Below, one piece after another: positions 1 through 64,000 of a DNA stretch of 64,000 bases. The notes under the pieces were generated by a model. That model was not told the DNA's origin. It worked only from the letters and a program-made list of their open reading frames with translations, and made no database searches. The DNA comes from Gammaproteobacteria bacterium. GTDB taxonomy: Bacteria > Pseudomonadota > Gammaproteobacteria > UBA1113. A program made the translations under genes and the position numbers. The stretch lies in contig JAGVJK010000007.1 in assembly GCA_020051155.1 (NCBI GenBank), forward strand, positions 3,636-67,635. The letters run 5' to 3'. How positions within the stretch are numbered: the stretch's first letter is position 1; every line of letters begins with the position of its first letter.

Positions 1-390
1 AGTAATATGAAATTCTTGCAACAAGTGTTCGAGAATTTCTTGACGTTGTTCTTTGCTTAACTCTTTACGTAATTGCAAAATCGCCATGATATTTTGTTCA
101 ACGGTGAGTTTGCGAAACACCGAAGGTTCTTGCGGCAAGTAACCAATTCCCATTTGCGCTCGCGCGTGCATAGGCAAATGACTAATGGTTGTGTCATCGA
201 TAACAACAGAACCACCATCAAGCGGCACAAGGCCGACAATCATATAAAAACTCGTGGTTTTACCGGCGCCATTAGGACCAAGTAAACCAACAATCTCGCC
301 ACTATTTACTGTGATGCTGACATTTTTAACGACTTCACGTTGCTTGTATTTTTTTCTTAGCTCAACGGCTTTTAATTGATGTTGGGGCAT
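1..390 (-). CDS. lptB: LPS export ABC transporter ATP-binding protein LptB, N-terminal part (3' end runs off the left edge)
   Basis: Not in the ORF track (no stop in window). Reverse complement from the ATG at 388-390 reads MPQHQLKAVELRKKYKQREVVKNVSITVNSGEIVGLLGPNGAGKTTSFYM... (Walker A GPNGAGKT). Lies directly downstream of lptA, as in the E. coli lptCAB order. Confidence 0.85.
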   Translation of the reverse strand, partial: MPQHQLKAVELRKKYKQREVVKNVSITVNSGEIVGLLGPNGAGKTTSFYMIVGLVPLDGGSVVIDDTTISHLPMHARAQMGIGYLPQEPSVFRKLTVEQNIMAILQLRKELSKEQRQEILEHLLQEFHIT

Positions 391-393
391 GGT

Positions 394-951
394 TTATGAT
401 CCTGGGGTTGAGGAAATGCTGGTATTACCATCGGGTTGTATCACAATCGTGGTGCGTGAAGGGCCACCGCTAGTTAAAGCAGTAGCTGTAGAATTTAATA
501 ATTGTTTTGCAATGTCATATTCTAAATGCTCACCGTTAATAGAATTAGCACCTTGTTTTATGCTCGCATTTTTTAACAAAATAACATAATGCTGTTGCGG
601 ATAGTATTTAATAGTAGCCGCAGTTGCAACCAAAGGTGGCTTACCAACTTCGGGGAGTGTTTTATAGGAAGCAAGATTATTATTGACGCCAGTAATGATT
701 ACTTCTTCTAATTTATTGTTTTTATCATTGTGAGTGACCACTTGATCACCGGTGACATGGGTACTGCCTTGATCAATCACCACATCTCCTTTAAAAACAC
801 CAATACCAGTGGTGCGATTCATATCTGCGGTTTGTGAGACGATATAAAGCTTTTGGTTTTGATCGGTGTTGAGTGCTAACCCATTCAATGAGGCAGCGAG
901 TAAAGCAAAAAGCCAAAAACTAAGACGTTGCTTTTTCAGGAGCATAGACAC
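394..951 (-). CDS. lptA: LPS transport periplasmic protein LptA (OstA-like)
   Basis: ORF track, 185 aa. Signal-peptide-like N-terminus (LSFWLFALLAASLNGLA). OstA/LptA-type repeats (FKGDVVIDQGSTHVTGDQVV). Sits between lptC and lptB. The true start may be a few codons in (about 945). Confidence 0.8.
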   Translation of the reverse strand: MSMLLKKQRLSFWLFALLAASLNGLALNTDQNQKLYIVSQTADMNRTTGIGVFKGDVVIDQGSTHVTGDQVVTHNDKNNKLEEVIITGVNNNLASYKTLPEVGKPPLVATAATIKYYPQQHYVILLKNASIKQGANSINGEHLEYDIAKQLLNSTATALTSGGPSRTTIVIQPDGNTSISSTPGS

Positions 952-1513
952 CTCGTGTGTTAGATAAGAGATCGATTTTCTTCTGTGCTAAATAAGCATT
1001 CATACCAATAGCGGTTACCAGCAAATCTGGTTTTTGAATAGTGACATGTTGATCGGTTGTTGCTAATTGTTCATTGGGATAATAAGTAAGGCTCGAGGTG
1101 GCGATCAGTACATCGTCATTGTTGGTGCCTTTCTTTTCGTGAATATTCACTTGCTGATTTAAAATAATTTTTTTACCGTGTTGTAAGCTCGTGCCTTGCA
1201 AAGCAGTAATGATCCAAGGTTGTTTTTTATCGGATTGATAAATAATATAGACGGGTGTTTCTAAATCCGCTTTATCATCTTTTTGGTAATGTAAAACACT
1301 GGGCGTGGTGAGACGTTTTATTACTTGACCATTTTCATCAGTTTCAATGCTCGTGACACGCTTCATGAAAAGATCGGGGCGTAATTGCTCACCCTTAGCG
1401 ACCTTTGCGCTGGGTTCATTGGATTTAAACAATAGCCAACCAGTGTAGGTGACACCTAGCAGTAGCAGGACCATAAAAATGTATTTCTTAGCGCTATCCA
1501 TCAAGATATTCAC
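920..1513 (-). CDS. lptC: LPS export system protein LptC
   Basis: ORF track, 197 aa. Single N-terminal TM helix (YIFMVLLLLGVTYTGWLLF). Size and position between kdsC and lptA match the conserved kdsD-kdsC-lptC-lptA-lptB order. Assignment rests mainly on synteny. Confidence 0.7.
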   Translation of the reverse strand: MNILMDSAKKYIFMVLLLLGVTYTGWLLFKSNEPSAKVAKGEQLRPDLFMKRVTSIETDENGQVIKRLTTPSVLHYQKDDKADLETPVYIIYQSDKKQPWIITALQGTSLQHGKKIILNQQVNIHEKKGTNNDDVLIATSSLTYYPNEQLATTDQHVTIQKPDLLVTAIGMNAYLAQKKIDLLSNTRGVYAPEKATS

Positions 1514-2021
1514 TATAAATAGACTCCAAGGTTTGCTGCGCTGTCATGATTAATTCGCAAATTTCGCGCGCTGCACCGTGACCACCGGCTTGGCGAGTTT
1601 GCCAATCAGCATGACGTCGTACAAATTCCGGTGCATTGGCTACGGTGATACCTAACCCTGCTTTGCGAATTAACGGTAAATCCGGTAAGTCATCACCGAC
1701 ATAACAGACTTGTTCATCACTTAATTGTAAAGTTTTCGTTAAATCTAAATACGCCGGCATTTTTGCTTCTTGTCCTTGATACACATGTTCAATGCCTAAG
1801 GTTTGCATACGATGCGTGATCAAAGAAGATTTGTGACTGGTGATGATGCCGACGTTGATGCCGGATTTCATCAAGAGTTTGATCCCTAATCCATCATGAC
1901 AATGAAAGGCTTTATACTGCATTTGCTCGTCAGGAATATATAAACGGCCATCGGTTAAAACCCCATCCACATCAAAAATCACTAATTTAATTTTTTTAGC
2001 TTTTTCTAATAATCCTTGCAT
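1494..2021 (-). CDS. kdsC: 3-deoxy-D-manno-octulosonate 8-phosphate phosphatase KdsC (HAD family)
   Basis: ORF track 1494..2063. I prefer the internal ATG at 2021 (MQGLLEKAKKIKLVIFDVDGVLTDG), which puts the HAD DxDGV motif at the N-terminus and abuts the kdsD stop. Also carries the GDDLPD motif. Confidence 0.85.
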   Translation of the reverse strand: MQGLLEKAKKIKLVIFDVDGVLTDGRLYIPDEQMQYKAFHCHDGLGIKLLMKSGINVGIITSHKSSLITHRMQTLGIEHVYQGQEAKMPAYLDLTKTLQLSDEQVCYVGDDLPDLPLIRKAGLGITVANAPEFVRRHADWQTRQAGGHGAAREICELIMTAQQTLESIYSEYLDG

Positions 2022-2022
2022 G

Positions 2023-2994
2023 TTAAACCACTCCTGAGCGTAATAAATCGTGTAAATGAACAATGCCTAATAAACGTCGATTATTTTCTTCATCGACAAT
2101 CAGTAAGGCGGTAATTTTGTGAGTTTCCATAATTTTTAAAGCTTCCACCGCTAGGGTGTGAGGCGGCATGGTTTTACAAGAGGTGGTCATCACGTCGGAA
2201 ATTTGTGTTTGACGAGGATCTAAACCTTTATCCACGGTACGACGTAAATCACCATCGGTGTAAATGCCGCAGAGAAATCCCTGTTCATCCATCACGGCGG
2301 TTAAACCAAAACCTTTTTGTGTCATTTCCATTAAGGCTTCATTGACGCAACAATTGATGGAGACTTTCGGTAATTTTTCTCCAGTGTGCATGAGATGGCT
2401 GACACATAGTAATAAGCGTCGTCCTAAGGCGCCGCTGGGGTGCGAGAGCGCAAAATCTTCTTCGGTAAAGCCACGGGCATTTAATAAGGCGATGGCTAAG
2501 GCATCTCCCATGACTAGCATAACCGTCGTGCTGCTGGTGGGGGCTAAGCCGAGGGGACATGCTTCTTTTTCCACGCTGGCATCTAAATTCACATTGGCTG
2601 CTTGTGCTAAGGTAGATTGCGCATTGCCTGTTAAGCTGATGAGCGGGACGTTTAAGCGTTTAATTAAGGGTAACAGGGTTAAAATTTCCGAGGTTTCACC
2701 GGAATTGGAGAGGGCGATGACCACATCTTTGCGGGTAATCATTCCCGCATCGCCATGGCCCGCTTCACCAGGATGCACGTAAAAGGCAGGGCTACCGGTG
2801 CTGGCCAAGGTGGCAGCGATTTTATTGCCGATATGACCGGATTTACCCATCCCTAACACCACAATCCGACCTTCGCAGGCCAGCATATATTCACAGGCAC
2901 GCGCAAAATCTTCGTTAATACGGTCAGTGAGTGCTTGAATAGCATGAAGTTCTGTTGCGATTACCGCACGACCCAGTTGGCAAAAATCGGACAT
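2023..2994 (-). CDS. kdsD: arabinose-5-phosphate isomerase KdsD (SIS + tandem CBS)
   Basis: ORF track, 323 aa. SIS motifs GMGKSGHIG and SNSGET, followed by CBS-like C-terminal repeats. Lies upstream of kdsC. Confidence 0.9.
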   Translation of the reverse strand: MSDFCQLGRAVIATELHAIQALTDRINEDFARACEYMLACEGRIVVLGMGKSGHIGNKIAATLASTGSPAFYVHPGEAGHGDAGMITRKDVVIALSNSGETSEILTLLPLIKRLNVPLISLTGNAQSTLAQAANVNLDASVEKEACPLGLAPTSSTTVMLVMGDALAIALLNARGFTEEDFALSHPSGALGRRLLLCVSHLMHTGEKLPKVSINCCVNEALMEMTQKGFGLTAVMDEQGFLCGIYTDGDLRRTVDKGLDPRQTQISDVMTTSCKTMPPHTLAVEALKIMETHKITALLIVDEENNRRLLGIVHLHDLLRSGVV

Positions 2995-3161
2995 CAGGGG
3001 CTTTTATCCTTTTGTAATATTGGTAAATAAGGCCATAAAATTGAGTCATAGTTTACCGGAAATTATGTCTGATAACCATGGGGTGGGTTGAATTTGAGCA
3101 AATAAATCTTTTATATTGAAAATGAGAGGAAGTTAGAACATAAAGTTTTTGTTTTAACTGG

Positions 3162-3201
3162 CAAAGGCGTCCTATTTTTAGCTTTAGGACGCCTTTGTTT
3201 T
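3162..3201 (+). terminator. intrinsic-terminator-like hairpin whose T-tract is on the plus strand
   Basis: 12-bp perfect stem caaaggcgtcct (3162-3173) / aggacgcctttg (3186-3197), followed by ttttg. On the minus strand the hairpin is followed by ccagttaaaac, with no U-tract. Confidence 0.5.
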
Positions 3202-3208
3202 GCGGGGT

Positions 3209-4207
3209 TTAAGAAGAAGAGGATGAAGGTGAAGAAGATGATGATGGTGATGATGCTGGTGGTGGAGACAACGTGCGGTAGGGGCCAAGGAGCGATAAAC
3301 GTTCTGGTGTTATAGGATTTAGCTCTTTACATGTGTTTAAAAATTGTGATTGTGACGGATATATCTCAGGATTATCTCTTATGTGGTTTAATTTATTTTC
3401 ATTGATTTTAGTAGCTCCAGCCTGGAATAACATCTGAAAAATAGCTTGTTCATTGAAAAAAATAGCTAAATCTAGAAGACTAAATTCAGATAAATAGCTA
3501 AAGCAGATGGGAGAAGGAGATGTTGATTGTTCAATGCTATCGTTTTGAGGTGGAGTAGTCTTCTTTATTGGAGTTTCAATACCAAACTCTGTTTCTGTAT
3601 CTAAATTAACTTTTTTCTTCCCAGTGTATGCTAATAAATTTGCAACTAATTCGACCTTACCAAAGATAATTCCATATTCCAGCGGAGTTACCTTGCATGA
3701 AGGATTGCGTGCTACTTTTAGAAATCCATCGATGAATACTGGTTCCGCTTTTCTAAAAAAATGGTTTGAAAGCCCTTTTTCCGGGAAAAGCGCAAGATTG
3801 AGATGGCTATAGTTAAGAGAAAAAGACTTATTCCCGCGGTGCTCAATTAGCAAAAATGTAGTGTTTGCGGTAGGGTAGTGGTCTAACGCAATATCTAAGG
3901 GTTCTTGATTCTTGCTATTTTGTGCGTGGATATTAGCGCCAGCGAGGAGTAATTGTTTGACTAACTGGTATCTATGCGCATCATCAATGGTTTCAGTTAA
4001 AGCTTCATGTAAAGGGGTTTGGCCCCAGGCGTATTGATCAACGCATGCATCTGTGCGTTCCCCCCCGCAGGAGAACCAACCAAATTGTTGATGCACAAAA
4101 ATGCGATTTAAAAAAGGGTAACTTGCTCGAAAACCGTGCAATGCCATTTTAGCGTTAGCACGTGAAGTCTCGAGTGCTAAAATTTCTTGATCATCACTAG
4201 CTGCCAT
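3209..4207 (-). CDS. ankyrin-repeat protein with C-terminal Ser/Pro tail (candidate secreted effector)
   Basis: ORF track, 332 aa. Degenerate ANK repeats (TPLHEAL...LVKQLLLAGANIHAQN; VTPLEYGIIFGKVELVANLL; LLDLAIFFNEQAIFQMLFQAGA). C-terminus is SPPPASSPSSSSSPSSSSS. Visibly more AT-rich than its neighbours. Confidence 0.75.
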   Translation of the reverse strand: MAASDDQEILALETSRANAKMALHGFRASYPFLNRIFVHQQFGWFSCGGERTDACVDQYAWGQTPLHEALTETIDDAHRYQLVKQLLLAGANIHAQNSKNQEPLDIALDHYPTANTTFLLIEHRGNKSFSLNYSHLNLALFPEKGLSNHFFRKAEPVFIDGFLKVARNPSCKVTPLEYGIIFGKVELVANLLAYTGKKKVNLDTETEFGIETPIKKTTPPQNDSIEQSTSPSPICFSYLSEFSLLDLAIFFNEQAIFQMLFQAGATKINENKLNHIRDNPEIYPSQSQFLNTCKELNPITPERLSLLGPYRTLSPPPASSPSSSSSPSSSSS

Positions 4208-4622
4208 TCTTTATACCTCATTATCAGTCATTCAATTAATCCCAACAAAGATACAGAAAAAATCACACAGGTCAAGCATTTTTTGAGCACAGCTGTGCTA
4301 TTTCAGTCCTGATAATCAGCTCAAGCTCTTAAAAATGCCTTTTATTGGTCACTAAATAGATAAATTTTAAACGGAATCATAAATATGGCTTTTTTTTACC
4401 AAAATTGCGGTAGAATATGCCAGATTATAGGTGAATGATCCTGAGCATGGGCCTGAGAATGAAACAGCATCTTCTGAAACGATACCACTTAATTCTCAGG
4501 GCGACGAGGCAGGTTATGGAACGCTTCATCAAATGGAAGTTGATCTAGGAGGTGGATCTGCTGGCGTTGAACCTTATGAACGGATGTATCCACATCCACA
4601 AAATATGTAAATACAGCAATAT

Positions 4623-4653
4623 AGCGCCAAGAGATTTTCTTGGTGCTATTTTC
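4623..4653 (+). terminator. intrinsic-terminator-like hairpin
   Basis: Stem agcgccaaga (4623-4632) / tcttggtgct (4638-4647, one G-T pair), 5-nt loop, then attttc. Lies 13 nt after the stop of an unlisted 59-codon ORF (4431-4610). Confidence 0.4.
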
Positions 4654-4670
4654 AAGATCAGCGCGTGATA

Positions 4671-4980
4671 GATCTCAATGAAGGTGTCTGGCACATTGAT
4701 TTGGAAAAAAGAATCTAAATTTTCCACAATAATCAAAAAGAGAACCAGCGTAAAAGCATTCTCGTGTGCCTGACTCCGTCTGCATTGAGCGCTCGACGAA
4801 GAGCCTCCTAATCAACATCAATTCGAAATGTGCTCTATCAAAAAGAAACTGTTTTTTTGAGATCGGCATAAGCGGAGTCAGGCACACGAGAATGCTTTTA
4901 CGCTGGTTCTCTTTTTGATTTGTTAGGAGCAAGATGTGCCCGTTTTCCAAATCAATGTGCCAGACACCGCTGTTGAGATC
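4671..4980. mobile_element. MITE-like nested inverted-repeat element, family 1, copy 1 (310 bp, TA-flanked)
   Basis: Outer IR gatctcaatgaaggtgtctggcacattgatttggaaaa / ttttccaaatcaatgtgccagacacc...gagatc. Inner perfect ~48-bp IR aatcaaaaagagaaccagcgtaaaagcattctcgtgtgcctgactccg. TA dinucleotide on both flanks (4669-70, 4981-82). No ORF of its own. Confidence 0.8.
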
Positions 4981-4995
4981 TATGCGAAATAATTT

Positions 4996-5331
4996 TTACG
5001 GTTTATATCCGAGAAAAGGTAATTCGCGAGCGGGGCTATCAAAAAGTTGGTGGAGTAAAGTAAATAGTGCGCCACAGACTAATGCGCCTATGACCAATCC
5101 CCATTTGGCGGCTTCTGTGAGTACTAAAACAGCTGCGTCTGTTATAGGTTGCCATTGGCTGAGTGCAGTTTCTCTAAGAACTAGGGCTGTACTCATATTA
5201 CCGCTAGTAAGACTGTTAACTTGGGCATTATTGCCTTGCCATTGTTGATAAGCAGCGTTAAGAAATCCTATTTGCAAGGCATAGCATGCTACCGTGAATA
5301 CAGCATTTACAAAGGCATCACTTTGTCTCAT
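4996..5331 (-). CDS. hypothetical small membrane protein
   Basis: ORF track, 111 aa. gagga about 10 nt upstream of the ATG. Hydrophobic segments at both ends (FVNAVFTVACYALQIGFL; WGLVIGALVCGALFTLL). No recognisable family. The overlapping plus ORF 4934..5248 starts inside the MITE and is disfavoured. Confidence 0.4.
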   Translation of the reverse strand: MRQSDAFVNAVFTVACYALQIGFLNAAYQQWQGNNAQVNSLTSGNMSTALVLRETALSQWQPITDAAVLVLTEAAKWGLVIGALVCGALFTLLHQLFDSPARELPFLGYKP

Positions 5332-5538
5332 TTTATTTGAATCCTCAATGAATAATTTAATTTTTTTGATTTAATAAGAAGCAGGTTAAACTGCACGCAA
5401 GATTGTACAATATTTCCGCATAATAAACCAGTTCAATTTGGCTTATTGGCGCTACCTCCAAAAATCTAAATTGGGCTAGTTTTTTAATTTCAGAGAGGCA
5501 GCCACTTGGATATCGCGACAAATAATCGATAAATCTGT

Positions 5539-5597
5539 CGCGATTTGACAGATCGCGACAAATAAGCTATTAATTTGTCGCGATCTGTCAAATCGCG
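5539..5597. promoter_or_regulatory. 25-bp perfect inverted repeat (9-bp spacer), putative operator upstream of the Fic gene
   Basis: cgcgatttgacagatcgcgacaaat (5539-5563) is the exact reverse complement of atttgtcgcgatctgtcaaatcgcg (5573-5597). Part of a TCGCGA array (5513, 5538, 5553, 5578, variant at 5593, 5628). Confidence 0.6.
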
Positions 5598-5624
5598 CCA
5601 CATTTTTGGCGCAAGGGGGAAATA

Positions 5625-6995
5625 ATGTCGCGAAAGGTTGCTTCAAAAGAAATAGAACAAATTTTAGCCTTTTTGCAGCAATATCCTGAAGGGGCTTCGG
5701 CTGAAGTTATTTTGCAGGGATTGCCAAATGAAATATCCAAGCGTACTTTGCAGCGGCGATTAGCTAAGCTTATTGTAGAGCAACAGGTAGTGAGAGTGGG
5801 TGAGGGGGCAGCGAGTCATTATCAACTTGCTACAACACCCGTGAAAATAACATCTGCACACGCCTATGATTACATTCCATTATCTAGTCCGGCAGAATCG
5901 TTACGAGAGGCCATCCACCAACCATTATCATTGCGGCGCCCAGTAAGTTATGACCGTGCATTGCTTGATGCTTATGAGCCTAATGTCACTTATTATTTGC
6001 CGGTCTCACTGCGCCAGCGGTTGATGAATTGGGGACAAATTTCAAAAGAACAGCAGCCTGCCGGTACTTATGCGAAGAAAATTTTAGAACGATTATCGAT
6101 TGATTTATCCTGGAATTCCTCACGCTTAGAAGGTAATACATATTCTTTATTAGAAACAGCGCGATTGCTTGAGCAAGGCGAGGCGAGTACAGGGAAACAA
6201 CAATTTGAAGCACAAATGATTTTGAATCATAAAGCAGCGATAGATTTTATGATTTCTTCGGCAGAAGATATTGACTTTAATCGTTACACTATTTTGAACT
6301 TACACGCCCTATTGTCTGATAACTTATTGCCAAATCCCGCAGCTTGTGGGCGATTGCGTCAAATTCCAGTAGGCATCGCTGGAACAGTCTATTATCCATT
6401 AGAGATTCCGCAAGCGATTGAGGAGTTTTTTCAACAAATTTTGGATAAAGCAAAAGCTATCATTGATCCCTTCGAGCAAGCGTTTTTTGTCATGTTACAT
6501 ATTCCTTACTTGCAGCCTTTTGAAGATGTTAATAAACGAGTCTCGCGTTTAGCTGCTAATTTACCGTTGTTTCGAAAAAATTTATGTCCACTTTCTTTTA
6601 TCGATGTGCCAGAGCAAGCCTATATTGATGCTACTTTAGCGGTTTATGAGTTTCATCGATATGATCTTTTACGTGATGTGTTTGAGTGGGCTTATCAGCG
6701 ATCGGCTCTGCATTATGCAGCGCTCCAACAATCCTTGGGAGAGCCTGATCCGTTTAAATGGCGCTATCGAAAACAAATCGCTTTGCTGATGAAACAAATT
6801 GTTAGTTTGCAATTAAATAAAGAACAGGCGATTCAGTTGATTCAACAAGCAGCAAATTTAGAGGTGCCAGTTACCGATCATCAAAAATTTATTGAAATGG
6901 TGGATCGAGAAATCATGAGTCTGCATGAGGGTAATATTGCACGTTATCAAATACGGCGTGAGGAATATGCTGCCTGGCGTGCGTTGTGGGATTAA
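5625..6995 (+). CDS. HTH + Fic/Doc-fold protein with degenerate active-site motif (QPFEDVNKRVSR)
   Basis: ORF track, 456 aa. aggggga SD. N-terminal wHTH-like segment (ISKRTLQRRLAKLIVEQQVVRV). Intact alpha-inh-type motif SSRLEG (res 165-170). Fic-core motif region LHIPYLQPFEDVNKRVSRLAAN, where the canonical HxFx(D/E)GNGRxxR His is Gln (cag, 6513-6515). Confidence 0.75.
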   Translation: MSRKVASKEIEQILAFLQQYPEGASAEVILQGLPNEISKRTLQRRLAKLIVEQQVVRVGEGAASHYQLATTPVKITSAHAYDYIPLSSPAESLREAIHQPLSLRRPVSYDRALLDAYEPNVTYYLPVSLRQRLMNWGQISKEQQPAGTYAKKILERLSIDLSWNSSRLEGNTYSLLETARLLEQGEASTGKQQFEAQMILNHKAAIDFMISSAEDIDFNRYTILNLHALLSDNLLPNPAACGRLRQIPVGIAGTVYYPLEIPQAIEEFFQQILDKAKAIIDPFEQAFFVMLHIPYLQPFEDVNKRVSRLAANLPLFRKNLCPLSFIDVPEQAYIDATLAVYEFHRYDLLRDVFEWAYQRSALHYAALQQSLGEPDPFKWRYRKQIALLMKQIVSLQLNKEQAIQLIQQAANLEVPVTDHQKFIEMVDREIMSLHEGNIARYQIRREEYAAWRALWD

Positions 6996-7017
6996 TAAAG
7001 AAGCATCTTTCCTTTTC

Positions 7018-7032
7018 TGGCACAAATAATGC
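7018..7032 (+). promoter_or_regulatory. sigma-54-like -24/-12 element upstream of mlaF
   Basis: TGGCACaaataATGCT. GG (7019-20) and GC (7031-32) have the canonical GG-N10-GC spacing, and 4/5 match to TTGCW at -12. Sits 42 nt upstream of the SD-preceded GTG at 7074. Confidence 0.3.
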
Positions 7033-7073
7033 TGCTACTATCAATACTTAGCAAGTCGGCAGGGGGCAGCAGG

Positions 7074-7910
7074 GTGATACAGCAACGAGAGGGGTTGGGT
7101 GATTTAATTCGAATTGATCATTTAACGTTCCAACGAAACCAGCAATGTATATTTGATGATATTAGTTTGACCATTCCCAAGGGTCAGATTACAGCAATTA
7201 TGGGCCCCAGTGGTACCGGTAAAACAACGCTATTGCAGTTGATCGGTGGGCGGTTAAAGCCCAACGCCGGCCACCTTTATTATGAGAATCAATGTATTGA
7301 TGGTATGTCGAATAAGCAATTGCTTCGCCTGCGCGAAAAAATGGGCATGCTGTTTCAAAATAGTGCTCTGTTTACGAATTTAACGGTTTATGACAATGTT
7401 GCGTTCCCCATGCGCGAGCATACGCAATTGCCAGAATCTTTTATTAAAGATTTAGTCTTGATGAAATTAGAAGCAGTGGGTTTGCGAGGCGCCCGCAACT
7501 TAATGCCGAGTCAATTATCTGGCGGTATGTCGCGTCGAGTTGCCCTAGCACGCGCCATGGCCTTAGATCCTGAATTGATCATGTATGATGAACCCTTTAC
7601 CGGCCAAGACCCCATTTCTATGGGGGTGTTGGTGAAACTCATTAAGCATTTAAATGATGCATTGGGTATGACCAGTATCATTGTTTCTCACGATGTGCCA
7701 GAAACTGCTAGTATTGCTGATTACATTTATATTTTGGCGCAGGGAAAAATTGTGGGACAGGGAACGCCTCAACAGTTAGCAGATTGTCAAGATCCTCACG
7801 TTTTACAATTCATGCATGGATTACCCGATGGTGTGGTGCCCTTTCATTATCCAGCACCGGATTATCGACAGGATCTTTTAGCATCCTGTAAAGAGAGGGA
7901 AGCATCATGA
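7074..7910 (+). CDS. mlaF: phospholipid ABC transporter ATP-binding protein MlaF
   Basis: ORF track 7029..7910. GTG at 7074 is preceded by agggggcagcagg and gives an MlaF-sized product. Walker [10 protein letters not shown], signature [14 protein letters not shown], Walker B IMYDEP. First gene of the mlaFEDCB order. Confidence 0.85.
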
Positions 7911-8689
7911 TGACAGCCATTCAAAAACTAGGCAGGTCTAGTATTCAATTGTGCGGCAATGTCGGGTATGCCGGTTTATTTCTGATTAAAACCTTGGTGC
8001 GCAAACCACGTCCCATCAAAGGTGCTCCATTATTAATTCAAGAACTTTATTCCATCGGAGTTTTTTCATTACCGATCATTTTAGTGGCATCTATCTTCAT
8101 CGGTATGGTGGTGGGTTTGCAAGGTTATAATATTCTCAGCAAATTCAGCGCAACAGAACAATTAGGCCAACTAGTGGCTTTAAGTGTGGTGCGAGAATTA
8201 GGCCCCGTGGTAGCAGCATTATTGTTCGCAGGTCGAGCCGGCTCTGCTTTGACTGCAGAAATTGGTTTGATGAAAACCACCGAGCAATTAGCCAGTATGG
8301 AAATGATGGGGGTGGATCCCCTCTGGCGAGTGATTGCACCGCGTTTTTGGGCAGGTGTGATTTCTTTGCCATTACTAACTATGATTTTTTGTGCAGTAGC
8401 GGTGATAGGCGGGCATGTCATCGGCGTGGAATGGCTCGGTATTGATACAGGGGCTTTCTGGAGCAACATGCAAGCCTCGGTGGATTTTCACTTAGATGTA
8501 CTTAACGGCATTATTAAAAGCGTTGTCTTTGGTTTTATTGTGACATGGATCGCAGTGTATCAAGGCTATGCGACGGAGCCAACAGCAGCTGGCATCAGTC
8601 GCGCTACAACGCGAACGGTGGTGTATTCATCGTTAGCAGTCTTAGGGATGGACTTTGTATTGACAGCAATTATGATGGGGGGATGGTAA
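7907..8689 (+). CDS. mlaE: phospholipid ABC transporter permease MlaE
   Basis: ORF track, 260 aa. Polytopic membrane protein. 4-nt overlap with mlaF. Conserved position. Confidence 0.85.
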
Positions 8690-9169
8690 ATGAGTCAAAA
8701 ATGGGTAGAAACGAGCGTTGGCTTGTTTATTTTAGCGGCGATTTTGGGGATGTTGCTTTTAGCATTTAAAGTGAGTGATTTATCCCTGTATGGTGAACAT
8801 GATACGTACACCGTTTTCGCTAAGTTTGACAACATTGGTGATTTAAAACCAAGAGCACCAGTGACCATTGCTGGCGTCAAAATTGGGCAAGTCGTAAGTA
8901 TTAACTTGGATAAAGCGCTTTACAAAGCGACTGTCACGATGCGAATTAAAGCTCGCGATAATAATATTCCCACGGATTCCAGTGCGAACATTGTCACCGC
9001 AGGGTTGTTAGGTTCTAATTACATTGCCATTACACCGGGCTTTGAAACGGCTTTTATGCAGGACAAAGGCGTTATTTCAGAAACCAATTCCGCGATCCTG
9101 TTAGAAGACATGATTGGACAATTGATTTTTAATTCGAAAAAAGGCGATAAGGACGATGAAAAGGTTTAA
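8690..9169 (+). CDS. mlaD: MCE-domain phospholipid-binding protein MlaD
   Basis: ORF track, 159 aa. N-terminal TM anchor plus MCE-like core (LKPRAPVTIAGVKIGQV). Synteny. Confidence 0.85.
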   Translation: MSQKWVETSVGLFILAAILGMLLLAFKVSDLSLYGEHDTYTVFAKFDNIGDLKPRAPVTIAGVKIGQVVSINLDKALYKATVTMRIKARDNNIPTDSSANIVTAGLLGSNYIAITPGFETAFMQDKGVISETNSAILLEDMIGQLIFNSKKGDKDDEKV

Positions 9170-9196
9170 AGCCTGCATCAACAGTTGGAGAGCATT

Positions 9197-9802
9197 ATGA
9201 GAAAAGTGATACAAACAGGCTTGTTAATTTTGTTAGGTTGGAGCTGTTTAGCCTTCAGCGTGCCATCACCCGTAGCAACGCTGCAGGAGACTTCAAACCA
9301 AATGCTGCAGGCGTTAAAAAACAATCCTCAGGCTAAGAACAATCGTAGCTATACCGAAGTTTTGGCGAGGAAAATTCTGTTGCCCCATGTTGATGTTTCT
9401 ACGATGTCGCGTTTAGTGTTAGGACGTGAAGCATGGTTACAGGCAACATCAGCGCAACAAGAACAATTTAAGCAAGAATTTGCAACCTTTATGATTCGTA
9501 CTTATTCAGCAGCGCTTGCAGCTTATACCAATGAGGCTATCAAGTTTTTACCGATGCGTGATGACTATCAACATCAGGAGCGAGTGTTAGTAAAAAGTTT
9601 GATTTTGCAACAAGGCGGACCTTCAATTCCTGTGGATTATCGTTTGGTTTTAAAATCAGACCAATGGATGCTCTACGATATTACCGTGGATAGCGTCAGC
9701 ATGGTTCGTAGTTTCCGTTCACAGTTTAATAGTGAATTGAGTAAAGGCGGTATGAATGGCTTATTAGTGGCCATGCAAAAACACAATAGCATGAAGAGTT
9801 AA
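9197..9802 (+). CDS. mlaC: periplasmic phospholipid-binding protein MlaC (Ttg2D family)
   Basis: ORF track 9185..9802. ATG at 9197 follows ggagag. Signal peptide (LLILLGWSCLAFS). Synteny. Confidence 0.8.
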   Translation: MRKVIQTGLLILLGWSCLAFSVPSPVATLQETSNQMLQALKNNPQAKNNRSYTEVLARKILLPHVDVSTMSRLVLGREAWLQATSAQQEQFKQEFATFMIRTYSAALAAYTNEAIKFLPMRDDYQHQERVLVKSLILQQGGPSIPVDYRLVLKSDQWMLYDITVDSVSMVRSFRSQFNSELSKGGMNGLLVAMQKHNSMKS

Positions 9803-9806
9803 GACC

Positions 9807-10103
9807 ATGGCCACCATTAACAAAAATGCCACAGGCCATCTTTTAGTATCCGGGCACTTGAATTATGCCACGGTTCCTGATATACACATCGCCGCCCAGG
9901 CGCTTCTTTCCAACACGAGCGACATTGTGGTGGATTTGAGTCAGGTACAGTACAGCAATAGTGCAGGCTTGGCGTTGTTGGCGCAGTGGTATCGATTTGC
10001 TTTATCACACCGGCAACCTTTTCAAGTGATCAATCCTCCAGCGCAATTGTTGGCTATTGCGAGGGTGACCGGGATGGATAAAGTATTGCAATTAAACCAA
10101 TGA
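9807..10103 (+). CDS. mlaB: STAS-domain protein MlaB
   Basis: ORF track, 98 aa. STAS-like (VDLSQVQYSNSAGLALL). Follows mlaC. Confidence 0.75.
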   Translation: MATINKNATGHLLVSGHLNYATVPDIHIAAQALLSNTSDIVVDLSQVQYSNSAGLALLAQWYRFALSHRQPFQVINPPAQLLAIARVTGMDKVLQLNQ

Positions 10104-10113
10104 GAAGAACAAC

Positions 10114-10362
10114 GTGGAACCCAGCGAATTAAAACAATTATTACAACAAGGGCTGCCGGATGCGCAAATCCAAATTGACGGTGATGGCCGTCATTTTGAT
10201 TTAGTGATTATTTCCAGCGAATTTATCGGTAAAAGCAAAGTGCAACAGCAACAACGAGTCTATCAAATCGTGAATGCCGCTATTGCGGATGGATCCCTAC
10301 ATGCATTGTCGATGAAAACTTATACGCCAGAACAATGGGCCACAATTAACCAAAACCAATGA
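10114..10362 (+). CDS. ibaG: BolA-family protein (IbaG/YrbA-like)
   Basis: ORF track, 82 aa (GTG start). BolA signature G.HF..VIIS..F.GKS...QQRVY and HALS.KTYTPEQW. Lies between mlaB and murA, as in E. coli. Confidence 0.8.
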   Translation: MEPSELKQLLQQGLPDAQIQIDGDGRHFDLVIISSEFIGKSKVQQQQRVYQIVNAAIADGSLHALSMKTYTPEQWATINQNQ

Positions 10363-10370
10363 TTTTTTAA

Positions 10371-11645
<1,275 letters not shown>

Positions 11646-11661
11646 CCGAGAGAGGTCCGAT

Positions 11662-12420
11662 ATGGCACTGCGCAGCGAAATGGATCAATATTTAACGTCG
11701 ATCATGCAACCGCAAAACTATGTGGATTATTCACCGAATGGTTTGCAAGTGCAGGGGAAAGAAGAGGTTCACGTTTTGGTGTCAGGCGTTAGTGCTTGTC
11801 AAGCGTTGCTCGATCAAGCCATTGCCTGCCAAGCAGATGTGATTTTAGTGCATCATGGTTATTTTTGGCGAAGTGAACCAGTAGAAGTTACCGGGATCAA
11901 ATACCAGCGATTAAGCACCTTGTTAACCCACAATATTAATTTATTTGCGTATCACATTCCCTTAGATGCGAATACTATTTTTGGTAACAATGTGCAGTTG
12001 GCAAAACATTTGAAATTGCCGTTAATTGGTCCCTTGTCGTCTCACAAAGAAGATGCGTTAATTCTACATGGAGAATATAAAGAGCCTATTAGCTTAGAAG
12101 CTTTAGGTGCGTGTATTGAGACGGGATTGCAGCGTGCTCCTTTAATCATTGCCGGTGGTGATCATCCGATCAAACGAATCGCTTGGTGCACCGGTGCAGG
12201 GCAAGAATTTTTTGCAAAAGCGATTGATGCGGGCATGGATTGCTTTATTACTGGCGAAGTTTCAGAATATTGTGTTCATATGGCCCGTGAAGCAAAGGTA
12301 CATTTTATTTCAGCTGGGCATCATGCGACGGAGCGCTATGGCGTAAAAGCCTTAGGGGATCATTTAGCAGAAGCATTTGATATAAAGCATCAATTTATTG
12401 ATATTGACAGTCCAGTCTAG
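11662..12420 (+). CDS. Nif3-family dinuclear metal-centre protein (YbgI-like)
   Basis: ORF track 11533..12420 overlaps murA. Internal ATG at 11662 (MALRSEMDQYL...DYSPNGLQVQGKEEV...ILVHHGYFW) matches the YbgI N-terminus. Confidence 0.8.
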   Translation: MALRSEMDQYLTSIMQPQNYVDYSPNGLQVQGKEEVHVLVSGVSACQALLDQAIACQADVILVHHGYFWRSEPVEVTGIKYQRLSTLLTHNINLFAYHIPLDANTIFGNNVQLAKHLKLPLIGPLSSHKEDALILHGEYKEPISLEALGACIETGLQRAPLIIAGGDHPIKRIAWCTGAGQEFFAKAIDAGMDCFITGEVSEYCVHMAREAKVHFISAGHHATERYGVKALGDHLAEAFDIKHQFIDIDSPV

Positions 12421-12439
12421 TTAAAGGTGTTAGCCATTT

Positions 12440-13312
12440 ATGAAAGTTGTACAATCTGCAGGGCTTGATCGTCCCAAGCTAAGCGCTCTGCGAAAATTAA
12501 TGGCCATTTGTCAGAAAAAAGATGGTCGTAAAATTAGAATTTATTGGAATATTATTGGCAAAGAGCGTTATATTCCTGGGGATTATTGCGTTATTTCCGA
12601 TCGTAATTTAGTGGCATATTTAGGCGCGTTTATTTTTAATGATGGTGAAGCAGAAATTACCGCAGTGGTGAATCCTAAATATCGTCGTCACGGTGTTTTT
12701 AAAGAGTTATTAAAACGAGCCGCGACCATGGTGAAGCCCTTTGGTACGAATACCTTGGTATTGTGTTGCCCCTATAATTTTCCACCGTCGCAAGCATGCT
12801 TAAAAAAATATAACGCGACACACCGCCATACAGAATATGATATGCGCTGGAAAAATGAAACAGTACTCGATTTTTCGGAAAAACCAGATTTTCATACACG
12901 CCTTGCATCAATCGATGATTTAGAAGATATGGTGGCGGTGGACGCCGAGTGTTTTCATGCGTCACTGGAAAAAGTTAGGATCCATTTTTCTAATAATTTT
13001 AGAGAGAGCAATCGCGAAGCGTGGTTACTCTTTCACGATGACGAGTTTGTTGGAAAAATTCATTTTCGCTACGATGAAGATGCTGCATTTATTCATAACG
13101 TTTGTATTAAGCCAGAGTTTCAAGGCAGAGGTTATGGTTCTTACTTTTTAAAACGAGCGTTAAACTATTTAACCAACGGGGGCCACCGTTGCATCCGCTT
13201 GGATGTAGAAGCGGTCAACGAAGGCGCTTTATCTCTTTACCTACGCTTAGGTTTTGTTGCCACTCAAATTTACGAATTCTGGGAAATGCCCATCGAGAAT
13301 GCGCTGAAATAG
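12440..13312 (+). CDS. GNAT-family N-acetyltransferase (two-lobed)
   Basis: ORF track, 290 aa. C-terminal GNAT motif A (IKPEFQGRGYGSYFLKRAL). The N-terminal half also looks GNAT-like (VNPKYRRHGVFKELL). Confidence 0.65.
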   Translation: MKVVQSAGLDRPKLSALRKLMAICQKKDGRKIRIYWNIIGKERYIPGDYCVISDRNLVAYLGAFIFNDGEAEITAVVNPKYRRHGVFKELLKRAATMVKPFGTNTLVLCCPYNFPPSQACLKKYNATHRHTEYDMRWKNETVLDFSEKPDFHTRLASIDDLEDMVAVDAECFHASLEKVRIHFSNNFRESNREAWLLFHDDEFVGKIHFRYDEDAAFIHNVCIKPEFQGRGYGSYFLKRALNYLTNGGHRCIRLDVEAVNEGALSLYLRLGFVATQIYEFWEMPIENALK

Positions 13313-13314
13313 TA

Positions 13315-13626
13315 GAGCTGTATGAAGGTGTCTGGCACACTGATTTGGAAAACGGACGTACCTTTTTTCTAACAAATAAAAAAGAGAACTAGCGTTGAAG
13401 CATTCTCGTGTGCCTGACACCGCCCACGCCGATCTCAAATAAAACAGTTTCTTTTTGATGGAATATTTCGAATTAATATTGATTAACTAGGAGGCTCTTC
13501 GTCGAGCGCTCAGTGTAGGCGGTGTCAGGCACACGAGAATGCTTCAACGCTGGTTCTCTTTTTATTGCTGCGGAATATTAGAGTCTTTTTTTCCAAATCA
13601 ATGTGCCAGACACCTTCACACAGATC
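13315..13626. mobile_element. MITE-like nested inverted-repeat element, family 1, copy 2 (312 bp, TA-flanked, opposite orientation to copy 1)
   Basis: Same outer (..tgaaggtgtctggcacactgatttggaaaa) and inner (agagaac.agcgt.gaagcattctcgtgtgcctgacaccg) IRs as copy 1. The whole element is the reverse complement of copy 1. TA at 13313-14 and 13627-28. Begins 2 nt after the GNAT stop. Confidence 0.8.
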
Positions 13627-13729
13627 TAATGTTTTAAGATCCTTATCAAAATTTACGGGGGCTCTTTGTGTAGTCAGTCTACACGTTGCAACCCCCCCGT
13701 GCCTAGGCACAATCTTTGTTTCTGTTCCC

Positions 13730-15136
13730 TTATCGTTTAATCACAAAGAACGCAGCGCCATTGCCACGTAAAATATTCAACAACAATTCCGATTGTTTAT
13801 TATCAATCGACCCTTTCAACTGATCGATATCGTGTACAGGTTTTAAATTGGAAGAAACGATCACGTCGCCAGTACGTAAACCTGCTTGCCATGCTGGTGA
13901 ATTATCGCTGGCATTTAAAACTTGGATACCTTGCACATGACCAAAGTTAGGCACTTCTGCATCAAAGTTTCGCATGATAACGCCAAAGAGGAATGGGTTA
14001 CTGATTTCGTTTTGTTTTTTGTAAGCATTTGGGTCGGCGGTGAGTAATTTAAAGTTTTGTGTTTTTCCATCTCTCAACACCAACAAATTAATTTCACTAC
14101 CGGAGCGAACCAAGCCGATGGTATTTTTCACCTGTCCTGCTCGTTGCACTTCTTGAGAATTAATTTTCTCAATGATATCACCCGCACGCAAACCAGCAGC
14201 TGCAGCAGGAGAGTTAGGGCTTACGGAGGTGACGATAGCACCTTTCAAATTACCATCCACATGAAACGCCTTAGCAAGCTCAGGTGTGAGACTTTGAATC
14301 ATAACACCCGCGATACCGCGACCAATGCGACCATATTGAATCAGTTGGTCCATCACATTTTTAATCATATCCACGGGGATCGCAAAACCAATCCCGACAT
14401 TGCCACCGCTCGGCGCTAAAATGGCAGTGTTCATTCCCACTAATTGGCCTTGTAGATTGACTAAAGCACCGCCGGAGTTACCAGGATTAATCGATGCATC
14501 GGTTTGAATGAAATCTTCATAACCTTCGATTTGTAAATCATCTCGTTGCAAAGCGCTAACAATACCGGAGGTCACCGTTTGATTCAGACCAAAGGGGCTA
14601 CCGATAGCCACTACAAAATCACCTACTTCTAATTTGCTCGCATCACTAAAAGTGATCGCTTGTAAATTAGGTGCTTTGATTTGTAATACAGCGATGTCGG
14701 AAGCTAAGTCCACACCTTTAATGCCGGCGCGATAACGACGGCCGTCATTGAGAGTAATCGTGATAGTTTGTGCTTGAGAAATCACATGGGCATTCGTGAT
14801 AATAAACCCGTGCTCAGCATCGACAATGACACCTGAGCCAAAGCTTTGAAACTTTTTAACATACCCACTACCGCCGGCATCATCACCGCTATTATCCCCA
14901 TCCTTACCTTTACCACGGCTGGAGGGTGGCTCGTTGAAGGGGTTTTGTGCGGTAACAGTTTGTCCTTGCGAGGAAATATTCACAACAGAGGGCATCACGC
15001 GCTTTAACATGGGGGATAAACTGGGGAGCGTCTGCCCATTTACCGCCGGCGGCAATGCAGCCAAGGCCACGGAGGGAAGGGTGCTGCCAAAGGATAAAGC
15101 CGCTGCTAGGGTCGTTAAACGTAATAATGTTTTCAT
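13730..15136 (-). CDS. periplasmic serine endoprotease, DegP/DegQ/HtrA family (trypsin domain + 2 PDZ)
   Basis: ORF track 13730..15184. Likely start at MKTLLRLTTLAAALSF (15136), giving a signal peptide. Catalytic motifs TNAHV, DIAVL, GNSGGAL. Confidence 0.9.
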   Translation of the reverse strand: MKTLLRLTTLAAALSFGSTLPSVALAALPPAVNGQTLPSLSPMLKRVMPSVVNISSQGQTVTAQNPFNEPPSSRGKGKDGDNSGDDAGGSGYVKKFQSFGSGVIVDAEHGFIITNAHVISQAQTITITLNDGRRYRAGIKGVDLASDIAVLQIKAPNLQAITFSDASKLEVGDFVVAIGSPFGLNQTVTSGIVSALQRDDLQIEGYEDFIQTDASINPGNSGGALVNLQGQLVGMNTAILAPSGGNVGIGFAIPVDMIKNVMDQLIQYGRIGRGIAGVMIQSLTPELAKAFHVDGNLKGAIVTSVSPNSPAAAAGLRAGDIIEKINSQEVQRAGQVKNTIGLVRSGSEINLLVLRDGKTQNFKLLTADPNAYKKQNEISNPFLFGVIMRNFDAEVPNFGHVQGIQVLNASDNSPAWQAGLRTGDVIVSSNLKPVHDIDQLKGSIDNKQSELLLNILRGNGAAFFVIKR

Positions 15137-15333
15137 AAGGTTAGACTCTCTCAAAAGGTTAAAGAAGATGCCAAGTGGCGTCATTATCTGTGATTTTGCC
15201 TACAAGCTCAACAAAAACATACAGTTGCAAGGGGTATTCCGTAATAAATGCTTAAGGTTAGTTTGGTAGGATCAGTGTTAATTAATAAATATTTTATTTA
15301 GTTATTGTTTTGAGATACCTGTGTTATAGGGGA

Positions 15334-16833
15334 ATGATGATGTTGGAAAAGTCTAGTGACTATCAACTGGGGGAGCAAGAGTCCCATGTTGAATTACATA
15401 GTAGCGATAACGACTCAGATGCTTTTGATCTTGAAGAAGAAGTAGGATTGCCAGAGGATCAACTGCCATTCACTATTGAAACCGATTTAAAGCAAGCGAA
15501 ATTCTTTGTTGCTGTTGCTAAAGAAGGCATACACTCATTTTTAATACTTGGTTTTAAGCAGAACGATGAAGTACAGATACTTCACAAATTTGGTGAGAAC
15601 TTTATGCTTGAGTGGCAGGGGCAGTTACGACTGTATTCTCAAGAGCAAAGCATGGAAGGTCAAACGGGACGGGTGATCAGCTTATGGAAAAACTCAGACC
15701 AAGACCTTTGTTACCTCATTTCCGATCCGAATAATCCAGATCAACATAATAGGAGTGGTTCTATCAAAATCGCGTTAGGACAAGATGAATTAACGGAAGA
15801 GTTTCTTCAAATTTATAGAAATGACATATTAAGAGAAATATGGATGGCCAGAAATATTGAAGAGGATGAACCATCGTCAGTAAAGCCGTGTAAAGTGCTT
15901 TTTGCTTCAGAAGATGCTTGTTTGATTGATGAGTTTAGTTTTTGGCCTGAAAGTGGGCCTAAATCAACAAAAGATATTACTTATTTCCCTGCTAATGAAA
16001 TTTCTTTTAAAGAATATCAAGATTTTCTTAATTTTATTCGTCCGGCGCTGTTAGGTCAGTTGTCAATGTATATGCCTTTAGAATTTAGTGAAGATAAAGT
16101 TTTCTGGGTGAAAAAGCAGACGGCAGCTACGGAGTGTAAAAGAGCTAAAAAAGCAGAGTCTACGGTTACCCATTCTCCAGAAGCGATTATCAGTTCGCAG
16201 TTAAAAAAACAAGAAAAATGCTTGAAAAATTCTGAAGATGTTAAGATAACGAATACCTGCCGAACGATGGCAATAAAATTAGGGAGACGAGCTGCTAAAT
16301 TGGAAAAAGGAGATTTAAGGCCCAATGTACCCAGTCTGTTTTTTCAAAATCTTCCTATTAAGACTCAGCTTACTAAGCAAGCAGTTGCAGCAAATGGGGC
16401 GCGAGATCAAGGGAGATTTAAAAAAGCCACTCCACGTGGTTATTTCTATATTTTGCCGTCCCCACCACGAGCTAATCTTTCTGTAGAGAAAAAGGGATTG
16501 TTGATTAAGATTTATAAAAGAATGGAAGATCTTGTAAAGAAAGCACCAGATGATGAGATCACCATTAAAAAATTTGAAGCACTAAAGTTGCTTTACCAGC
16601 AATGTTTGGAAGCAGCTTCAATGACGGATGTACGTTCCGTTATTTCTAGCTGGAAAGCTGAACATGGTGATACCATTAAAGAATTAAGAGCGCCTTGTTT
16701 TTTTAGCCGTGCACTTGATCTTAAATCTTCAACAGAAAAGATGATTGACGAAATTGAGCAAAGCTTTGAAACGCGCGACACTAGCATATTGCGTTTCTGT
16801 CCTTCATTTGAGGATATGGTATTTCGCTTTTAG
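15334..16833 (+). CDS. orphan hypothetical protein (about 500 aa), acidic N-terminus; candidate effector
   Basis: ORF track 15310..16833. ATG triplet at 15334-15342 follows agggga. No motif I recognise. AT-rich relative to neighbours. Confidence 0.6.
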   Translation: MMMLEKSSDYQLGEQESHVELHSSDNDSDAFDLEEEVGLPEDQLPFTIETDLKQAKFFVAVAKEGIHSFLILGFKQNDEVQILHKFGENFMLEWQGQLRLYSQEQSMEGQTGRVISLWKNSDQDLCYLISDPNNPDQHNRSGSIKIALGQDELTEEFLQIYRNDILREIWMARNIEEDEPSSVKPCKVLFASEDACLIDEFSFWPESGPKSTKDITYFPANEISFKEYQDFLNFIRPALLGQLSMYMPLEFSEDKVFWVKKQTAATECKRAKKAESTVTHSPEAIISSQLKKQEKCLKNSEDVKITNTCRTMAIKLGRRAAKLEKGDLRPNVPSLFFQNLPIKTQLTKQAVAANGARDQGRFKKATPRGYFYILPSPPRANLSVEKKGLLIKIYKRMEDLVKKAPDDEITIKKFEALKLLYQQCLEAASMTDVRSVISSWKAEHGDTIKELRAPCFFSRALDLKSSTEKMIDEIEQSFETRDTSILRFCPSFEDMVFRF

Positions 16834-16838
16834 TGCTC

Positions 16839-17567
16839 TCACGTCTGCATCCAAATCAAACTAGCCATGCGCCCAGTTTGTTGATCGCGACGAAAAGAAT
16901 AAAATAACTCAGACTCGGTCATCGTACAATGATCACCGCCATACACAGCGGTGATTCCCAAACCGGCTAATTGTAATCGCGCCAATTGATAAAGATTACC
17001 AAGCCATTTGCCATGACTCTTCGCAACAAACGCCATTTCATGTTGTGGATTCTGTCGCAAGAAACAGTCTCGCACATCATCACCCACCTCAAATTTTTGC
17101 GGCCCAATGGCTGGCCCTAACCAAGCTAATACTTCATCATCTGCGAGATTCATTGTCTCAACAGTCTTCGCCAAAATTCCTTGAGCCAAACCACGCCACC
17201 CACCATGAATAGCAGCAACCTGCGTTCCACTTCGATTACAAAGTAAAACCGGCAAACAATCTGCAGTCAAAATCCCGCAAACTTTTTGTGGCTGATTCGT
17301 ATAAACAGCATCAGCCTCTGTCGCTGTTGTCACAGCATTCGCATCAACAGCACAGTTGCCATGAACTTGTCGCAGCCAGTGCGGTGCAGCCGGTAGTCGT
17401 GTTTGCAATAAGGCACGATTGTCTAATACAGATTGAAGATCATCTCCCACATGTTCGCCTAAATTAAAACTATCGTAAGGCGCTTGCGAGCAACCGCCAA
17501 TGCGCGTTGTTGTAAAAGCGACAATATTGCTAGGCGCAGGCCAATTAGCGTGGATCATCTGCATCAT
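16839..17567 (-). CDS. pgeF: peptidoglycan editing factor PgeF / YfiH (DUF152 laccase-like)
   Basis: ORF track, 242 aa. Motifs QVHG, TADCLPVLL, IHGGWRG. Downstream of rluD, as in E. coli rluD-yfiH. Confidence 0.85.
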   Translation of the reverse strand: MMQMIHANWPAPSNIVAFTTTRIGGCSQAPYDSFNLGEHVGDDLQSVLDNRALLQTRLPAAPHWLRQVHGNCAVDANAVTTATEADAVYTNQPQKVCGILTADCLPVLLCNRSGTQVAAIHGGWRGLAQGILAKTVETMNLADDEVLAWLGPAIGPQKFEVGDDVRDCFLRQNPQHEMAFVAKSHGKWLGNLYQLARLQLAGLGITAVYGGDHCTMTESELFYSFRRDQQTGRMASLIWMQT

Positions 17568-18510
17568 AGGGTGCCCTCAATAACAGCGTTAATTGTTGCA
17601 TATCCTCAGGAACTGGCGCATAAAAAGATAACGTCTCTCCCGTAATCGGATGTTGTAAATGAAGTTCTTTCGCATGCAATGCTTGGCGTTTGAATTGTTG
17701 CAAAGCCTGAATCAATGCAGGACTCGCTGCTGGTGGCAAACGAAAGCGTCCACCATAAACAGGATCCCCCACAATCGGATGATGAATATGCGCCATGTGC
17801 ACGCGAATTTGGTGAGTACGCCCAGTTTCCAAACGCACATCAATTCGAGTATGAGCAGGAAACCGTTCTAATACACGATAGTGTGTAACAGCGGGTTTTC
17901 CATGTTCAACCACCGCCATTCGCTTACGGTCCATCGGATGACGATTGATCGGCGCATCCACCGTGCCGCCAGCGGTCATTGCACCGGTGACGATGGCTTC
18001 ATAACAACGCCCCATGGTGCGCGTTTGTAATTGCTGGACTAAGGAATTGTGTGCCTCAGCAATACGAGCGACGACTAACAATCCTGTGGTGTCTTTATCT
18101 AAGCGATGCACAATGCCCGCTCGAGGTAATAAGCTTAATTCAGGATAACGCGTTAATAAGCCATTTACCAAGGTGCCATTAGGCGTGCTATCCGCGGGAT
18201 GCACTACGAGATTTGCGGGTTTATTTACAACGATGATGGCTTCATCCTCATACACAACATCAATGGGAATCGCTTCCGGCAACCAAATTTCAGTATCTAC
18301 TAAATCAGCATGCAAGATAACTTCCTCACCACCTTGCACCGTGTCGCGTGGACGTAATAGTGCGCCATTCACCGTAATGTTGCCTAATTTAATCCAATGC
18401 TGAATGCGAGTGCGTGAATAAGCGGGCCAGATCCAGCCCAGAGCTTGATCCAGTCGCATGCCATGGAGGTGTTCTGGAATAATGACCTGTTGTTCAATTG
18501 TTTGTGCCAT
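17545..18510 (-). CDS. rluD: 23S rRNA pseudouridine synthase RluD
   Basis: ORF track, 321 aa. S4-like N-terminus, catalytic HRLDKDTTGLLVVAR. Divergent from bamD. Confidence 0.9.
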   Translation of the reverse strand: MAQTIEQQVIIPEHLHGMRLDQALGWIWPAYSRTRIQHWIKLGNITVNGALLRPRDTVQGGEEVILHADLVDTEIWLPEAIPIDVVYEDEAIIVVNKPANLVVHPADSTPNGTLVNGLLTRYPELSLLPRAGIVHRLDKDTTGLLVVARIAEAHNSLVQQLQTRTMGRCYEAIVTGAMTAGGTVDAPINRHPMDRKRMAVVEHGKPAVTHYRVLERFPAHTRIDVRLETGRTHQIRVHMAHIHHPIVGDPVYGGRFRLPPAASPALIQALQQFKRQALHAKELHLQHPITGETLSFYAPVPEDMQQLTLLLRAPYDADDPR

Positions 18511-18680
18511 AGTTGGTGCTCAATATGTGTTTTTATCGTGCGTTTTTAGCGTATATAAGGTGACGCTGCGAGCAGTATAAACGCAGCCATTGGGTTGCGT
18601 CGAATTAATTCTGCATCTTAGTTGCCCTGGAGAGCGGATTTTAGGATAATGCGTCACAGTTTTAGCAAAGAGTTATACCC

Positions 18681-19475
18681 ATGAAACGTTTTCTGATTCT
18701 CATAAGCCTGTTATCAGTGATCCTCTTATCTGCTTGTTCGGGCAAGGAAGCTAGTTTAGCTGATTTATATAAAGGCCAGTCAGCGCAACAGATTTTTCAT
18801 AAGGCTGAAGTGAACTTAGCCAGTGGCAGTTATAAGAGTGCGGTCGAGCAGTTAGAAGCCTTGGATACACTTTACCCCTTCAGTGAGAATGAAGAGCAAG
18901 CGCAGTTAGATATTATTTATGCTTATTTTCAAGCGGAAGATTATGCCTCTTCTGCAGCAGCGGCGGCTCGTTATATTCATTTGTATCCACGTAGTGATCG
19001 CGTGGATTATGCTTATTACATGAAGGGCATGGCGCATTTTACAGAAAACCGCGGTTTTTCAGCCAGATATTTTAATATTGATTTTTCACAACGAGATTTA
19101 GCATCTCCAAAGCAAGCCTATGATGATTTTTCAGATTTAATTGAACGATTCCCTGATAGCCAATATGTACCCAACGCTCGCAGCAGGATGGTTTATTTGC
19201 GTAATTTAATGGCAAATTATGAATTAAATATCGCGCAATATTATTTCAAGCATGATGCCTATCTAGCGGCTATTAACCGTGCAGATAACATTTTGCAGCA
19301 CTACCAACAATCACCAGCAGTGGTGCCAGCCTTAGGTATTATTTCTGAAAGTTATTATAAATTGAAACTTTATGAATTGTCGGATAAAACCTTGCAGGTA
19401 TTGGCAATTAATTATCCTAACTCGGATGTTTACAAACAAATTAAAAAAACGCGGCCAGAAGCGCCGCATTCTTGA
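18681..19475 (+). CDS. bamD: outer membrane protein assembly factor BamD (YfiO)
   Basis: ORF track, 264 aa. Lipobox LLSAC. TPR-like repeats. Conserved bamD/rluD divergent pair. Confidence 0.85.
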   Translation: MKRFLILISLLSVILLSACSGKEASLADLYKGQSAQQIFHKAEVNLASGSYKSAVEQLEALDTLYPFSENEEQAQLDIIYAYFQAEDYASSAAAAARYIHLYPRSDRVDYAYYMKGMAHFTENRGFSARYFNIDFSQRDLASPKQAYDDFSDLIERFPDSQYVPNARSRMVYLRNLMANYELNIAQYYFKHDAYLAAINRADNILQHYQQSPAVVPALGIISESYYKLKLYELSDKTLQVLAINYPNSDVYKQIKKTRPEAPHS

Positions 19476-19498
19476 GGAAAAAGAGAGAGTTAGAGTAG

Positions 19499-19560
19499 GG
19501 GCTGTTGACAATTCGCTAGTTTGCCCAAGATAGTAAAATTGTCAACAGCCCTTAAGTTTC
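19499..19560 (+). terminator. long-stem hairpin terminator after bamD
   Basis: 15-bp perfect stem gggctgttgacaatt (19499-19513) / aattgtcaacagccc (19537-19551), followed by ttaagtttctt. Confidence 0.55.
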
Positions 19561-19695
19561 TTATTGATTTTAAAGGTTAATTCATCCTTGTTTCGGGAGT
19601 TACCTTGCGTAACCCACAACTGTGACTTAAGCTTATTGTTAGTCAGGACATAGCTCCTGGTTTAAGCATAGTGTCAATTTTAAAGCAAGAAGGAA

Positions 19696-20088
19696 ATGAT
19701 GATGAAGAATATATTGATAACTCTAGCCATTGCTTCAACTCTTTCTATGGGTTCAGCATTAGCGGCAGATACCATGACAACGTCCACGACCAGCACATTG
19801 CCAATGCCAGCGACATCGCCAGCGGGAACTAGTGCTACGACCACCACTAATAGTGCAATGCCAGCGGCCACCCAAGGCCAACCAGCGCCATGCCCATCAA
19901 CAACGACAACGACGAACTCTGGGGCCGCTAGCAGCAATGCAACAACGCCTTCCAGCTCGACGACAATGTCAACAACACCTAATACAACAACGACGACCAC
20001 TAGCACTACAGATGGCAGCTCTTCCACTAATGTGGATAGCTCCACAAGTGCTCCTGCTCCAACGTCTGATGACGACAGTGACGATTAA
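19696..20088 (+). CDS. secreted Thr/Ser/Pro-rich low-complexity protein with acidic C-terminus
   Basis: ORF track, 130 aa. aaggaa SD. Signal peptide MMMKNILITLAIASTLSMGSALA. The rest is T/S/P/A/N-rich (TTTTTTSTT) and ends SDDDSDD. Antisense and out-of-frame ORFs here are low-complexity artefacts. Confidence 0.6.
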   Translation: MMMKNILITLAIASTLSMGSALAADTMTTSTTSTLPMPATSPAGTSATTTTNSAMPAATQGQPAPCPSTTTTTNSGAASSNATTPSSSTTMSTTPNTTTTTTSTTDGSSSTNVDSSTSAPAPTSDDDSDD

Positions 20089-20119
20089 TCGTTACGTCGG
20101 ATGAGTCTTCGGATTCAAA

Positions 20120-20312
20120 TGAGGAGGGATCATATTTATCCCTCTCAAGATGCGAAGCATCTTGAAGTGCTCCACCAGGATGGGGAGTTATTAGAGGGGA
20201 GAGATCTCCCCTCTAATTGCAAGCCCGGATTCCCCGGGTGCAGCATCTAATAAAAAGATATACCGCTCTTATCAATGTCAAAAGTCGCATTTTTATCGAT
20301 GAGCGGTATAGC
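20120..20312. repeat. composite multi-hairpin repeat, family 3, copy A (reverse orientation)
   Basis: Shares with 24288-24401 and 30759-30931 these modules: ataccgctc...gagcggtat hairpin, ttattagatgctgc.cccgg.gaa.ccgggcttgca, gggga..tcccc hairpin, and caagatgc..gcatcttg hairpin. Confidence 0.8.
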
Positions 20313-20334
20313 TCTCCTTAGTTTTATAAGTGCC

Positions 20335-21396
20335 CTAAAAAACCTGTCGCATCGCTGTTTTTGCTAATTCTAGAGTTTCATTGGCAATGGCATTGGCCCG
20401 TTGATTACCTTCTTGTAATACTGAGCGCACATAGTCCATATCTTTTTCTAGTAATAATCGCTTTTGTCGCATGGGCTCAATCAAAGCGACTAGCACATCT
20501 ACTAAACGTTTTTTGCACTCCACATCGCCGATTTCTCCATTACGATAACGGTTTTCAGCTTCACTAACCCAAGCTTTGTCTGGGTTAAAGGCTTCGTGGT
20601 AAACCCATAATGGATTATTTTCCACACGCCCTTTATCCGTTGGTTTTAAGCGTTGTGGATCGGTATACATACCCATGACTTTTTTGCGCACGGTATCGGG
20701 GTCATCGCTGAGCAAAATAGCATTATTCAAAGATTTGCTCATTTTTAATAATTGCCCTTGCTCATTGGGGCCGCCAGTGCCGATGAGTCGCTTAACACGC
20801 CCGATCATAGGGGAAATGATGGGAAATAGGCCACCTGCGGCTAAGTGTTCTTCATCCGCAAGGTGGGAGCTAATGTCACAATAAAGATGGTTAAAGCGTC
20901 GTGCAACTTCACGGGTCATTTCCAAGTGTGGGATTTGATCTTCACCCACAGGCACCACTTGCGGCCGAAAGGCTAAAATATCAGCCACCTGACCAACGGC
21001 GTACAGTAAAAAACCAAAGGGATAGTTATCACCGAGTTGTTTATCGCGAATTTCATCTTTGATAGTAGGGTTGCGCATGACACGTGGATAGGGAAGTAAC
21101 ATACTGAAAAAAAAGCACAATTCAGAAATAGCTGGCACTTCAGATTGAATAAAGATAGTACTTTTTTGGGGGTCAATGCCCGCGCTGAGGTAATCGATAG
21201 CGATATCTATAGTATGTTGACGAATTTCCTCGGGCTTATCCATGCGCGTGGTGAAGGCATGCATATTCGCTAAAATGAAAAAACAATCATACTCATCTTG
21301 CAAATGGACGCGATTTTCCAAGGAACCGACCCAATGCCCTAGATGCAATTTTCCAGTGGGCGTATCGCCGGTTAATAAACGTGGTTTTGTCGTCAT
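20335..21396 (-). CDS. trpS: tryptophan--tRNA ligase
   Basis: ORF track, 353 aa. Class I motifs TPTGKLHLGH and KMSKS. TrpRS-sized. Confidence 0.8.
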   Translation of the reverse strand: MTTKPRLLTGDTPTGKLHLGHWVGSLENRVHLQDEYDCFFILANMHAFTTRMDKPEEIRQHTIDIAIDYLSAGIDPQKSTIFIQSEVPAISELCFFFSMLLPYPRVMRNPTIKDEIRDKQLGDNYPFGFLLYAVGQVADILAFRPQVVPVGEDQIPHLEMTREVARRFNHLYCDISSHLADEEHLAAGGLFPIISPMIGRVKRLIGTGGPNEQGQLLKMSKSLNNAILLSDDPDTVRKKVMGMYTDPQRLKPTDKGRVENNPLWVYHEAFNPDKAWVSEAENRYRNGEIGDVECKKRLVDVLVALIEPMRQKRLLLEKDMDYVRSVLQEGNQRANAIANETLELAKTAMRQVF

Positions 21397-21513
21397 GATG
21401 GAACCTATTAAAAAAATCAGACAGTATCACAGCAAATCCATTGTATACAAGGGGACCTCTGATACAATAGCCGCCTAATATTGATACACAGCATCACAGA
21501 CCAGGAGAATACT

Positions 21514-22911
21514 ATGACTGTTTGTACTCGATTTGCCCCAAGCCCTACGGGTTATTTACATGTTGGCGGTGCTAGAACGGCACTTTATTGTTGGTTATAT
21601 GCCAAACGTCATCAAGGTAAATTTATTTTGCGGATCGAAGACACGGATTTGGAACGCTCCACCGATGAAGCAGTACAAGCGATTTTGGATGGCATGGCCT
21701 GGTTAGGTTTAGACGCCGATGAAGGTCCTTATTATCAAACACAACGATTTCCACGCTATCGAGAAGTCACAGAACAATTATTAGCATCAGGTCACGCCTA
21801 TCGTTGTTATTGTAGCAAAGAGCGTTTAGAAGAAATGCGCGAAGCCCAACAGACCAATAAAGAAAAACCCCGCTATGATCAACGTTGCCGAGAACTTAAT
21901 TTACCTCATCGAGAAGAACCTTACGTGATTCGATTTAGTAATCCAACGGATGGTGAGGTGGTGATTCCAGATTTAGTAATGGGCGACATTATTTTTCAAA
22001 ATACAGAATTGGATGATCTCATCATCGCACGCAGTGATGGCACACCTACCTATAATTTCACCGTTGTCGTCGATGATAAAGATATGGGCGTCACCCACGT
22101 GATTCGCGGCAGCGATCATATCAATAACACACCACGACAAATTAATATGTTGAAAGCCTTAGGCGCGACGTTACCGCTTTACGCACACATCCCTATGATA
22201 TTGGGCAGCGATGGCAAAAAATTATCGAAACGCCACGGCGCAGTGAGTGTGATGCAATTTCGCGATGAAGGTTTTTTACCGCAAGCTTTATTAAATTATT
22301 TAGTGCGATTAGGATGGTCTCACGGCGATCAAGAAATTTTTTCTTTACAAGAACTCTGTGAATTATTCGATGTTAAAGATGTCCATCGCTCTGCCGCAAC
22401 TTTTGATGATGAAAAACTATTATGGGTGAACCAACATTACTTAAAAACCTTACCTGCAACAGAAGTGGCGCAACATTTAGTTTGGCACTTCCAGCAACTA
22501 GGGATTGATGCAAACCAAGGCCCGACCTTAGAAGCAGTGGTTGACGCATTAAAAGAGCGAGTGAAAACGCTAAAAGAAATGGCAGAGAAAGCACAAGTGT
22601 TTTATCAACCCTTGTCAGGATATGATGAAACAGCCGCCCAGAAATTTTTGACCGCAACTATCGAGCCAGTGTTGCAATCAGCGTTACAACGCTTAACAGC
22701 TTTACCAGCCTGGGAACTTACAGCAATTCACCAAGCAATCCAAGATACCGTCGCAGAGTTTAATATAAAAATGCCAGCATTAGCACAACCTTTGCGAGTC
22801 GCTATCACAGGGAGCACCGTATCACCGTCAATCGATGTTACGCTGCATTTAACAGGAAAACAGCATACGTTGGAGCGAATCGCAGCAGCGATAGAATTTA
22901 TTAAAAGTTAA
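21514..22911 (+). CDS. gltX: glutamate--tRNA ligase
   Basis: ORF track 21481..22911. ATG at 21514 gives MTVCTRFAPSPTGYLHVGGARTALY, matching the GltX N-terminus. Also KLSKR. Confidence 0.95.
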   Translation: MTVCTRFAPSPTGYLHVGGARTALYCWLYAKRHQGKFILRIEDTDLERSTDEAVQAILDGMAWLGLDADEGPYYQTQRFPRYREVTEQLLASGHAYRCYCSKERLEEMREAQQTNKEKPRYDQRCRELNLPHREEPYVIRFSNPTDGEVVIPDLVMGDIIFQNTELDDLIIARSDGTPTYNFTVVVDDKDMGVTHVIRGSDHINNTPRQINMLKALGATLPLYAHIPMILGSDGKKLSKRHGAVSVMQFRDEGFLPQALLNYLVRLGWSHGDQEIFSLQELCELFDVKDVHRSAATFDDEKLLWVNQHYLKTLPATEVAQHLVWHFQQLGIDANQGPTLEAVVDALKERVKTLKEMAEKAQVFYQPLSGYDETAAQKFLTATIEPVLQSALQRLTALPAWELTAIHQAIQDTVAEFNIKMPALAQPLRVAITGSTVSPSIDVTLHLTGKQHTLERIAAAIEFIKS

Positions 22912-23042
22912 CAAAACATGGAGATTGAAACGCTAAAAGAGATCATTATTTCTAAAGCAGAAAATAAAATGAAAAAATAAATCTCTCTCCTCACCACTCC
23001 CAAATAGTTTTTTAAAAAAAACACACTCGCTAGCCTATTCTG

Positions 23043-23158
23043 CGCTACGAGGTTTGATTCAAACTCTGAGCAGCATGGATGCTGCGACGAAGCCCCCAGG
23101 GAAGGGTTCACGGCGTGTTTGAATCAAGCCTCGTAGCGCAGAATAGGCGTTACGCTCG
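23043..23158. repeat. 116-bp palindromic element (32-bp arms, 1 mismatch, 52-nt loop)
   Basis: gcctattctgcgctacgaggtttgattcaaac (23043-23074) pairs with gtttgaatcaagcctcgtagcgcagaataggc (23127-23158). Confidence 0.75.
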
Positions 23159-23221
23159 ATCCTTTTATCAAAAACACCACAAAATACCAACATAGCAACA
23201 AAAAAAACTACCCCATACCGC

Positions 23222-23249
23222 TTGACACAAATATTAGAGCTGGTATCAT
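23222..23249 (+). promoter_or_regulatory. sigma-70-type promoter for the tRNA-Ala/tRNA-Glu pair
   Basis: TTGACA (23222-27), 16 nt, TATCAT (23244-49). About 38 nt upstream of the tRNA-Ala 5' end. Confidence 0.55.
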
Positions 23250-23286
23250 CTCGCAACTCAAGGCAGCGTGCCTGGTCCCGATGAAT

Positions 23287-23359
<73 letters not shown>

Positions 23360-23429
23360 CAACCATGCAGGAGGTTGCCTAAGTAGCGATGTTGTTTACA
23401 AGCATCGGTGCAAGAAGAGAAAGTTATTG

Positions 23430-23505
23430 GTCCCCATCGTCTAGAGGCCTAGGACATTGCCCTTTCACGGCAGTAACAGGGGTTCGAATCCCCTTGGGGA
23501 CGCCA
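23430..23505 (+). tRNA. tRNA-Glu (anticodon UUC), CCA encoded
   Basis: GTCCCCA/TGGGGAC acceptor, anticodon loop CTTTCAC, T arm AGGGG-TTCGAAT-CCCCT, then GCCA. Confidence 0.9.
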
Positions 23506-23533
23506 TTGATCATTAACTTGAATCAACACACAA

Positions 23534-23556
23534 AAAGCGCAGATGAGCGCTTTCTC
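23534..23556 (+). terminator. intrinsic terminator after tRNA-Glu
   Basis: aaagcgc / gcgcttt stem with 6-nt loop, followed by a T-rich run (tttctcatt). Confidence 0.55.
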
Positions 23557-23797
23557 ATTCTAATCTATAGCAGCATAAAGCATCCATTCTCCTCGAATAA
23601 CCCATTGTAAAATCATTAATGGTCAAAGCAAAAATCAACGTTTTTAAAATCAGCCATCTGTAACTTATTGTTTTTAAAAACATTAAGGAAATATTATCAA
23701 TTGCAAAATTAAAAATCGCCACCTATAGTTGATTTGTGTGTACTAACTGAACAATTCAGTTAATTGTTTAACCGTCAAATAAAAAGAGAGGTTAGCG

Positions 23798-24229
23798 ATG
23801 AAAAAGCTAATAGCAGGTTTAGCAGCATCATGTTGCGGATTAATGATTAGTGCTAGTGCACTTGCGGAACCATTTCCTGATGGCACCGTGCAAGCAGGAT
23901 ACATGATTGAACACAATGGTTGGACCACATGTCCTCCAGCAATGGATGTCATTGGCACTAAAATCATTACTGATCCAGGGTATCCTTGGACTGTTGTACC
24001 AGTCAACTTTGAAAATTTGAAACGAGCCTCAACAGAGATTTCCTTTGTTGGTGCCGGCATGGATCGCAATGTGGCTAAATGTTTCTACAAAGTCAATAAT
24101 GATGTTGGCTCACCCGGTGTGGTGTTGATTGATAATCAACATTTCTTACAATTATCGCCTACTCCAGTATGCGATAGCTACGCAGATAATTGTGTCTTTT
24201 TTCCTAACCGCGTTGGGCTTTCTAAATAA
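23798..24229 (+). CDS. hypothetical small secreted protein
   Basis: ORF track, 143 aa. gagagg SD. Signal peptide MKKLIAGLAASCCGLMISASALA. Several Cys residues. No family recognised. Confidence 0.6.
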   Translation: MKKLIAGLAASCCGLMISASALAEPFPDGTVQAGYMIEHNGWTTCPPAMDVIGTKIITDPGYPWTVVPVNFENLKRASTEISFVGAGMDRNVAKCFYKVNNDVGSPGVVLIDNQHFLQLSPTPVCDSYADNCVFFPNRVGLSK

Positions 24230-24254
24230 ATGAGGTTGTGTTGTTTAGGCCTCA

Positions 24255-24293
24255 GGAGTCTCCGCTGGCGTGAGTTGCGGAGACTCTGTTTAT
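24255..24293 (+). terminator. hairpin terminator after the 23798 gene
   Basis: ggagtctccgc (24255-65) / gcggagactc (24277-86), followed by tgtttatt. Confidence 0.5.
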
Positions 24294-24401
24294 TAGATGC
24301 TGCGCCCGGGGAACCCGGGCTTGCACACAAGGGGGAGTTCTACTCCCCCTTGTGAATCCCCCATCCCAAAAGAGCACTTAAAGATGCTTTGCATCTTTAA
24401 G
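24288..24401. repeat. composite multi-hairpin repeat, family 3, copy B (lacks the ataccgctc module)
   Basis: gtttattagatgctgcgcccggggaacccgggcttgca...gggggag..ctccccc...cttaaagatgctttgcatctttaag. Collinear with copy C. Confidence 0.8.
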
Positions 24402-24413
24402 TGGGGGCTTACA

Positions 24414-24845
24414 TTATTTCAGCAGCAATTTTCTCAATCGCTCAAGATAAAGCTCATCATTAAAACCGGTCCCCTGTTGCAACATGTTCCATAGTAACGG
24501 TGAAAATACTTCTAAAATTTGATGCTGTGTTTCATGCTCATCATGAAAGGTGCGTAGCAATTGTTGGTAAACTTCGCGAAAACCTTCTGGTCTATCCAAT
24601 CGCAACTGTTCCAAAATAATTAAATGCACAGCTAAGTGAGCAAAGGGATTACTATCGCCCCATTCAGGATGAAAGTCTTTTTCCAGATTGCGTGTAGGTT
24701 GGTCCATCAAAGCATGGTATTCAGGATGCTCATGTAATAACGCAACAATGTCTTGTTCCACAGCCGTTAAAGGTTCATTTTCTTTATGTTTGCGCCATGC
24801 TTCAAAATAAATAGAGCGCATGTCTTGTCGGTCACCATACAACAT
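24414..24845 (-). CDS. DUF1841-like conserved hypothetical protein
   Basis: ORF track, 143 aa. The pattern FEAWRKHKENEPLT..E..I..L..HPEYHAL and NPFAHLAVHL matches my recollection of the ~140-aa DUF1841 family. Not verified. Confidence 0.5.
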   Translation of the reverse strand: MLYGDRQDMRSIYFEAWRKHKENEPLTAVEQDIVALLHEHPEYHALMDQPTRNLEKDFHPEWGDSNPFAHLAVHLIILEQLRLDRPEGFREVYQQLLRTFHDEHETQHQILEVFSPLLWNMLQQGTGFNDELYLERLRKLLLK

Positions 24846-24850
24846 AACGA

Positions 24851-25483
24851 CTACTCCGTTTTGTTAGGATATTCACAGAGATCGGAAATGACGCAGCTTC
24901 CACAGCGAGGTTTTCTCGCTAAGCACGTATAACGACCATGTAGAATAAGCCAGTGATGAGCATCCTTTAAAAACTCTGGAGGGACTGCTTTTAATAATGC
25001 ATGTTCCACTACCAACACATTTTCACCGGGCGCTAATCCTGTGCGATTGGCTACACGAAAAATGTGTGTATCTACGGCAATGGTGGGCTCGCCAAAAGCA
25101 GTGTTTAACACAACGTTTGCTGTTTTGCGTCCCACACCCGGTAATCGCTCTAAGGCTTCTCGATCATGAGGCACTTGTGAATCATGATGGTCTACCAATA
25201 ATTGGCAGAGCTGTATGATATGACGTGCTTTACTATTGTAAAGACCAATAGTCTTGATGTAGTCCTTTAATTTTTCTTCACCTAATTTGAGAATTGCTTT
25301 GGGTGTGTTAGCAACGGCAAATAAAGACTCCGTGGCTTTATTCACACTGACATCTGTAGCTTGTGCCGATAGCACTACCGCAAGCAATAATTCAAAAGGG
25401 CTATGATAAATTAGTTCCGTTGTGGGATGCGGATTTTCTCGTTGTAATCGTTTAAATAATTCGTAGCGTTGTTGTTTATTCAT
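24851..25483 (-). CDS. nth: endonuclease III
   Basis: ORF track 24851..25732. Internal ATG at 25483 ([24 protein letters not shown]) gives a ~210-aa Nth. Hh[18 protein letters not shown]-terminal 4Fe-4S cluster [17 protein letters not shown]. 8-nt overlap with the upstream rnfB-like gene. Confidence 0.9.
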
Positions 25484-26072
25484 TGGATTCTCGCGAAGAT
25501 CGTTTTTGGGCAGCGCGCGCAAGGGCCGCAGCGAGATAATCTTTTTTTGATATCTCTGCTGCGGTCGTCGGTATTGGTGTCGAAGGCTCGAGACGTGTTT
25601 GGCGTCGCTCATAATGCTGACGGGCTTTATCAGCTTTGCGTTGTGCTTCTGCTGGTGTATCTTCAAGGGCCAGCAAATCAATGCAATCCATAGGACATGG
25701 CTCAATGCACAGCCGACAGCCGGTACAATCATCGCTGATCACTGTATGCATGAGTTTCGCCGCACCGACGATTGCATCGACCGGACATACTTGAATGCAC
25801 TTGGTACAACCGATGCAGAGATCCTCTTGAATCACAGCAACTGTCGGTGGGCGAGTCGTTGCGGCCATGGTATCTATATAAGGTGTCACATCTTGTTGCA
25901 GTAATTCTCCTAGAGCTCTTAAAGTTTTGACGCCACCTGGTGGGCAACGCGTTAAAGCTTCGCCTTTTTCGGCAATGGCCGTTGCATAGGGGCGACAAGC
26001 GCCATAAGAGCATTCGCCACATTGCGTTTGTGGTAAGAGAGCGTCAATGCGATCGATGAGAGAATGGCTCAT
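25476..26072 (-). CDS. RnfB/RsxB-like 4Fe-4S ferredoxin-domain protein
   Basis: ORF track, 198 aa. N-terminal [12 protein letters not shown] cluster, then two CxxCxxCxxxCP motifs ([24 protein letters not shown]). Lies upstream of nth. Confidence 0.75.
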
Positions 26073-26073
26073 A

Positions 26074-27741
26074 TTACTCCATCACTTGCCGGACGCCTTC
26101 ATGCTCAGTGCTATCTTGCATGGCGGTTATTTTTTCTGTCTCAATCCGTTGCATCAATGGCATAAAGGTTTTAATGGTGTGGTTGAGCAAGTAGGTTTGA
26201 CTATCACTCCATTGCAAAGGAGCAATGTTAAGAAAATCTTCCACCTTCATCGCTAAATTGGGTAACACAGGTTTTAAATAAAGAATAATCAAACGGAATA
26301 GATTTAAGCCGAGGCTGCAAACTTGATAAGCTTGTTCTTCCGTTTCTGGATTTTTAATGAGAACCCAAGGCTGTTGCTCAGCAATGTATTGATTAGCTTT
26401 ATCGGCAAATTCCATGAGTAAGCGAATTAAATGTGAGTATTGGCGCTGCTCATACAATTGTGCAATCTCTTCACTGGCATCACTCATACTTTTTAATAAT
26501 GGATGTGAAGGCAAGGAAGGCGCTAAGCGGTTATCAAATCGTTTATTGATAAATCCCGCACAGCGTGAGGCGATATTAATCACTTTGCCGATTAAATCGG
26601 CATTGTTACGCTGCACAAAATCTTCAAGATTCAAATCTAAATCATCAACGCGATGATTTAATTTAGCCGCAAAATAATAGCGTAAAAACTCTGGGTCTAA
26701 ATGTTGTAAATAATCTTGTGCACGAATAAAGGTGCCTCGAGATTTCGACATTTTTTTACCGTTCACTGTGAGATAACCATTAGCATAAACACCGGTTGGA
26801 ACTTTAAAGCCTGCACCTTTTAACGTGGCAGGAAAAAATAAACAGTGGAAATACACAATGTCTTTACCAATAAAATGGTATAGCTCGGTTGTACTCTGCT
26901 CAAGCCAATAATCATCGAACCGAATCTCAGGATGTTGCTGACAGTAATTTAAAAAGCTTGCAAGATAGCCGATAGGCGCATCGAGCCATACATAAAAATA
27001 TTTATCCACCTCTCCAGGAATAGGGAAACCAAAATAAGGTGCATCACGAGAAATATCCCAATCTTGCAACCCCGCATCAAACCATTCTAATAATTTATTA
27101 GCGACTTCTGGTTGTAAATGTCCCTGTGTGATCCATTCACGTAAAAAATCTTGATAGTGGCTTAATTTAAAAAATAAGTGTTCAGACTCCTTTTCTATGG
27201 GCGTAGCGCCGGATAAAACGGAAACCGGATTTTTTAGCTCCGTCGGTGAGTAAGTACCGCCGCAAACTTCACAACTATCACCGTATTGATCTAAAGCATC
27301 GCATTTGGGGCAGGTACCTTTGACATAACGATCGGGTAAAAACATATTTTTTACTGGGTCGAAGGCTTGTAAAATGATTTTACGTTCGATATCACCTCGT
27401 TGCAGTAATGCTTGATAAATTCTTTCTGCGAGTTGCTTATTTTCTGGGGAGTGTGTCGTGTAGAAATTATCAAAGGCAATATGAAATGCAGCAAAATCCT
27501 GTTGATGCTGTTGTCGCATGTCACTCACCAATTGTTCGGGAGACATGCCTAATTGCTCTGCTTTGATCATAATAGGAGTGCCATGAGCATCACTGCCGCA
27601 GATATAATGCACCATGTGTCCACGCATCCGTTGAAAACGTACCCAAATATCTGCTTGAATATATCCGACTAAATGGCCTAAATGAATGGGGCCATTGGCA
27701 TAGGGGAGGGCGTTCGTAACTAACATTTTTCGTTGTTTCAT
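26074..27741 (-). CDS. metG: methionine--tRNA ligase (short form)
   Basis: ORF track, 555 aa. [11 protein letters not shown], Zn knuckles CPKC..CEVCG, KMSKS. Confidence 0.95.
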
Positions 27742-27827
27742 ACTCGAGTTATATTCCTATTGAATTTGCTTGCTTGACTGTTTTCTAGGATAATCCAGGC
27801 GTTGCTTGACATCACCGGGGTTATTGT

Positions 27828-28916
27828 ATGACAGCTACTACACAAGAGCAAATCAAGGGCATATTAGCAGGATACTGCGATCCAGCTCTTGGCGTAGAAA
27901 TTTTGCCGGCCACTGCTTTAAAACAGATGACACTGGAGGCAGGGGTTTTGTCTCTCGAGTTATGCCTGGGCTTTCCAGCGCAACACTACCAGGACTTGCT
28001 GCGCCAACAACTACAACAGCGTTTTTCTGCAATCCCGGGTGTGAATCAAGTGGATGTGAAGATTACCTGGGAGGTTGTTTCTCATGCTGTGCAGCGTGGG
28101 CTGAAGGGGTTATCTCAAGTTAAAAATATTATTGCCGTGGCTGCAGGCAAGGGTGGTGTGGGTAAATCCACCACGGCGGTGAATCTGGCGCTCGCTATTG
28201 CGGCGGAAGGGGCGAAGGTTGGATTGTTAGATGCTGATATTTATGGACCCAATCAACCTCATATGTTAGGTGTGGCACAACGACGTCCGGAAAGTCTCGA
28301 TGGCCAACGATTACAGCCGGTTGAGTGTCATGGCATTCAAACCATGTCCATTGGTTATTTAGTTACGGAAAAAGCACCGATGGTTTGGCGCGGCCCCATG
28401 GCCAGCGGTGCTTTGCAACAATTATTTCAAGATACTCTCTGGCAAGATCTCGATTATTTGATTGTTGATATGCCACCGGGTACGGGCGATATTCAGTTGA
28501 CACTCGCTCAAAAAGTTCCCGTCTCTGGTGCAGTGATTGTAACGACGCCGCAAGATATTGCCTTGTTAGATGTCAAAAAAGCCATCAATATGTTTAATAA
28601 AGTAGCAATTCCTACCTTAGGAGTGGTGGAAAATATGGCGGCCTTTCATTGTGAAGCCTGTGGGCATGTGACAGAGGTTTTTGGTGAAGGAGGCGCGCAA
28701 GCCCTAGCGGAGGAATTTCATATTGGCTTATTGGGCCGAGTGCCCCTGCACCGTGCGATACGTGAAGCTTGTGATAAAGGATTACCAACCATGTTGTCGG
28801 CACCAGAGAGCGAGATTGGTCAACGTTATAAAGAGATTGCGCGGCGCGTTTTAGCGACGTTATCCTTGCGTGCGCGGGATTATTCAAGTAAGTTTCCTAA
28901 CATTGTTATTAAGTGA
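27828..28916 (+). CDS. apbC: iron-sulfur cluster carrier ATPase ApbC/Mrp
   Basis: ORF track, 362 aa. Deviant Walker [11 protein letters not shown]. CxxC (CEACG). Divergent from metG, as in E. coli mrp/metG. Confidence 0.9.
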
Positions 28917-28926
28917 GGACATAAAA

Positions 28927-29493
28927 ATGAGCGGTATTAAATCAGATCGATGGATTGCTGAAATGGCAGAAAAGGGGATGATTGATCCCTTTGAGCCGAA
29001 GCAAGTGCGAGAAATCAATGGTCGTAAAATTATTTCTTATGGTACGTCCAGCTACGGTTATGATGTTCGTTGTGCGCGGCAATTTAAAATTTTCACCAAT
29101 ATTAATTCTGCAATTGTGGATCCTAAAAATTTTTCAGAAGCTAGCTTTGTGGATGTGGAAGCTGATGAGATTATCATTCCTCCTAACTCTTTTGCACTCA
29201 CTCATACCGTGGAATATTTCCGTATTCCTCGCGATATATTAACCATTTGTATGGGTAAATCCACCTATGCGCGATGCGGTATGATCATTAACGTGACTCC
29301 GCTGGAACCAGAGTGGGAAGGGCACGTGACCTTAGAAATTTCTAATACGACCCCGTTACCAGCAAAAGTGTATGCTAACGAAGGCATTGCACAAATGTTG
29401 TTTTTGCAGTCAGATGAAATTTGTTTAACGTCGTATAAAGATCGTGGTGGTAAGTACCAAGGTCAAAAAGGTGTGACCTTGCCGCGGACGTAG
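28927..29493 (+). CDS. dcd: dCTP deaminase
   Basis: ORF track 28870..29493. ATG at 28927 gives [24 protein letters not shown]...SYGYDVRC...[14 protein letters not shown], the 188-aa Dcd form. Confidence 0.9.
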
Positions 29494-29558
29494 ACGTTAA
29501 GAAATTTCCCTGATATTATCTGCCGAACATTATGAAATGGCTTGGAGAATTTTGATAA

Positions 29559-30752
29559 ATGGATTTATTTTCTAAAAAGAATTTAAGAAAAACAACAACA
29601 AAAACTCTTGTTGTAGCGATGGCAATTTTATTATCTGGCTGTTATTCCATTGGGCCACGAGAAGTTCGACTAGATCGAGGACGTTATAATGATATTGTGC
29701 GCGATACTGACAATGCACAGACGCTCAAAAACATTGTGCGCCTCGCGTATCTTGAAGCACCTGCTTATTTAGGTATATCAAATGTGACGGCTTCTTACTC
29801 TTTGAGTACCTCCGCATCGCCTAGTTCAACGTGGACATCCCCACCGTCGAACTCATGGAGCACGTCAATGGGGATCAGTCCTTCTTATTCAGATTCACCT
29901 ACGATTTCTTACGTACCTGTTGATAACAAAGAATTTGTTGAAGGATTGTTAACTCCTTTAGATTTTGGGAAGTTACAATTATTTTTTCGAGCCAGTGTGA
30001 CGAAAACAAAGTTAGTTATGCGATTGGCATTTGACCGTATTGGCACACTGGATAATGCAACGTTCTCCACCACCATCGGTGTGTCAAAGGTAACAGTGCG
30101 TCAGAAATATGAGTATCAAAAATATCTTGCTTTTGCTGAAGCCGTAGAACGTTTAATTCAAGACAAAAGGATGGCGGTTGCACTGGTTACCTATGAAGAG
30201 CGGACAGGCGCTGTACTCCAATTTCTTGACAAAGCGCCTGTAACATCAAAAGATGCTTATCTCATTAAAGATCTATTACATATTCCACAGGAATGTCAGC
30301 AAATTATTTTATTAAGTTCCGATTTGGTGCGTACAGTGAGTGAGCAAGAAGATGGGGAGCTGGTGCTCGATCAACTGAAACGCAAAAATCTTGTGTTTGT
30401 TACCTTTAGATCTATCTACGGTATCATGACCTATTTGTCGCACGGTGTGGAAATTCCAAAATCTGACATAAAAGCGCATATGGTTCGCAGAGCCATTGAT
30501 GAGAGTACGGGACAAGATTTTAATTGGAATTTGTTCCTGAATGGCGTTATGAAAGTTCATTCCAGTCGATACCTTCCTAGGAATGATATTTTTGTTGCTA
30601 CAAAGTTCCATCGGCATTGGTTCTATATCAAAGAATCTGATCATGCGTCTAAGATTGCCTTCTCCATGCTGACTCGCTTGCAGGCAGTCGTTAAAGGTGG
30701 ACAAACTGGCGGAGAGGCGGCTCCAGTTTTAACAATACCCGTGGGGCGATAA
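29559..30752 (+). CDS. hypothetical lipoprotein with Ser/Thr/Pro-rich linker
   Basis: ORF track, 397 aa. Lipobox AILLSGC. S/T-rich stretch SLSTSASPSSTWTSPPSNSWSTSMGISPSYSDSPT. No family recognised. Confidence 0.6.
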   Translation: MDLFSKKNLRKTTTKTLVVAMAILLSGCYSIGPREVRLDRGRYNDIVRDTDNAQTLKNIVRLAYLEAPAYLGISNVTASYSLSTSASPSSTWTSPPSNSWSTSMGISPSYSDSPTISYVPVDNKEFVEGLLTPLDFGKLQLFFRASVTKTKLVMRLAFDRIGTLDNATFSTTIGVSKVTVRQKYEYQKYLAFAEAVERLIQDKRMAVALVTYEERTGAVLQFLDKAPVTSKDAYLIKDLLHIPQECQQIILLSSDLVRTVSEQEDGELVLDQLKRKNLVFVTFRSIYGIMTYLSHGVEIPKSDIKAHMVRRAIDESTGQDFNWNLFLNGVMKVHSSRYLPRNDIFVATKFHRHWFYIKESDHASKIAFSMLTRLQAVVKGGQTGGEAAPVLTIPVGR

Positions 30753-30758
30753 GAACTG

Positions 30759-30931
30759 AATATACCGCTCGTCAATGAAGATGTGATTTTTTTAGCAATC
30801 AGAACGGGCGGTGTACCTGTTTATTAGATGCTGTGCCCAGAAAAACCCGGGTTTGTAATTAGGGGGAGAGCTCTTCCTTCTGCTAACTCCCCAGCCTGGA
30901 GACGCACTTTAAGATGCAAAGCATCTTAAAG
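30759..30931. repeat. composite multi-hairpin repeat, family 3, copy C (full length)
   Basis: aatataccgctcg...gcggtgta hairpin + ttattagatgctgtgcccag.aaaaacccgggtttgta + gggggagag..ctcccc + ctttaagatgcaaagcatcttaaag. Confidence 0.8.
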
Positions 30932-30956
30932 TGAAATAGCGACATTAAAACGTTAA

Positions 30957-31289
30957 TTATTCGTTGTCATCATCTAAATCGTGTTCATGACCGGCTGGAT
31001 ACTCTGGGTTACTGCTGTTGACCCATTCACGTAACTCTTTCCCCGGTTTGAAATGAGGGCTGTATTTTTCAGCGGTGATGACCCGTTCACCCGTTTTAGG
31101 GTTATGGGCATTGCGCGGTGGGCGGTGATGGAGACTAAAGCTGCCAAAACCACGAATTTCAATACGCTCACCTTTCGATAAAGCTTCTGCCATGTATTCG
31201 ATCATATCGTTTACACTCAGTGCCACATCCTTTTCTGGCAAGTGGGTTAATTTATTTGCCATGATGGCAATTAAGTCAGATTTGATCAT
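30957..31289 (-). CDS. ihfB: integration host factor subunit beta with acidic C-terminal tail
   Basis: ORF track, 110 aa. [31 protein letters not shown]...[13 protein letters not shown] is near-identical in pattern to E. coli IHF-beta. Extra tail EHDLDDDNE. Confidence 0.9.
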
Positions 31290-31414
31290 ATTTCAAGCCC
31301 CTTTGAGGGAAATTCTTCCAAAACCCCTAATAAAACAATGATAATAGTAGCAGCTACCTTTTGGTTTCGCACGGTAACCGCATGAATTTTTTCAATTTCA
31401 GAGTGTTTTTGTGG

Positions 31415-32008
31415 TTATTTGGTGATTAGTTGATCAGAAAATTGCTGAATAGCTTGGGGATAGAGGGTATGTTCAAGGCTATGAACGCGTTGCTTTAAGC
31501 TTTCTAAGGTATCAGATGTCAACACGGTTAATCGAGCTTGCTTAATAATTGGCCCTTGATCGAGGTCGGCAGTTACCAAGTGCACGGTACAGCCATGTTC
31601 CTTGTCACCATTGGCCAGCACCTGTTCATGGGTGTTTAAACCGGGGTACTTAGGCAATAAGGAAGGATGAATGTTTAAAATACGGCCAGCATAAGTAGCG
31701 ACAAACCCAGGGCTTAATATACGCATAAACCCCGCAAGGATGATGAGATGTGGTTGGAAAGGTTCTAATAAAGATTGGAGAGCTGCATCATAGTCTTCAC
31801 GTTGCTTGTAATTTCGATGATTAAGGACATGAGTCGGAATGTTTGCTTGTTGTGCACGCTCTAATCCATAAGCATCAGGATTATTGCTAACTACGCAGAC
31901 AATAGTGGCATTCAGAGTTCCGGCGGCAATCGCATCGATAATGGCTTGCAAGTTACTGCCATTGCCAGAGATCAAAACGGCTAAGCGGAGAGGAGCTACT
32001 CCACTCAT
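31415..32008 (-). CDS. purN: phosphoribosylglycinamide formyltransferase PurN
   Basis: ORF track, 197 aa. [21 protein letters not shown]. Overlaps the purM stop by 4 nt. Confidence 0.9.
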
Positions 32009-33057
32009 GATTGCATAATGACCATGGGTGTTTCCTTTGAGGAAGCTGCAATACGTCCAATAACCGTAGCCTGTTCCCCTTGTTTTTTTAACTCAGTTAA
32101 GGCAACCTCAGCATCTTCCGCTTTGACACAGATGACCATGCCGATGCCACAGTTGAAGGTACGCCACAATTCCTCTTGAGGAATGTTGCCCTGTTCCTGT
32201 AGCCAGGAGAAAATAGTGGGCATTTCCCAGCTATTAGCATCAATCTGTGCTTCGCAATAATCAGGTAATACCCGTGGAATATTTTCTAGTAAACCGCCGC
32301 CCGTGATATGAGCCATCGCTTTAATCTCGATCTGTTGTAAAAGGGCTAAGAGGGGTTTCACATAGATTTTAGTTGGAGCTAGCAATTGTTTGATGAGAGG
32401 AATGCCAGCGACTTTTTCATTGATATCAACATTGCGTACTTCAAGGATTTTTCGGATTAAAGAGTAACCATTGGAGTGTGGTCCGGAAGAGGCTAAGCCG
32501 ATAAGAACATCACCAGCAGCCACGCCAGCACCTGTGATTAATCGAGGCTTATCCACGACACCCACACAAAAACCAGCTAAATCATAGTCACCCTGATGAT
32601 ACATGCCTGGCATTTCTGCGGTTTCACCGCCGACTAGAGAGGCACCGGCTTGCTGGCAGCCCTCTGCGATGCCACGAATCACAGATTCTGCCACATCGAC
32701 ATCCAGTTGACTGGTGGCATAGTAATCAAGGAAAAATAAAGGCTCCGCACCACAGACAATCAGATCATTGACGCACATCGCCACTAGATCGATGCCAATC
32801 GTGTCATGTTTGCCGCTTGCTAGAGCGAGCTTTAATTTAGTGCCAACACCATCAGTAGCGGAGACTAACAATGGTTGTTGATAATTTTTCGTATTTAACT
32901 CAAATAATGCGGAAAAGCCGCCTAAACCGCCTAACACCTCAGGCCGTTTGGTTTTAGCAACAACCGGCTTAATACGTTCAACTAATTCATTACCTGCATC
33001 GATATCGACACCGGCTGCTTTATAAGATAAGGGTTGCTGGCTAGATGGTTTTGACAT
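32005..33057 (-). CDS. purM: phosphoribosylformylglycinamidine cyclo-ligase PurM
   Basis: ORF track, 350 aa. [28 protein letters not shown]. Confidence 0.95.
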
Positions 33058-33239
33058 TAAGATTTCCTCCGCTCGTGATGGCGCGAATTATACCAGTGTT
33101 TATGCAGGGATGAAATGGCAGGTTACTGACAAATCAATAGAAAATGGTGGCATCTTTGCTGAGCAAACGTTAATATACCGCTCGCCAATGAAAATATGAC
33201 TTTTGGTATTTGTCTTTCAGGATCTAAGTGGTGAAATAA

Positions 33240-34310
33240 ATGATAAAACTGATTTTTTGTAGCCTGGTGTTGTTATTAGGCGCATCCGTAGCCTTTGCCA
33301 TGCCGGTGAATGGTTTGTACGATGCCCGAGTCAAGGTGGCAGATCAAAGCAAAGAAGCTTACAATCAAGCGGTTATTACTGGAGCGCAACAAGTCTTAGT
33401 CAAGCTGACAGGTGATCGCGATGTGACGTTAGATGCCAATGTGTCGCAGCAATTATCAGCAGCCCCGCAATGGGTCACTTCTTTTTCCTATGAGCAAGCA
33501 CCTAGTGGCGCAGCAGAGGTCACCACAAACACGTGGGTATTAAATTTCCATTTTAATGAGCAAATGATTAACCATTTACTCAGCCAAACACAACATGCTT
33601 TATGGGAGCGCGATCGCCCGCAATTATTGCTCTGGCTTGCACAGCAAACCGGCGACGGTCAGCAATTAATCGGCAATGGTTCCGAATCAACAATGGTACA
33701 ACTGATTGGCCAAATAGGTAATAATCGTGGTTTAAGTTTGATGTTGCCCATGTTGGATATAGACGATTTGCATCAAGTGAGTGTGGAGGATGTCTGGGCA
33801 CCTTTGCCAGCCTTGGCGACGCTCATGAAAGCTTCAAAACGTTACAGCACCGATAGTTTATTAATCGGGCGTTTATATCCTGGCAACGGTAGCAACGATC
33901 CATGGCAGGGAGATTGGCTGTTGGTGATGAATGGTGAACAAGAATCTTGGCACAATACGGCAGCAACTCAAGATGACTTGGTTGCAACGGGTGTTAATCA
34001 TTTCATTGATAACATTGCTCAACAACATCGCATTAATGCTAGCGCCAATCAAGAGCGTCCTTTGCAGGTACAAGTATTTGGTGTGGCAAATGTCAGTGAT
34101 TTGAGCAAAGTAAAAGAATATTTACAAGGATTATCCCTTGTAGATAACTTAAAGGTTGCAACCTTAGGTGAAAATTATGTAACCTTTAGTTTGCAGGTTA
34201 AAGGTGATATGACGCAGTTAGTCAGTACGCTAGCAGAAGATCATCTATTAACACCTCAAACTGGCGATGCTTCTCTTTCTGGGCAATTAACTTATAAGTT
34301 GGCGGCATGA
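33240..34310 (+). CDS. DUF2066-like exported protein
   Basis: ORF track, 356 aa. Signal peptide. Divergent from purM, where many gammaproteobacteria carry a DUF2066 gene (from memory, unverified). Confidence 0.5.
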   Translation: MIKLIFCSLVLLLGASVAFAMPVNGLYDARVKVADQSKEAYNQAVITGAQQVLVKLTGDRDVTLDANVSQQLSAAPQWVTSFSYEQAPSGAAEVTTNTWVLNFHFNEQMINHLLSQTQHALWERDRPQLLLWLAQQTGDGQQLIGNGSESTMVQLIGQIGNNRGLSLMLPMLDIDDLHQVSVEDVWAPLPALATLMKASKRYSTDSLLIGRLYPGNGSNDPWQGDWLLVMNGEQESWHNTAATQDDLVATGVNHFIDNIAQQHRINASANQERPLQVQVFGVANVSDLSKVKEYLQGLSLVDNLKVATLGENYVTFSLQVKGDMTQLVSTLAEDHLLTPQTGDASLSGQLTYKLAA

Positions 34311-34858
34311 AGTCTGAAAACATTCCTAATCTGCTGACCATTATGCGGTTGTTGCTGACAGTTCCCATCGTGTATTTTTTATTTGAACGACGTTTTGAAC
34401 CGGCCTTTTATTTGTTATTGCTGGCAGGGCTCAGTGATGGCGTCGATGGTTATTTAGCCAGAGCGTATCATTGGCATAGTCGATTAGGTTCATTGTTAGA
34501 TCCTTTAGCGGACAAGATGCTGATGTTAGGTGTTTTCACTATGTTAACCTATTTGCATCAAGTGCCCGTTTGGCTACTGTCCATTGTTATCTTAAGAGAA
34601 GTGGTTCTGATGAGTGGTACGGTGGTATTGCATTGTGTGGTGGGCCCTTATGATATTGAGCCGATCATCATTAGTAAGGTGAATACCTTTCTACAAATTA
34701 TTCTGACCTTCTTACTGATTTTTAATCTTAGCTATCATTTTGTGCCAGTTGCTTGGGTCAATGGTTTAATGTATGTCGTGTTTACCACGACGCTAGTGAG
34801 CATGTTAGCTTACATGTGGATTTGGAGCCGTAGGTTATTACGACAAAGGGAAGGGTAG
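34307..34858 (+). CDS. CDP-alcohol phosphatidyltransferase family protein
   Basis: ORF track, 183 aa. Motif DGVDGYLAR...G...D.LADK. Polytopic membrane protein. Confidence 0.8.
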   Translation: MKSENIPNLLTIMRLLLTVPIVYFLFERRFEPAFYLLLLAGLSDGVDGYLARAYHWHSRLGSLLDPLADKMLMLGVFTMLTYLHQVPVWLLSIVILREVVLMSGTVVLHCVVGPYDIEPIIISKVNTFLQIILTFLLIFNLSYHFVPVAWVNGLMYVVFTTTLVSMLAYMWIWSRRLLRQREG

Positions 34859-34859
34859 T

Positions 34860-35933
34860 ATGAAAGAATCTCAACGATGGTCGTTATTTATCGGGTTAAT
34901 CGTTTTAGGCTGGCTAGTGTACTCTTTGTCTCCAGTGCTGACACCTTTTATCGTGGGTGCGTTTTTAGCGTATTTAACAGATCCATTGGTCAATCGTTTA
35001 CAATCTTGGAAGGTGCCACGAACTTTGGCCGCGATTTTAGTGTTTGTTTCCTTTGGTGCGTTGTTAGCGACGTTGATGTTGCTTATCGTGCCTATGTTGG
35101 AAGAGCAAGTTCAGCAGTTATTTATTACCATTCCAGCAGCTTTTACTCGGATAGAGGCTAGTTTATTTCCCTGGCTACATGAAAAACTCAGTATTAATCT
35201 GGTTAACGTGAATGTGGATTGGATTAAGCAAAACTTAGCGGCTCATTGGCAGCAAGCTGGGGGTGTTGCAGCGACCGTCATTAAAACGCTTTCCCATTCA
35301 GGTCGAGCAGTATTTACCTGGGTGGTGAATTTATTATTGATACCAGTGGTGATGTTTTATTTATTGCGTGATTGGGATCAATTAGGGCGTGGATTGCAAA
35401 TGTTAATTCCTCGTCGCATGTTACCTACTGTCTTAGATTTATTTTACCAATGTGACGACGTGTTGAGTGCGTTTATTCGTGGTCAATTGATGGTGATGTG
35501 CGGTTTAGGTTTTTTATATTTCTTCGGTATGTTTTTAGTAGGGCTGCGTTTAGCCTTGTTGATTGGTATGGCTGCGGGATTAATGAGTATTGTGCCTTAC
35601 CTTGGATTTATTGTCGGGATTACTGCGGCGAGTTTAGCAGCCGTAGTGCAATTCCATGATTGGTTACACGTCATTTTAATTTGGGTCGTGTTTATTATTG
35701 CTCAAACGATAGAGGCTACCACGTTGACCCCTTGGCTGTTGGGGGATCGTATTGGTTTACATCCTGTCGCGGTGATCTTTGCGGTATTAGCGGGCGGTCA
35801 GCTGTTTGGTTTTATTGGGGTGTTACTTGCCTTGCCGGTGTCAGCAGTCATTATGGTGTTTATTCGATATTTAAAACAACGTTATGTCGAAAGTAATCTT
35901 TATATGAAACAAGCAAAAAAGGAAAGTGAATAA
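34860..35933 (+). CDS. AI-2E family transporter (PerM/YhhT-like permease)
   Basis: ORF track, 357 aa. About 8 TM helices. Characteristic C-terminal GLLGVLLALP-type segment (GFIGVLLALPV). Confidence 0.75.
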   Translation: MKESQRWSLFIGLIVLGWLVYSLSPVLTPFIVGAFLAYLTDPLVNRLQSWKVPRTLAAILVFVSFGALLATLMLLIVPMLEEQVQQLFITIPAAFTRIEASLFPWLHEKLSINLVNVNVDWIKQNLAAHWQQAGGVAATVIKTLSHSGRAVFTWVVNLLLIPVVMFYLLRDWDQLGRGLQMLIPRRMLPTVLDLFYQCDDVLSAFIRGQLMVMCGLGFLYFFGMFLVGLRLALLIGMAAGLMSIVPYLGFIVGITAASLAAVVQFHDWLHVILIWVVFIIAQTIEATTLTPWLLGDRIGLHPVAVIFAVLAGGQLFGFIGVLLALPVSAVIMVFIRYLKQRYVESNLYMKQAKKESE

Positions 35934-35935
35934 TC

Positions 35936-36625
35936 ATGCAACCACCATTACCGGGTTTGCCCTTACGAGATTCTGCTACCTTTGATAGTTTTTATGAAGG
36001 GAAGAATCAACAAATTGTTACTTTTTTAAAAAGGATGCTGGCGGGGGAAGAGTCAGAACAGTTTGTTTATTTATGGGGAGAGAAGGGGGCGGGTGTGAGT
36101 CATTTGCTGCAAGCGAGTTGTCAGGACATGGCGCGACAGCAACAAACCAGTATGTACATTTCTCTTTTGAAGAAAACAGATTATTCGCCACAGCTATTTG
36201 AATCTTTAGAAATGTTTCAATTAGTTTGTTTAGATGATATTGATGATTTGGAACAAGATGTATTTTGGCAACAAGCAGTGTTTCATTTATATAATCGGTT
36301 GCGGGATAGTCAACGTAAGTTAATTGTCGCTGCGCATAAGCCGCCGCAAGAGTTGAAGGTATTGCCAGACTTACAATCTCGCTTAGCTTGGGGTTTGACT
36401 TATGAAGTGCAGTGTTTGACGGATGATGAGAAAATTAAAGCATTGCAGTTGCGTGCTAATACTCGTGGATTTGAATTAGCCCATGAGGTAGCGCAGTTTA
36501 TTTTGCGGCGTGTGCCGCGGAATATGACAGAATTATTTGCCACTTTTGATCAACTAGATGCTGCAGCAATTGCGGCACAGCGGCGGCTGACGATTCCTTT
36601 CGTTAAATCAATCTTAATGGTTTAG
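35936..36625 (+). CDS. hda: DnaA regulatory inactivator Hda
   Basis: ORF track, 229 aa. Hda-like N-terminus (LPL....TFDSFY.G.N). Walker A-like GEKGAGVSHLL, box VCLDDID. Confidence 0.85.
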   Translation: MQPPLPGLPLRDSATFDSFYEGKNQQIVTFLKRMLAGEESEQFVYLWGEKGAGVSHLLQASCQDMARQQQTSMYISLLKKTDYSPQLFESLEMFQLVCLDDIDDLEQDVFWQQAVFHLYNRLRDSQRKLIVAAHKPPQELKVLPDLQSRLAWGLTYEVQCLTDDEKIKALQLRANTRGFELAHEVAQFILRRVPRNMTELFATFDQLDAAAIAAQRRLTIPFVKSILMV

Positions 36626-36867
36626 GAATCCCTTTTAGAAGGGTTCAGCTGAGGGCCCTCTGGGTCATGGCTTCGCATGGCCAGGTAAACCGCTTATCCT
36701 GCGCTCCTCGTAAAATTGGGGTCGTCCTCATTCGCCATCCTGGCTCAAGTCGGACTCATTTTGCCTTCCTGGCAAAATGCCCCCAATTTTACTTGCGGTG
36801 CTCGGGCGGTTTACAAGGCCATGCGAAGCCATGACCCAGAGGGCTTGCGCGATCGGTGGGGGATTCC
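36625..36867. repeat. 243-bp nested palindromic element starting at the hda stop codon
   Basis: Perfect 28-bp arms gccctctgggtcatggcttcgcatggcc (36655-82) / ggccatgcgaagccatgacccagagggc (36817-44). Additional nested pairs: ggaatccc/gggattcc, gtaaaccgc/gcggtttac, gtaaaattgggg/ccccaattttac. Confidence 0.8.
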
Positions 36868-36909
36868 TTTTGTTTTTTTGTGTGTGTTGTGAGAAATAAA
36901 AAGGGGCTT

Positions 36910-38328
36910 TTATATTTCTTCTGGAAAATCGAAATCAGTTTCTAGTAAATTGACACCGCAGAGATCGAGGAGTTTCATTAGGTTTTCGCCTTCGGCAGTT
37001 TTATTGTGTTGCCAGTAGGCGTGGATGTAGCTTTTTAAGACGTAAGTGTATTCTGGGGTGGTGAGGACCGGGAGAATTTTTTCGGCGCGTTTGATATCTT
37101 TTTTGTTATTGTAGCGGCAGCGTTGAAATAAAATTGCAGCTAAGATTGCAGCCTTTGTGGTTTTGCGAGTAGGGCTGGCTTGGTAAAAACTTTGGATGCA
37201 TTCATTCAAGGCGATGTCCTTGTTCCATTCGCGCCAGTGGTGGAAGATATCCATGGCGAGTTTTTGTAGAGCTGCGGGTTTTTCTTGGGGATTGGCTTGC
37301 CGTAATAAAAGAAACATCATGGTTGGAAATGCGGCTTCTACATTAGCCCATGAGCAATTGCCGGTTAATTGAGATTCGATGGGAAGTTTGTGTAACAATT
37401 CCAAGCCTAAGGTTTCTATAATGCCCTCGTTAATGAATTGGCGGGATTGTTTTTTGTAAATTAATTGTTTGATGAAATTTCTGTTAAAGAGATGAGGCTT
37501 GCGCATGTAATAAATGTTGGTGCTGCCGGCGCGCTTGCTGTGTTCACCGCGATCGCAGTGTGCTAAGTAGCGCCCCATTCTTACGAAGGTGATGGCATGG
37601 CCTTCGTAGCCGACGGGGAGTACCAATAGCGGTGCTTCTAATAATTGATTAATGGTGGTGTCGTGTTGGCCGTAGTCTGTTAAGTAGTGTTTGTATTTTG
37701 ATAATTCGGAGGCAATTTGCATGGCGGCAGCGGCTTGTTTTATCAAAGGCAAATAGTCTCGGTAAGTTCGAGCAGCGTAATGATTGCGGTAGTGTTCAAG
37801 TGCGTTCAGTAATAACCCGACGGTGGTTTCAATAAAAAATCCTTCGAATTCAACTTCTAAAAAACGTTTTTCTGGGGCGCAGAAAATATCGGCGACGCCT
37901 CTTAATTCATAGAGATGTCCGAGAATTTTTGTATTGATGTAGTCATGGGCAAAATTAAAATCAGCACCACGAGCATAGAGTAATTGTTTGACGCGCTCAT
38001 GTTTATAAAGAAGAGCAAAGGTCAGGACCGGTTGCGAGCCGATGGTATAGGCATTCGGATTCGCGCCGTGCTCTAAAAGCAATTTGCATAAATCATAATT
38101 GTTGTTGTCTGCGGCCCAATGTAGGGCTGTGCGGTTGACTAAATCGGGTAAGTTAACATCGGCGCCGGCTTGTAGGAGCAACTCAGTGAGCTCTGGTTTA
38201 TTTTCAATAGCGGTTTGTATTAATGGCGTAAAACCGTATTCATCAATGGCATTGATTTCACCGCCAGCGTCGATGGCATGCCGCGCTGAATCTAAGGTAC
38301 CGTAAATGATTTCTTCACTGATGTTCAT
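36910..38328 (-). CDS. ankyrin-repeat protein with large non-ANK C-terminal domain (candidate effector)
   Basis: ORF track, 472 aa. 3-4 clean ANK repeats (GFTPLIQTAIENKPELTELLLQAGADVN; RTALHWAADNNNYDLCKLLLEHGANPN), followed by about 330 aa with no motif I can name. Confidence 0.8.
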   Translation of the reverse strand: MNISEEIIYGTLDSARHAIDAGGEINAIDEYGFTPLIQTAIENKPELTELLLQAGADVNLPDLVNRTALHWAADNNNYDLCKLLLEHGANPNAYTIGSQPVLTFALLYKHERVKQLLYARGADFNFAHDYINTKILGHLYELRGVADIFCAPEKRFLEVEFEGFFIETTVGLLLNALEHYRNHYAARTYRDYLPLIKQAAAAMQIASELSKYKHYLTDYGQHDTTINQLLEAPLLVLPVGYEGHAITFVRMGRYLAHCDRGEHSKRAGSTNIYYMRKPHLFNRNFIKQLIYKKQSRQFINEGIIETLGLELLHKLPIESQLTGNCSWANVEAAFPTMMFLLLRQANPQEKPAALQKLAMDIFHHWREWNKDIALNECIQSFYQASPTRKTTKAAILAAILFQRCRYNNKKDIKRAEKILPVLTTPEYTYVLKSYIHAYWQHNKTAEGENLMKLLDLCGVNLLETDFDFPEEI

Positions 38329-38410
38329 GGGAGGAATTATAGCAGTTTTAAGTTATTTTAAGCGATGAAAGAGCCAGTTCTCAAAGGAGAACTGGCTTTT
38401 AAGTAAGGGC

Positions 38411-38731
38411 TTAGCGCAAAGGAGAAGGAGTTGGAACTGAACTTGGTTTGAGTTCTTTTGTATGCGACGGTGCTGGACGCATGCCTGGTGCTGGTGTATT
38501 CGCAGCGACTTTACGAGCATCTTCATTTTTAGCCAAATTAGGGGTGTCTTTCGAGGTTCGACCATCAGTAGATTGGCTGTTTAGCGTTGGTTGTTGTTTT
38601 AACCACGAGGCGCTGCTGGTATTGCTGGTGCTGCTATGTTCTTTTGCTTCGACGGTTACGGGAGTTGGAAGTCCAGTACTTTTAGTGACTTCGTCACGTA
38701 GTTCTTTAGTTTGACGGGTATCTGCAGTCAT
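38411..38731 (-). CDS. hypothetical low-complexity (S/T/P/K-rich, likely disordered) protein
   Basis: ORF track, 106 aa. No signal peptide. Both strands are open here (overlapping plus ORF 38448..38714), so coding status is uncertain. Confidence 0.35.
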   Translation of the reverse strand: MTADTRQTKELRDEVTKSTGLPTPVTVEAKEHSSTSNTSSASWLKQQPTLNSQSTDGRTSKDTPNLAKNEDARKVAANTPAPGMRPAPSHTKELKPSSVPTPSPLR

Positions 38732-38928
38732 TGTCGTATCTCCAATAAGTTCAATAGTTGCCTACTATAATGCTCAGTCCAAAAATTACAAGGGATTATC
38801 CTTGATTTACTGCATTTTTTTTAACTTGATCTCATTTTAACACTGAAATCTTAAGTAGACATTAAGGTTTTAGTGTTATTTCGACAGAAATTGCCTATTA
38901 TTTGAACTAATTGTAAGCAAAAAGGTCT

Positions 38929-39231
38929 TTAGTCCCAACAGTAAGGATCATTGGCATGCAGACCATAGCAAACCTCTAAAGCGGGCAATCGTATAGATGC
39001 TTGATTTACATAGAGACAATGTTCTACGGCATCGTTGTAAGTGGCTAAGCCAATACTGGCGCCATAGGCATGCTTGAGAAATTCTAAGTTGGGGACAGCA
39101 GGAGGATTTGAGCAATAAGCCGCTAATTCTTCCCAAACCATGCCAGTATGAGGAACGGGTGGTGCAGCGAAGGTTGTTGCTGTCGCTAATGCGCAGGTTA
39201 TGGTCAATCCTGCCAATAGACGTTTGCTCAT
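38929..39231 (-). CDS. hypothetical small secreted protein
   Basis: ORF track, 100 aa. Signal peptide MSKRLLAGLTITCALATATTFA. 5 Cys in the mature part. Confidence 0.55.
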   Translation of the reverse strand: MSKRLLAGLTITCALATATTFAAPPVPHTGMVWEELAAYCSNPPAVPNLEFLKHAYGASIGLATYNDAVEHCLYVNQASIRLPALEVCYGLHANDPYCWD

Positions 39232-39519
39232 AATGCTAAGCCCCCCGGTGTTAATCCATTAACGTGTTCATAATTCCATCTATACTAGGAAATTACTTCG
39301 CAAAACATGTTTGAGTATAGACAAGCATTTTGAATTTACGAACTCTGTGTTCAGCGAAATCTTCCTACCAGCATGTCTTCTGATAAAAATCTCGCAAATC
39401 GGCAGCCTGTTTTAAAATCAACGGTGAAAATTGAGAAAGTTGTTTTTGATACAGTGATGGGTTTTTACTATAGACACTGAGCATATAAATGGCATAGGTA
39501 TTTTTTTTATCATTTAATG

Positions 39520-41124
39520 TCAAAATATTTTTGAAAGAGAAAGAAGTTGTAAATCTCCCATTTTCAATGCATCTAAATATCCTTGCTCTGCTGCTAGATG
39601 AAAATAATTTTTTGCAGACTCTTCATCGGCACCAACACCATGGCCTTGAGCGTAGAGCATGCCTAATTCATTATTAGCGCAAATCATTTTTTGCTGTGCA
39701 GCCTGTGTTAACCAGTTTATAGCTTCACGATAATCGCGCGGAACACCGCGCGCAAAGGCATACGCTAATCCAATTTTGTATTGTGCAACAGCATTATTTT
39801 GTTGCGCTGCTGCTAAATAAAGTGCAGCGGCTTTCTTTTTATCTTGCGCAATGCCAACACCGCTTTCATAGGCATTCGCAAGTTCAGTCATAGCCTGTGG
39901 ATCTTGTTTTTTTGCTGCGACTTTAAACCACTTCACAGCCAGGCCCATATCTTTAGCTAAGACAGGATTGCCGCGCCTATATTCTAAACCGAGATAATAA
40001 GCAGCGGGTGCAAAGGATTGTTCTGCGGCTTGTGTTAGATAATGAACGTAGTGCGACCAATTGGGTTGTTGCTCGGGATTATCATGGTAAAGCACGGCCA
40101 GTAAAAATTCTCCCTCTGCATCTTTTTGCTTTGCTGAAGTTTGTGCATAGTAAAATGCTTGTTGATAATTGCTGGGAATTCTTTTTCCAGTGGCATAAAG
40201 CACACTTAATTGATTTTGCGCCGGCGCAAAATTTTGATCAGCAGCTTTTTTCAAAAGGTTAAGACCCGCTTGGGGATCGCTTTGTGTTCTTAAATAATAA
40301 CGAGCAGTGATGGTTAAGATCCTAGGATCTTTAGAACGGCTTGCTTGATTAAAATAATAGAGCGCGCGGTTGTTATCTTTTGTAATGCCCATGCCTTCCG
40401 CATACAAAGCGCCTACTACTAAGGCTGCGCGACTATCACCAGCATCCGCCGCAGGTTTTAATAAGAAAAATGCTTCATGATAATTACCTTGTTTTAAATA
40501 CAACTCTGCCAGCGCATCGACAGGTAACGCACGATAATAAGAACTCATGGCAATGGTGCCCCAGAGTAAAGGCGCTAATACCACAGCAAGCCAATTCCAA
40601 CCACCAAAATGATCATCGGTTTTGTAACGCAAAACACGTTGTTGATTTAAATGATTCACTGCTTGTTGTAAGGTACTCATGATGAACGCCAATAAGCAGG
40701 TAGTTAATAAACTCGTGGTTAAATACGTAAACCAAGGCAAGGGGTAGCGAACCGTGATACCCGGAAAAAGACCAGGTAGCATCAATAATTGCGCCGCTAG
40801 CAGCATCACATACAACGTGTTGGGGCGCCACCATGGTTTTAATTCAGCAGCGCGACATTGTCGATGAATGTCACGAACCAAGGGTAAAAAGAAAATGATA
40901 CTCAAGATTCCCATGAGCAAAGTGAGTATCCACTGAATGAGATTGTGTTGTTGAGGATATTTGTGTTGAACATAACGATGATAATTAGTTAAAAACCAGC
41001 GCAGACTATACCAGCCTGCCGTGAGAAAGCTCAGCCATAGAATTTTTTTAGTGGATGTAGCGAAATATTCAACGGAATTATTCGTAAATTGAGTTGGAGT
41101 ATCCGTCGTAATCGGAGCGTTCAT
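39520..41124 (-). CDS. polytopic membrane-anchored Sel1-repeat (SLR/TPR-like) protein
   Basis: ORF track, 534 aa. N-terminal ~190 aa contain about 5 hydrophobic helices. The rest is about 8 Sel1-type repeats (A...LG.LY..G.G...D...A..WF..AA.QG...A). Confidence 0.8.
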   Translation of the reverse strand: MNAPITTDTPTQFTNNSVEYFATSTKKILWLSFLTAGWYSLRWFLTNYHRYVQHKYPQQHNLIQWILTLLMGILSIIFFLPLVRDIHRQCRAAELKPWWRPNTLYVMLLAAQLLMLPGLFPGITVRYPLPWFTYLTTSLLTTCLLAFIMSTLQQAVNHLNQQRVLRYKTDDHFGGWNWLAVVLAPLLWGTIAMSSYYRALPVDALAELYLKQGNYHEAFFLLKPAADAGDSRAALVVGALYAEGMGITKDNNRALYYFNQASRSKDPRILTITARYYLRTQSDPQAGLNLLKKAADQNFAPAQNQLSVLYATGKRIPSNYQQAFYYAQTSAKQKDAEGEFLLAVLYHDNPEQQPNWSHYVHYLTQAAEQSFAPAAYYLGLEYRRGNPVLAKDMGLAVKWFKVAAKKQDPQAMTELANAYESGVGIAQDKKKAAALYLAAAQQNNAVAQYKIGLAYAFARGVPRDYREAINWLTQAAQQKMICANNELGMLYAQGHGVGADEESAKNYFHLAAEQGYLDALKMGDLQLLSLSKIF

Positions 41125-41198
41125 AGTGATTGCCTAATCATGAATCTTTATGGAATGATTGTATTTTGTCCATTGCTGTAAGTCAATGGACAGTGCTC

Positions 41199-42175
<977 letters not shown>

Positions 42176-42291
42176 GATAACAGATCTCCGCATTTCGAAG
42201 TCTGAAGGATAGCAGTTTTTTATCGTAATTTGTAAGATTTTTTTAAGAAACTGCCTTATACTATTTTTCTTAATCAGAAGGGAATTTATCC

Positions 42292-43524
42292 ATGCTAAAA
42301 CAGCTTCATCAAGGTGGTCATTTTTGTTGGTATTTGACAAAGCGTTTTTTTCAAGATGATTGTTTGTATCGGGCATCGGCGTTGACCTTTACGGCACTAC
42401 TTGCTTTGGTACCATTGATGACGGTGGGGCTTTCTGTGTTTATGGCTTTTCCCCACTTTGGTGAATGGGGGCAAAGGGTGCAGAATTTTATTTTCCAAAA
42501 TTTTGTACCGGCATCGGGACAAGCATTGCAGTCTTATCTACAAGGTTTTGTGGCACAAGCCCATAACTTGTCATTAATTGGCAGCTTGTTTTTAGTGGTG
42601 ACGGCAGTGTTGATGTTGTTTACCATTGAACAAACGCTTAATCATATTTGGCGAGTGGAAAAACCGCGACGAGAGTTGACGGCTTTTTTATTGTATTGGG
42701 CGTTGTTAACGCTGGCGCCGATTTTATTAGGTGGTAGTATCGCTTTGAGTGCTGCTTTCCTGTCGATACCCTGGGTTGTCGATGCGGTGAATCTTTTGCA
42801 TGGCGGGCGTTTTCTCTTGCCAGTGATTCCTTTTTTGTTAGCCATGCTGGCTTTTACCATTTTGTATTCAGCGATTCCTAATTGCCATGTGCCATTACGT
42901 TATTCAGTCGTGGGTGCTGCGGTAACATCGTTATTATTTAATCTTAGTAAGTATGGGTTTACTGCCTATATTACGCATTTTCCAAGTTATACCTTGTTGT
43001 ATGGAACCTTTGCGGTGATTCCTTTGTTTCTAATTTGGTTATATTTGATTTGGGTGATCGTTTTATTTGGCGCGGAGTTGACTCATGCGCTGATGTTTCG
43101 TCAGTGGCGAATTCCTGCTGTCACCTTAGATGGATTTACCCATGCTTGTGTTTGGTTAGGTTATTTTTGGCAAGCGCAACAGGAGGGGCGGGCGCTGAGT
43201 ATGGATTTCTTAGTGAAGCAGCAAGCCTTAGGTTATGAAGTGCCACCGGAGAAATTAATTCGGATCTTGCTGGAGCAACATGTGTTAGAGAAAACGGCGA
43301 CGGGGTTGTATTCTTTAAACCGAGATTTTAATGTGCTGACCTTTGAAGAGTTACGTCATTTATTGCCGTGGAAATTACCTGCGGAGGTTCCTTTGGCATC
43401 TTTGCCGACGTGGTGTGAGGGATTGAAGAAGACGATTGAGCGGGTGCAGCGATGTGTTCAGGAAGAAGGGGGGATGCCGTTAAGTGAGGTGTATTCTGCT
43501 TCGCTGTTGAAGCTAACTGATTAG
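42292..43524 (+). CDS. YihY/BrkB-family membrane protein with C-terminal extension
   Basis: ORF track, 410 aa. RASALTFTALLALVPL signature, 6 TM helices, then about 120 aa of soluble C-terminal domain. Confidence 0.8.
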   Translation: MLKQLHQGGHFCWYLTKRFFQDDCLYRASALTFTALLALVPLMTVGLSVFMAFPHFGEWGQRVQNFIFQNFVPASGQALQSYLQGFVAQAHNLSLIGSLFLVVTAVLMLFTIEQTLNHIWRVEKPRRELTAFLLYWALLTLAPILLGGSIALSAAFLSIPWVVDAVNLLHGGRFLLPVIPFLLAMLAFTILYSAIPNCHVPLRYSVVGAAVTSLLFNLSKYGFTAYITHFPSYTLLYGTFAVIPLFLIWLYLIWVIVLFGAELTHALMFRQWRIPAVTLDGFTHACVWLGYFWQAQQEGRALSMDFLVKQQALGYEVPPEKLIRILLEQHVLEKTATGLYSLNRDFNVLTFEELRHLLPWKLPAEVPLASLPTWCEGLKKTIERVQRCVQEEGGMPLSEVYSASLLKLTD

Positions 43525-43564
43525 AACACTTCTTATAAATTTTGATAAGAATGTTAAAACAGTG

Positions 43565-43599
43565 GATCTCAATGAATGTGCCAGACACCTTCATTGAGA
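43565..43599. repeat. solo hairpin made only of the family-1 MITE termini
   Basis: atctcaatgaa (43565-75) + loop tgtgccagacacc + ttcattgagat (43589-99). This equals the left 12 nt plus the right 25 nt of the 310-bp element. Sits between the convergent yihY and proS stops. Confidence 0.7.
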
Positions 43600-43620
43600 T
43601 TCGTTGTTGGGAATTAGAAG

Positions 43621-45309
43621 CTATGATTTTTGACAATGAGCTAGCACTTCTACTTTCGGCAACAGAACCGCTTCATTCTCCGTGCGACGCTTATATTCCA
43701 CCAACCCTTTTTCTAAATTACGTTCACCCACTACAATACGGTGAGGGATGCCGATTAAATCTATGTCAGCAAATTTAACGCCGGGGCGTTCATCTCGATC
43801 ATCAAGTAAAACTTCAACACCTTGCGCCAAGAATTGCTGATAAAGTTCTTCCGCACTTTCCATTGCGCCTTTGCCAATAGGAATGATCGCCACTTGGAAG
43901 GGAGTCATTGCTTCTGGCCACAGGATACCACGCTCGTCGTGATTTTGTTCGATGGCTGCGCCTAAAATACGGGAGACACCGATACCGTAACATCCCATAT
44001 ACATTTCTACGGCTTTACCTTGTTCATCTAACACAGAAGCTTTCATCGCTTGACTGTATTTACGACCTAATTGGAAAATGTGACCCACTTCAATGCCGCG
44101 AGCAAATGCTAAGGTTCCTTTACCATCGGGGCTAGCATCGCCTTCTACAACATTACGCATGTCAAATACTTCAGGCTCTTTACAATCACGGCCCCAATTG
44201 ACGTTAATAAAATGATGATCATCTTGATTTGCACCGCAGATAAAATCAGTTAAGTGTGCTGCCTCAGGATCAGCAAGCACCGGCATGTCAATATTCACAG
44301 GCCCCAGTGAACCGGGTTTAGCCCTACAAGCATCTACAATTTCCGCATCCGTGGCAAAGGTTAATGGTGAAAACACCAAAGGATGTTTCTCTGCTTTTAA
44401 TTCATTGAGCTCATGGTCGCCACGCAAGATAAGAGCAACTAAGGGTTGCTCAGCGCCTTTCACAATTAAAGTTTTCACCGATTGTTGGGGTGATGTTTTT
44501 AAATAATCACTCACCATGGCGATGGTCGTTTGACCTGGTGTCTTTACTAACTCCATGGCTGGACCCGCTGCAGGTCGTGCTCCTTGCGGTGGCAAAGCGT
44601 AAGCTAATTCCATATTAGCAACATAATCACTATCAGTACTGTAAACGATGACATCTTCACCGGTTTCAGCTAACACTTGAAACTCATGAGAATAACTACC
44701 ACCAATACTTCCCGTATCTGCTAACACCGGTTTAAAATGCAAACCTAATCGAGTAAAAATGCGCGAGTAAGTATCATACATTACATGATAGGTTTCTTTT
44801 AAAGACGCATCGGTGAGATGAAACGAATAAGCATCCTTCATGATAAATTCGCGAGCACGCATGACACCAAAGCGCGGTCTAATTTCATCACGAAATTTTG
44901 TTTGAATTTGAAAAAGATTAATCGGTAATTGTTTGTAGCTGCGTAACTCTTTACGCATTAAGTCAGTAATCACTTCTTCGTGAGTCGGGCCATAACAAAA
45001 ATCTCGTTGCTGGCGATCTTTGATCTTTAATAATAGGGGACCATATTCTTCCCAGCGGTGGGATTCTTCCCAAAGTTCAGCAGGCTGAATCGAAGGCATT
45101 AAAATTTCTAAGGCACCGCTACGGGTCATTTCTTCCCGCACAACATTGGTAACCTTTTGCAAAACACGCAACCCTAGGGGAAGCCAGCTGTAAAGTCCAG
45201 AACCTAAGCGGCGAATCATGCCGGCACGTAACATCAACTGATGGCTAACGATTTCAGCATCAGCAGGCGTTTCTTTTAAGGTGGCAAGTAAGTATTGGCT
45301 TGTTTTCAT
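43621..45309 (-). CDS. proS: proline--tRNA ligase
   Basis: ORF track 43621..45435. ATG at 45309 gives [35 protein letters not shown], collinear with E. coli ProRS. Confidence 0.95.
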
Positions 45310-45478
45310 TGAAGTCCCCAGCGTAAATAGCAGCGATTGTAGCACAGGCCCTGGAATTGTATATACCGCTCGCCCGTAGAGTACTCCAAGATACTTCGCA
45401 TCTTGAGGTGAAATGGGTATAATTGCCCCTACCATTTTTTACAGAGCCCAAATTCAACGCCTTAGGAGGTTTATCATT

Positions 45479-45799
45479 ATGCCAATTTATGAATATACTT
45501 GCGCACTGTGTAACCAAGATACCGAGGTATTGCAGAAATATAGCGATGCGCCGGCGACCTTGTGTCCCCATTGTAAAAAGGAAGGTCTTACTAGAAAAAT
45601 TTCTGCGCCCCCCTTTCATTTAAAGGGCACAGGCTGGTATGTGACGGATTTTCGTGATAAAGATAAACCTAAAAAAGCTGAAGCAAAACCAGCAGAAACC
45701 ACAGGGAAGAAAGACGCAGCAGAAAAAGCCACCGAGACAAAGGCGGCAGAGGCACCGACACCGGCGCCTGCTACCACGACGACTAAAAAAGAGGATTAG
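45479..45799 (+). CDS. FmdB-family zinc-ribbon protein with Lys/Ala/Thr-rich tail
   Basis: ORF track 45413..45799. ATG at 45479 gives MPIYEYTCALCNQDTEVLQKYSDAPATLCPHCKKEG (CxxC...CxxC). Confidence 0.8.
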   Translation: MPIYEYTCALCNQDTEVLQKYSDAPATLCPHCKKEGLTRKISAPPFHLKGTGWYVTDFRDKDKPKKAEAKPAETTGKKDAAEKATETKAAEAPTPAPATTTTKKED

Positions 45800-45808
45800 A
45801 GCATTATT

Positions 45809-46450
45809 ATGCATAAACTAAGAAGTTATCTTATGGCGGGTTTACTCGTCTGGTTGCCGATCATTGTAACCTTGTTAATTATTCGATTTATCATTGGATT
45901 GTTAGATGGTGTCTTTGGTTTGCTGCCCGCTAAGTATCAGCCAGATTATCTATTTGGTGTGCATATTCCAGGGTTAGGGATTATTTTATCAGTGATTATT
46001 CTGTTAATTACTGGCCTTACGGTTACTAACTTTCTGGGTAAACAACTCGTGGGATACTGGGATGCACTGATGGCGCGGATTCCCTTGGTGCGCTCCATTC
46101 ATTCAGGCGTGAAACAAATTTTACATACCATGTTTACCCCTGATGGCCCGGCATTTCGTAAGGTTTTATTAGTCGAATATCCGCGACGAGAGATGTGGAG
46201 TATCGCTTTTCAAACAGGCAAAGTGAGCCCTAAGGTTAAAAAAGTATTGGAAGAAGATATGGTTACTATTTTTATTCCTACTACGCCTAATCCTACCTCA
46301 GGATTTCTCATGATTGTACCACGAGCGGATACCCGCGAAGTGGATTTAACGGTGGACGAAGCGTTAAAATTGGTGATTTCCTTAGGCGTGGTGCAGTCAG
46401 CATCAGAGCTGGCGGCATCAAAGATTGGTTCTGTCAATTCCAACACTTAA
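45809..46450 (+). CDS. DUF502-family membrane protein
   Basis: ORF track, 213 aa. Two N-terminal TM helices. Conserved IPTTPNPTSGF motif. Confidence 0.75.
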   Translation: MHKLRSYLMAGLLVWLPIIVTLLIIRFIIGLLDGVFGLLPAKYQPDYLFGVHIPGLGIILSVIILLITGLTVTNFLGKQLVGYWDALMARIPLVRSIHSGVKQILHTMFTPDGPAFRKVLLVEYPRREMWSIAFQTGKVSPKVKKVLEEDMVTIFIPTTPNPTSGFLMIVPRADTREVDLTVDEALKLVISLGVVQSASELAASKIGSVNSNT

Positions 46451-47233
46451 GTTCTCACAATCATATAAAAAATTGTCGCCGGCGAGATAATGGTATTCCT
46501 TAACTCGACTGGCGCGAATCGCATCCGTTTGATCTTCAGAAGCAAAACCAGGATGGCACATGATCAAGCCATCTCTTTTAATCGTACCGCAAAATTTTTG
46601 AAATAAATCTCCGTAATAGAGCGTGGGATCAAAATCATAAATGCCAGCAAATTCTGAATTATGAGGAATGTTCGCTTGTTGTAATTGTTGGTGTAAGATT
46701 TTAGCGCCGGTATGATTGATCACCCAACGCTTTTTAGCGTAGGGGCCTTGTTGTGTCAGAGTTTGTCGGATATAAGGGCGTTGCTCAGTGAAGGTTTTTT
46801 GGTACACATTTAAAAGGGCATCGCGAATAATAGGGAATTGATGGACATGTTGATGACCATCAATAAAATCCGGTAAGCGGCCCATGATTTTTTGGAATTG
46901 TTCTAATTGCGCAATTAACTCTTGTTCTACTTCGGCGAGGGTTATGTGATGCACATAACAACGTAGCAATAAAGCAGGTAAAGAAAAAAATGAGCCCTGT
47001 TGAGATAAACTAGGCGCAGCGGTTAATGGTTTGCCAAAGGTTAAATTGAAATGTAAGCCAACGGCGACATCTGCAGCCATCTCACGTAACGCTGGGCCAT
47101 GGCTATGCCAGCCGGGGAGATTAGTCATGCAACTCACAGCCGATAAACGTTTTTTAGAGACAAGATCTAAAATTCCTAGGCTAATATCCTCATTTTGCCC
47201 AAAATCATCAGCACATAGAATGATTGACTTCAT
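46418..47233 (-). CDS. YdjC-family carbohydrate deacetylase (NaxD/ChbG-like)
   Basis: ORF track, 271 aa. N-terminal MKSIILCADDFGQNEDISLGILDL (YdjC DDFG metal-site motif). HQH..P segment (DGHQHVHQFP). Confidence 0.75.
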   Translation of the reverse strand: MKSIILCADDFGQNEDISLGILDLVSKKRLSAVSCMTNLPGWHSHGPALREMAADVAVGLHFNLTFGKPLTAAPSLSQQGSFFSLPALLLRCYVHHITLAEVEQELIAQLEQFQKIMGRLPDFIDGHQHVHQFPIIRDALLNVYQKTFTEQRPYIRQTLTQQGPYAKKRWVINHTGAKILHQQLQQANIPHNSEFAGIYDFDPTLYYGDLFQKFCGTIKRDGLIMCHPGFASEDQTDAIRASRVKEYHYLAGDNFLYDCENLSVGIDRTNL

Positions 47234-47321
47234 TTTAGCGATTCCCCTATACTTTGCTCAAGTTTTTTCTCTACAAGAGACAAACATGATTGGATATGGT
47301 ATTTCCTAAGCAAGCACATAA

Positions 47322-47472
47322 AGCGTGCCTTCTCCCCTTGAGGGAGAAGGTGGCCGAAGGCCGGATGAGGGGTATTCAAATTCAGGTAAAATACTTTATC
47401 GAAGTTAACTGATTTAGATCACCCCTCATCCGCCCTTCGGGCATCTTCTCCCTCAAGGGGAGAAGGCACGCT
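47322..47472. repeat. 151-bp palindromic repeat, family 2, copy 1
   Basis: Terminal ~50-bp IRs agcgtgccttctccccttgagggagaaggtggccgaaggccggatgaggggt / acccctcatccgcccttcgggcatcttctccctcaaggggagaaggcacgct, each with internal mini-hairpins. Confidence 0.85.
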
Positions 47473-47561
47473 ATGGCATGTTTTTTTTCGAAGTTTGACA
47501 TCCATTTATTTTGTTTTCTGCAGAGGTGTTTCCCCCGTTAGAGATATTTCAGGATACTATC

Positions 47562-49106
47562 ATGCCAACAACCAACATGTCATTCACCAGTCGTAAGACG
47601 TGGTTTGGGGATGCCTTCATTATTTTTGTGGTAGCCAGCATAGTCATGGCGTTGTTTTTGGGATCCCATGCCTTAATCACGCCTGATGAAGCGCGGTATA
47701 CTGAAGTTGCGCGAGAAATGCTGAGCTTCCACAATTACATCACACCCATGGTGAATGGTGTGGTTTTTTTAGATAAACCCATTCTCTTTTATTGGTTGCA
47801 AGCGTTGAGTATGAAATTGTTCGGTGTCAATGAATGGGCCATTCGCTTGTGGCCAGCATTATTTGGTGTGTTTGGCGTACTCGGTGTGTATCTAGCGGGA
47901 CGTAAACTTTATGATCGAACCACGGGTTGGTTATCCGCGTTGGTGCTATTAACGAGCCCTTTGTATTTCGGCGCTGCTCATTATGTCAATATGGATTTGG
48001 AAGTGGCAATTTGGGTGAGTGGGGCTTTGTTTTCTTACTTGATTGCCATGACAACAGCTTCTTATCGACGGCGTTGGTTGATCGTCGCTTATGTATTTGC
48101 AGGGTTAGCGATCTTAACGAAAGGTTTGTTAGGCTTAGCCTTTCCTATGATGATCATTGGTGCCTGGTTGTTGGTGCAAGGCCGCTGGCGTTTGTTACGT
48201 GACATGTCGATTCCCTTAGGCTTTTTGATCATTGCTCTCATAGTATTGCCATGGTTTATCTTGGTGCAGCGCGCAAATCCTGATTTCTTTCATTACTTTT
48301 TTGTGGTGCAACAATTCTCGAGATTTTTAACTCAGCAATTTAATAATGTGATGCCGGTTTGGTTTTATTTGCCAATTATTTTAGTCGGATTGTTGCCTTG
48401 GACGTTGTTTTTACCGCAGGCAGTGATGCAGCAGATTCGGAAAATAAAAGTCGCAGAGGAACGCGGAGTTAGTTTATTTTTATTGTTGTGGCCCTTGCTG
48501 ATTTTTATTTTCTTTTCTATTCCCTCTTCAAAAATTGTAGGTTATATCTTGCCAGTTATACCGCCTTTGGCCTTAGTGATTGGGCATTACCTCGCGCAGC
48601 AATGGCAGCGTGTCGATACCACCGAGTTTTTGACAACCCGGAAAAAAGTATTGAGTTTGGCAGGGCTATCTTTGGTATTATTGGTCAGTGCAACAGCTAT
48701 GATGCCGCGGGTTTCATTACCGTCGATTAAGCCCTTTTTGCCGACAATTACCGCGCAACGAACACCGCAAACAAAAATCGTGTCATACCAGCATTTTTAC
48801 CAAGATGCGCCTTTGTATTTACAGCAGAGAATTATTTTAGTCGCTAATTGGGATGATCCTGCATTACAAAAAGCCGATGATTGGCGACGAGAATTACTAC
48901 CAGGAGTGGAGCAAAATCCTGCTTCTCGTCAATGGATGTGGAATGAAACGCAATTCTGGCAACAATGGCATAGCACAACGCCGTTATTAGTGTTATTACC
49001 GAAAAGCCGTTTATCTGCATTTAAAGAGCGAGCGCAATCAGCCGTTGAAGTATTACAACAAAAGGATCGTATTGTATTGGTATCGAATGTTTTGGGTAAA
49101 AATTAA
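47562..49106 (+). CDS. ArnT-like GT-C glycosyltransferase (PMT_2 family), paralog 1
   Basis: ORF track 47511..49106. ATG at 47562 follows agga. Polytopic. Motifs ITPDEARYTEVAREM and FLDKPILFYW are typical of undecaprenyl-phosphate-sugar-dependent ArnT/PMT enzymes. Confidence 0.8.
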   Translation: MPTTNMSFTSRKTWFGDAFIIFVVASIVMALFLGSHALITPDEARYTEVAREMLSFHNYITPMVNGVVFLDKPILFYWLQALSMKLFGVNEWAIRLWPALFGVFGVLGVYLAGRKLYDRTTGWLSALVLLTSPLYFGAAHYVNMDLEVAIWVSGALFSYLIAMTTASYRRRWLIVAYVFAGLAILTKGLLGLAFPMMIIGAWLLVQGRWRLLRDMSIPLGFLIIALIVLPWFILVQRANPDFFHYFFVVQQFSRFLTQQFNNVMPVWFYLPIILVGLLPWTLFLPQAVMQQIRKIKVAEERGVSLFLLLWPLLIFIFFSIPSSKIVGYILPVIPPLALVIGHYLAQQWQRVDTTEFLTTRKKVLSLAGLSLVLLVSATAMMPRVSLPSIKPFLPTITAQRTPQTKIVSYQHFYQDAPLYLQQRIILVANWDDPALQKADDWRRELLPGVEQNPASRQWMWNETQFWQQWHSTTPLLVLLPKSRLSAFKERAQSAVEVLQQKDRIVLVSNVLGKN

Positions 49107-50065
49107 AATCCAATTTTCTTCGATATGATATAGAGCGGGCGCTGTTTTACTTCATTAAAAATACGACCAATGTATTCACCTAAGATCCCAATGGACAGTA
49201 ATTGAATGCCGCCTAAGAACATAATGGCGACAATCAACGTAGCGAAGCCTGGGGTTTTCGCACCAAAAAATAAAGTTTCACCAATGATGCAAAGTGCATA
49301 AATAAAAGAGATGAGAGAAATTGCAAAACCAATGACGCCCCAGAATCGCAATGGGATTTCAGAAAAAGAAGTAATCCCGGTAATGGCTAGCTCCACTAAC
49401 CGGATAAAACTCCAGGAGCTTTGCCCCGCGGCGCGCTCTTGTACATCAAAGGGAACCGCCATACTAGAGTATCCAACCCATGCATAAAGACCTTTCATAA
49501 AACGACTGCGTTCATCGATTTGATTCAGAGAGTCTACGACACAGCGATCGAGTAAACGAAAGTCACCGGCATTCGGTGGAATGCTAACATTGGTGATTCG
49601 TTCCATCAGCCGATAGAAAAAGCGAGCAAAGCTGCGTTTAATGCGAGATTCATCGCCGCGACTTTTGCGCACGCCATAAACCATGTCATAACCCTCAGCC
49701 CAATGTTTTAAAAATTGAGGAATCACCTCCATTGGATGTTGAAAATCACCATCAATTAACACAACTACTTCACCGCTCGCATGTTGCAAACCCGCAGATA
49801 ATGCAATTTCTTTGCCGAAATTACGAGAAAAACGTAATAGCTTTACGGGATAAGTGTCAGTGAAGGAGAGGACAGCTTGATAAGTTTGATCCTTGCTAGC
49901 ATCATCCACCACAATGATTTCATATTGCTGACTGAGCTGCTGCGCTTGTGCATTGAGTGCTTTAAGAAACGCAGCAATCACCGGCTCCTCATTATAAGCA
50001 GGGACAATGTAGGAAATAAAAACTTGCTTATTTTCTAATCGCTTTAATCGGCCAGTTAAGGGCAT
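49103..50065 (-). CDS. GT2 polyprenyl-phosphate glycosyltransferase (ArnC/GtrB/FlmF2-like)
   Basis: ORF track, 320 aa. IVPAYNEE, IIVVDDASKD, LIDGDFQHP. Two C-terminal TM helices. Confidence 0.8.
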   Translation of the reverse strand: MPLTGRLKRLENKQVFISYIVPAYNEEPVIAAFLKALNAQAQQLSQQYEIIVVDDASKDQTYQAVLSFTDTYPVKLLRFSRNFGKEIALSAGLQHASGEVVVLIDGDFQHPMEVIPQFLKHWAEGYDMVYGVRKSRGDESRIKRSFARFFYRLMERITNVSIPPNAGDFRLLDRCVVDSLNQIDERSRFMKGLYAWVGYSSMAVPFDVQERAAGQSSWSFIRLVELAITGITSFSEIPLRFWGVIGFAISLISFIYALCIIGETLFFGAKTPGFATLIVAIMFLGGIQLLSIGILGEYIGRIFNEVKQRPLYIISKKIGF

Positions 50066-50099
50066 TGTTCAATTCTCGCATCAGTGATGAATGAACTCA

Positions 50100-51413
50100 T
50101 CATAATGAGCGAAGGTTTCTGTCGTCAAGTAAAAATCGCCATAAAGGTATTACTTCGATACCTTCGACGGAGAAGGGTGCTTTGTCCACTGGCAGATCAC
50201 GGCTCACGATTAAGCAGCGTGCCTCGGGAAACCATCGTTTTGCTACGGCTAATCCTTTAATTTCTCGTTGTTGAACTCGAGGATCGTTAAGACCATCTGC
50301 GGTGACTTGAATTAAATAACGAGTTTGATTTTTTTCACGAACTAAAAAATCTACCTCGACTTCTTTGCGCCAGTAATAAATATCTAAAGAGGCATTTGCA
50401 AGTAGTTTCAAATACACCAATGACTCCATAGCATGCCCCAGATCTTCAGAAGCGCTAATCGCTGTAATAGCTCTGAGCCCTGGATCAATGGCATGAATTT
50501 TTTGTGGGTTGCGCACACGCTCTGCACTTTTTAAACTGAAATGCGATAAGAGAGCGATCAAGAAACTTTCTTCCAAGTAGCCACAAATATTGCCTGCTAA
50601 TTCAGTGGAGATCCCAAAAATAGTGCCAATACGAGTTGCCGATAATAAAGAAGCAGAGTGCGTTAATAAATGAACGGCAATTTGTCTTAGCTGGACTAAA
50701 TCACGAATCGTATGCCGCAAAGCGACATCTCGATACAAAATATCTTCAAAGTACTGAGTTAAGATCTGTTCGCGCTTTTCATCGGAGCTAGCCATGACAA
50801 CAGCTGGGAAACCACCCCAACGCAAATAATTTAACAGTTCGTACTCGATAGCAGCTGGGGCTGTACTTAATGTTAAATCTTTTGGTAGCTCAATCTGCTT
50901 GAATCTTAATTGTTCCTCAAAGCTTAGCGGATAGACGTAGAATCTTAAGTGGCGCCCGGTGAGCAATGTTCCTAGCTCTCGTGACATTAGCTTGCCAGAG
51001 GAGCCAGTGATAAAAATTTTAATTTCCTCTGTTTCATTACGGGCTCGAACCCACTGCTCCCAATCTGGAATATTTTGGATTTCGTCAAAAAATAAATAAG
51101 CTAAACCCGTGGGAAAAATCTCAGTTCGATATGTTTTGTAAAGCTCATCCAGAGTGGCGATTGTTAAATAGGGTGCAAGGGAGGGTTCCTCAAAGTTGAT
51201 GTGCAGTATGGCACGAGGATCTACAGAATGAGTTTCAAGATGATCAATCACTTGGTATAAAAGCGTGGTTTTGCCGGCGCGCCGTGGACCAATTAGTGTG
51301 ATGATTTCTGGGCCTTCTAAGCAAGATAAAAGGGGTTTTAACAATGTTCGCTCGAAGCCTGCTGAAAGTTTAGCGTGGCCCCAACGATTCCAGCGTTCAA
51401 GAATTTCTAACAT
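50100..51413 (-). CDS. AAA+ ATPase of the COG1373 type (AAA_14 + DUF4143)
   Basis: ORF track, 437 aa. Walker A GPRRAGKTT, Walker B LFFDEIQ. C-terminal YYWRKEVEVDFLV segment resembles a PD-(D/E)xK-like motif. 34 nt upstream of, and co-oriented with, the GT2 gene. Confidence 0.8.
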   Translation of the reverse strand: MLEILERWNRWGHAKLSAGFERTLLKPLLSCLEGPEIITLIGPRRAGKTTLLYQVIDHLETHSVDPRAILHINFEEPSLAPYLTIATLDELYKTYRTEIFPTGLAYLFFDEIQNIPDWEQWVRARNETEEIKIFITGSSGKLMSRELGTLLTGRHLRFYVYPLSFEEQLRFKQIELPKDLTLSTAPAAIEYELLNYLRWGGFPAVVMASSDEKREQILTQYFEDILYRDVALRHTIRDLVQLRQIAVHLLTHSASLLSATRIGTIFGISTELAGNICGYLEESFLIALLSHFSLKSAERVRNPQKIHAIDPGLRAITAISASEDLGHAMESLVYLKLLANASLDIYYWRKEVEVDFLVREKNQTRYLIQVTADGLNDPRVQQREIKGLAVAKRWFPEARCLIVSRDLPVDKAPFSVEGIEVIPLWRFLLDDRNLRSL

Positions 51414-51423
51414 GAGATAACCT

Positions 51424-51555
51424 ATTTGTCAGGTGAAACTGATGAAACTATAGCATATTCATCAGGTGTAGTCGATGAATAATAGGTATATTCATAAGGT
51501 GTAGTCGATGAATATGCATGATATTTATCAGGTGCACCTGATGAATAGTCAAAAA
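51424..51555. repeat. four tandem 33-bp repeats, each carrying a 24-bp imperfect palindrome
   Basis: Units start at 51424, 51457, 51490 and 51523: atttgtcaggtgaaactgatgaaa / attcatcaggtgtagtcgatgaat / attcataaggtgtagtcgatgaat / atttatcaggtgcacctgatgaat. Exact 33-bp phasing. The first unit is 11 nt from the ATPase ATG. Confidence 0.85.
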
Positions 51556-51663
51556 ATCAATTTTTGATAGATTTTTTTCCAGATAAATCAGTGAGATTTG
51601 CTAGTTTAAGCTGTTAACGCCTTATGGTAAGCTGGCAGCATTTTTCTGGGAGAGTGCGGTTTC

Positions 51664-53385
51664 ATGCAACAAGGATTTGGAAAACAGGGATTTTTAGACC
51701 TAACAGCATTATTCATCGGCATTTTCATCTTTTATTTTTTGTTTTTGGGTGCACATCCCTTGTTAACACCTGATGAGGCCGGGTATACGGAAGTAAGCCG
51801 CGGGATGTTGGTGAACCACAGTTTTTGGATTCCACTGCTAAATGGCATTCCGTTTTTTGATAAGCCCCCTTTATTTTACTGGTTGCAAATGAGTGCCATG
51901 TCCGTTTTCGGTGTTTCAGAGTGGGCAGCACGTTGTCCCACGGCATTCTTGGGGACGGTGACTTGCTTGTGGCTGTATGGCGTGGGCCGAGTTTTGTTTG
52001 ACCGGTTAACCGGACTTTTATCAGCAATTGTTCTGGCCACCTCATTGTTTTATTTTCTCATGTCTCATTATGCTAATTTAGATTTATCCGTTGCGGCGTT
52101 TATTACGGCTAGTTTGTCTTGCTTTATTATTGCGATGCAATTTCCAAAGGGTAGAAAAGCAACAACACTGTTGTTATTGGCTTACTTTTTTTCAGGATTA
52201 GCGGTGCTTACCAAGGGATTAATAGGCATCGTTTTTCCTGCAATGATTGTGGGTGTTTGGCTCTTATTAACCCATCAATGGTTTTTGTGGCGTCGCTTGC
52301 ATTTAGGGTGGGGCCTATTGATTGTATTGTTGATCAATGGGCCTTGGTTATTCTTAGTGCAAAAACGGCATCCAGAGTTTTGGCATTATTATTTTTATAT
52401 CCAGCAATACAGCCGTTTTCTCGGTCATCAATTTAATAGCAAGCAGCCGATTTGGTTTTATGGTCCAGTGATTTTAGGGGGGATGTTGCCTTGGACATTG
52501 TTTTTGGGGCAAGCCATGATTCAACGCGTGAGGAGGATGGGGCTGCGCTTTAAAGAGCATGGGAATGATTTATTTTTGTTACTGTGGCCGTTATTAATCT
52601 TGATCTTTTTTTCCATTCCCGCGTCTAAAACTCTGGGTTATATTTTGCCAGCACTTCCACCGTTAGCAGTGTTAGTGGCTTGTTATCTGCGACAACATTG
52701 GTTTGATCCAGCACCATCCTCTTGGCTATTTACCTTTGTAGGAGTGCTTAGTTGTTTATTGGCAGTTGCTTTACTAGTATTTATTCAATCATTGAATCCT
52801 AAGATTCACATAACAGCCTATATCCTCTGCAGTGTTTTTATATTTCTAGGGGTTGCTCTTTGTTGGCGCTGGCGTTTAGCTTTTCGTCATGGGTGCATGT
52901 TACTGATAGCGGGTTTTGTTTTAATCATGAGCCTGTTCATGATGGATATTCGCTGGTTGCCTATTTCCAGTGCTGTACCCCTATTGCCTACATTGAAAGC
53001 TTATGAAGCCGTAGGGGTAACGGTGGTGGATTATAATCGCTATGATCGAGATTTACCTTTTTACTTAGGACATCCCACCGTTATTGTAGGAGAGTGGGAT
53101 CGAGCGGAATTGCTTGAAAGAGATAGCTGGCAGGGGGTTTTTGCTTATGCGAATCAGTATCAACGCTACCCACGACTTTGGATTTTTACGCAATTTTTTC
53201 GAGAGTTTAATAGCCAGCGGCCCCTGATCGTGGTTCTCAACAAGCGGTTTTTACCCGTTTTTCAGACCCAGAACCTGGCGCATGGACAGATTGTCCAGAT
53301 TTTTAAGGAAAAGGTTCTTCTCGTGAATCCAGCTGCTTACTTAAAATTTCGCCAGAATCTTGCGCTGCCGCCCATTTCACCGTAA
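51664..53385 (+). CDS. ArnT-like GT-C glycosyltransferase (PMT_2 family), paralog 2
   Basis: ORF track, 573 aa. LTPDEAGYTEVSRGM, FFDKPPLFYW. Clearly paralogous to 47562..49106 along its whole length (e.g. LFLLLWPLLI.IFFSIP.SK..GYILP). Confidence 0.8.
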   Translation: MQQGFGKQGFLDLTALFIGIFIFYFLFLGAHPLLTPDEAGYTEVSRGMLVNHSFWIPLLNGIPFFDKPPLFYWLQMSAMSVFGVSEWAARCPTAFLGTVTCLWLYGVGRVLFDRLTGLLSAIVLATSLFYFLMSHYANLDLSVAAFITASLSCFIIAMQFPKGRKATTLLLLAYFFSGLAVLTKGLIGIVFPAMIVGVWLLLTHQWFLWRRLHLGWGLLIVLLINGPWLFLVQKRHPEFWHYYFYIQQYSRFLGHQFNSKQPIWFYGPVILGGMLPWTLFLGQAMIQRVRRMGLRFKEHGNDLFLLLWPLLILIFFSIPASKTLGYILPALPPLAVLVACYLRQHWFDPAPSSWLFTFVGVLSCLLAVALLVFIQSLNPKIHITAYILCSVFIFLGVALCWRWRLAFRHGCMLLIAGFVLIMSLFMMDIRWLPISSAVPLLPTLKAYEAVGVTVVDYNRYDRDLPFYLGHPTVIVGEWDRAELLERDSWQGVFAYANQYQRYPRLWIFTQFFREFNSQRPLIVVLNKRFLPVFQTQNLAHGQIVQIFKEKVLLVNPAAYLKFRQNLALPPISP

Positions 53386-53430
53386 TATCTCCAGCTTTTG
53401 AGATATCTCCATTCACAGGTGAACTGAACC

Positions 53431-55206
53431 ATGCGTAGTCATTATTGCGGACAAGTTAATGAGTCTTTTCTTGAACAGACAGTAACCCTCAACGGTTGGG
53501 TGGATCGTCGTCGCGATCATGGCGGTGTAATTTTTGTCGATTTAAGAGATCGCGAAGGGATTGTGCAGGTGGTATTTCAGCCAGCACAAGAAGCGCTATT
53601 TAAACAGGCCGAGCAGTTACGCAATGAATTCGTGATTACCATCACCGGGCAAGTTCGTTTTCGTCCTGAGGGGATGGTTAATACTAAAATTAATAGCGGC
53701 AAGATTGAGGTGGTAGTTAGCTCCTTAGACATCCTTAATCGCTCGGAGCCTTTACCATTTTCCGTTAATGAATACAGCAATGTGAATGAAGAAACACGAT
53801 TAAAATATCGTTACCTTGATTTACGTCGTCCAGAAATGTATGCCAAGTTTCAACTCCGGGCTCAAGTGGTCCAAGCGATTCGTCATTATTTTGATGAGCG
53901 TGGTTTTTTAGATATTGAAACGCCGATTCTGACAAAGCCCACACCGGAGGGCGCGCGCGATTATTTAGTACCAAGCCGTACTCACGAAGGACATTTTTTT
54001 GCATTGCCACAATCACCACAATTGTTTAAACAATTGTTGATGATGTCGGGCATGGATCGTTATTATCAAATTGTGCGTTGTTTTCGCGATGAAGATTTGC
54101 GCGCGGATCGACAACCAGAATTTACTCAGATCGACGTTGAAACCAGCTTCCTTCAGGAGCATGACATTCAGGATTTAATGGAAGAGTTGGTGCGTGATTT
54201 GTTTGCTCAATTTATTGATGTGCAATTGCCAGCAGTGTTTCAAAAATTAACGTATGCAGAGGCAATTTCCAAATACGGTATTGACCGACCTGACTTACGA
54301 ATTCCCTTAGAGTTAGTGGATATCGCAGATTTGGTCAGTGATGTTGAATTTCGAGTTTTCTCTGAGCCGGCTAAAGATAACAAAGGTCGCGTTATTGCTT
54401 TGCGGTTACCCAATGGTTGCAACCTTTTATCGCGTAAAGAAATTGATGATTATGCAAGTTTTGTTGCACTCTATGGCGCAAAAGGTCTAGCGTACATCAA
54501 AGTAAATGATTTAGCGGCGGGGATGGAAGGGCTGCAATCGCCCATTCTAAAGTTTTTCCCCGAAGCAGTGATTAAAGCAATTCTACAACGAGTGAATGCA
54601 CAAACCGGTGATATGGTATTCTTTGGCGCAGACAAAGCTAAAATTGTGAATGAATCCATGGCAGCTCTACGAGTGAAGATGGGGCAAGATTTGAATTTGT
54701 ATACCCAGGATTGGGCGGTGTGTTGGGTAATTGATTTCCCCATGTTTGAGCAAGATGATTCGGGTCATTATCATTCCTTACATCATCCTTTTACCGCGCC
54801 CAAGTGTGACGATGTTGCAACCTTGAAGCAAGATCCAGTGCAGCAATTAGCAAAAGCCTATGATATGGTGCTGAATGGTATTGAATTAGGCGGCGGCTCT
54901 ATTCGTATCAATCAGACACTGATGCAACAAGCGGTCTTTGATATTTTAGGTATCAGTGAAGAGGAAGCTTCCATGAAATTTGGCTTTTTATTAGAGGCCT
55001 TAAAATATGGATGCCCACCCCACGGTGGTATTGCTTTCGGGTTGGATCGATTAGTCATGATGATGACGGGTTCGCAATCCATTCGTGATGTGATTGCTTT
55101 TCCAAAAACACAATCAGCCAGTTGTCCTTTAACACAAGCACCTTCTCTGGTGAATGACGGGCAATTGCGAGAGTTATATATTCAATCGATGAAAAAGACG
55201 AAGTAG
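53431..55206 (+). CDS. aspS: aspartate--tRNA ligase
   Basis: ORF track, 591 aa. [10 protein letters not shown]...[17 protein letters not shown], class II motifs [16 protein letters not shown] and GGIAFGLDR. Confidence 0.95.
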
Positions 55207-55217
55207 TAGGAGGAACC

Positions 55218-55967
55218 ATGGCGGGACATAGTAAATGGGCTAATATCAAACATCAAAAAGCCAAAGAAGATGCGAAACGCGGTAAGTTATTTACTAAATT
55301 AATTCGAGAAATTACGGTAGCTGCAAAGGGCGGTGCTGATCCCGATGCTAATCCACGATTGCGTGCAGCGGTGGATAATGCGTTGAATGGTAATATGACG
55401 AAGGATACGATCCAACGTGCGATCAAACGCGGTGCGGGTGATCTGGAAGGCGCAGCTATGATGGAAGAAATTACCTATGAAGGTTACGGTTGTGCGGGCG
55501 TTGCTGTCATGGTGGAATCCATGACGGATAATCGTAATCGTACCGCAGCAGAAGTACGTCATGCTTTTTCTAAGCATGGTGGTAATTTAGGAACGGATGG
55601 TTCCGTTAATTATTTATTTAAAAAAACGGGTGTTTTAACCTATCCTGCGGGTTGTAGTGAAGATCGCATTATGGAAGCAGCCTTAGACGCTGGCGCACAG
55701 GATGTGGTGACGAATGAAGATGGTTCGGTTGATGTGTTGACTGCACCGGAAGAATTTATGATCGTAAAAGATGCGATGGTGAAAGCAGGACTTGCACCAG
55801 AGTCTGCAGAAGTAACGATGCTGGCGACGACCTATGTGAAACTCGATCGCGAACAAGCGGAAAGCGTGATGAAATTGATCGACCGTTTGGAAGAGTTGGA
55901 CGATACGCAAGAAGTGTATAGCAACGCAGATATCTCAGATGACATTTTTGATGAGTTGATGAAGTAG
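55218..55967 (+). CDS. yebC: YebC/PmpR-family transcriptional regulator
   Basis: ORF track, 249 aa. [24 protein letters not shown]. Confidence 0.95.
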
Positions 55968-55992
55968 GGTAATATCGTAAACAAGGAGTGTT

Positions 55993-56502
55993 ATGACCAT
56001 TATCGTGGGCATTGATCCCGGCTCGACTATCACCGGTTATGGTGTGATTCGTGTAGAAGGAAATCGACAGCAGTATATCGCTAGTGGTTGTATTCGCATG
56101 AAAGAAGAAGCTATCGGCCAACGTTTAGCAGAAATTCATAACGGCCTACGTCAAGTGATGGAGCTCTATCAACCACAGGAAGCGGCCATCGAGCAAGTCT
56201 TCATGCATCAAAATCCAGGTAGTGCGATAAAACTAGGTCAAGCTCGAGGGGTTGCCATTGTCGCTGTAAGCTTGAGCGATATTTCTGTAGCCGAATATTC
56301 CGCACGTCAAATTAAACAAGCGGTGGTGGGCTATGGTGCTGCAGGAAAAGAGCAAGTGCAACACATGGTAAAAACCTTATTAAATCTTTCTGGCACACCA
56401 CAAGCTGACGCGGCAGATGCATTGGCTGTCGCTCTGTGTCACGCTTACACACGACAAACCATGAATAAAATACGCAACCAACAACAAAAGGAATCCACAT
56501 GA
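55993..56502 (+). CDS. ruvC: crossover junction endodeoxyribonuclease RuvC
   Basis: ORF track, 169 aa. IVGIDPGS..TGYGVI, DAADALA.A.CH. Confidence 0.95.
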   Translation: MTIIVGIDPGSTITGYGVIRVEGNRQQYIASGCIRMKEEAIGQRLAEIHNGLRQVMELYQPQEAAIEQVFMHQNPGSAIKLGQARGVAIVAVSLSDISVAEYSARQIKQAVVGYGAAGKEQVQHMVKTLLNLSGTPQADAADALAVALCHAYTRQTMNKIRNQQQKEST

Positions 56503-57104
56503 TTGGTCGAATAAAAGGTATTCTTTTAGAAAAAAAAGCACCGGAAATTTTAGTGGATGTACACGGCATTGGTTACGAGCTAGCGGCCCCCATGTCCACT
56601 TTTTATCAATTACCCGCCGTCGGTGAATCCGTGCAACTTTTCACACACTTTGTCGTGCGCGAAGATGCTCAACAATTATATGGTTTTGCTAAATTAGCTG
56701 AGCGAGATTTATTTCGACAATTAATCAAAGTGAATGGCATCGGCCCTAAATCAGGATTAGCTATTTTGTCGAGCTTAGAACCCACGCAATTCGTGCAATG
56801 TATTTTACGCGAAGATATCGCAGCGTTGGTTCGCTTACCGGGCATCGGTAAAAAAACCGCAGAACGTTTAATGATTGAAATGAAAGATTCTTTAAAAGAG
56901 TGGGGCACTGCGCACGATCATGGCGCGGATCCTATTGTGGTAAGCAAATCTTCCACAGCATCACACTTATTACAAGATGCCATCTCCGCATTGATTGCCT
57001 TAGGCTATAAGCCACAACAAGCCAGCCATGCCATGAGCAAAATCGCAGTTGAAGGATTATCAACGGAAGAAATGATCAAACAAGCCCTACGGCAAATGTC
57101 TTAA
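56499..57104 (+). CDS. ruvA: Holliday junction DNA helicase subunit RuvA
   Basis: ORF track, 201 aa. MIGRIKG.L.EK.P. HhH motifs L..V.GIGPK.A and LPGIGKKTAERL. Confidence 0.95.
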   Translation: MIGRIKGILLEKKAPEILVDVHGIGYELAAPMSTFYQLPAVGESVQLFTHFVVREDAQQLYGFAKLAERDLFRQLIKVNGIGPKSGLAILSSLEPTQFVQCILREDIAALVRLPGIGKKTAERLMIEMKDSLKEWGTAHDHGADPIVVSKSSTASHLLQDAISALIALGYKPQQASHAMSKIAVEGLSTEEMIKQALRQMS

Positions 57105-57154
57105 ATCAAAAATAAAAATTTTAGATATCAAATTTTAAGTAAAAACACACTAAG

Positions 57155-57302
57155 AAGTGCCTTCTCCCCTTGAGAGAGAAGGTGGCCGAAGGCCGGATGA
57201 GGGGTATCTAATTTAGTTAACATCAATAAAGTATTTTACCTGAATTTGGTTACCCCTCATCCGCCCGTTGGGCACCTTCTCCCTCAAGGGGAGAAGGCAC
57301 TT
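57155..57302. repeat. 148-bp palindromic repeat, family 2, copy 2 (between ruvA and ruvB; core reversed relative to copy 1)
   Basis: aagtgccttctccccttgagagagaaggtggccgaaggccggatgaggggt ... acccctcatccgcccgttgggcaccttctccctcaaggggagaaggcactt. Confidence 0.85.
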
Positions 57303-57411
57303 TTTATATGCAATTTCTATCATCTTACATTTGTTCATTTTTATCTTTTGCAGAGAAGTGCATTCGCATCTGGGCGCGAAATAGGTATACTTGCCTGCAA
57401 GTGTTACCACA

Positions 57412-58461
57412 ATGGAAAAAACCATGCTAGATACCGACCGCTTATTAACTGCCCACTCTCGAGATGAAGAAGAAACTATTGACCGCGCGATTCGGCCGAA
57501 AGAGTTGGCTCATTATATGGGGCAGCCGGCGGTGCGGGAGCAAATGGAAATTTTTATTCAAGCGGCGAAAGGGCGACAAGAATCCTTAGATCATGTGCTT
57601 ATTTTTGGCCCTCCTGGTTTGGGAAAAACAACCCTTGCGAATATCATCGCTAATGAAATGGGTGTTTCCATTAAAACCACCTCGGGGCCGGTACTAGAAA
57701 AGGCCGGTGATTTAGCGGCATTGCTTACTAACTTAGAACCCAAAGATGTTTTATTTATTGATGAAATCCATCGACTAAGTCCAATGATTGAGGAAATTTT
57801 ATATCCAGCGATGGAAGACTACCAATTGGATATTATGATTGGCGAAGGACCTTCCGCCAGAGCAATTAAATTAGATTTGCCAGAGTTCACCTTAATTGGT
57901 GCGACCACTCGTACAGGATTATTAACCTCACCCTTACGCGATCGTTTTGGAATTGTACAACGCCTAGAGTTTTATTCTGTGGAAGATTTAACGACGATCG
58001 TACAACGCTCTTGTCGTATTATTCAGGTGGAAATTGATCAAGCGGGCGCCGCGGAAATTGCAAAGCGTTCGCGCGGCACGCCTCGTATTGCGAATCGTTT
58101 GTTACGACGCGTCCGTGATTATGCGGAAGTAAAAGGCGGTGGCATGATTGATCAACCTATTGCAGAAAAAGCTTTGGATTTATTAGACGTGGATGTTTGC
58201 GGTTTTGACATGATGGATCGCAAAGTATTATTAGCCTTGATCGAAAAATTCGATGGTGGTCCAGTAGGTATTGAAAGTATCGCTGCAGCCATCGGTGAAG
58301 ATCGCGGTACCATTGAAGATGTAATAGAACCTTTTTTAATCCAACAAGGATTTATGATGCGCACACCGCGCGGCCGCATGGCAACCCGTCATGCCTATTT
58401 GCACTTTGGTTTATCGTTACCGGAGAATTCCTTGATTCGACAAGAGACAATGGATGTGTGA
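57412..58461 (+). CDS. ruvB: Holliday junction DNA helicase RuvB
   Basis: ORF track 57391..58461 (TTG). First ATG is at 57412. Walker [16 protein letters not shown], sensor [13 protein letters not shown]. Confidence 0.95.
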
Positions 58462-58473
58462 GAGTAAGTCTAG

Positions 58474-58640
58474 CAGTGGTGTCTGGCACATTTGTATAGA
58501 AAACTGACGTATCTTGTTCCTAATAAATAAAAAAGAGAACCAGCGTAGAAGCATTCTCGTGTGCCTGACACCGCTCACGCCGATCTCAAATGGAGAACTC
58601 CTAGCTATAGGTGTGTCTGGCACCAGAGAATGCCTTAAAC
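58474..58640. repeat. truncated family-1 MITE (left terminus + left inner arm + degenerate right inner arm)
   Basis: ggtgtctggcacatttg...aaaaaagagaaccagcgtagaagcattctcgtgtgcctgacaccgctcacgccgatctcaaat, then ggtgtgtctggcaccagagaatgcc. Lacks most of the core and the right terminus. Confidence 0.7.
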
Positions 58641-58793
58641 TCATTGCGCTAACCATCATGATCAAAATGCGATACTACATCACGCTAATCTTTAGTGCCA
58701 GACACGCAGCAAGTACGAACAATAATAATTACTTGCAACTCGCTATAAAATTAGTCAAACTTGGGCCTAGTGTGATATGAGGAGAATATTGAC

Positions 58794-59534
58794 ATGATTA
58801 ATCACGGTTTACTCAGTTTTTTTACTAATGCGGGCCCTGTGGTCAAAGTGGTCATGCTCATTCTCTTAGCAGCTTCTTTATTGTCGTGGACATTGATCTT
58901 TCAACGTGGGATGTTTTTAAAACACGTACGAAGAATGGCCGCAGGTTTTGATGAAAAATTTTGGTCAGGCACTGATCTTAATCGTCTCTACACCAACGTT
59001 GTCGGGCGTGACGCGGAAGAAACTGTTGGCTTGGCTAATATTTTTAAAGCGGGTTATCGCGAATACACGCACTTACGTCAACGACAATGTTCCGAAGATA
59101 AGGTATTAATCGGCGTCGAACGAGCGATGACTGTGGCAGAGTCAAAAGAATTAGATGCCATTGAAAGTCATTTATCCTTGCTAGCCACCATTGGTTCCAC
59201 CAGTCCTTACATCGGTTTGTTTGGTACCGTTTGGGGCATTATGACGTCTTTCCAAGCCTTAGGAAGTGTTGAGCAAGCAACAGTTTCAATGGTAGCGCCA
59301 GGTATTTCAGAAGCGCTCATTGCAACGGCCATGGGTTTATTTGCAGCAATTCCTGCGGTAATCGCTTATAACCGTTACACTGCCATCGTCGATCGATTAG
59401 CGAATCAATATACAACCTTCAAAGATGAATTTAGCAATTTACTGTTTCGCCAAGTGCATCAGCGTACGTCAGCAAATTCTGCAACATCACAGAGAATCGA
59501 TGTGCTTGCAGAAGAGGAGATTGCTCATGGCTAG
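58794..59534 (+). CDS. tolQ: Tol-Pal system protein TolQ
   Basis: ORF track, 246 aa. MotA/TolQ/ExbB signature TSPYIGLFGTVWGIM and PGISEALIATA.GL. Followed by tolR and tolA. Confidence 0.9.
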   Translation: MINHGLLSFFTNAGPVVKVVMLILLAASLLSWTLIFQRGMFLKHVRRMAAGFDEKFWSGTDLNRLYTNVVGRDAEETVGLANIFKAGYREYTHLRQRQCSEDKVLIGVERAMTVAESKELDAIESHLSLLATIGSTSPYIGLFGTVWGIMTSFQALGSVEQATVSMVAPGISEALIATAMGLFAAIPAVIAYNRYTAIVDRLANQYTTFKDEFSNLLFRQVHQRTSANSATSQRIDVLAEEEIAHG

Positions 59535-59982
59535 AGTCAAAGGTCGACGGCAGCGTGGTTCAACCTTATCTGAAATTAATATTGTTCCCTATATCGATGT
59601 GATGTTAGTGTTGCTCGTGATCTTTATGATTACAACACCGATGCTAAACGAAGGTGTAACGGTGAAATTACCTCAAGCGCAAGCAAAAACCCTCAAGGCG
59701 CAGCCTGCTATTCCCATTATCGTTTCAGTGGATGCGAAGGGACAATTTTATTTAAATAGCACCCATGCAGGGAATACACCTTTATCAGGGCATCAATTAG
59801 GTGTGCAAGTAGCAGCAGAATTAGAGTTAGCAAAAAAGAAAGGAACACGACGAGATGTTCTAGTAAAAGCGGATGAAGGTGTGCAATACGGTCAAGTGAT
59901 GAATGCAATGGTATTACTGCAACAGTCAGGCGTGGAAAATGTGGGGCTCATGACCCGTGATACTCGCAGGAAGGAAGCTTAA
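59527..59982 (+). CDS. tolR: Tol-Pal system protein TolR
   Basis: ORF track 59425..59982. ATG at 59527 gives MARVKGRRQRGSTLSEINIVPYIDVMLVLLVIFM (ExbD/TolR N-terminus). 8-nt overlap with tolQ. Confidence 0.9.
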   Translation: MARVKGRRQRGSTLSEINIVPYIDVMLVLLVIFMITTPMLNEGVTVKLPQAQAKTLKAQPAIPIIVSVDAKGQFYLNSTHAGNTPLSGHQLGVQVAAELELAKKKGTRRDVLVKADEGVQYGQVMNAMVLLQQSGVENVGLMTRDTRRKEA

Positions 59983-59985
59983 CTC

Positions 59986-61002
59986 ATGACAAGTACCAAA
60001 AAATCTTTGTCGCTTGCGATTCTCTTGCATATCGCAATCCTCAGTTTTTTAGTGATCGAATTAAATTTCTCTGCTACCGATGAATCAAAACCCCCATCCA
60101 TATCCATTAAACAAGATGAAACGCCCATCGTACATGCAACGGCCATCAGTCAACAACAAATTGAAAAGCAAGTTACTGCCTTGCAAGAACAAGAGCAACA
60201 ACGAAAGCTGGAGCAGCAACAACAGTTAGAACAAATGCAACAAGCTGCGGAAGCGGCACGACAAGAGCAGGTGCTAGCACAGCAGCAAATGGCAGCATTA
60301 AAACAACAGCAAGCAGAGGCCGCCCAGCAGCAACAACAATTAGCAGAAATGAAAGCGAAACAAGAGCAGGAGCAAAAAAAATTACTGGCTCAACAGGAAC
60401 AACAAAAGAAACAAAAAGAGTTAGAGGACCAACAAAAGGCTCAAGCCTTAGCGCAAAAGAAACAAAAGGAATTAGAAGATCAGCAAAAGGCTCAAGCCTT
60501 GGCGCAAAAGAAACAAAAAGAATTAGAAGATCAACAGAAGGCTCAGGCTTTAGCGCAAAAGAAACAACAATTAGCTGAACAGCAAAAAGCTGCGGCAGCA
60601 GAAGCTGAGCAAAAAAAGAAAATGCAAGCAGAGGCTGAGCGATTATTGCAGCAACAGTTAGCCAGTGATCAGCAGCAGTTAAATGCGGCAAAACAGCAAA
60701 TGCTCAATAAAGAATTAGCGCGCTACGCGAGTTTGATTAAAAACGCTATCGGTAATAATTGGAATGTCCCACAAAATGTAGCGGCCAATTTATCCTGTGT
60801 GTTATTAATTCGTATCTCTGATAATGGCCATGTCTTAGCGGTGCAGCTGGTAAAAACTAGTGGTGATCCAGTCTTAGATCGCTCTGCGGAAGCCGCTATT
60901 TATAAAGCATCACCCTTACCAGTTCCAGATAACCCAGAAATCATGCAAATGGTCCGCGAAATTCGTCTGACATTAACGCCGAAACTAAACTCTGTAGGCT
61001 GA
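59986..61002 (+). CDS. tolA: Tol-Pal system protein TolA (Q/E/K/A-rich domain II with internal tandem repeats)
   Basis: ORF track, 338 aa. N-terminal TM anchor, long QQ/EQ/KK helical region, C-terminal TolA domain III-like segment (GNNWNVP...C.L.I....G.V..V....SGD...D.SA..AI.KASPLP.P). Confidence 0.85.
   Translation: MTSTKKSLSLAILLHIAILSFLVIELNFSATDESKPPSISIKQDETPIVHATAISQQQIEKQVTALQEQEQQRKLEQQQQLEQMQQAAEAARQEQVLAQQQMAALKQQQAEAAQQQQQLAEMKAKQEQEQKKLLAQQEQQKKQKELEDQQKAQALAQKKQKELEDQQKAQALAQKKQKELEDQQKAQALAQKKQQLAEQQKAAAAEAEQKKKMQAEAERLLQQQLASDQQQLNAAKQQMLNKELARYASLIKNAIGNNWNVPQNVAANLSCVLLIRISDNGHVLAVQLVKTSGDPVLDRSAEAAIYKASPLPVPDNPEIMQMVREIRLTLTPKLNSVG
60406..60558 (+). repeat. 3 x 51-bp in-frame tandem repeat inside tolA (KKQKELEDQQKAQALAQ x3)
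   Basis: Units at 60406-60456, 60457-60507 and 60508-60558 encode identical 17-aa peptides with several synonymous differences between units. Confidence 0.9.
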
Positions 61003-61010
61003 TGCCTGGC

Positions 61011-61787
61011 TTACGACTGATTATTCAGCAACGCGATTTTTAATCCATCTAACACCAACTCTGGCATCACCTTTGTGAAAAACTTTTCTTTTTCGAAGAG
61101 TTGTGCAAAGCCACCAGTACCGATGAGAATGACGTCGTCATCATGAAAAGCCTCTTGGCAAATGCGTTGTTTCATTTCTTTGACCACCCCTAACTGGCTA
61201 TAATACAAACCCGATTGAATGCCTTCAATAGTGGAACGACCAATGGCTTGCTGGGGCTTTAAAATTTCAACAGAAGATAATTTCGCCGTGTTACTTTGCA
61301 ATGCTTCCATGGAAAGACGAATACCCGGTAAGATAGCGCCGCCTAAATAATCCTTGTCTTTTGAAATAGCACACACAGTAGTAGCGGTACCGAAATCTAC
61401 AACGATGATATTTTTCCCTGGAAAATAATGAATGGCAGCAATGGCATTGGCAATGCGATCAGCGCCAACTTCTAAGGGATTACGATATTTAATTTTTAAC
61501 CCAGTTTTTACTCCCGCTTGCAGCACAAAAGGGTCAATAGAAAAATATTTCAAGCAAGCAGCTCTTAAAGAATAATCAATGGCGGGTACCACAGAGCAAA
61601 TAGCAATTTTTTTAATGAACGTTGGATCCAGATCATTATTTTGTAAAACACTTTTTAAGAAAATGCCTAATTGATCGGAGGTTCCACCATGCACAGTGGC
61701 GTAGCGAAAACGTAAAATCACTTGCTGTTGCTCGTCAAAAACCCCGCCGAATATTTGTGAATTACCCACATCTAAACATAAAATCAT
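61011..61787 (-). CDS. coaX: type III pantothenate kinase
   Basis: ORF track, 258 aa. [27 protein letters not shown]. Confidence 0.9.
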
Positions 61788-61797
61788 GAGCGTTCCT

Positions 61798-63255
61798 TTA
61801 AGTTGATTGTTTGCGTATTCGATTCAAGCTGTCTAATTGTGCCTGAATGCGATCTTTGGTGTCACTGTCTATGTGTGAAACTTGCAATGCCATTTTTAAT
61901 TGATCGATGGCATCGGTGGTTTGTCCTAAAACTAATAAATAATTAGCGCGTGTTTGGTAGGCACCGGCGACGTCACCTGATTGTGATTGTGCATCTGCCA
62001 GCGCACCAAAAGGTATTGGATGCTGAGGATAATTTAAACGATCATTTTCCAAAATATCTAGCGCTTTCTTCGGTTGATTATCACGAAGCAGGGCGCGCAC
62101 ATAGTGAATCATCACAGCATCGCTAGCGCGGTTTTTTTGATACAGCGGTTCTAAGAGCGTTAAAGCAGCAGGCATTTGGTGAGTGTCTTCTAGAGCATTT
62201 GCCAAAGCTAATTGAAAAATAATTTCTTCCGGGCTACGGGTTAACAGCGATTGAAACACATCAATTGCTTGCCGTGCTCGATGATTTTCCATAAGCGCGA
62301 GGCCTTCGCCATATTCAGCTGCCATTTCATTTTCATAGGTTTTGTTACGGAGAACTCGCTGATAACTCTCTATGAGGGTTCGAGGGTTTTTGGCACTTTG
62401 TACGCGAATACGTTCTTTAATAAGGTAATAAGCTAGCGGACTCACGGCGGGTTTTTTAGGGTAAGCACTGGTGCGATTTTCAGTATCAGTGATTCGTTCT
62501 TGGGTTAATGGGTGATCATTCAATAGTTGTGACATGCCTTGATATAAGCGTTCATCTTGCAATAAACGTTTAAAGAAATTTGGCATACCCCAAGGATCAA
62601 ATTGAGCGTTGGCTAAAACTTTGATGCCAACACGATCAGCTTCGGCTTCGTGTGCTCGAGAGTAATTTAACATTTGCTGTTCGCCCCCGGCCATGGCGGC
62701 AGTAACAGCGCCAGCAGCGGCACCGGGTGCCACCATGCCAATGGCAATGGCGGCTAAAACGCCAGCGATGGTGCCCGTGCCAACTTTGGATTGAACAGCC
62801 ATACCGCGTGCTAAATGATTTTGAGTCACGTGTCCAATCTCATGGGCCATAACGCCAGCTAACTCATCTTCGTTAGCGGAGGCCAGCATTAATTGAGTGT
62901 GAATGGCAATATAACCATCGGGGCCGGTGAAGGCATTAATGGATGGGCTGGCAAACCAAAAAAATTCAAAATGTCGATTGGGCATGACGCTCCCACGTAC
63001 TAAACGAGCGCCAATATCGGAAAGGTATTCTTGATCGATGGGATCAGCGAGGACATGACCGCTGCTGCGCAGCATGCCCATGAATTCTGTCCCCATTTTT
63101 TTCTCATCAGCTGGGGTCAATTTCACCTGACTGGGGTCGCCATAATCTGGCAGCGCGTCTTCATTAATGGGCTCAGCCTGAGCCAATGGCGTGCTGACAG
63201 TGATTAGCAAGCTGGTGATAAAGCACAAGAATGTTTTTTTCACGTGATGGCCCAA
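61798..63255 (-). CDS. periplasmic M48 metalloprotease with C-terminal TPR domain (BepA/YfgC-like)
   Basis: ORF track, 485 aa. Signal peptide, HEIGHV zinc motif, TPR-like C-terminal half. Confidence 0.8.
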
Positions 63256-63292
63256 AGTTCAGTTATAATCCGCCTTAGGATTGTAAAACAAT

Positions 63293-63577
63293 TTGAAGAA
63301 ATTGGCACGTTTTTGTCCCAAACTTGTGAGTGAGAGAGTGAATAAATTGCCTGATTATGATGTGTTATTGGATGCCAGAGAAGTGCTTTGCCCGATTCCT
63401 TTGCTCAAAACCAAACAAGCGTTAAAGAAATTGGCTTCAGGGCAAGTTTTAAAAGTACTTGCGACGGATCCTGCGACAGAGAAGGATTTGCGGATATTGT
63501 TGGTATTGACTCAAGATGAGTTAGTGTCTTTTGAGATGCACCAAAATGAATTTTGCTTTTTGATTAGGAAGAAGTGA
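63293..63577 (+). CDS. TusA/SirA-family sulfurtransferase-like protein
   Basis: ORF track, 94 aa (TTG start, so the true start may be an internal GTG). Motif LDAREVLCPIPLLKTKQALKKL (CPxP). Confidence 0.7.
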   Translation: MKKLARFCPKLVSERVNKLPDYDVLLDAREVLCPIPLLKTKQALKKLASGQVLKVLATDPATEKDLRILLVLTQDELVSFEMHQNEFCFLIRKK

Positions 63578-63642
63578 TGAGGGAGTTCTCTGCAGAGGGT
63601 AAAATTTATAGATGTTGAATCTCTTGTGAAAATATCTTAAAG

Positions 63643-63784
63643 AGTGCCTTCTCCCCTTGAGGGAGAAGGTGCCCAACGGGCGGATGAGGGGTGATTAAAT
63701 TCAGGTAAATACTTTGTTGAAGAGATTCTATTAGGTACCCCTCATCCGGCCTTCGGCCACCTTCTCCCTCAAGGGGAGAAGGCG
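63643..63784. repeat. 142-bp palindromic repeat, family 2, copy 3
   Basis: agtgccttctccccttgagggagaaggtgcccaacgggcggatgaggggt ... acccctcatccggccttcggccaccttctccctcaaggggagaaggcg. Confidence 0.85.
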
Positions 63785-63855
63785 TTTTTTATGTGCTTTA
63801 TCTAGGTGTTCTGCAAGTGTTTTGCGTTTGTATTTTTTTAGAAAATACAGAGCCC

Positions 63856-63999
63856 TTAAGCGTGAGAACGTCCTTTTCTTGGTCCACTAGGTTTCACATG
63901 ATAAGGTTTCTTTGGGCTGCCACTGTTCGCTGCCATCGGGCGACCGCGTTCGCCATCGCGACGTTTGGGGCGGTCATCTCTGCTACCGGCTGCAGCGAA
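63856..63999 (-). CDS. 3' end of an unidentified gene entering from the right edge (basic Arg/Lys/Gly/Pro-rich C-terminal tail)
   Basis: Not in the ORF track. Reverse complement reads ...FAAAGSRDDRPKRRDGERGRPMAANSGSPKKPYHVKPSGPRKGRSHA-stop (tta at 63856-58). Such tails occur on DEAD-box helicases among others. Function not assignable. Confidence 0.35.
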   Translation of the reverse strand, partial: FAAAGSRDDRPKRRDGERGRPMAANSGSPKKPYHVKPSGPRKGRSHA

Positions 64000-64000
64000 A

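Follow-up and report, generated by a model that had tools for sequence, protein, structure and literature searches.

The gene at 5625-6995 (+ strand, stop codon included) of the window, the 64,000-nt stretch of DNA analysed here, was recognised from the list of open reading frames and from the Pfam Fic model, and encodes a 456-aa winged helix-bearing Fic protein with glutamine in place of the catalytic histidine. From the comparisons presented below it appears to be an intact member of a Gln-type Fic clade with the motif QxFxD[V/G]NKRxxR. Its Fic domain has a class II, FICD-like fold with an inhibitory Glu helix of its own, set between an N-terminal winged helix and a helical C-terminal domain, and the whole forms a solitary, self-contained module that was acquired horizontally. 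Family membership, the fixed Gln and autorepression, taken jointly, are conclusions in which we place considerable confidence. The preferred explanation as a whole, a self-repressed and self-inhibited effector module with His-independent activity, is given a probability of about 0.6. The motif clade has been known since 2015; the family proves to be very large and horizontally spread, with thousands of proteins, in more than ten phyla and on plasmids, in which Gln is fixed where characterised Fic and Doc enzymes have His.

The altered Fic motif and its clade

By both fold and profile the 456-aa protein is a member of the Fic/Fido superfamily, the Pfam Fic model (PF02661) matching residues 218-314 above its curated threshold (E 5e-11, 43.6 bits against a 24-bit cut-off). 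Searches of Pfam and the PDB gave no match beyond this core in any part of the protein, including the C-terminal domain (residues 347-456, 6663-6992, +), which is all-helical in an AlphaFold2 (AF2) model (mean pLDDT 83), with helices over residues 347-455 and a pLDDT mostly of 87-95. The flap, a hairpin that docks the target in Fic enzymes, corresponds to a G-R-L-R...P region at residues 242-258 (6348-6398, +), aligned to 'aGRfRt..v' of FICD.

An earlier, sequence-only reading of this DNA had placed an altered Fic motif, QPFEDVNKRVSR, at residues 297-308 (6513-6548, +), and direct reading of the codons together with alignment to HPFtDgNgRtaR of FICD bears this out. The canonical signature HxFx(D/E)GNGRxxR, with its catalytic His, is not matched by QPFEDVNKRVSR: His is replaced by Gln, one Gly by Val and the other by Lys, while Phe, Asp, Asn and both Arg are retained. 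The codon of Q297 is cag (6513-6515), just as had been read, and the loss of both Gly to give a Doc-like N-K-R is equally evident in the alignment. In phmmer and profile alignments to the FICD structures 5jj6 and 6i7j, 'ylQPFeDvNkRvsR' falls on 'lvHPFtDgNgRtaR'. The possibility that the motif had been mis-registered, with a canonical His lying elsewhere, was excluded by these single-sequence and profile alignments, in which the register held. The class II inhibitory motif, SSRLEG (residues 165-170, containing Glu169; 6117-6134, +), had also been called intact and is so; it is aligned to TVAIEG of FICD, 'ssrlEGN' pairing with 'tvaiEGN' in both types of alignment, and the protein has the class II arrangement of (S/T)xxxE(G/N) in the same chain as, and N-terminal to, the Fic core. 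The region of the inhibitory helix is poorly modelled by AF2 (pLDDT 48-63).

To our knowledge the motif His is the base in every characterised Fic or Doc enzyme, whether AMPylase, UMPylase, phosphocholine transferase or Doc kinase, and Gln is unable to serve as a general base. Judged by sequence comparison, the Gln found here is a clade trait, already published as D2, and is not peculiar to the present gene. Clade D2 was named by Khater and Mohanty (2015, Sci Rep 5:10804; PMC4454073) with the consensus Qx[F|Y]x[D|E][G|V]NKR, was described from 45 bacterial sequences as 'usually single-domain' and was placed inside the Doc subfamily; the same survey argued that D2 proteins are perhaps not catalytically dead. 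Literature searches, both for the motif itself and for studies of what Gln-type Fic proteins do, turned up this survey alone and no functional study, and returned no biochemical or genetic datum for any clade member. Nor was a solved structure found for the Gln-type clade, the best PDB sequence match being FICD.

Against the 45 sequences of the survey, the candidates scored here included at least 8000 relatives, counted as 90%-identity clusters, and 755 clusters were obtained at 50% identity with E<1e-30. Full-length relatives have 455-480 aa and are 50-58% identical to the present protein. The form YLQxFEDVNKRVSR occurs in 119 of 120 close relatives, the best 150 representatives (no more than 50% identical to each other) always have Gln and never His at the motif position, and His was seen there in none of the 270 sequences inspected, which settles the earlier question of whether Gln is conserved in a clade. 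Over the whole family the motif reads Q-[PAG]-F-x-D-[VGI]-N-K-R-x-[SA]-R, and the Gln is encoded by CAG in 37 loci and by CAA in 30.

Conservation extends well beyond this one residue. All 120 close relatives have WNSSRLEGN, and among 101 representatives (no more than 50% identical to each other) S165, E169 and G170 are each at least 94% conserved and the flap residues G242, R245 and P258 each at least 98%; within the motif, the Asp, Asn, Lys and both Arg are nearly invariant across the family. Conservation peaks at residues 161-180 (0.77) and 281-320 (0.75-0.79), against 0.29-0.48 in the winged helix, so that conservation in the family is highest in two segments, the inhibitory helix and the Fic motif. 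The Gln clade has kept all other features of the catalytic site, inhibitory Glu included, under the strongest selection in the protein. Strong conservation of the site is equally expected of a ligand sensor. The open reading frame of the present gene is full-length and has every one of the 68 residues that do not vary in an alignment of 78 members.

The winged helix and the predicted operator array

A winged-helix-like N-terminus was part of the earlier description, and the AF2 model agrees with it. Within the N-terminal winged helix-turn-helix (residues 1-70, 5625-5834, +), residues 3-68 run helix-helix-helix-strand-strand (H3-18, H26-32, H39-51, E55-58 and E65-68; pLDDT 83-89), which is the order of a winged helix; none of the Pfam HTH models matched the N-terminus of the protein. 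The recognition helix includes KRTLQRRL and the wing is GEGAASHYQL, and R40, Q43, L49 and Y66 are invariant across 78 relatives.

Upstream of the gene a repeat search and exact 8-mer sites define a predicted operator array (5512-5603) of five 12-nt sites, about 20 nt apart and alternating in orientation: site 1, ATCGCGACAAAT (5512-5523, +), site 2 (5533-5544, -), site 3 (5552-5563, +), site 4 (5573-5584, -) and site 5, ATCGCGCCACAT (5592-5603, +). They are arranged as two 40-nt tandem units, and three perfect 12-nt copies are retained. A sixth, operator-like half site (5625-5634, -) lies over the start codon, where TGTCGCGA at 5626-5633 is an exact TCGCGACA match. The 64-kb window has five exact TCGCGACA sites, all within 5513-5633, and this cluster at the gene's own promoter is the sole one in the 1.82-Mb assembly (84% complete). 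The upstream palindrome, which the earlier description took for an elaborate operator, is real, far beyond chance and unique as a cluster in window and assembly alike. A search of the same 1.82-Mb assembly for a regulon, with the operator 8-mer and 12-mer, gave 40 scattered 8-mer matches against 37 expected and no second cluster, and a regulon was rejected.

Comparable arrays precede the related genes. Of 67 related loci, 56 have three or more operator words within 150 nt of the start on its upstream side, as do 69 of 3475 background windows (2%). The words vary with the class of recognition helix: TTGCGC accompanies LQY (17 of 18 loci), GCGAC accompanies RMLQ (5 of 5) and GCGCCA accompanies LQRR (28 of 32). 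Since the arrays of relatives change with the recognition helix, autorepression is well supported, and the Fic protein very probably shuts off its own promoter. From this covariation the winged helix is predicted to bind five or six ATCGCGACAAAT-type sites over the promoter and start codon of its own gene, by which expression would be kept low. The sequence-only reading had proposed a DNA- or ligand-binding regulator made from a dead Fic fold. Binding to the upstream operator gains comparative support from these loci and from the covariation with the helix; the part of the proposal that turns a dead fold into a regulator fares less well, as discussed below.

A possible sigma-70 promoter, read by eye, lies within the array (5545-5573, +), with TTGACA at 5545-5550, a 17-nt spacer and TATTAA at 5568-5573. 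A consensus promoter scan upstream of the gene gave no match; it would have missed this candidate because the last base of the -10 element is A. A Shine-Dalgarno-like AAGGGGGA (5613-5620, +) stands 4 nt ahead of the ATG, and the only Rfam matches to the locus were sub-threshold ones to 'miRNA precursor' models, a mere reflection of the palindromes. Because the whole system is one gene and about 120 bp of DNA, the family is an easy experimental target.

Relation to known Fic proteins and readings of the active site

The closest known proteins are of the FICD type. Structures of FICD/HYPE and other class II Fic AMPylases or deAMPylases (4u04, 6i7g and 5jj6) are the best sequence matches (E about 1e-12 to 6e-12), and Foldseek likewise ranks FICD structures first (probability 1.00, E 7e-9). 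These proteins and the present one have in common the inhibitory (S/T)xxxE(G/N) helix N-terminal to the core, the flap and the register of the active-site loop, at an identity of about 20% over some 250 residues. FICD, however, has HPFxDGNGRxxR with an essential His, where Gln, Val and Lys here replace His, Gly and Gly, and it has TPR repeats and no DNA-binding domain, whereas the present protein has a winged helix.

The resemblance to Doc lies in the loop. Doc of phage P1, with HxFxDANKR, is a kinase of EF-Tu (Castro-Roa et al. 2013, as cited in PMC4454073), and the Asn-Lys-Arg anion-binding loop that the two share is tied in Doc to an inverted ATP and phosphoryl transfer. Doc nevertheless keeps the catalytic His of HxFx(D/N)(A/G)NKR, which is lacking here, and is a small toxin of one domain, with Phd as its antitoxin in trans, whereas the present protein has 456 aa in several domains and no conserved neighbour in 69 loci. 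Two features present here, the last Arg of the motif and an inhibitory helix in the same chain, are missing from Doc. No Doc structure was among the Foldseek fold matches, and membership of Doc was rejected for want of the His, of a partner and of a Doc-like rather than FICD-like fold match. The relation to clade D2 is accordingly a mixed one: QPFEDVNKR fits the D2 consensus, but the usual single domain of D2 is replaced by a winged helix, N-terminal extension, Fic core and C-terminal helical domain, the sequence and fold are closest to FICD-type class II Fic proteins rather than to the Doc subfamily, and self-operator arrays are absent from the survey's description.

A class II Fic domain and a winged helix or HTH are also joined in one chain in CccR, CbFic2 and SoFic, and 7xux, 8cil and 3eqx are among the Foldseek fold matches. 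CccR of Yersinia pseudotuberculosis represses its own promoter via an inverted repeat (PMC9755527), and DNA binding modulates the activity of CbFic2 of Coxiella burnetii (PMC10628234). In CccR and CbFic2 the HTH is C-terminal and a canonical His (H192, H205) is required to AMPylate FtsZ or histone H3; the present protein, unlike them, has its winged helix at the N-terminus and Gln for His. The CccR-type operator is, moreover, a single palindrome, in contrast to an array of five or six sites.

In the explanation that we prefer the Fic domain has not decayed, in that selection in the protein is strongest on the Asp, Asn, Lys and two Arg that bind Mg and phosphate, on the flap and on the Glu. Given that these binding residues, flap and inhibitory Glu are conserved, a nucleotide or phosphoryl donor is most likely still bound. 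The domain would then act on a docked protein or on itself with no need of a His general base, for which a Doc-like inverted donor and a Glu169-dependent reaction are the candidate mechanisms. Its role would be that of a tightly autorepressed, cis-inhibited effector of toxin-antitoxin or defence type, rather than of a transcription factor with a regulon. From its conservation the Fic site is probably functional, be it catalytic or ligand-binding; a toxin- or defence-like role is held only tentatively, at somewhat under even odds. A bolder version, in which the Gln-type proteins with a winged helix catalyse a reaction new to the Fido superfamily and rank among the most widespread single-gene, self-repressed toxin or defence modules of bacteria, is rather doubtful on the comparisons to hand. 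In that version the donor could be held inverted, as in Doc, by Asn-Lys-Arg, and no His base would be needed for transfer or hydrolysis, which might for instance be directed to an already anionic acceptor or use water activated by Glu169.

As Gln cannot be a general base, a binding-only domain is conceivable, and the main rival explanation takes this course: the Fic fold would be non-catalytic, a nucleotide or ligand sensor that gates the fused winged-helix repressor. The catalytic His is indeed missing clade-wide, the AF2 model gives an N-terminal DNA-binding domain that stands beside a conserved operator array, the conserved phosphate-binding residues suit a binding pocket as well as a catalytic one, and in CbFic2 and CccR a Fic domain is functionally coupled to DNA binding (PMC10628234, PMC9755527). 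A sensor-repressor nevertheless requires an output, and the 1.82-Mb assembly has no operator array other than the one at its own promoter, nor is any gene up- or downstream conserved across the 69 loci. The near-invariant flap and inhibitory Glu are relevant to acting on a protein substrate, and Gln-type cores without a DNA-binding domain exist, as in a stand-alone 260-aa Helicobacter prophage protein, so that the Fic part has a function of its own. We consider the sensor unlikely. The earlier proposal of a dead Fic fold repurposed as a regulator is not upheld: conservation peaks in the inhibitory helix and the Fic motif, G242 and R245 are near-invariant, the operator array stands only at the gene's own promoter and no partner or target gene is conserved. 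Family-wide conservation, the lone self-operator and the lack of a partner thus make a dead Fic turned regulator unlikely, and the unconventional chemistry that had been offered as its alternative appears, on these sequence data, the better reading. The two outcomes are a new His-independent Fic chemistry or the first Fic fold used purely for binding, and either would widen the known uses of the Fic fold.

Spread and genomic setting

Relatives at 50-58% identity occur in more than ten phyla, free-living bacteria included, and plasmids carry 23 full-length copies, next to IS21 or an integrase. Within the family to which the window belongs the distribution is patchy, 14 of 41 genomes having the gene, and the best match comes from a different family. 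Toxin-antitoxin, defence or transposase genes stand nearby in six of eight annotated contexts, a qualitative and uncontrolled association. The PADLOC models of the Fic-type (candidate) anti-phage systems PDC-S04 (E 3e-15) and SoFic (E 8e-10) match the generic Fic core alone (residues 149-356); these systems share with the present gene a single-gene logic and accessory or defence-like neighbourhoods, the profile match being confined to that core. When the ORFs around the 69 loci were clustered all against all, once for those of 70 aa or more and once for those of 30-120 aa, only near-identical syntenic loci were joined, neighbour families recurring in at most four to six closely related ones. 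No conserved small ORF or antitoxin was found around these loci, the widely shared short ORFs being shadow frames inside the Fic gene, and both a partner gene and a small antitoxin were rejected on this basis. The present copy is an ordinary passenger gained horizontally, and the interest lies in the family rather than in the copy.

The accessory islet in which the gene had been said to sit is confirmed by its flanks. It is an insert of about 4 kb (2995-7028) between kdsD (2023-2994, -) and mlaF, which are direct divergent neighbours in five of 12 relatives (G005, G002, G003, G023 and G008), with a gap of 150-860 nt in those five against 4035 nt here. The ankyrin neighbour reported earlier is likewise a real gene (3209-4207, -); the islet also holds a MITE-like repeat (4668-4983) and non-coding debris, short ORFs within 4208-5624 have no Pfam match, and no tRNA was found near the Fic gene.

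This setting bears on a second rival, in which the protein is a host-directed effector of a Dot/Icm-like type IVB system in a probably intracellular bacterium, acquired with its ankyrin neighbour. The two genes do share one 4-kb insert, a DotA/TraY gene of type IVB secretion is present in the genome (298 bits against a 100-bit cut-off), and intracellular bacteria are well known to have Fic-domain effectors, CbFic2 being one (PMC10628234). The ankyrin gene, however, is on the opposite strand, 1.4 kb off and with the MITE-like repeat between, a bacterial autoregulatory operator has been kept, and full-length orthologues that share the winged helix and the self-operator are present on plasmids and in free-living bacteria of more than ten phyla, which makes the host-directed effector very improbable. 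A third rival takes the gene for a dead or decaying relic of a Fic toxin, its Gln a recent inactivating point mutation. It is suggested by a CAG codon one base off a His codon and by the debris and MITE-like element of the insert, and is refuted by conservation across the family: the frame and its invariant residues are complete, Gln is fixed over hundreds of 50%-identity clusters with CAA and CAG both in use, and the three perfect operator copies persist. One local feature counts against the self-repressed module that we prefer. Between the end of the Fic gene and mlaF, which have the same orientation, there are 33-78 nt and no terminator, and in the present genome the protein could secondarily control the mla operon.

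The Gln-type Fic protein and its relatives

The Fic gene is an uninterrupted ORF of 456 codons (5625-6995, forward strand), in which residues 218-314 match the Pfam Fic domain (E 5e-11; 43.6 bits against a cut-off of 24). Direct reading gives the altered Fic motif QPFEDVNKRVSR at residues 297-308, with Gln297 encoded by cag at 6513-6515 (forward strand), and the inhibitory motif SSRLEG at residues 165-170 (6117-6134, forward strand). By alignment, the register of the motif is set by two independent comparisons, phmmer and a 78-sequence profile against PDB chains, both of which place 'lvHPFtDgNgRtaR' of FICD, the class II Fic AMPylase/deAMPylase, under 'ylQPFeDvNkRvsR' and its 'tvaiEGN' under 'ssrlEGN'. 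A mis-registered motif with a canonical His elsewhere is ruled out by these alignments to FICD. The AlphaFold2 model (mean pLDDT 83.2, pTM 0.65) predicts a winged helix at residues 3-68, built of three helices with a wing of two strands, then a disordered linker (71-79), the Fic core, and an all-helical C-terminal domain (347-455). Its pLDDT is lowest (48-63) at residues 150-190 (nt 6072-6194), the inhibitory helix, where conservation within the family is highest; this may indicate a mobile element or an effect of the shallow 78-sequence alignment. When the model was compared with the PDB using Foldseek, the top matches were FICD structures (E 7e-9), followed by the class II Fic proteins M. 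marinum 7cb8, BT_2513 3cuc, 7xux, SoFic 3eqx and CbFic2 8cil, and structures of the Fic-fold kinase toxin Doc were absent. All four features noticed in the sequence-only reading are thus borne out by direct reading, Pfam, the alignments and the model, including Gln for His with both Gly replaced to give Asn-Lys-Arg, the intact class II inhibitory motif and the N-terminal winged helix.

A word-index search scored 8000 candidates, every one significant, and the best 120 are full-length relatives (455-481 aa, 55-58% identity) that carry YL-Q-x-FEDVNKRVSR in 119 cases and WNSSRLEGN in all 120. An exhaustive search of 50%-identity representatives returned 4070 matches at E<1e-3 and 755 at E<1e-30; among the best 150 of the 4070 the motif consensus is Q-[PAG]-F-x-D-[VGI]-N-K-R-x-[SA]-R, the first position being rarely Arg, Leu or Lys and in none His. 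The clade-wide conservation of Gln that the earlier reading had proposed to look for is therefore present. Both Gln codons are in use across 67 related loci (CAG 37, CAA 30), so the residue has persisted while its codon changed synonymously. Across 101 aligned representatives with pairwise identity of at most 50%, conservation peaks at the inhibitory helix (residues 161-180, mean 0.77) and the Fic motif (residues 281-320, 0.75-0.79), the winged helix reaches 0.29-0.48, and S165, E169, G170, N201, H202, H227, G242, R245, E284, Q297, F299, N303 and R308 are near-invariant. Judged by sequence, this pattern is the reverse of active-site decay and marks Gln as a clade character rather than a lesion; with the conservation maxima at the inhibitory helix and Fic motif, the earlier suggestion of a catalytically dead fold repurposed as a regulator is unlikely.

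The motif is shared with the published clade D2, defined by Khater & Mohanty in 2015 from 45 sequences as 'Qx[F|Y]x[D|E][G|V]NKR' and considered by them as perhaps not catalytically dead (PMC4454073). Literature searches found no functional study of clade D2 or Gln-type Fic proteins, and sequence and profile searches of the PDB found no solved structure of the clade. A stand-alone Gln-type core of 260 aa (SSAQIEGN … QFFEDCNKRTAR), annotated as 'Huntingtin interacting protein E-like', adjoins the portal gene of Helicobacter bizzozeronii prophage BK070048 (L090, 1390-2169); it has neither winged helix nor C-terminal domain, and the Fic part would therefore function without the winged helix.

A probable operator array at the gene's own promoter

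The window contains five exact TCGCGACA sites, every one inside 5513-5633, which together with a sixth, variant copy form an array of two 40-nt tandem units with sites ~20 nt apart. The operator sites alternate in strand, with S1 (5512-5523, ATCGCGACAAAT), S3 (5552-5563) and S5 (5592-5603, ATCGCGCCACAT) on the forward and S2 (5533-5544) and S4 (5573-5584) on the reverse strand, and an operator-like half site on the reverse strand overlaps the start codon (5626-5633). A possible forward promoter inside the array, TTGACA-N17-TATTAA (5545-5573), was read by eye and was not listed by a consensus promoter scan. Over the whole 1.82-Mb assembly (84% complete) the operator 8-mer occurs 40 times against ~37 expected, at least two copies within 100 nt are found only at the Fic promoter, and no perfect 12-mer lies outside it.

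Arrays of this kind recur in 80 related loci taken from named genomes, plus several from metagenomes, nearly all of which carry, in the 150 nt upstream of the start codon, a ~10-nt word that is present 3-5 times on alternating strands. At least three copies of one of three operator words are present in 56 of 67 distinct loci, compared with 69 of 3475 background windows drawn from the same loci. The recognition helix also covaries with the word: ...RTLQYRL with wing GRWxxY accompanies TTGCGC-type repeats (17/18 loci), ...RMLQRRL GCGAC-type (5/5) and ...RTLQRRL GCGCCAC-type repeats (28/32), these counts being phylogenetically non-independent. Such covariation matches what is predicted for a repressor co-evolving with its own operator. 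In the window, S5 is the family's commonest operator, the other sites are of GCGACA flavour, and the wing is unusual (GEGAASHYQL).

A -10-like (TATAAT-like) hexamer lies 4-10 nt upstream of the ATG in 20 of 66 loci (e.g. L001 5975-6003, L004, L009, L017 and L056), often forming the 3' portion of the final operator (…ATCGCGCCATAAT…). A Shine-Dalgarno-like sequence is absent from all 20 but present in 12 other loci, so the mRNAs of these 20 are probably leaderless, and a good part of the family may share this trait. Unlike those 20, the window copy has a 21-nt leader with AAGGGGGA.

A solitary, mobile gene and its proposed action

When all ORFs of 70 aa or longer lying within 3 kb of the gene were clustered across 69 loci, no neighbour family reached more than four loci, and those were near-identical and syntenic; small ORFs (30-120 aa, within 500 nt) likewise recurred only in such loci. 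A partner, Phd-like or otherwise, is therefore lacking. Relatives at 50-57% identity occur in Alpha-, Beta-, Gamma- and Deltaproteobacteria, Verrucomicrobia, Chlorobiota, Bacteroidales, Planctomycetes, Myxococcota, Spirochaetales, Trueperaceae, Acidobacteria, Latescibacterota and others. Full-length copies are carried by 23 plasmids, and some adjoin IS21 or an integrase fragment. The gene is patchy in the window's own family, where a search at E ≤ 1e-5 finds matches in 14 of 41 genomes, only about ten of them full-length relatives of this protein family and the rest weak (E 1e-7 to 1e-18), to short fragments or the generic Fic core; a genome of a different family holds the best match (58%). 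Given its relatives, we take it to be a mobile gene of bacteria at large and not an effector directed at a host. In an uncontrolled tally that is suggestive of toxin-antitoxin, defence and transposase company, six of eight Pfam-annotated contexts have, within 8 kb, toxin-antitoxin pairs (RES-Xre, HigB-HTH), AAA_15+DUF4276, GmrSD_N, transposases or an HSDR_N fragment. The PADLOC Fic-type models PDC-S04 (E 3e-15) and SoFic (E 8e-10) match the core only.

The metagenomic loci L001 and L002 (both 5790-6000) share ~200 nt of upstream DNA, reaching past the operator array, beside unrelated genes, and the mobile unit may extend this far. In about nine genomes (L003, L007, L009, L043, L058, L064, L069, L072 and L077) the contig ends some 220-480 nt upstream (222-481 nt from the gene start), at an identical 372 nt in L072 and L077 from one MAG, which suggests that repeated or multi-copy sequence beside the gene breaks the assemblies. 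The gene and flanks are almost identical in several Rhodobacterales and a "Candidatus Binatia" chromosome (L041, L051, L052, L065 and L076), either by recent element transfer or through a binning or labelling problem. Metagenomic contig L092 has, 2 kb downstream of its Gln-type Fic gene, a second Fic-domain gene (11486-12979, 497 aa), and its neighbourhood includes an HSDR_N fragment as well as a RES-Xre toxin-antitoxin pair.

Sequence and comparison show that the Fic fold is of class II and has Gln in place of His while its inhibitory Glu, its flap and the residues that bind phosphate are intact; that a winged helix stands at the N-terminus; that the operator array at the gene's own promoter is unique, conserved and co-varying; and that the gene is horizontally mobile, with no partner and no evident regulon. 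We infer that the winged helix represses the Fic gene's own promoter and that the Fic site is functional. Since that promoter is the apparent sole DNA target and nothing else is conserved nearby, the output would lie in the Fic and C-terminal part, and for this reason our preferred reading is a toxin-antitoxin-like or defence-like effector that is under tight autorepression, is inhibited in cis and acts independently of His. This reading is modelled on class II Fic toxins, with their antitoxin in cis, and on the multi-operator autoregulation of toxic genes. Asn-Lys-Arg suggests that the donor is bound in the Doc-type inverted mode, and the invariant Glu169 could act as in deAMPylation by FICD or CbFic2, a reaction for which those enzymes also use His. 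Alternatively, the Fic domain is possibly purely ligand-binding.

In fold and sequence the protein is FICD-like and class II. Closest to it in logic are the DNA-binding Fic enzymes CccR (PMC9755527) and CbFic2 (PMC10628234), although in these the HTH is C-terminal and the catalytic His is present, whereas the window protein has an N-terminal winged helix and Gln.

The insert between kdsD and mlaF

The gene lies between lptB, lptA, lptC, kdsC and kdsD (1-2994, reverse strand) and mlaFEDCB (forward strand, downstream). Divergent kdsD and mlaF are 150-860 nt apart in 5 of 12 relatives, including the closest (77% KdsD identity), versus 4035 nt here, which confirms the accessory islet suspected beside the ankyrin gene; it comprises the ankyrin-repeat gene, a MITE-like repeat and the Fic gene, and its GC content is unremarkable. 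The ankyrin-repeat gene (3209-4207, reverse strand; Pfam Ank, E 3e-6) encodes a Ser/Pro-rich C-terminal tail (…SPPPASSPSSSSSPSSSSS), and its product weakly resembles the Dot/Icm effector models AnkG and AnkY. With a DotA/TraY type IVB secretion protein encoded in the genome (G000, C34:8661-10715, 298 bits), the ankyrin protein is a reasonable effector candidate.

Between the Fic stop codon (6993-6995) and the listed mlaF ATG (7029) are 33 nt on the same strand, with no terminator-like site. MlaF proteins of relatives align only from residue ~25, so the true start may be the GTG at 7074, which follows AGGGGG. The native mla promoter was apparently displaced by the insertion, so mlaFEDCB may depend on read-through from the Fic promoter, which would be self-repressed, or on a promoter within the 3' end of the Fic gene.

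The palindromic MITE-like repeat (316 nt, 4668-4983) consists of nested inverted repeats, with perfect 48-nt arms at 4731-4778 and 4873-4920 and 41-nt arms at 4668-4708 and 4943-4983, and contains no ORF with a Pfam match. The 1.82-Mb assembly contains at least 20 dispersed copies (70-86% identity), and within the window other copies lie near 13313-13628 and 58474-58590.

Follow-up and report, generated by a model that had tools for sequence, protein, structure and literature searches.

Two ArnT-Like Transferases in a Probable Polyprenyl-Phosphate Hexosamine Locus of an Uncultured Gammaproteobacterium

Results

The window, which is the whole 64-kb stretch of DNA that was analysed, contains a block of five genes and two repeat features flanked on the left by proS, fmdB, and DUF502 and on the right by aspS, yebC, ruvC, and ruvA. 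The gene of a YdjC-family carbohydrate deacetylase (ydjC, 46418–47233, minus strand; Pfam YdjC, E = 1.6e-52) is divergent from that of a first ArnT-fold transferase, GT-C1 (47562–49106, plus strand, alternative start 47511), which in turn converges on the gene of a GtrB-type polyprenyl-phosphate glycosyltransferase, GT2 (49103–50065, minus strand; Glycos_transf_2, E = 5e-34). Beyond these lie an ATPase gene with AAA_14 and DUF4143 domains (50100–51413, minus strand; Pfam E = 1.8e-33 and 5.8e-20) and the gene of a second transferase, GT-C2 (51664–53385, plus strand). An earlier note on this DNA had placed all five genes and both repeats where we find them; the motifs that it quoted are present (MKSIILCADDFGQ in ydjC; VPAYNEE, VVDDASKD, and DGDFQHP in GT2; TPDEA.YTEV and F.DKP.LFYW in the GT-Cs), and Pfam and NCBIfam domain searches bear out the four enzyme classes that it named. 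Since the block holds no regulator gene, and only 45 bp separate GT-C2 from the co-oriented aspS downstream of it, expression is probably constitutive.

Both GT-C proteins match the PMT_2, PMT, and Arnt_C domain models, the last more weakly in GT-C2, and both are GT83-like, GT-C1 being a short form and GT-C2 a long form of 13 helices; GT-C1 is predicted to have two transmembrane helices fewer than ArnT and GT-C2. The likely start of GT-C1, judged by alignment, is the ATG at 47562 (514 aa) and not the TTG at 47511, because the ortholog P0001 (90% identical, 513 aa) aligns from there. The best solved match to either protein, in sequence and in fold, is ArnT of C. metallidurans (5EZM, 5F15). Sequence matches to 5EZM have E = 1.9e-53 for GT-C1 and 8.6e-53 for GT-C2 (residues 14–480), and in Foldseek the AF2 models (pLDDT 92 and 92.4, respectively) match 5F15 at E = 1.6e-25 with a TM score of 0.82 (GT-C1) and 5EZM/5F15 at E ~1e-24 with TM scores of 0.78–0.85 (GT-C2); the next-best fold classes, OST and ALG, reach ~1e-6. 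The catalytic and undecaprenyl-phosphate-binding residues of ArnT are retained by both enzymes: D55, K85, D158, R270, and Y345 of ArnT, which correspond to D42, K72, D145, R254, and Y328 of GT-C1, are kept in both paralogs and are invariant or nearly invariant among 37–52 family members. In place of the zinc-site residues H265/H267 of ArnT, GT-C1 has V/Q and GT-C2 has I/Q, and GT-C1 and E. coli ArnT share only 25% identity.

The Pfam matches to PMT and PMT_2 bear on an alternative raised in the earlier note, PMT-type O-glycosylation of Ser/Thr-rich exported proteins by the GT-Cs; the streptococcal Pgf system would be a comparable case. The window does encode a candidate target (19696–20088), a 130-aa protein with a signal peptide, predicted to be secreted and very rich in Thr and Ser, and the best NCBIfam match of GT2, though under cut-off, is PgfS of a protein-glycosylation system. 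The structural comparison weakens this reading, as the PMT models match true ArnT as well, including its C-terminal Arnt_C domain, and PMT structures match the GT-C models at E = 1e-5 to 1e-3, some 20 orders of magnitude weaker than ArnT (~1e-25). Family members 35–47% identical to the GT-Cs are located in arnBCAD operons, the Thr-rich gene is unlinked, lying 26 kb off, and the second protein put forward (29559–30752) shows Ser enrichment in a short patch only and matched no family. The linkage to ydjC, moreover, predicts a cationic sugar, and we know of none in PMT-type O-glycans. Protein O-glycosylation seems to us very unlikely.

The closest match to GT2 is the GtrB sll0501 (5EKP, 318 bits), with ArnC structures at ~160 bits; identity to E. 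coli ArnC is ~30%, and the NCBIfam scores for PgfS (287 bits) and ArnC (189 bits) are both under cut-off. Hydrophobic segments at residues 237–261 and 265–295 are predicted to form two C-terminal transmembrane helices. The earlier description of this protein as an ArnC-like GT2 was right as to its class and its paired helices, but by bit score the type is that of GtrB. The sequence of GT2 does not reveal which sugar it handles; we take GtrB, its closest solved relative, to be a glucose transferase.

YdjC is predicted to be soluble, no hydrophobic segments being found in it. Its DDFG, H-F-x-LT, and D-G-H-x-H motifs align with those of the chitooligosaccharide deacetylase 7VI8, so that the catalytic motifs are kept, and its scores against the ChbG and HpnK equivalog models fall under cut-off.

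Gene linkage was studied in 80 metagenomic loci with GT-C relatives and, separately, in a comparison of 12 loci. Among the 80, ydjC occurs in 6 and arn genes in 50, with no locus holding both, and a GT2 of the window's type never accompanies arn genes. The 12 compared loci have only three genes in common, namely GT-C (12), ydjC (11), and GT2 (9), and ydjC forms a divergent pair with a GT-C gene in 11 of them. Because ydjC-linked and arn-linked loci do not overlap, and because this type of GT2 stands apart from arn genes, the data support a hexosamine route of the NaxD/FlmF2/FlmK and LgmABC kind rather than the Arn route. A classical aminoarabinose system, or the HpnI/HpnK glucosamine pathway of hopanoids, is suggested by the label that source databases give the GT-Cs ("4-amino-4-deoxy-L-arabinose transferase-like"), by the presence of the ArnT and ArnC models among the NCBIfam matches, and by the weak match of HpnK to YdjC. 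These scores lie far under the equivalog cut-offs, however (ArnT 238 vs 567, ArnC 189 vs 529, HpnK 54 vs 232 bits), no homologs of arnA, arnB, arnD, arnE, or arnF were found in the 64-kb window, and we know of no GT-C enzyme in the hopanoid pathway. Contradicted as it is by gene context, an Arn or hopanoid assignment is scarcely credible.

Two features of the block are later additions that lie outside the pathway. The ATPase matches PADLOC PDC-S01 (E = 8.2e-105) and is, by sequence, a candidate single-gene phage-defence system; its gene survives only as remnants in the relative L007 and is missing in L011. It is a lineage-specific later insertion, and although the earlier note located it correctly, it does not belong with the pathway genes. 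Directly upstream of it, the earlier note's 33-bp repeats prove to be four palindromes spaced at 33 bp (51423–51545, no strand assigned), with a consensus of approximately TTCATCAGGTG-N3-C-N-GATGAA. Matches to this pattern are confined to the one site in the window (5 vs 0.06 expected by chance), and L007 keeps three copies despite the decay of its ATPase gene; the palindromes are possibly operator sites. The second addition, previously listed as a family-2 repeat, is a true, MITE-like inverted repeat of ~150 bp (47322–47472, likewise without strand) in the divergent promoter region of ydjC and GT-C1. Its arms (47322–47389 and 47405–47472) are 68 nt each and 88% complementary, and two further full copies lie in the window at ~57157–57305 and ~63640–63790. 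The repeat is missing in L007, where the gap between ydjC and GT-C1 is 64 bp.

The earlier note had taken the block for an accessory insertion, yet it lies directly after DUF502 in all three relatives examined (AspS identity 97% and 77%, the third placed by proS at ~72%), with no G+C step seen across it. Both paralogs are found in these three relatives and, in two of them, down to 77% AspS identity, both lie between DUF502 and aspS. The block is thus no recent insertion; it would be an insertion solely relative to the Pseudomonas gene order cited in the earlier note, in which fmdB, DUF502, aspS, yebC, ruvCAB, and tolQRA are said to be contiguous. GT-C1 and GT-C2, 40% identical overall, fall into separate ortholog clades (bootstrap 98/100 for C1 and 100/100 for C2), with GT-C2 orthologs in L007, L011, and OFTM187, and they are ancient paralogs, each conserved separately. 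All four pathway genes are under purifying selection, with dN/dS of 0.03–0.09 (ydjC 0.077, vs L007; GT2 0.031; GT-C1 0.060; GT-C2 0.092).

Discussion

We suggest that the block probably encodes a polyprenyl-phosphate-carried hexosamine pathway, in which two ArnT-like enzymes decorate the cell envelope. By analogy with FlmF2 and LgmA, GT2 is proposed to be an Und-P-HexNAc synthase, which would draw on UDP-GlcNAc or UDP-GalNAc to glycosylate undecaprenyl phosphate on the cytoplasmic side of the membrane. The soluble YdjC would then deacetylate the polyprenyl-phosphate-HexNAc, as NaxD and LgmC do, yielding Und-P-hexosamine, whose free amine is positively charged. The lipid-linked sugar would be flipped across the membrane, no dedicated flippase gene being found in or near the block, and the two GT-Cs would pass the hexosamine to periplasmic acceptors, of which the phosphates of lipid A or the lipopolysaccharide inner core seem likeliest. 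This order of synthase, YdjC, and ArnT-like transferase was already the logic of the earlier note, and the domain, sequence, and fold matches, together with the conserved linkage, support it.

Lipid A need not be the sole acceptor, since in mycobacteria the same enzyme logic reportedly serves to attach GalN to a polysaccharide, PpgS and Rv3779 being said to add it to arabinogalactan; Gtr systems, similarly, modify O-antigen. The same Und-P-hexosamine donor might therefore serve outer core, O-antigen, capsule, or another polysaccharide. Consistent with this are a GT2 that resembles GtrB and PgfS more than ArnC, the replaced zinc-site histidines of both GT-Cs, and the fewer helices of GT-C1. Three-component systems that combine a GT2 with a GT-C are also known to modify many glycans; one review carries the title [quoted passage not shown] (PMC11194591). 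We nevertheless regard such an acceptor as unlikely: the lipid A transferase ArnT is the sole solved structure close to either GT-C, the more distant family members lie in arnBCAD operons, and the characterised YdjC-dependent systems cited here all act on lipid A (PMC11279074, PMC4993483).

The paralogs probably serve different acceptor sites, or GT-C2 a different acceptor. That GT-C2 shares the same donor is an assumption, because in OFTM187 its ortholog lies beside gyrA, unlinked from ydjC, GT-C1, and GT2, which are on another contig. GT-C2 could instead draw on another polyprenyl-phosphate sugar, synthesised from genes elsewhere in the genome, leaving GT-C1 to work with ydjC and GT2, an arrangement that concerns the role of GT-C2 only and is compatible with either acceptor. 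The divergent partner of ydjC, in the window and in the relatives compared, is always a C1-type gene, the C-terminal domains of the paralogs share only 28% identity, and FlmK, needed for mannose as well as GalN addition, takes sugars from two different synthases (PMC2233673). Set against these points are the direct adjacency of GT2 and GT-C2 in the window, L007, and L011 and the finding of no second GtrB- or ArnC-type synthase within the 64-kb window, and we think split donors possible, if rather unlikely.

The hexosamine pathway that we favour has close counterparts, likened to it by enzyme class. To our knowledge, the NaxD/FlmF2/FlmK cluster of Francisella has no dedicated regulator or flippase gene, and the window block resembles it in this. 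There, the same three classes, with a synthase of the GT2 class and a GT-C that is ArnT/PmrK-like, are clustered (FTN_0544–0546; GalN on the lipid A 1-phosphate): the adjacent genes of FlmF2 and FlmK put GalN on lipid A (PMC2233673), and NaxD is a YdjC-superfamily deacetylase acting on Und-P-GalNAc (PMC11279074). The window differs in having two GT-C paralogs in place of the single FlmK and in its gene arrangement, with ydjC and GT-C1 divergent, GT-C1 and GT2 convergent, and GT-C2 upstream of aspS. In Bordetella, the BvgASR-controlled genes lgmA, lgmB, and lgmC encode the same three activities, all of them required for GlcN substitution of lipid A phosphates (PMC4993483). The window, by comparison, has two paralogs for the one required transferase LgmB, no nearby regulator, and no LgmD-like gene in the block.

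The logic of ArnC/ArnD/ArnT, which place Ara4N on lipid A in E. coli, Salmonella, and Cupriavidus, is also the same, in that a masked amino sugar is built on Und-P, unmasked, and transferred. The unmasking enzyme is YdjC in the window and ArnD, of the NodB/CE4 family, in the Arn system; GT2 is GtrB-type, and arnA, arnB, arnE, and arnF are missing. A precedent for two paralogs comes from Rhizobium, in which RgtA/B/C/D draw on one polyprenyl-phosphate sugar from a single GT2, RgtE, and decorate different lipid A and core positions, although the sugar there, galacturonic acid, is anionic and the Rgt system is not known to involve a deacetylase. The mechanism is already known, from Francisella and Bordetella, and the block would represent not a new system but a new example of it in an uncultured lineage.

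Results

The block, which has proS, fmdB and DUF502 to its left and aspS, yebC, ruvC and ruvA to its right, comprises ydjC (46418-47233, reverse strand; Pfam YdjC, E = 1.6e-52), the ArnT-like transferase gene GT-C1 (47511/47562-49106, forward; PMT_2, PMT and Arnt_C), GT2 (49103-50065, reverse; Glycos_transf_2, E = 5e-34), an AAA_14+DUF4143 ATPase gene (50100-51413, reverse; AAA_14, E = 1.8e-33) and the second ArnT-like gene, GT-C2 (51664-53385, forward; PMT_2, PMT and a weaker Arnt_C match). Our ORF map and profile searches thus bear out every gene that the earlier note had listed, at the coordinates it gave. An ortholog with 90% identity to GT-C1 aligns from the ATG at 47562, which is the likely start of that gene. 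GT-C2 is 100% identical to the protein P0121, from NCBI and JGI; an exact look-up of GT-C1 returned no entry. A scan of the sequence for promoters and terminators returned sites no more numerous than in shuffled sequence.

The Two GT-C Proteins Have the ArnT Fold

The only solved structure related in sequence to either GT-C is 5EZM, the ArnT of Cupriavidus metallidurans (E = 1.9e-53 for GT-C1 and 8.6e-53 for GT-C2). AlphaFold2 models made from alignments of 51-52 sequences reached pLDDT values of 92.0 and 92.4, and the top Foldseek match for both was again ArnT (5F15/5EZM; E = 1.6e-25 and 5.8e-25, TM 0.78-0.85), with OST and ALG enzymes next best at approximately 1e-6. Both proteins are polytopic, carry a C-terminal periplasmic domain and have ArnT as their closest relative among solved GT-Cs, the combination that defines an ArnT-type GT-C fold. 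Fold and sequence speak against membership in the PMT family (GT39): Pmt structures were closest by neither measure (E = 1e-5 to 1e-3, TM 0.3-0.56, mostly covering only ~260 residues), and the C-terminal domain is an Arnt_C match. Nor are the proteins ArnT proper, since they score 238 and 202 bits against the cut-off of 567 for the NCBIfam equivalog PRK13279.

The residue numbering of C. metallidurans ArnT was mapped onto the GT-C/ArnT alignment. We take D55, in the first periplasmic loop, to be the catalytic aspartate and K85, R270 and Y345 to be ligands of the undecaprenyl phosphate (Und-P) phosphate group; D158 was followed as well. All five equivalents are kept in both paralogs; across family alignments in which E. 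coli ArnT is included, these positions are either invariant or conserved to 90% or more. The ArnT zinc site E84/H265/H267 is absent from both: E84 is a D, and where ArnT has H265/H267, GT-C1 has V/Q and GT-C2 I/Q. In the AlphaFold2 models, GT-C1 is without two transmembrane helices that are found in ArnT and in GT-C2 (GT-C2 residues 379-400 and 407-427). Because two homologs in the GT-C1 ortholog clade, P0003 and P0004, have the long length, this loss appears to have arisen inside the clade.

GT2 and YdjC

GT2 aligns over residues 11-316 with the polyisoprenyl-phosphate glycosyltransferase GtrB (5EKP) at 318 bits; ArnC structures score approximately 160 bits. It has a GT-A domain with DxD-type motifs (VVDDASKD and DGDFQHP are present) followed by two hydrophobic C-terminal helices (237-261 and 265-295), the arrangement of a GtrB-type enzyme. 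By sequence, then, GT2 is classed as GtrB-type, and FlmF2, LgmA and ArnC are relatives of that type. That the sugar it transfers would be a HexNAc we infer solely from the conserved linkage to ydjC.

The YdjC motifs DDFG, H-F-x-LT and D-x-H-x-H align to 7VI8 and 2I5I, a search of the protein for a hydrophobic segment found none, and the protein falls well under the NCBIfam equivalog cut-offs of ChbG and HpnK. It looks like an active, soluble enzyme. A YdjC-superfamily fold with its catalytic motifs, linked to a polyprenyl-phosphate GT2 and an ArnT-like GT-C, is what characterizes deacetylases of the NaxD/LgmC type, and we regard YdjC as a candidate Und-P-HexNAc deacetylase of this type.

Gene Linkage Separates Two Kinds of ArnT-Like Genes

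A comparison of the window with 11 other genomic and metagenomic loci brought out just three common genes: GT-C (12/12), ydjC (11/12), usually the divergent partner of GT-C, and GT2 (9/12). The three are adjacent in the window, in the relatives L007 and L011, and in loci L001, L002, L013, L014, L016 and L024. No conserved flippase or regulator gene is common to the 12 loci. Another locus, L003, has its GT-C approximately 5 kb from aspS, with IS elements on both sides and a two-component system before the GT-C, and we treat that proximity as coincidental; neither ydjC nor GT2 occurs within 10 kb. Within L003 (6799-13784), two regulatory genes, encoding a histidine kinase and a response regulator of the OmpR type, stand directly upstream of the ArnT-like GT-C on the same strand. 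Upstream of this pair is a gene for an rve-type integrase, and downstream of the GT-C is one for a DDE transposase.

A metagenome scan for GT-C relatives yielded 80 loci. Genes for the aminoarabinose (Ara4N), or Arn, route (arnB, arnC, arnA or arnD) were found in 50 of them (median identity 39%) and ydjC in six, among the closest relatives (43-54% identity); no locus had both. A GT2 of the window's type occurs in 6/80; ydjC accompanies it in four of these and arn genes in none. The nearest relatives of the window's GT-Cs are linked to ydjC, not arn, and the 64-kb window itself holds no homolog of arnA, arnB, arnD, arnE or arnF. From the mutual exclusion of ydjC and arn, together with the distribution of GT2, it follows that genes called "ArnT-like" fall in two context types, one arn-linked and aminoarabinose-type, the other accompanied by ydjC and a GtrB-type GT2. 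The Arn pathway was rejected for the block, its NCBIfam cut-offs not being reached and the gene context being contrary, and the hopanoid HpnI/HpnK pathway was ruled out on the same two grounds.

An Old Block with Later Intrusions

The earlier note had taken the block for an accessory insertion, and had itself named its presence at this position in all relatives as the observation that would count against that view. In L007 and L011 the order brkB, proS, fmdB, DUF502, ydjC, GT-C1, GT2, GT-C2, aspS, yebC is identical to that of the window, down to the overlapping gene ends, and in L011 it continues with ruvCAB and tolQRA. In OFTM187, a metagenome-assembled genome, ydjC, GT-C1 and GT2 likewise follow DUF502, with a pyruvate-phosphate-dikinase gene between DUF502 and ydjC. 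L007, L011 and OFTM187 share the position after DUF502. In all the relatives examined the block is therefore ancestral at its site, the very outcome that the note had named as telling against an insertion, and the insertion claim is not supported. G+C is flat over the block (0.41-0.44); on this ground, and on that of the conserved position in relatives, we rejected recent horizontal acquisition.

OFTM187 has features of its own. A RelE/HTH toxin-antitoxin cassette, a later intrusion, lies between its GT-C and GT2, and a 2284-aa ORF without a Pfam match follows GT2. In its locus L008, which shares a contig with L001, the dikinase gene, the cassette and this ORF span 6443-8923, 11692-12386 and 13666-20520.

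The window has intrusions as well. The ATPase gene is one: it is decayed in L007 and absent from L011, and its product matches PADLOC PDC-S01, a candidate single-gene defence family (E = 8e-105), for which reasons we rejected it as a pathway component. Both repeat features reported previously are real. The four palindromes at 51423-51545, spaced at 33 bp just upstream of the ATPase gene, occur nowhere else in the window, and three of them persist in L007 despite the decay of the ATPase. The ~150-bp inverted repeat at 47322-47472 is a MITE-like palindromic element (conserved core CTTCTCCCCTTGAGGGAGAAGGTGGCCGAAGGCCGGATGAGGGGT) with two further full copies, at ~57157-57305 and ~63640-63790. The first copy, in the divergent promoter region of ydjC and GT-C1, is missing from L007 and is a later intrusion; it could change expression. 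A different, tandem repeat (51-bp unit, 3.2 copies, 89% identity) occupies 60403-60567 within the ORF at 59986-61002, which is presumed to be tolA because it has the same position as TolA in L011.

History of the Paralogs

Overall identity between GT-C1 and GT-C2 is 40%; the N-terminal 340 residues reach 52%, the C-terminal domain 28%. In a bootstrapped neighbour-joining tree with E. coli ArnT as outgroup, their ortholog clades C1 and C2 received bootstrap values of 98/100 and 100/100; the grouping of C1 and C2 as sisters is unsupported (21/100). All three relatives (L007, L011 and OFTM187) have both paralogs, the C2 ortholog of OFTM187 lying on a separate contig, where it adjoins gyrA. GT-C1 of L007 is approximately 90% identical in protein sequence to the window's, and AspS of L011 is 77% identical. 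The dN/dS values obtained by comparing the window with L007 are 0.077 for ydjC, 0.060 for GT-C1, 0.031 for GT2, 0.092 for GT-C2 and 0.032 for aspS. Both transferases are old and maintained by selection, which speaks against functional redundancy. It is not rare for one locus to hold two GT-C genes (7/80 metagenomic loci).

Discussion

The analysis shows what classes of enzyme are present, their folds, the conservation of catalytic residues and the linkage of the genes, and this gives good support, as a mode of action, to the lipid-linked aminosugar pathway that was the main functional inference of the earlier note. Which sugar is carried, which acceptor receives it and how the two paralogs share the work are our inferences. 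In the scheme we propose, GT2 would make Und-P-HexNAc, YdjC would deacetylate it to Und-P-HexN, and the lipid-linked sugar would be flipped across the membrane by a putative flippase; both GT-Cs would then hand the sugar, now cationic, on to acceptors in the periplasm, of which the phosphates of lipid A or the inner core are the most likely. The same enzyme set as in the ydjC and GtrB-type GT2 context is known from Francisella, where FlmF2, FlmK and NaxD place GalN onto lipid A (PMC2233673; PMC11279074), and from Bordetella, where LgmA, LgmB and LgmC place GlcN onto lipid A phosphates (PMC4993483). In these two genera the trait has effects on virulence, on TLR4 signalling or on resistance to cationic peptides (PMC2233673; PMC11279074; PMC4993483). 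The block is probably a further member of these known lipid-linked hexosamine modification systems, with a modest twist: an anciently diverged, conserved pair of ArnT-fold enzymes, one of them shortened.

Since the same enzyme logic serves other glycans, an acceptor glycan other than lipid A is a less probable alternative. The earlier note had also considered that the GT-Cs might O-glycosylate a Thr-rich secreted protein. A candidate of that description does exist, a 130-aa protein encoded at 19696-20088 on the forward strand, with a signal peptide, extreme Thr/Ser content (runs such as TTTTT and SSS) and no match to a Pfam family; the proposed activity is made less likely by the fold and context data. 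As for the paralogs, the unlinked position of the C2 ortholog in OFTM187 suggests that GT-C2 may use a different donor. We consider it improbable that the two split acceptor classes, one keeping lipid A while the other (the short, 11-helix GT-C1 or the aspS-linked GT-C2) puts cationic hexosamine on an acceptor not known for it in Gram-negatives, such as the Thr/Ser-rich protein or another envelope polymer. Were this so, GT83 enzymes would be extended beyond lipid A and core.

Elsewhere in the window are genes for an ankyrin-repeat protein (36910-38328, reverse), a Sel1-repeat protein (39520-41124, reverse) and a Fic-domain protein (5625-6995, forward), the last with a 40-bp tandem repeat (5512-5597) just upstream of its gene. 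These proteins suggest a host-associated, Legionellales-like lifestyle, and this uncultured gammaproteobacterial lineage is probably host-associated.

If transfer of hexosamine to lipid A is what the block accomplishes, this lineage would constitutively mask its lipid A phosphates with cationic hexosamine. For annotation, gene context tells hexosamine-type "ArnT-like" genes (ydjC with a GtrB-type GT2) from those of the aminoarabinose type (arnBCAD), which source databases name alike. The conserved paralog pair, moreover, offers a natural system for the study of acceptor-site choice by ArnT-fold enzymes.

Follow-up and report, generated by a model that had tools for sequence, protein, structure and literature searches.

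A phased array of palindromic repeats as the probable promoter–operator region of a PDC-S01-type ATPase gene

The DNA analysed here (the window, 64 kb) carries an intact ATPase gene and, next to its start codon, an array of four palindromic repeats. The gene is followed 34 nt downstream by a gene for a GT2 family glycosyltransferase (49103–50065). On the other side, a 250-bp gap extends from the end of the ATPase start codon (51413) to the divergent ORF of an ArnT/PMT-like GT-C enzyme (51664). The array lies in this gap, 10 nt from the start codon and 118 bp upstream of the ArnT-like ORF. The surroundings include a second ArnT-like gene, a YdjC gene, aspS, yebC and ruvC. The ATPase gene is solitary, here and in its homologues, and a recent transfer is not indicated by its G+C content, which is 42.6% where the window has 43.0%; the best relative of its product comes from a Coxiella-like MAG.

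Each of the four units consists of a 24-bp core and a 9-bp spacer (Table 1), and the period is exactly 33 bp throughout, as both the sequence itself and a repeat search indicate (spacings of 33, 33 and 33). Unit 4 is the most symmetrical: ATCAGGTGCACCTGAT is a perfect 16-bp palindrome, and over the full 24 bp the dyad pairs at 11 of 12 positions. In units 2 and 3, complementarity is limited to the outer 7 bp on either side of a 10-nt centre; the cores of these two units differ at a single base, their spacers at six of nine positions. TRF calls just 2.4 copies (51455–51534, period 33), the greater divergence of units 1 and 4 being the reason. With up to three mismatches allowed, the pattern ATTCATCAGGTG-N4-YGATGAAT matches the four array units and nothing else in the 64 kb (chance expectation 0.01), a count reached in none of 100 shuffled sequences; the looser ATTCATC-N10-GATGAAT and the half-site CACCTGATGAAT likewise give no copy outside the array in the window. 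A preliminary description of this locus had reported the four units and their period, the palindromic core of unit 4, the one-base difference between units 2 and 3, the distances to both flanking genes, and the absence of the motif elsewhere in the window. All of these observations hold, with the one-base difference applying to the 24-bp core and the perfect symmetry of unit 4 to 16 bp.

Table 1. Positions of the ATPase gene, the repeat units, the promoter-like sites and the adjoining AT-rich block in the window.
Feature	Coordinates	Strand	Description
ATPase gene, intact, 437 aa	50100..51413	-	AAA_14, winged-helix-like region, DUF4143 (PD-(D/E)XK-type); COG1373, PDC-S01 candidate defence family
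Unit 1 core, putative proximal operator	51424..51447	-	Core ATTTGTCAGGTGAAACTGATGAAA, spacer CTATAGCAT; minus strand TTTCATCAGTTTCACCTGACAAAT; just 3′ of the −10 box, where transcription is expected to start
Promoter-like site P1	51447..51475	-	−35 TCGACT (51475–51470) inside unit 2; 17-nt spacer with TG; −10 TATAGT (51452–51447) between units 2 and 1; consensus scan
Unit 2 core	51457..51480		Core ATTCATCAGGTGTAGTCGATGAAT, spacer AATAGGTAT; 7-bp outer arms ATTCATC/GATGAAT; covers the −35 of P1
Promoter-like site P2	51479..51508	-	Duplicate of P1 one period upstream; −35 TCGACT inside unit 3, −10 TATTAT; consensus scan
Unit 3 core	51490..51513		Core ATTCATAAGGTGTAGTCGATGAAT, spacer ATGCATGAT; near copy of unit 2, 23/24
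Unit 4 core	51523..51546		Core ATTTATCAGGTGCACCTGATGAAT, spacer AGTCAAAAA; best palindrome, ATTTATCAGGTG/CACCTGATGAAT, 11/12 pairs
AT-rich block adjoining the array	51548..51600		Dyad TCAAAAA-N5-TTTTTGA; possibly part of the element

By all sequence criteria, the ATPase is a member of the PDC-S01/COG1373 family. Pfam identifies AAA_14 at residues 36–168 (E = 1.8e-33) and DUF4143 at residues 228–371 (E = 5.8e-20), the PADLOC profile for PDC-S01 (PDLC04787) matches residues 18–431 (E = 8.2e-105), and all invariant columns of a 30-sequence alignment are present, including Walker A (GPRRAGKT) and Walker B (DE). DUF4143 (COG1373) has been placed in the PD-(D/E)XK nuclease superfamily, with function unknown (PMC3424549). 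PDC-S01, described as an ATPase fused to a PD-(D/E)XK domain, is a single-gene defence candidate and the fourth most common defence across prokaryotes; most PDC candidates await validation, and none has been reported for PDC-S01 (PMC12988326). The literature searched yielded no functional study of COG1373/PDC-S01, and nothing on DNA binding, operators, regulation, transcription start or expression.

Seven homologues with 52–66% protein identity are found in different housekeeping or otherwise unrelated neighbourhoods, namely after riboflavin genes (L001), beside pheS/rplT/infC/thrS (L004), after an ABC-F ATPase (L006 and L109), after an LRR protein (L110), near ligA (L111) and after a Rep3-family gene (L112). 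In six of the seven, a related dyad (in L001 a degenerate remnant) stands right after a GC(C)TATAnT −10 box, 10–40 nt before the start codon. The −10 of P1 in the window coincides with this conserved box; its context, GCTATAGT, aligns with GCTATAAT, GCCTATACT or GCCTATAAT at the same place in L112, L006, L004, L109 and L001. Unit 1 occupies the same position as the proximal palindrome in L006, L109, L004 and L112, and is related to it in sequence. On the ATPase sense strand, the window reads ...ATTCATCGACTACACCTGATGAAT-AT-GCTATAGT-TTCATCAGTTTCACCTGACAAAT-N10-ATG; the layout is GCCTATACT-TTCATCAGATATAACTGATAAAT in L006 (dyad TTTCATCAGATATAACTGATAAAT), GCCTATAAT-TTCATCAGATATAACTGATGAAT plus an upstream half-site in L109 (dyad TTTCATCAGATATAACTGATGAAT), and GCCTATACT-TATGACAGATTAATCTGATGAAT in L004. 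In L112, two ATTTGATyGTTATAAC... dyads exactly 33 bp apart flank the −10 context, giving ATTTGATTGTTATAACGATCAAAT-ATA-GCTATAAT-TTGATCGTTATAACAGTCGAAT. The dyad of L111 is ATTTGATTGGTATACCGTTCAAAT, and L110 has three dyads of the type TTCGAyGGTTATAACC..CGAA at −160, −127 and −95, spaced by 33 and 32 bp, all of them upstream of a weaker −10-like box, GCTATCCT. Dyad sequence thus varies by sub-lineage; length, outer ATT/AAT ends and position are kept. As the homologues share this layout, unit 1 with its −10 box is the ancestral layout and the one typical of the family; to have another site over the −35 region, 33 bp further upstream, is typical as well.

More distant homologues call for a different measure. 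The strict pattern TCATCAG...CTGATGA matched only 1 of 85, a failure due to the lineage specificity of the operator sequence, and spacing was therefore tested instead. The 33-bp period, which the window had suggested as a hypothesis, was examined in 84 loci (30–66% identity) that include the window itself; the others are 76 metagenomic loci (30–46% identity) and the closer homologues. In each locus, the 150 nt upstream were searched for the best direct repeat of 14-mers at spacings of 12–60 bp. The best spacing was 32, 33 or 34 bp in 32 of the 84 loci (38%), compared with 9.4% in coding or far-upstream control segments (binomial p = 1.6e-12) and 5.9% in promoter regions of other genes from the same loci. 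A few repeated lineages do not account for the excess, as the upstream sequences group into 68 unrelated clusters. When spacings were restricted to 20–45 bp, 33 of the 84 loci surpassed their own dinucleotide shuffles (p ≤ 0.05), 20 of these 33 at 32–34 bp. The first repeat copy usually lies 50–65 nt before the start codon, and the repeat sequences are lineage-specific across the family loci. About 60% of family members have no clear 32–34-bp repeat by this crude measure, and the geometry is not uniform: in L057, as in L110, all repeats lie upstream of the −10 box.

Five further homologues are plasmid-borne, and three of them fall at 32–34 bp by the same measure, namely those from Arcobacter (33), Lactobacillus (34) and the archaeon Methanomethylovorans (32); the remaining two have no clear repeat. 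At the level of sequence comparison, this shows the 33-bp phasing to be a family-wide property, linked to the gene family across unrelated contexts in bacteria and archaea. Whether the repeats always accompany this ATPase had been posed as a check in the preliminary description, and the answer is yes: related palindromes and 32–34-bp phasing recur upstream of homologous genes in unrelated contexts.

A separate observation on the same 84 loci, made post hoc, is a second spacing class of 23 bp, which occurs in 11 of them and is one helical turn off 33.

The history of the locus itself can be read from relatives with the same synteny, found by a search with the GT2 protein. In L120 (GT2 71% identical), the gene order is ruvABC-yebC-aspS-ArnT-like, then GT2-ArnT-like-YdjC. 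GT2 directly adjoins the ArnT-like gene in divergent orientation, which makes this an empty site, and neither the ATPase nor the motif occurs in its 13 kb. L114 (GT2 75% identical) has GT2 in another arrangement, also without ATPase and motif. In L113, which is about 86% identical to the window overall at the nucleotide level, the GT2 ORF is intact (320 aa, 96% identical), and just 440 bp lie between it and the ArnT-like gene. This stretch holds approximately the last 70 nt of the ATPase ORF (homology to window position 50170), a 99-bp internal fragment and units 2–4; homology to the window resumes at 51449–51452, and unit 1 and the P1 −10 box are gone. The AT-rich block beside the array is identical at 52 of 53 positions between the window and L113, compared with approximately 86% elsewhere. 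The core of unit 2 is unchanged (24/24), and unit 4 is identical at 22 of 24 positions, with two asymmetric positions swapped. The unit in position 3 of L113 is a unit-4-like full palindrome that agrees with window unit 3 at only 14 of 24 positions; since window unit 3 matches unit 2 at 23 of 24, it is probably the product of a recent conversion or duplication.

Gene order and homology together show the ATPase gene and its array to be an accessory insertion that entered the ancestor of the window strain and L113, the ORF having since been mostly lost in one of them. The ORF is patchy among relatives, in the pattern of presence and loss expected for an accessory gene. The absence of both ATPase and motif from L120, and the loss of most of the ATPase in L113, argue that the array is not an ancestral control region of the GT2 and ArnT-like genes. 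Units 2–4 in L113, which lacks an intact ATPase, would be either a relic of a recent deletion or sites used by something else. A compact ATTCATCA/CTGATG pair just past the ATPase stop codon was considered as a possible end of the cassette; homologues lack it, and the pair is probably due to chance.

This history bears directly on the proposal, made in the preliminary description, that the array gates an ATPase–GT2 transcript as a control region for glycosyltransferase genes. In its broader form, the array would control lipid-linked glycosyl transfer through the ATPase–GT2 transcript, the divergent ArnT-like gene, or both. The 34-nt gap between the ATPase stop codon and GT2 and the 118 bp between the array and the ArnT-like ORF speak for such a role, as does the retention of units 2–4 beside the same two genes in L113. 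Yet GT2 does without ATPase and motif in both L120 and L114, the architecture of the motif is found with members of the ATPase family in unrelated contexts, and the GT2 ORF of L113 is still intact although the −10 of P1 has been destroyed. Control of glycosyl transfer by the array is thus very unlikely, and the original proposal is not sustained. Read-through into GT2 is possible as a by-product of the insertion, given that the gap measures only 34 nt and that visual inspection revealed nothing like a terminator in it (the computed scan for terminators covered 51300–51800, outside this gap). For the locus, the consequence is corrective: the repeats say nothing about the regulation of lipid-linked glycosylation, and they mark an accessory cassette that is decaying in a sister strain. 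What does stay together is the gene and its repeats; array and phasing remain with the ATPase gene when the genomic context changes, as the homologous loci and the empty site of L120 illustrate.

The consensus scan found −35/−10-like hexamers overlapping units 2 and 1 (P1) and units 3 and 2 (P2). The P2 match is weak (9/12), and P2 may simply be a by-product of duplication. Because units 2 and 1 have the family-conserved −10 box between them, a transcript from P1 would include unit 1 and none of the others. We infer from this geometry that transcription starts inside unit 1, in which case the leader contains one unit at most. A structured 5′ leader of four consecutive hairpins, as envisaged in the preliminary description, does not fit this arrangement. 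The predicted minus-strand RNA of the array is indeed stable (−41.1 kcal/mol, z = −6.8 relative to shuffles), which is what an array acting as RNA in the ATPase mRNA would lead one to expect, but any palindrome array yields such a z-score. Moreover, the predicted fold is a single nested long-range structure in which different units pair with one another, rather than four hairpins; units 2 and 3 could pair over their outer arms only. Rfam has no match at 51400–51600, its matches in the window being two tRNAs only. Action as RNA is therefore highly improbable. The position of the −10 box, the nested fold common to palindrome arrays, and the lack of an Rfam match all favour a function at the level of DNA, through protein binding.

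Palindromic, intergenic units are also what a dispersed REP- or MITE-like repeat would present if it had come to lie here by chance. Such families have many dispersed copies, whereas there is no further copy within the 64 kb of the window, and none in the 13 kb of L120; the units lie at a putative promoter, not at gene 3′ ends. A scan of 185,579 representative species genomes, which do not include the source genome, with the exact motif returned 22 single matches in unrelated phyla, none near an ATPase homologue, and this number is about the chance level (estimated at approximately 9 for uniform base composition). An origin as one more genome-wide REP family, which the preliminary description had named as an outcome that would overturn its reading, is scarcely credible on these counts.

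If the array is bound by a protein, the ATPase itself is a candidate. Its AF2 model (pLDDT 84.5, pTM 0.83) comprises an AAA+ module, a region of three helices and a beta hairpin (residues 239–309) that is predicted to be winged-helix-like, and an alpha/beta domain (325–423) that resembles a nuclease. The top fold matches in the PDB are archaeal Orc1/Cdc6–DNA complexes (2v1u, 2qby), followed by the STAND proteins Apaf-1/CED-4/Avs, MalT (8bob) and DnaA. TM scores are low (0.3–0.4), so that these matches support the domain architecture and not orthology; a sequence search of the PDB returned a P-loop match to RecA only, with no detectable similarity to the Orc1/Cdc6 or DnaA families. Some homologues give weak HTH_11 matches on the internal region, and some carry an extra fused C-terminal wHTH. 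Within the predicted wing, the 30-sequence alignment shows no variation at four basic residues (K295, R299, R301 and K305). Proteins with TCATCAG-type dyads begin their predicted recognition helix with GISTELA, those with the TTTGATyG type with GVSL(E/H)LA, and the protein with the TTCGAyGG type with QVSSDLA. This tracking of operator type by recognition-helix residues is suggestive, but it is confounded by phylogeny, as operator similarity is found within protein clades only.

An unlinked host transcription factor could also have dyads of this kind as its operators, with the ATPase gene as merely one of its targets. DNA binding by the ATPase is, after all, a prediction, and L113 has kept units 2–4 without an intact ATPase. 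Against such a factor, the type of dyad changes with the ATPase lineage, whereas the architecture and the 33-bp phasing stay the same in different phyla and in an archaeon; every host would need a different factor that nevertheless maintained the geometry. In addition, the window offers no second copy of the motif, and no regulator gene travels with the ATPase in the contexts of the seven homologues. On balance, a host factor is an unlikely explanation.

Alternatively, the phased sites might serve in the first place as a platform on which an AAA+ oligomer of the Orc1/DnaA/MalT kind assembles or is parked, be it as an origin- or iteron-like complex or as a nuclease kept inactive until infection, with autoregulation as a side effect. 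The fold resembles that of initiators and STAND-type AAA+ proteins whose oligomers form on repeated sites, arrays of three or four sites exist, the adjoining AT-rich block is highly conserved, and homologues are common on plasmids (214 records), one of the seven (L112) being located beside a Rep3 gene. On the other hand, the gene is solitary in chromosomal housekeeping contexts where there is nothing to replicate, the adjacent ORFs (ATPase, GT2 and ArnT-like) include no Rep gene, and no DnaA box is visible at 51400–51700. The sites of the close clade flank a conserved −10 box, which is classic operator geometry. Such a platform is, in our view, a distinctly doubtful explanation. The same low expectation applies to a bolder version, in which PDC-S01 proteins are sequence-specific DNA-binding AAA+ nucleases whose private, co-evolving phased sites (33 bp, or 23 bp in the second class) hold an inactive oligomer, and in which release or remodelling on infection induces the gene and frees the nuclease. 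If true, a single-gene defence system would thereby contain a sensor switch of its own.

The reading we prefer, and hold to be probable though by no means assured, is that the array is the ATPase gene's own cis-regulatory region, consisting of a promoter and phased palindromic operators, which came in together with the inserted PDC-S01-type gene. As part of the same reading, and with the same degree of confidence for the whole, tandem duplication or gene conversion affecting the 33-bp module would have raised the usual two (or three) operators to four in this lineage. In this scheme, each 24-bp dyad would be contacted by an ATPase dimer by way of its winged-helix-like domain. With a separation of 33 bp, or approximately three helical turns, the sites would lie on the same face of the DNA, so that neighbouring dimers could co-operate. 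Binding over the −35 region and the transcription start, on either side of the −10 box, would lead to repression of the promoter by the gene's own product, so that a potentially harmful nuclease–ATPase stays at a low level. We infer the identity of the binder, the direction of the effect and the position of the transcription start; binding of the ATPase to its own phased dyads, with autoregulation, appears to be the most economical account. Repression is the likeliest direction, in view of sites that overlie both the −35 region and the transcription start, although activation may apply instead, given that the repeats of L057 and L110 lie upstream of the −10 box. That the 64 kb contain no other copy of the motif is what a private operator, rather than a regulon, would lead one to expect.

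As a kind of element, an autoregulatory operator array is ordinary. What is apparently new is 32–34-bp phasing combined with lineage-specific sequences across an abundant, uncharacterised family of defence candidates. COG1373/PDC-S01 is among the most abundant uncharacterised ATPase–nuclease families, and its cis-architecture provides a first handle that can be tested cheaply. The lineage-specific repeats with 32–34-bp phasing, which in the close clade stand on either side of the −10 box, can also serve bioinformatically to mark the promoter and the true start of PDC-S01 genes.

Among known systems, restriction–modification loci offer a close parallel. Their controller (C) proteins are small, separate HTH proteins whose dimers bind operators (C-boxes) co-operatively. 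As is proposed for the present case, paired palindromic operators lie over the promoter of a mobile, potentially toxic nuclease defence gene; co-operative dimers, autoregulation and operator specificity that varies between lineages would be further points in common. Unlike C proteins, the presumed binder here is a large AAA+/nuclease-like protein, the sites are 33 bp apart from centre to centre, and there are up to four of them. Toxin–antitoxin loci are similar in that paired palindromic operators autoregulate mobile genes for harmful proteins, a function that is proposed here.

Orc1/Cdc6 with ORB elements, and DnaA with the DnaA boxes in the dnaA promoter, share with the ATPase an AAA+ module followed by an HTH or winged-helix domain (predicted in the ATPase), and repeated sites directly upstream of their own gene beside an AT-rich stretch. 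In contrast to these initiators, the ATPase gene is an accessory insertion that stands alone and that a close relative can do without, its product has an extra PD-(D/E)XK-like domain, and its sites are 24-bp dyads of lineage-specific sequence. MalT and other STAND/AAA+ regulators are ATP-dependent oligomerising NTPases with a DNA-binding domain and multiple phased sites, a description that may fit the ATPase too; MalT, however, activates a regulon through asymmetric direct-repeat boxes, whereas a single private target, dyad symmetry and more likely repression are encountered here.

Plasmid iterons, finally, are exactly phased tandem repeats beside an AT-rich stretch, and the present gene family is common on plasmids. 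Yet iterons are direct repeats, usually of 17–22 bp, with the Rep initiator encoded alongside, whereas the units described here are palindromes that overlap a putative promoter in a chromosomal housekeeping context, where the neighbours are GT2, ArnT-like genes and aspS and no Rep gene adjoins the array. The preliminary description had called the architecture iteron- or operator-like, with dimers bound on the same face of the DNA; of this, the operator-like character and the same-face phasing stand, and the palindromic units and the absence of an adjacent Rep gene place the array outside the iteron class.

A second spacing class is found upstream of the ATPase homologues, in addition to the main class of 32-34 bp. 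Direct repeats spaced at 23 bp, which is 33 bp minus one helical turn, precede the homologue at 11 of the 84 loci measured, compared with 0.7 of 80 promoters in the control set; the class was spotted post hoc. Its members include L074, L075, L093, L087 and L097. Features within the window and at related loci are collected in the table.

Features in the window and at related loci (window coordinates unless a locus is named)
Feature	Location	Strand	Remarks
Repeat group	5512-5632	both	TGTCGCGA(T)/ATCGCGACA occurs five or six times
Fic-domain ORF, 456 aa	5625-6995	+	
TGATGAGTTCATTCATCACTGATG	50080-50103	-	immediately past ATPase stop codon
AT-rich block	51548-51600		adjoins array; contains dyad TCAAAAA-N5-TTTTTGA
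Tandem repeat, 51-bp period	60403-60567		3.2 copies, 89% match, consensus CAAAAGAAACAAAAAGAATTAGAAGATCAACAAAAGGCTCAAGCCTTAGCG
Context of ATPase homologue	L112 1972-4290		homologue directly after Rep3-family gene
Decayed ATPase and repeat units	L113 4402-4841		GT2 of L113 96% identical to that of the window
RelE/HTH_3 pair	L114 7063-7757		inserted behind GT2
ATPase homologue, Sulfuricurvum pSULKU02	L115 417-1700		adjoins site-specific integrase
ATPase homologue, Arcobacter cloacae pACLO	L116 492-1751		between cas3 and cas4

In the syntenic sister strain (L113), what is left of the ATPase gene is about 70 nt from the 3' end of the ORF and an internal piece of 99 bp; three repeat units are still present. 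Compared with the window, the two asymmetric positions of unit 4 are exchanged there, the result either of two substitutions or of an inversion of the palindrome. The AT-rich block beside the array is identical at 52 of 53 positions between the two strains, compared with about 86% identity elsewhere, and may represent the promoter region of the ArnT-like gene or the edge of the inserted cassette.

Also kept in the sister strain is the element behind the ATPase stop codon, a compact pair of half-sites (ATTCATCA/CTGATG) that lacks the 8-bp centre. Since no such pair was found downstream of the ATPase at the homologue loci compared, its occurrence is probably due to chance. The 51-bp tandem repeat is probably a coding repeat.

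The Fic-domain ORF looks like a second accessory-type gene in the window, with a repeat array of its own; the repeats lie directly upstream and have a 40-bp period with 2.2 copies (TRF, window). As for the ATPase, its homologues' surroundings in L112, L115 and L116, together with the RelE/HTH_3 pair in L114, the relative that has GT2 and lacks the ATPase, fit a mobile gene of the defence-island type. The same contexts suggest that the GT2/ArnT neighbourhood is a gathering place for accessory genes.
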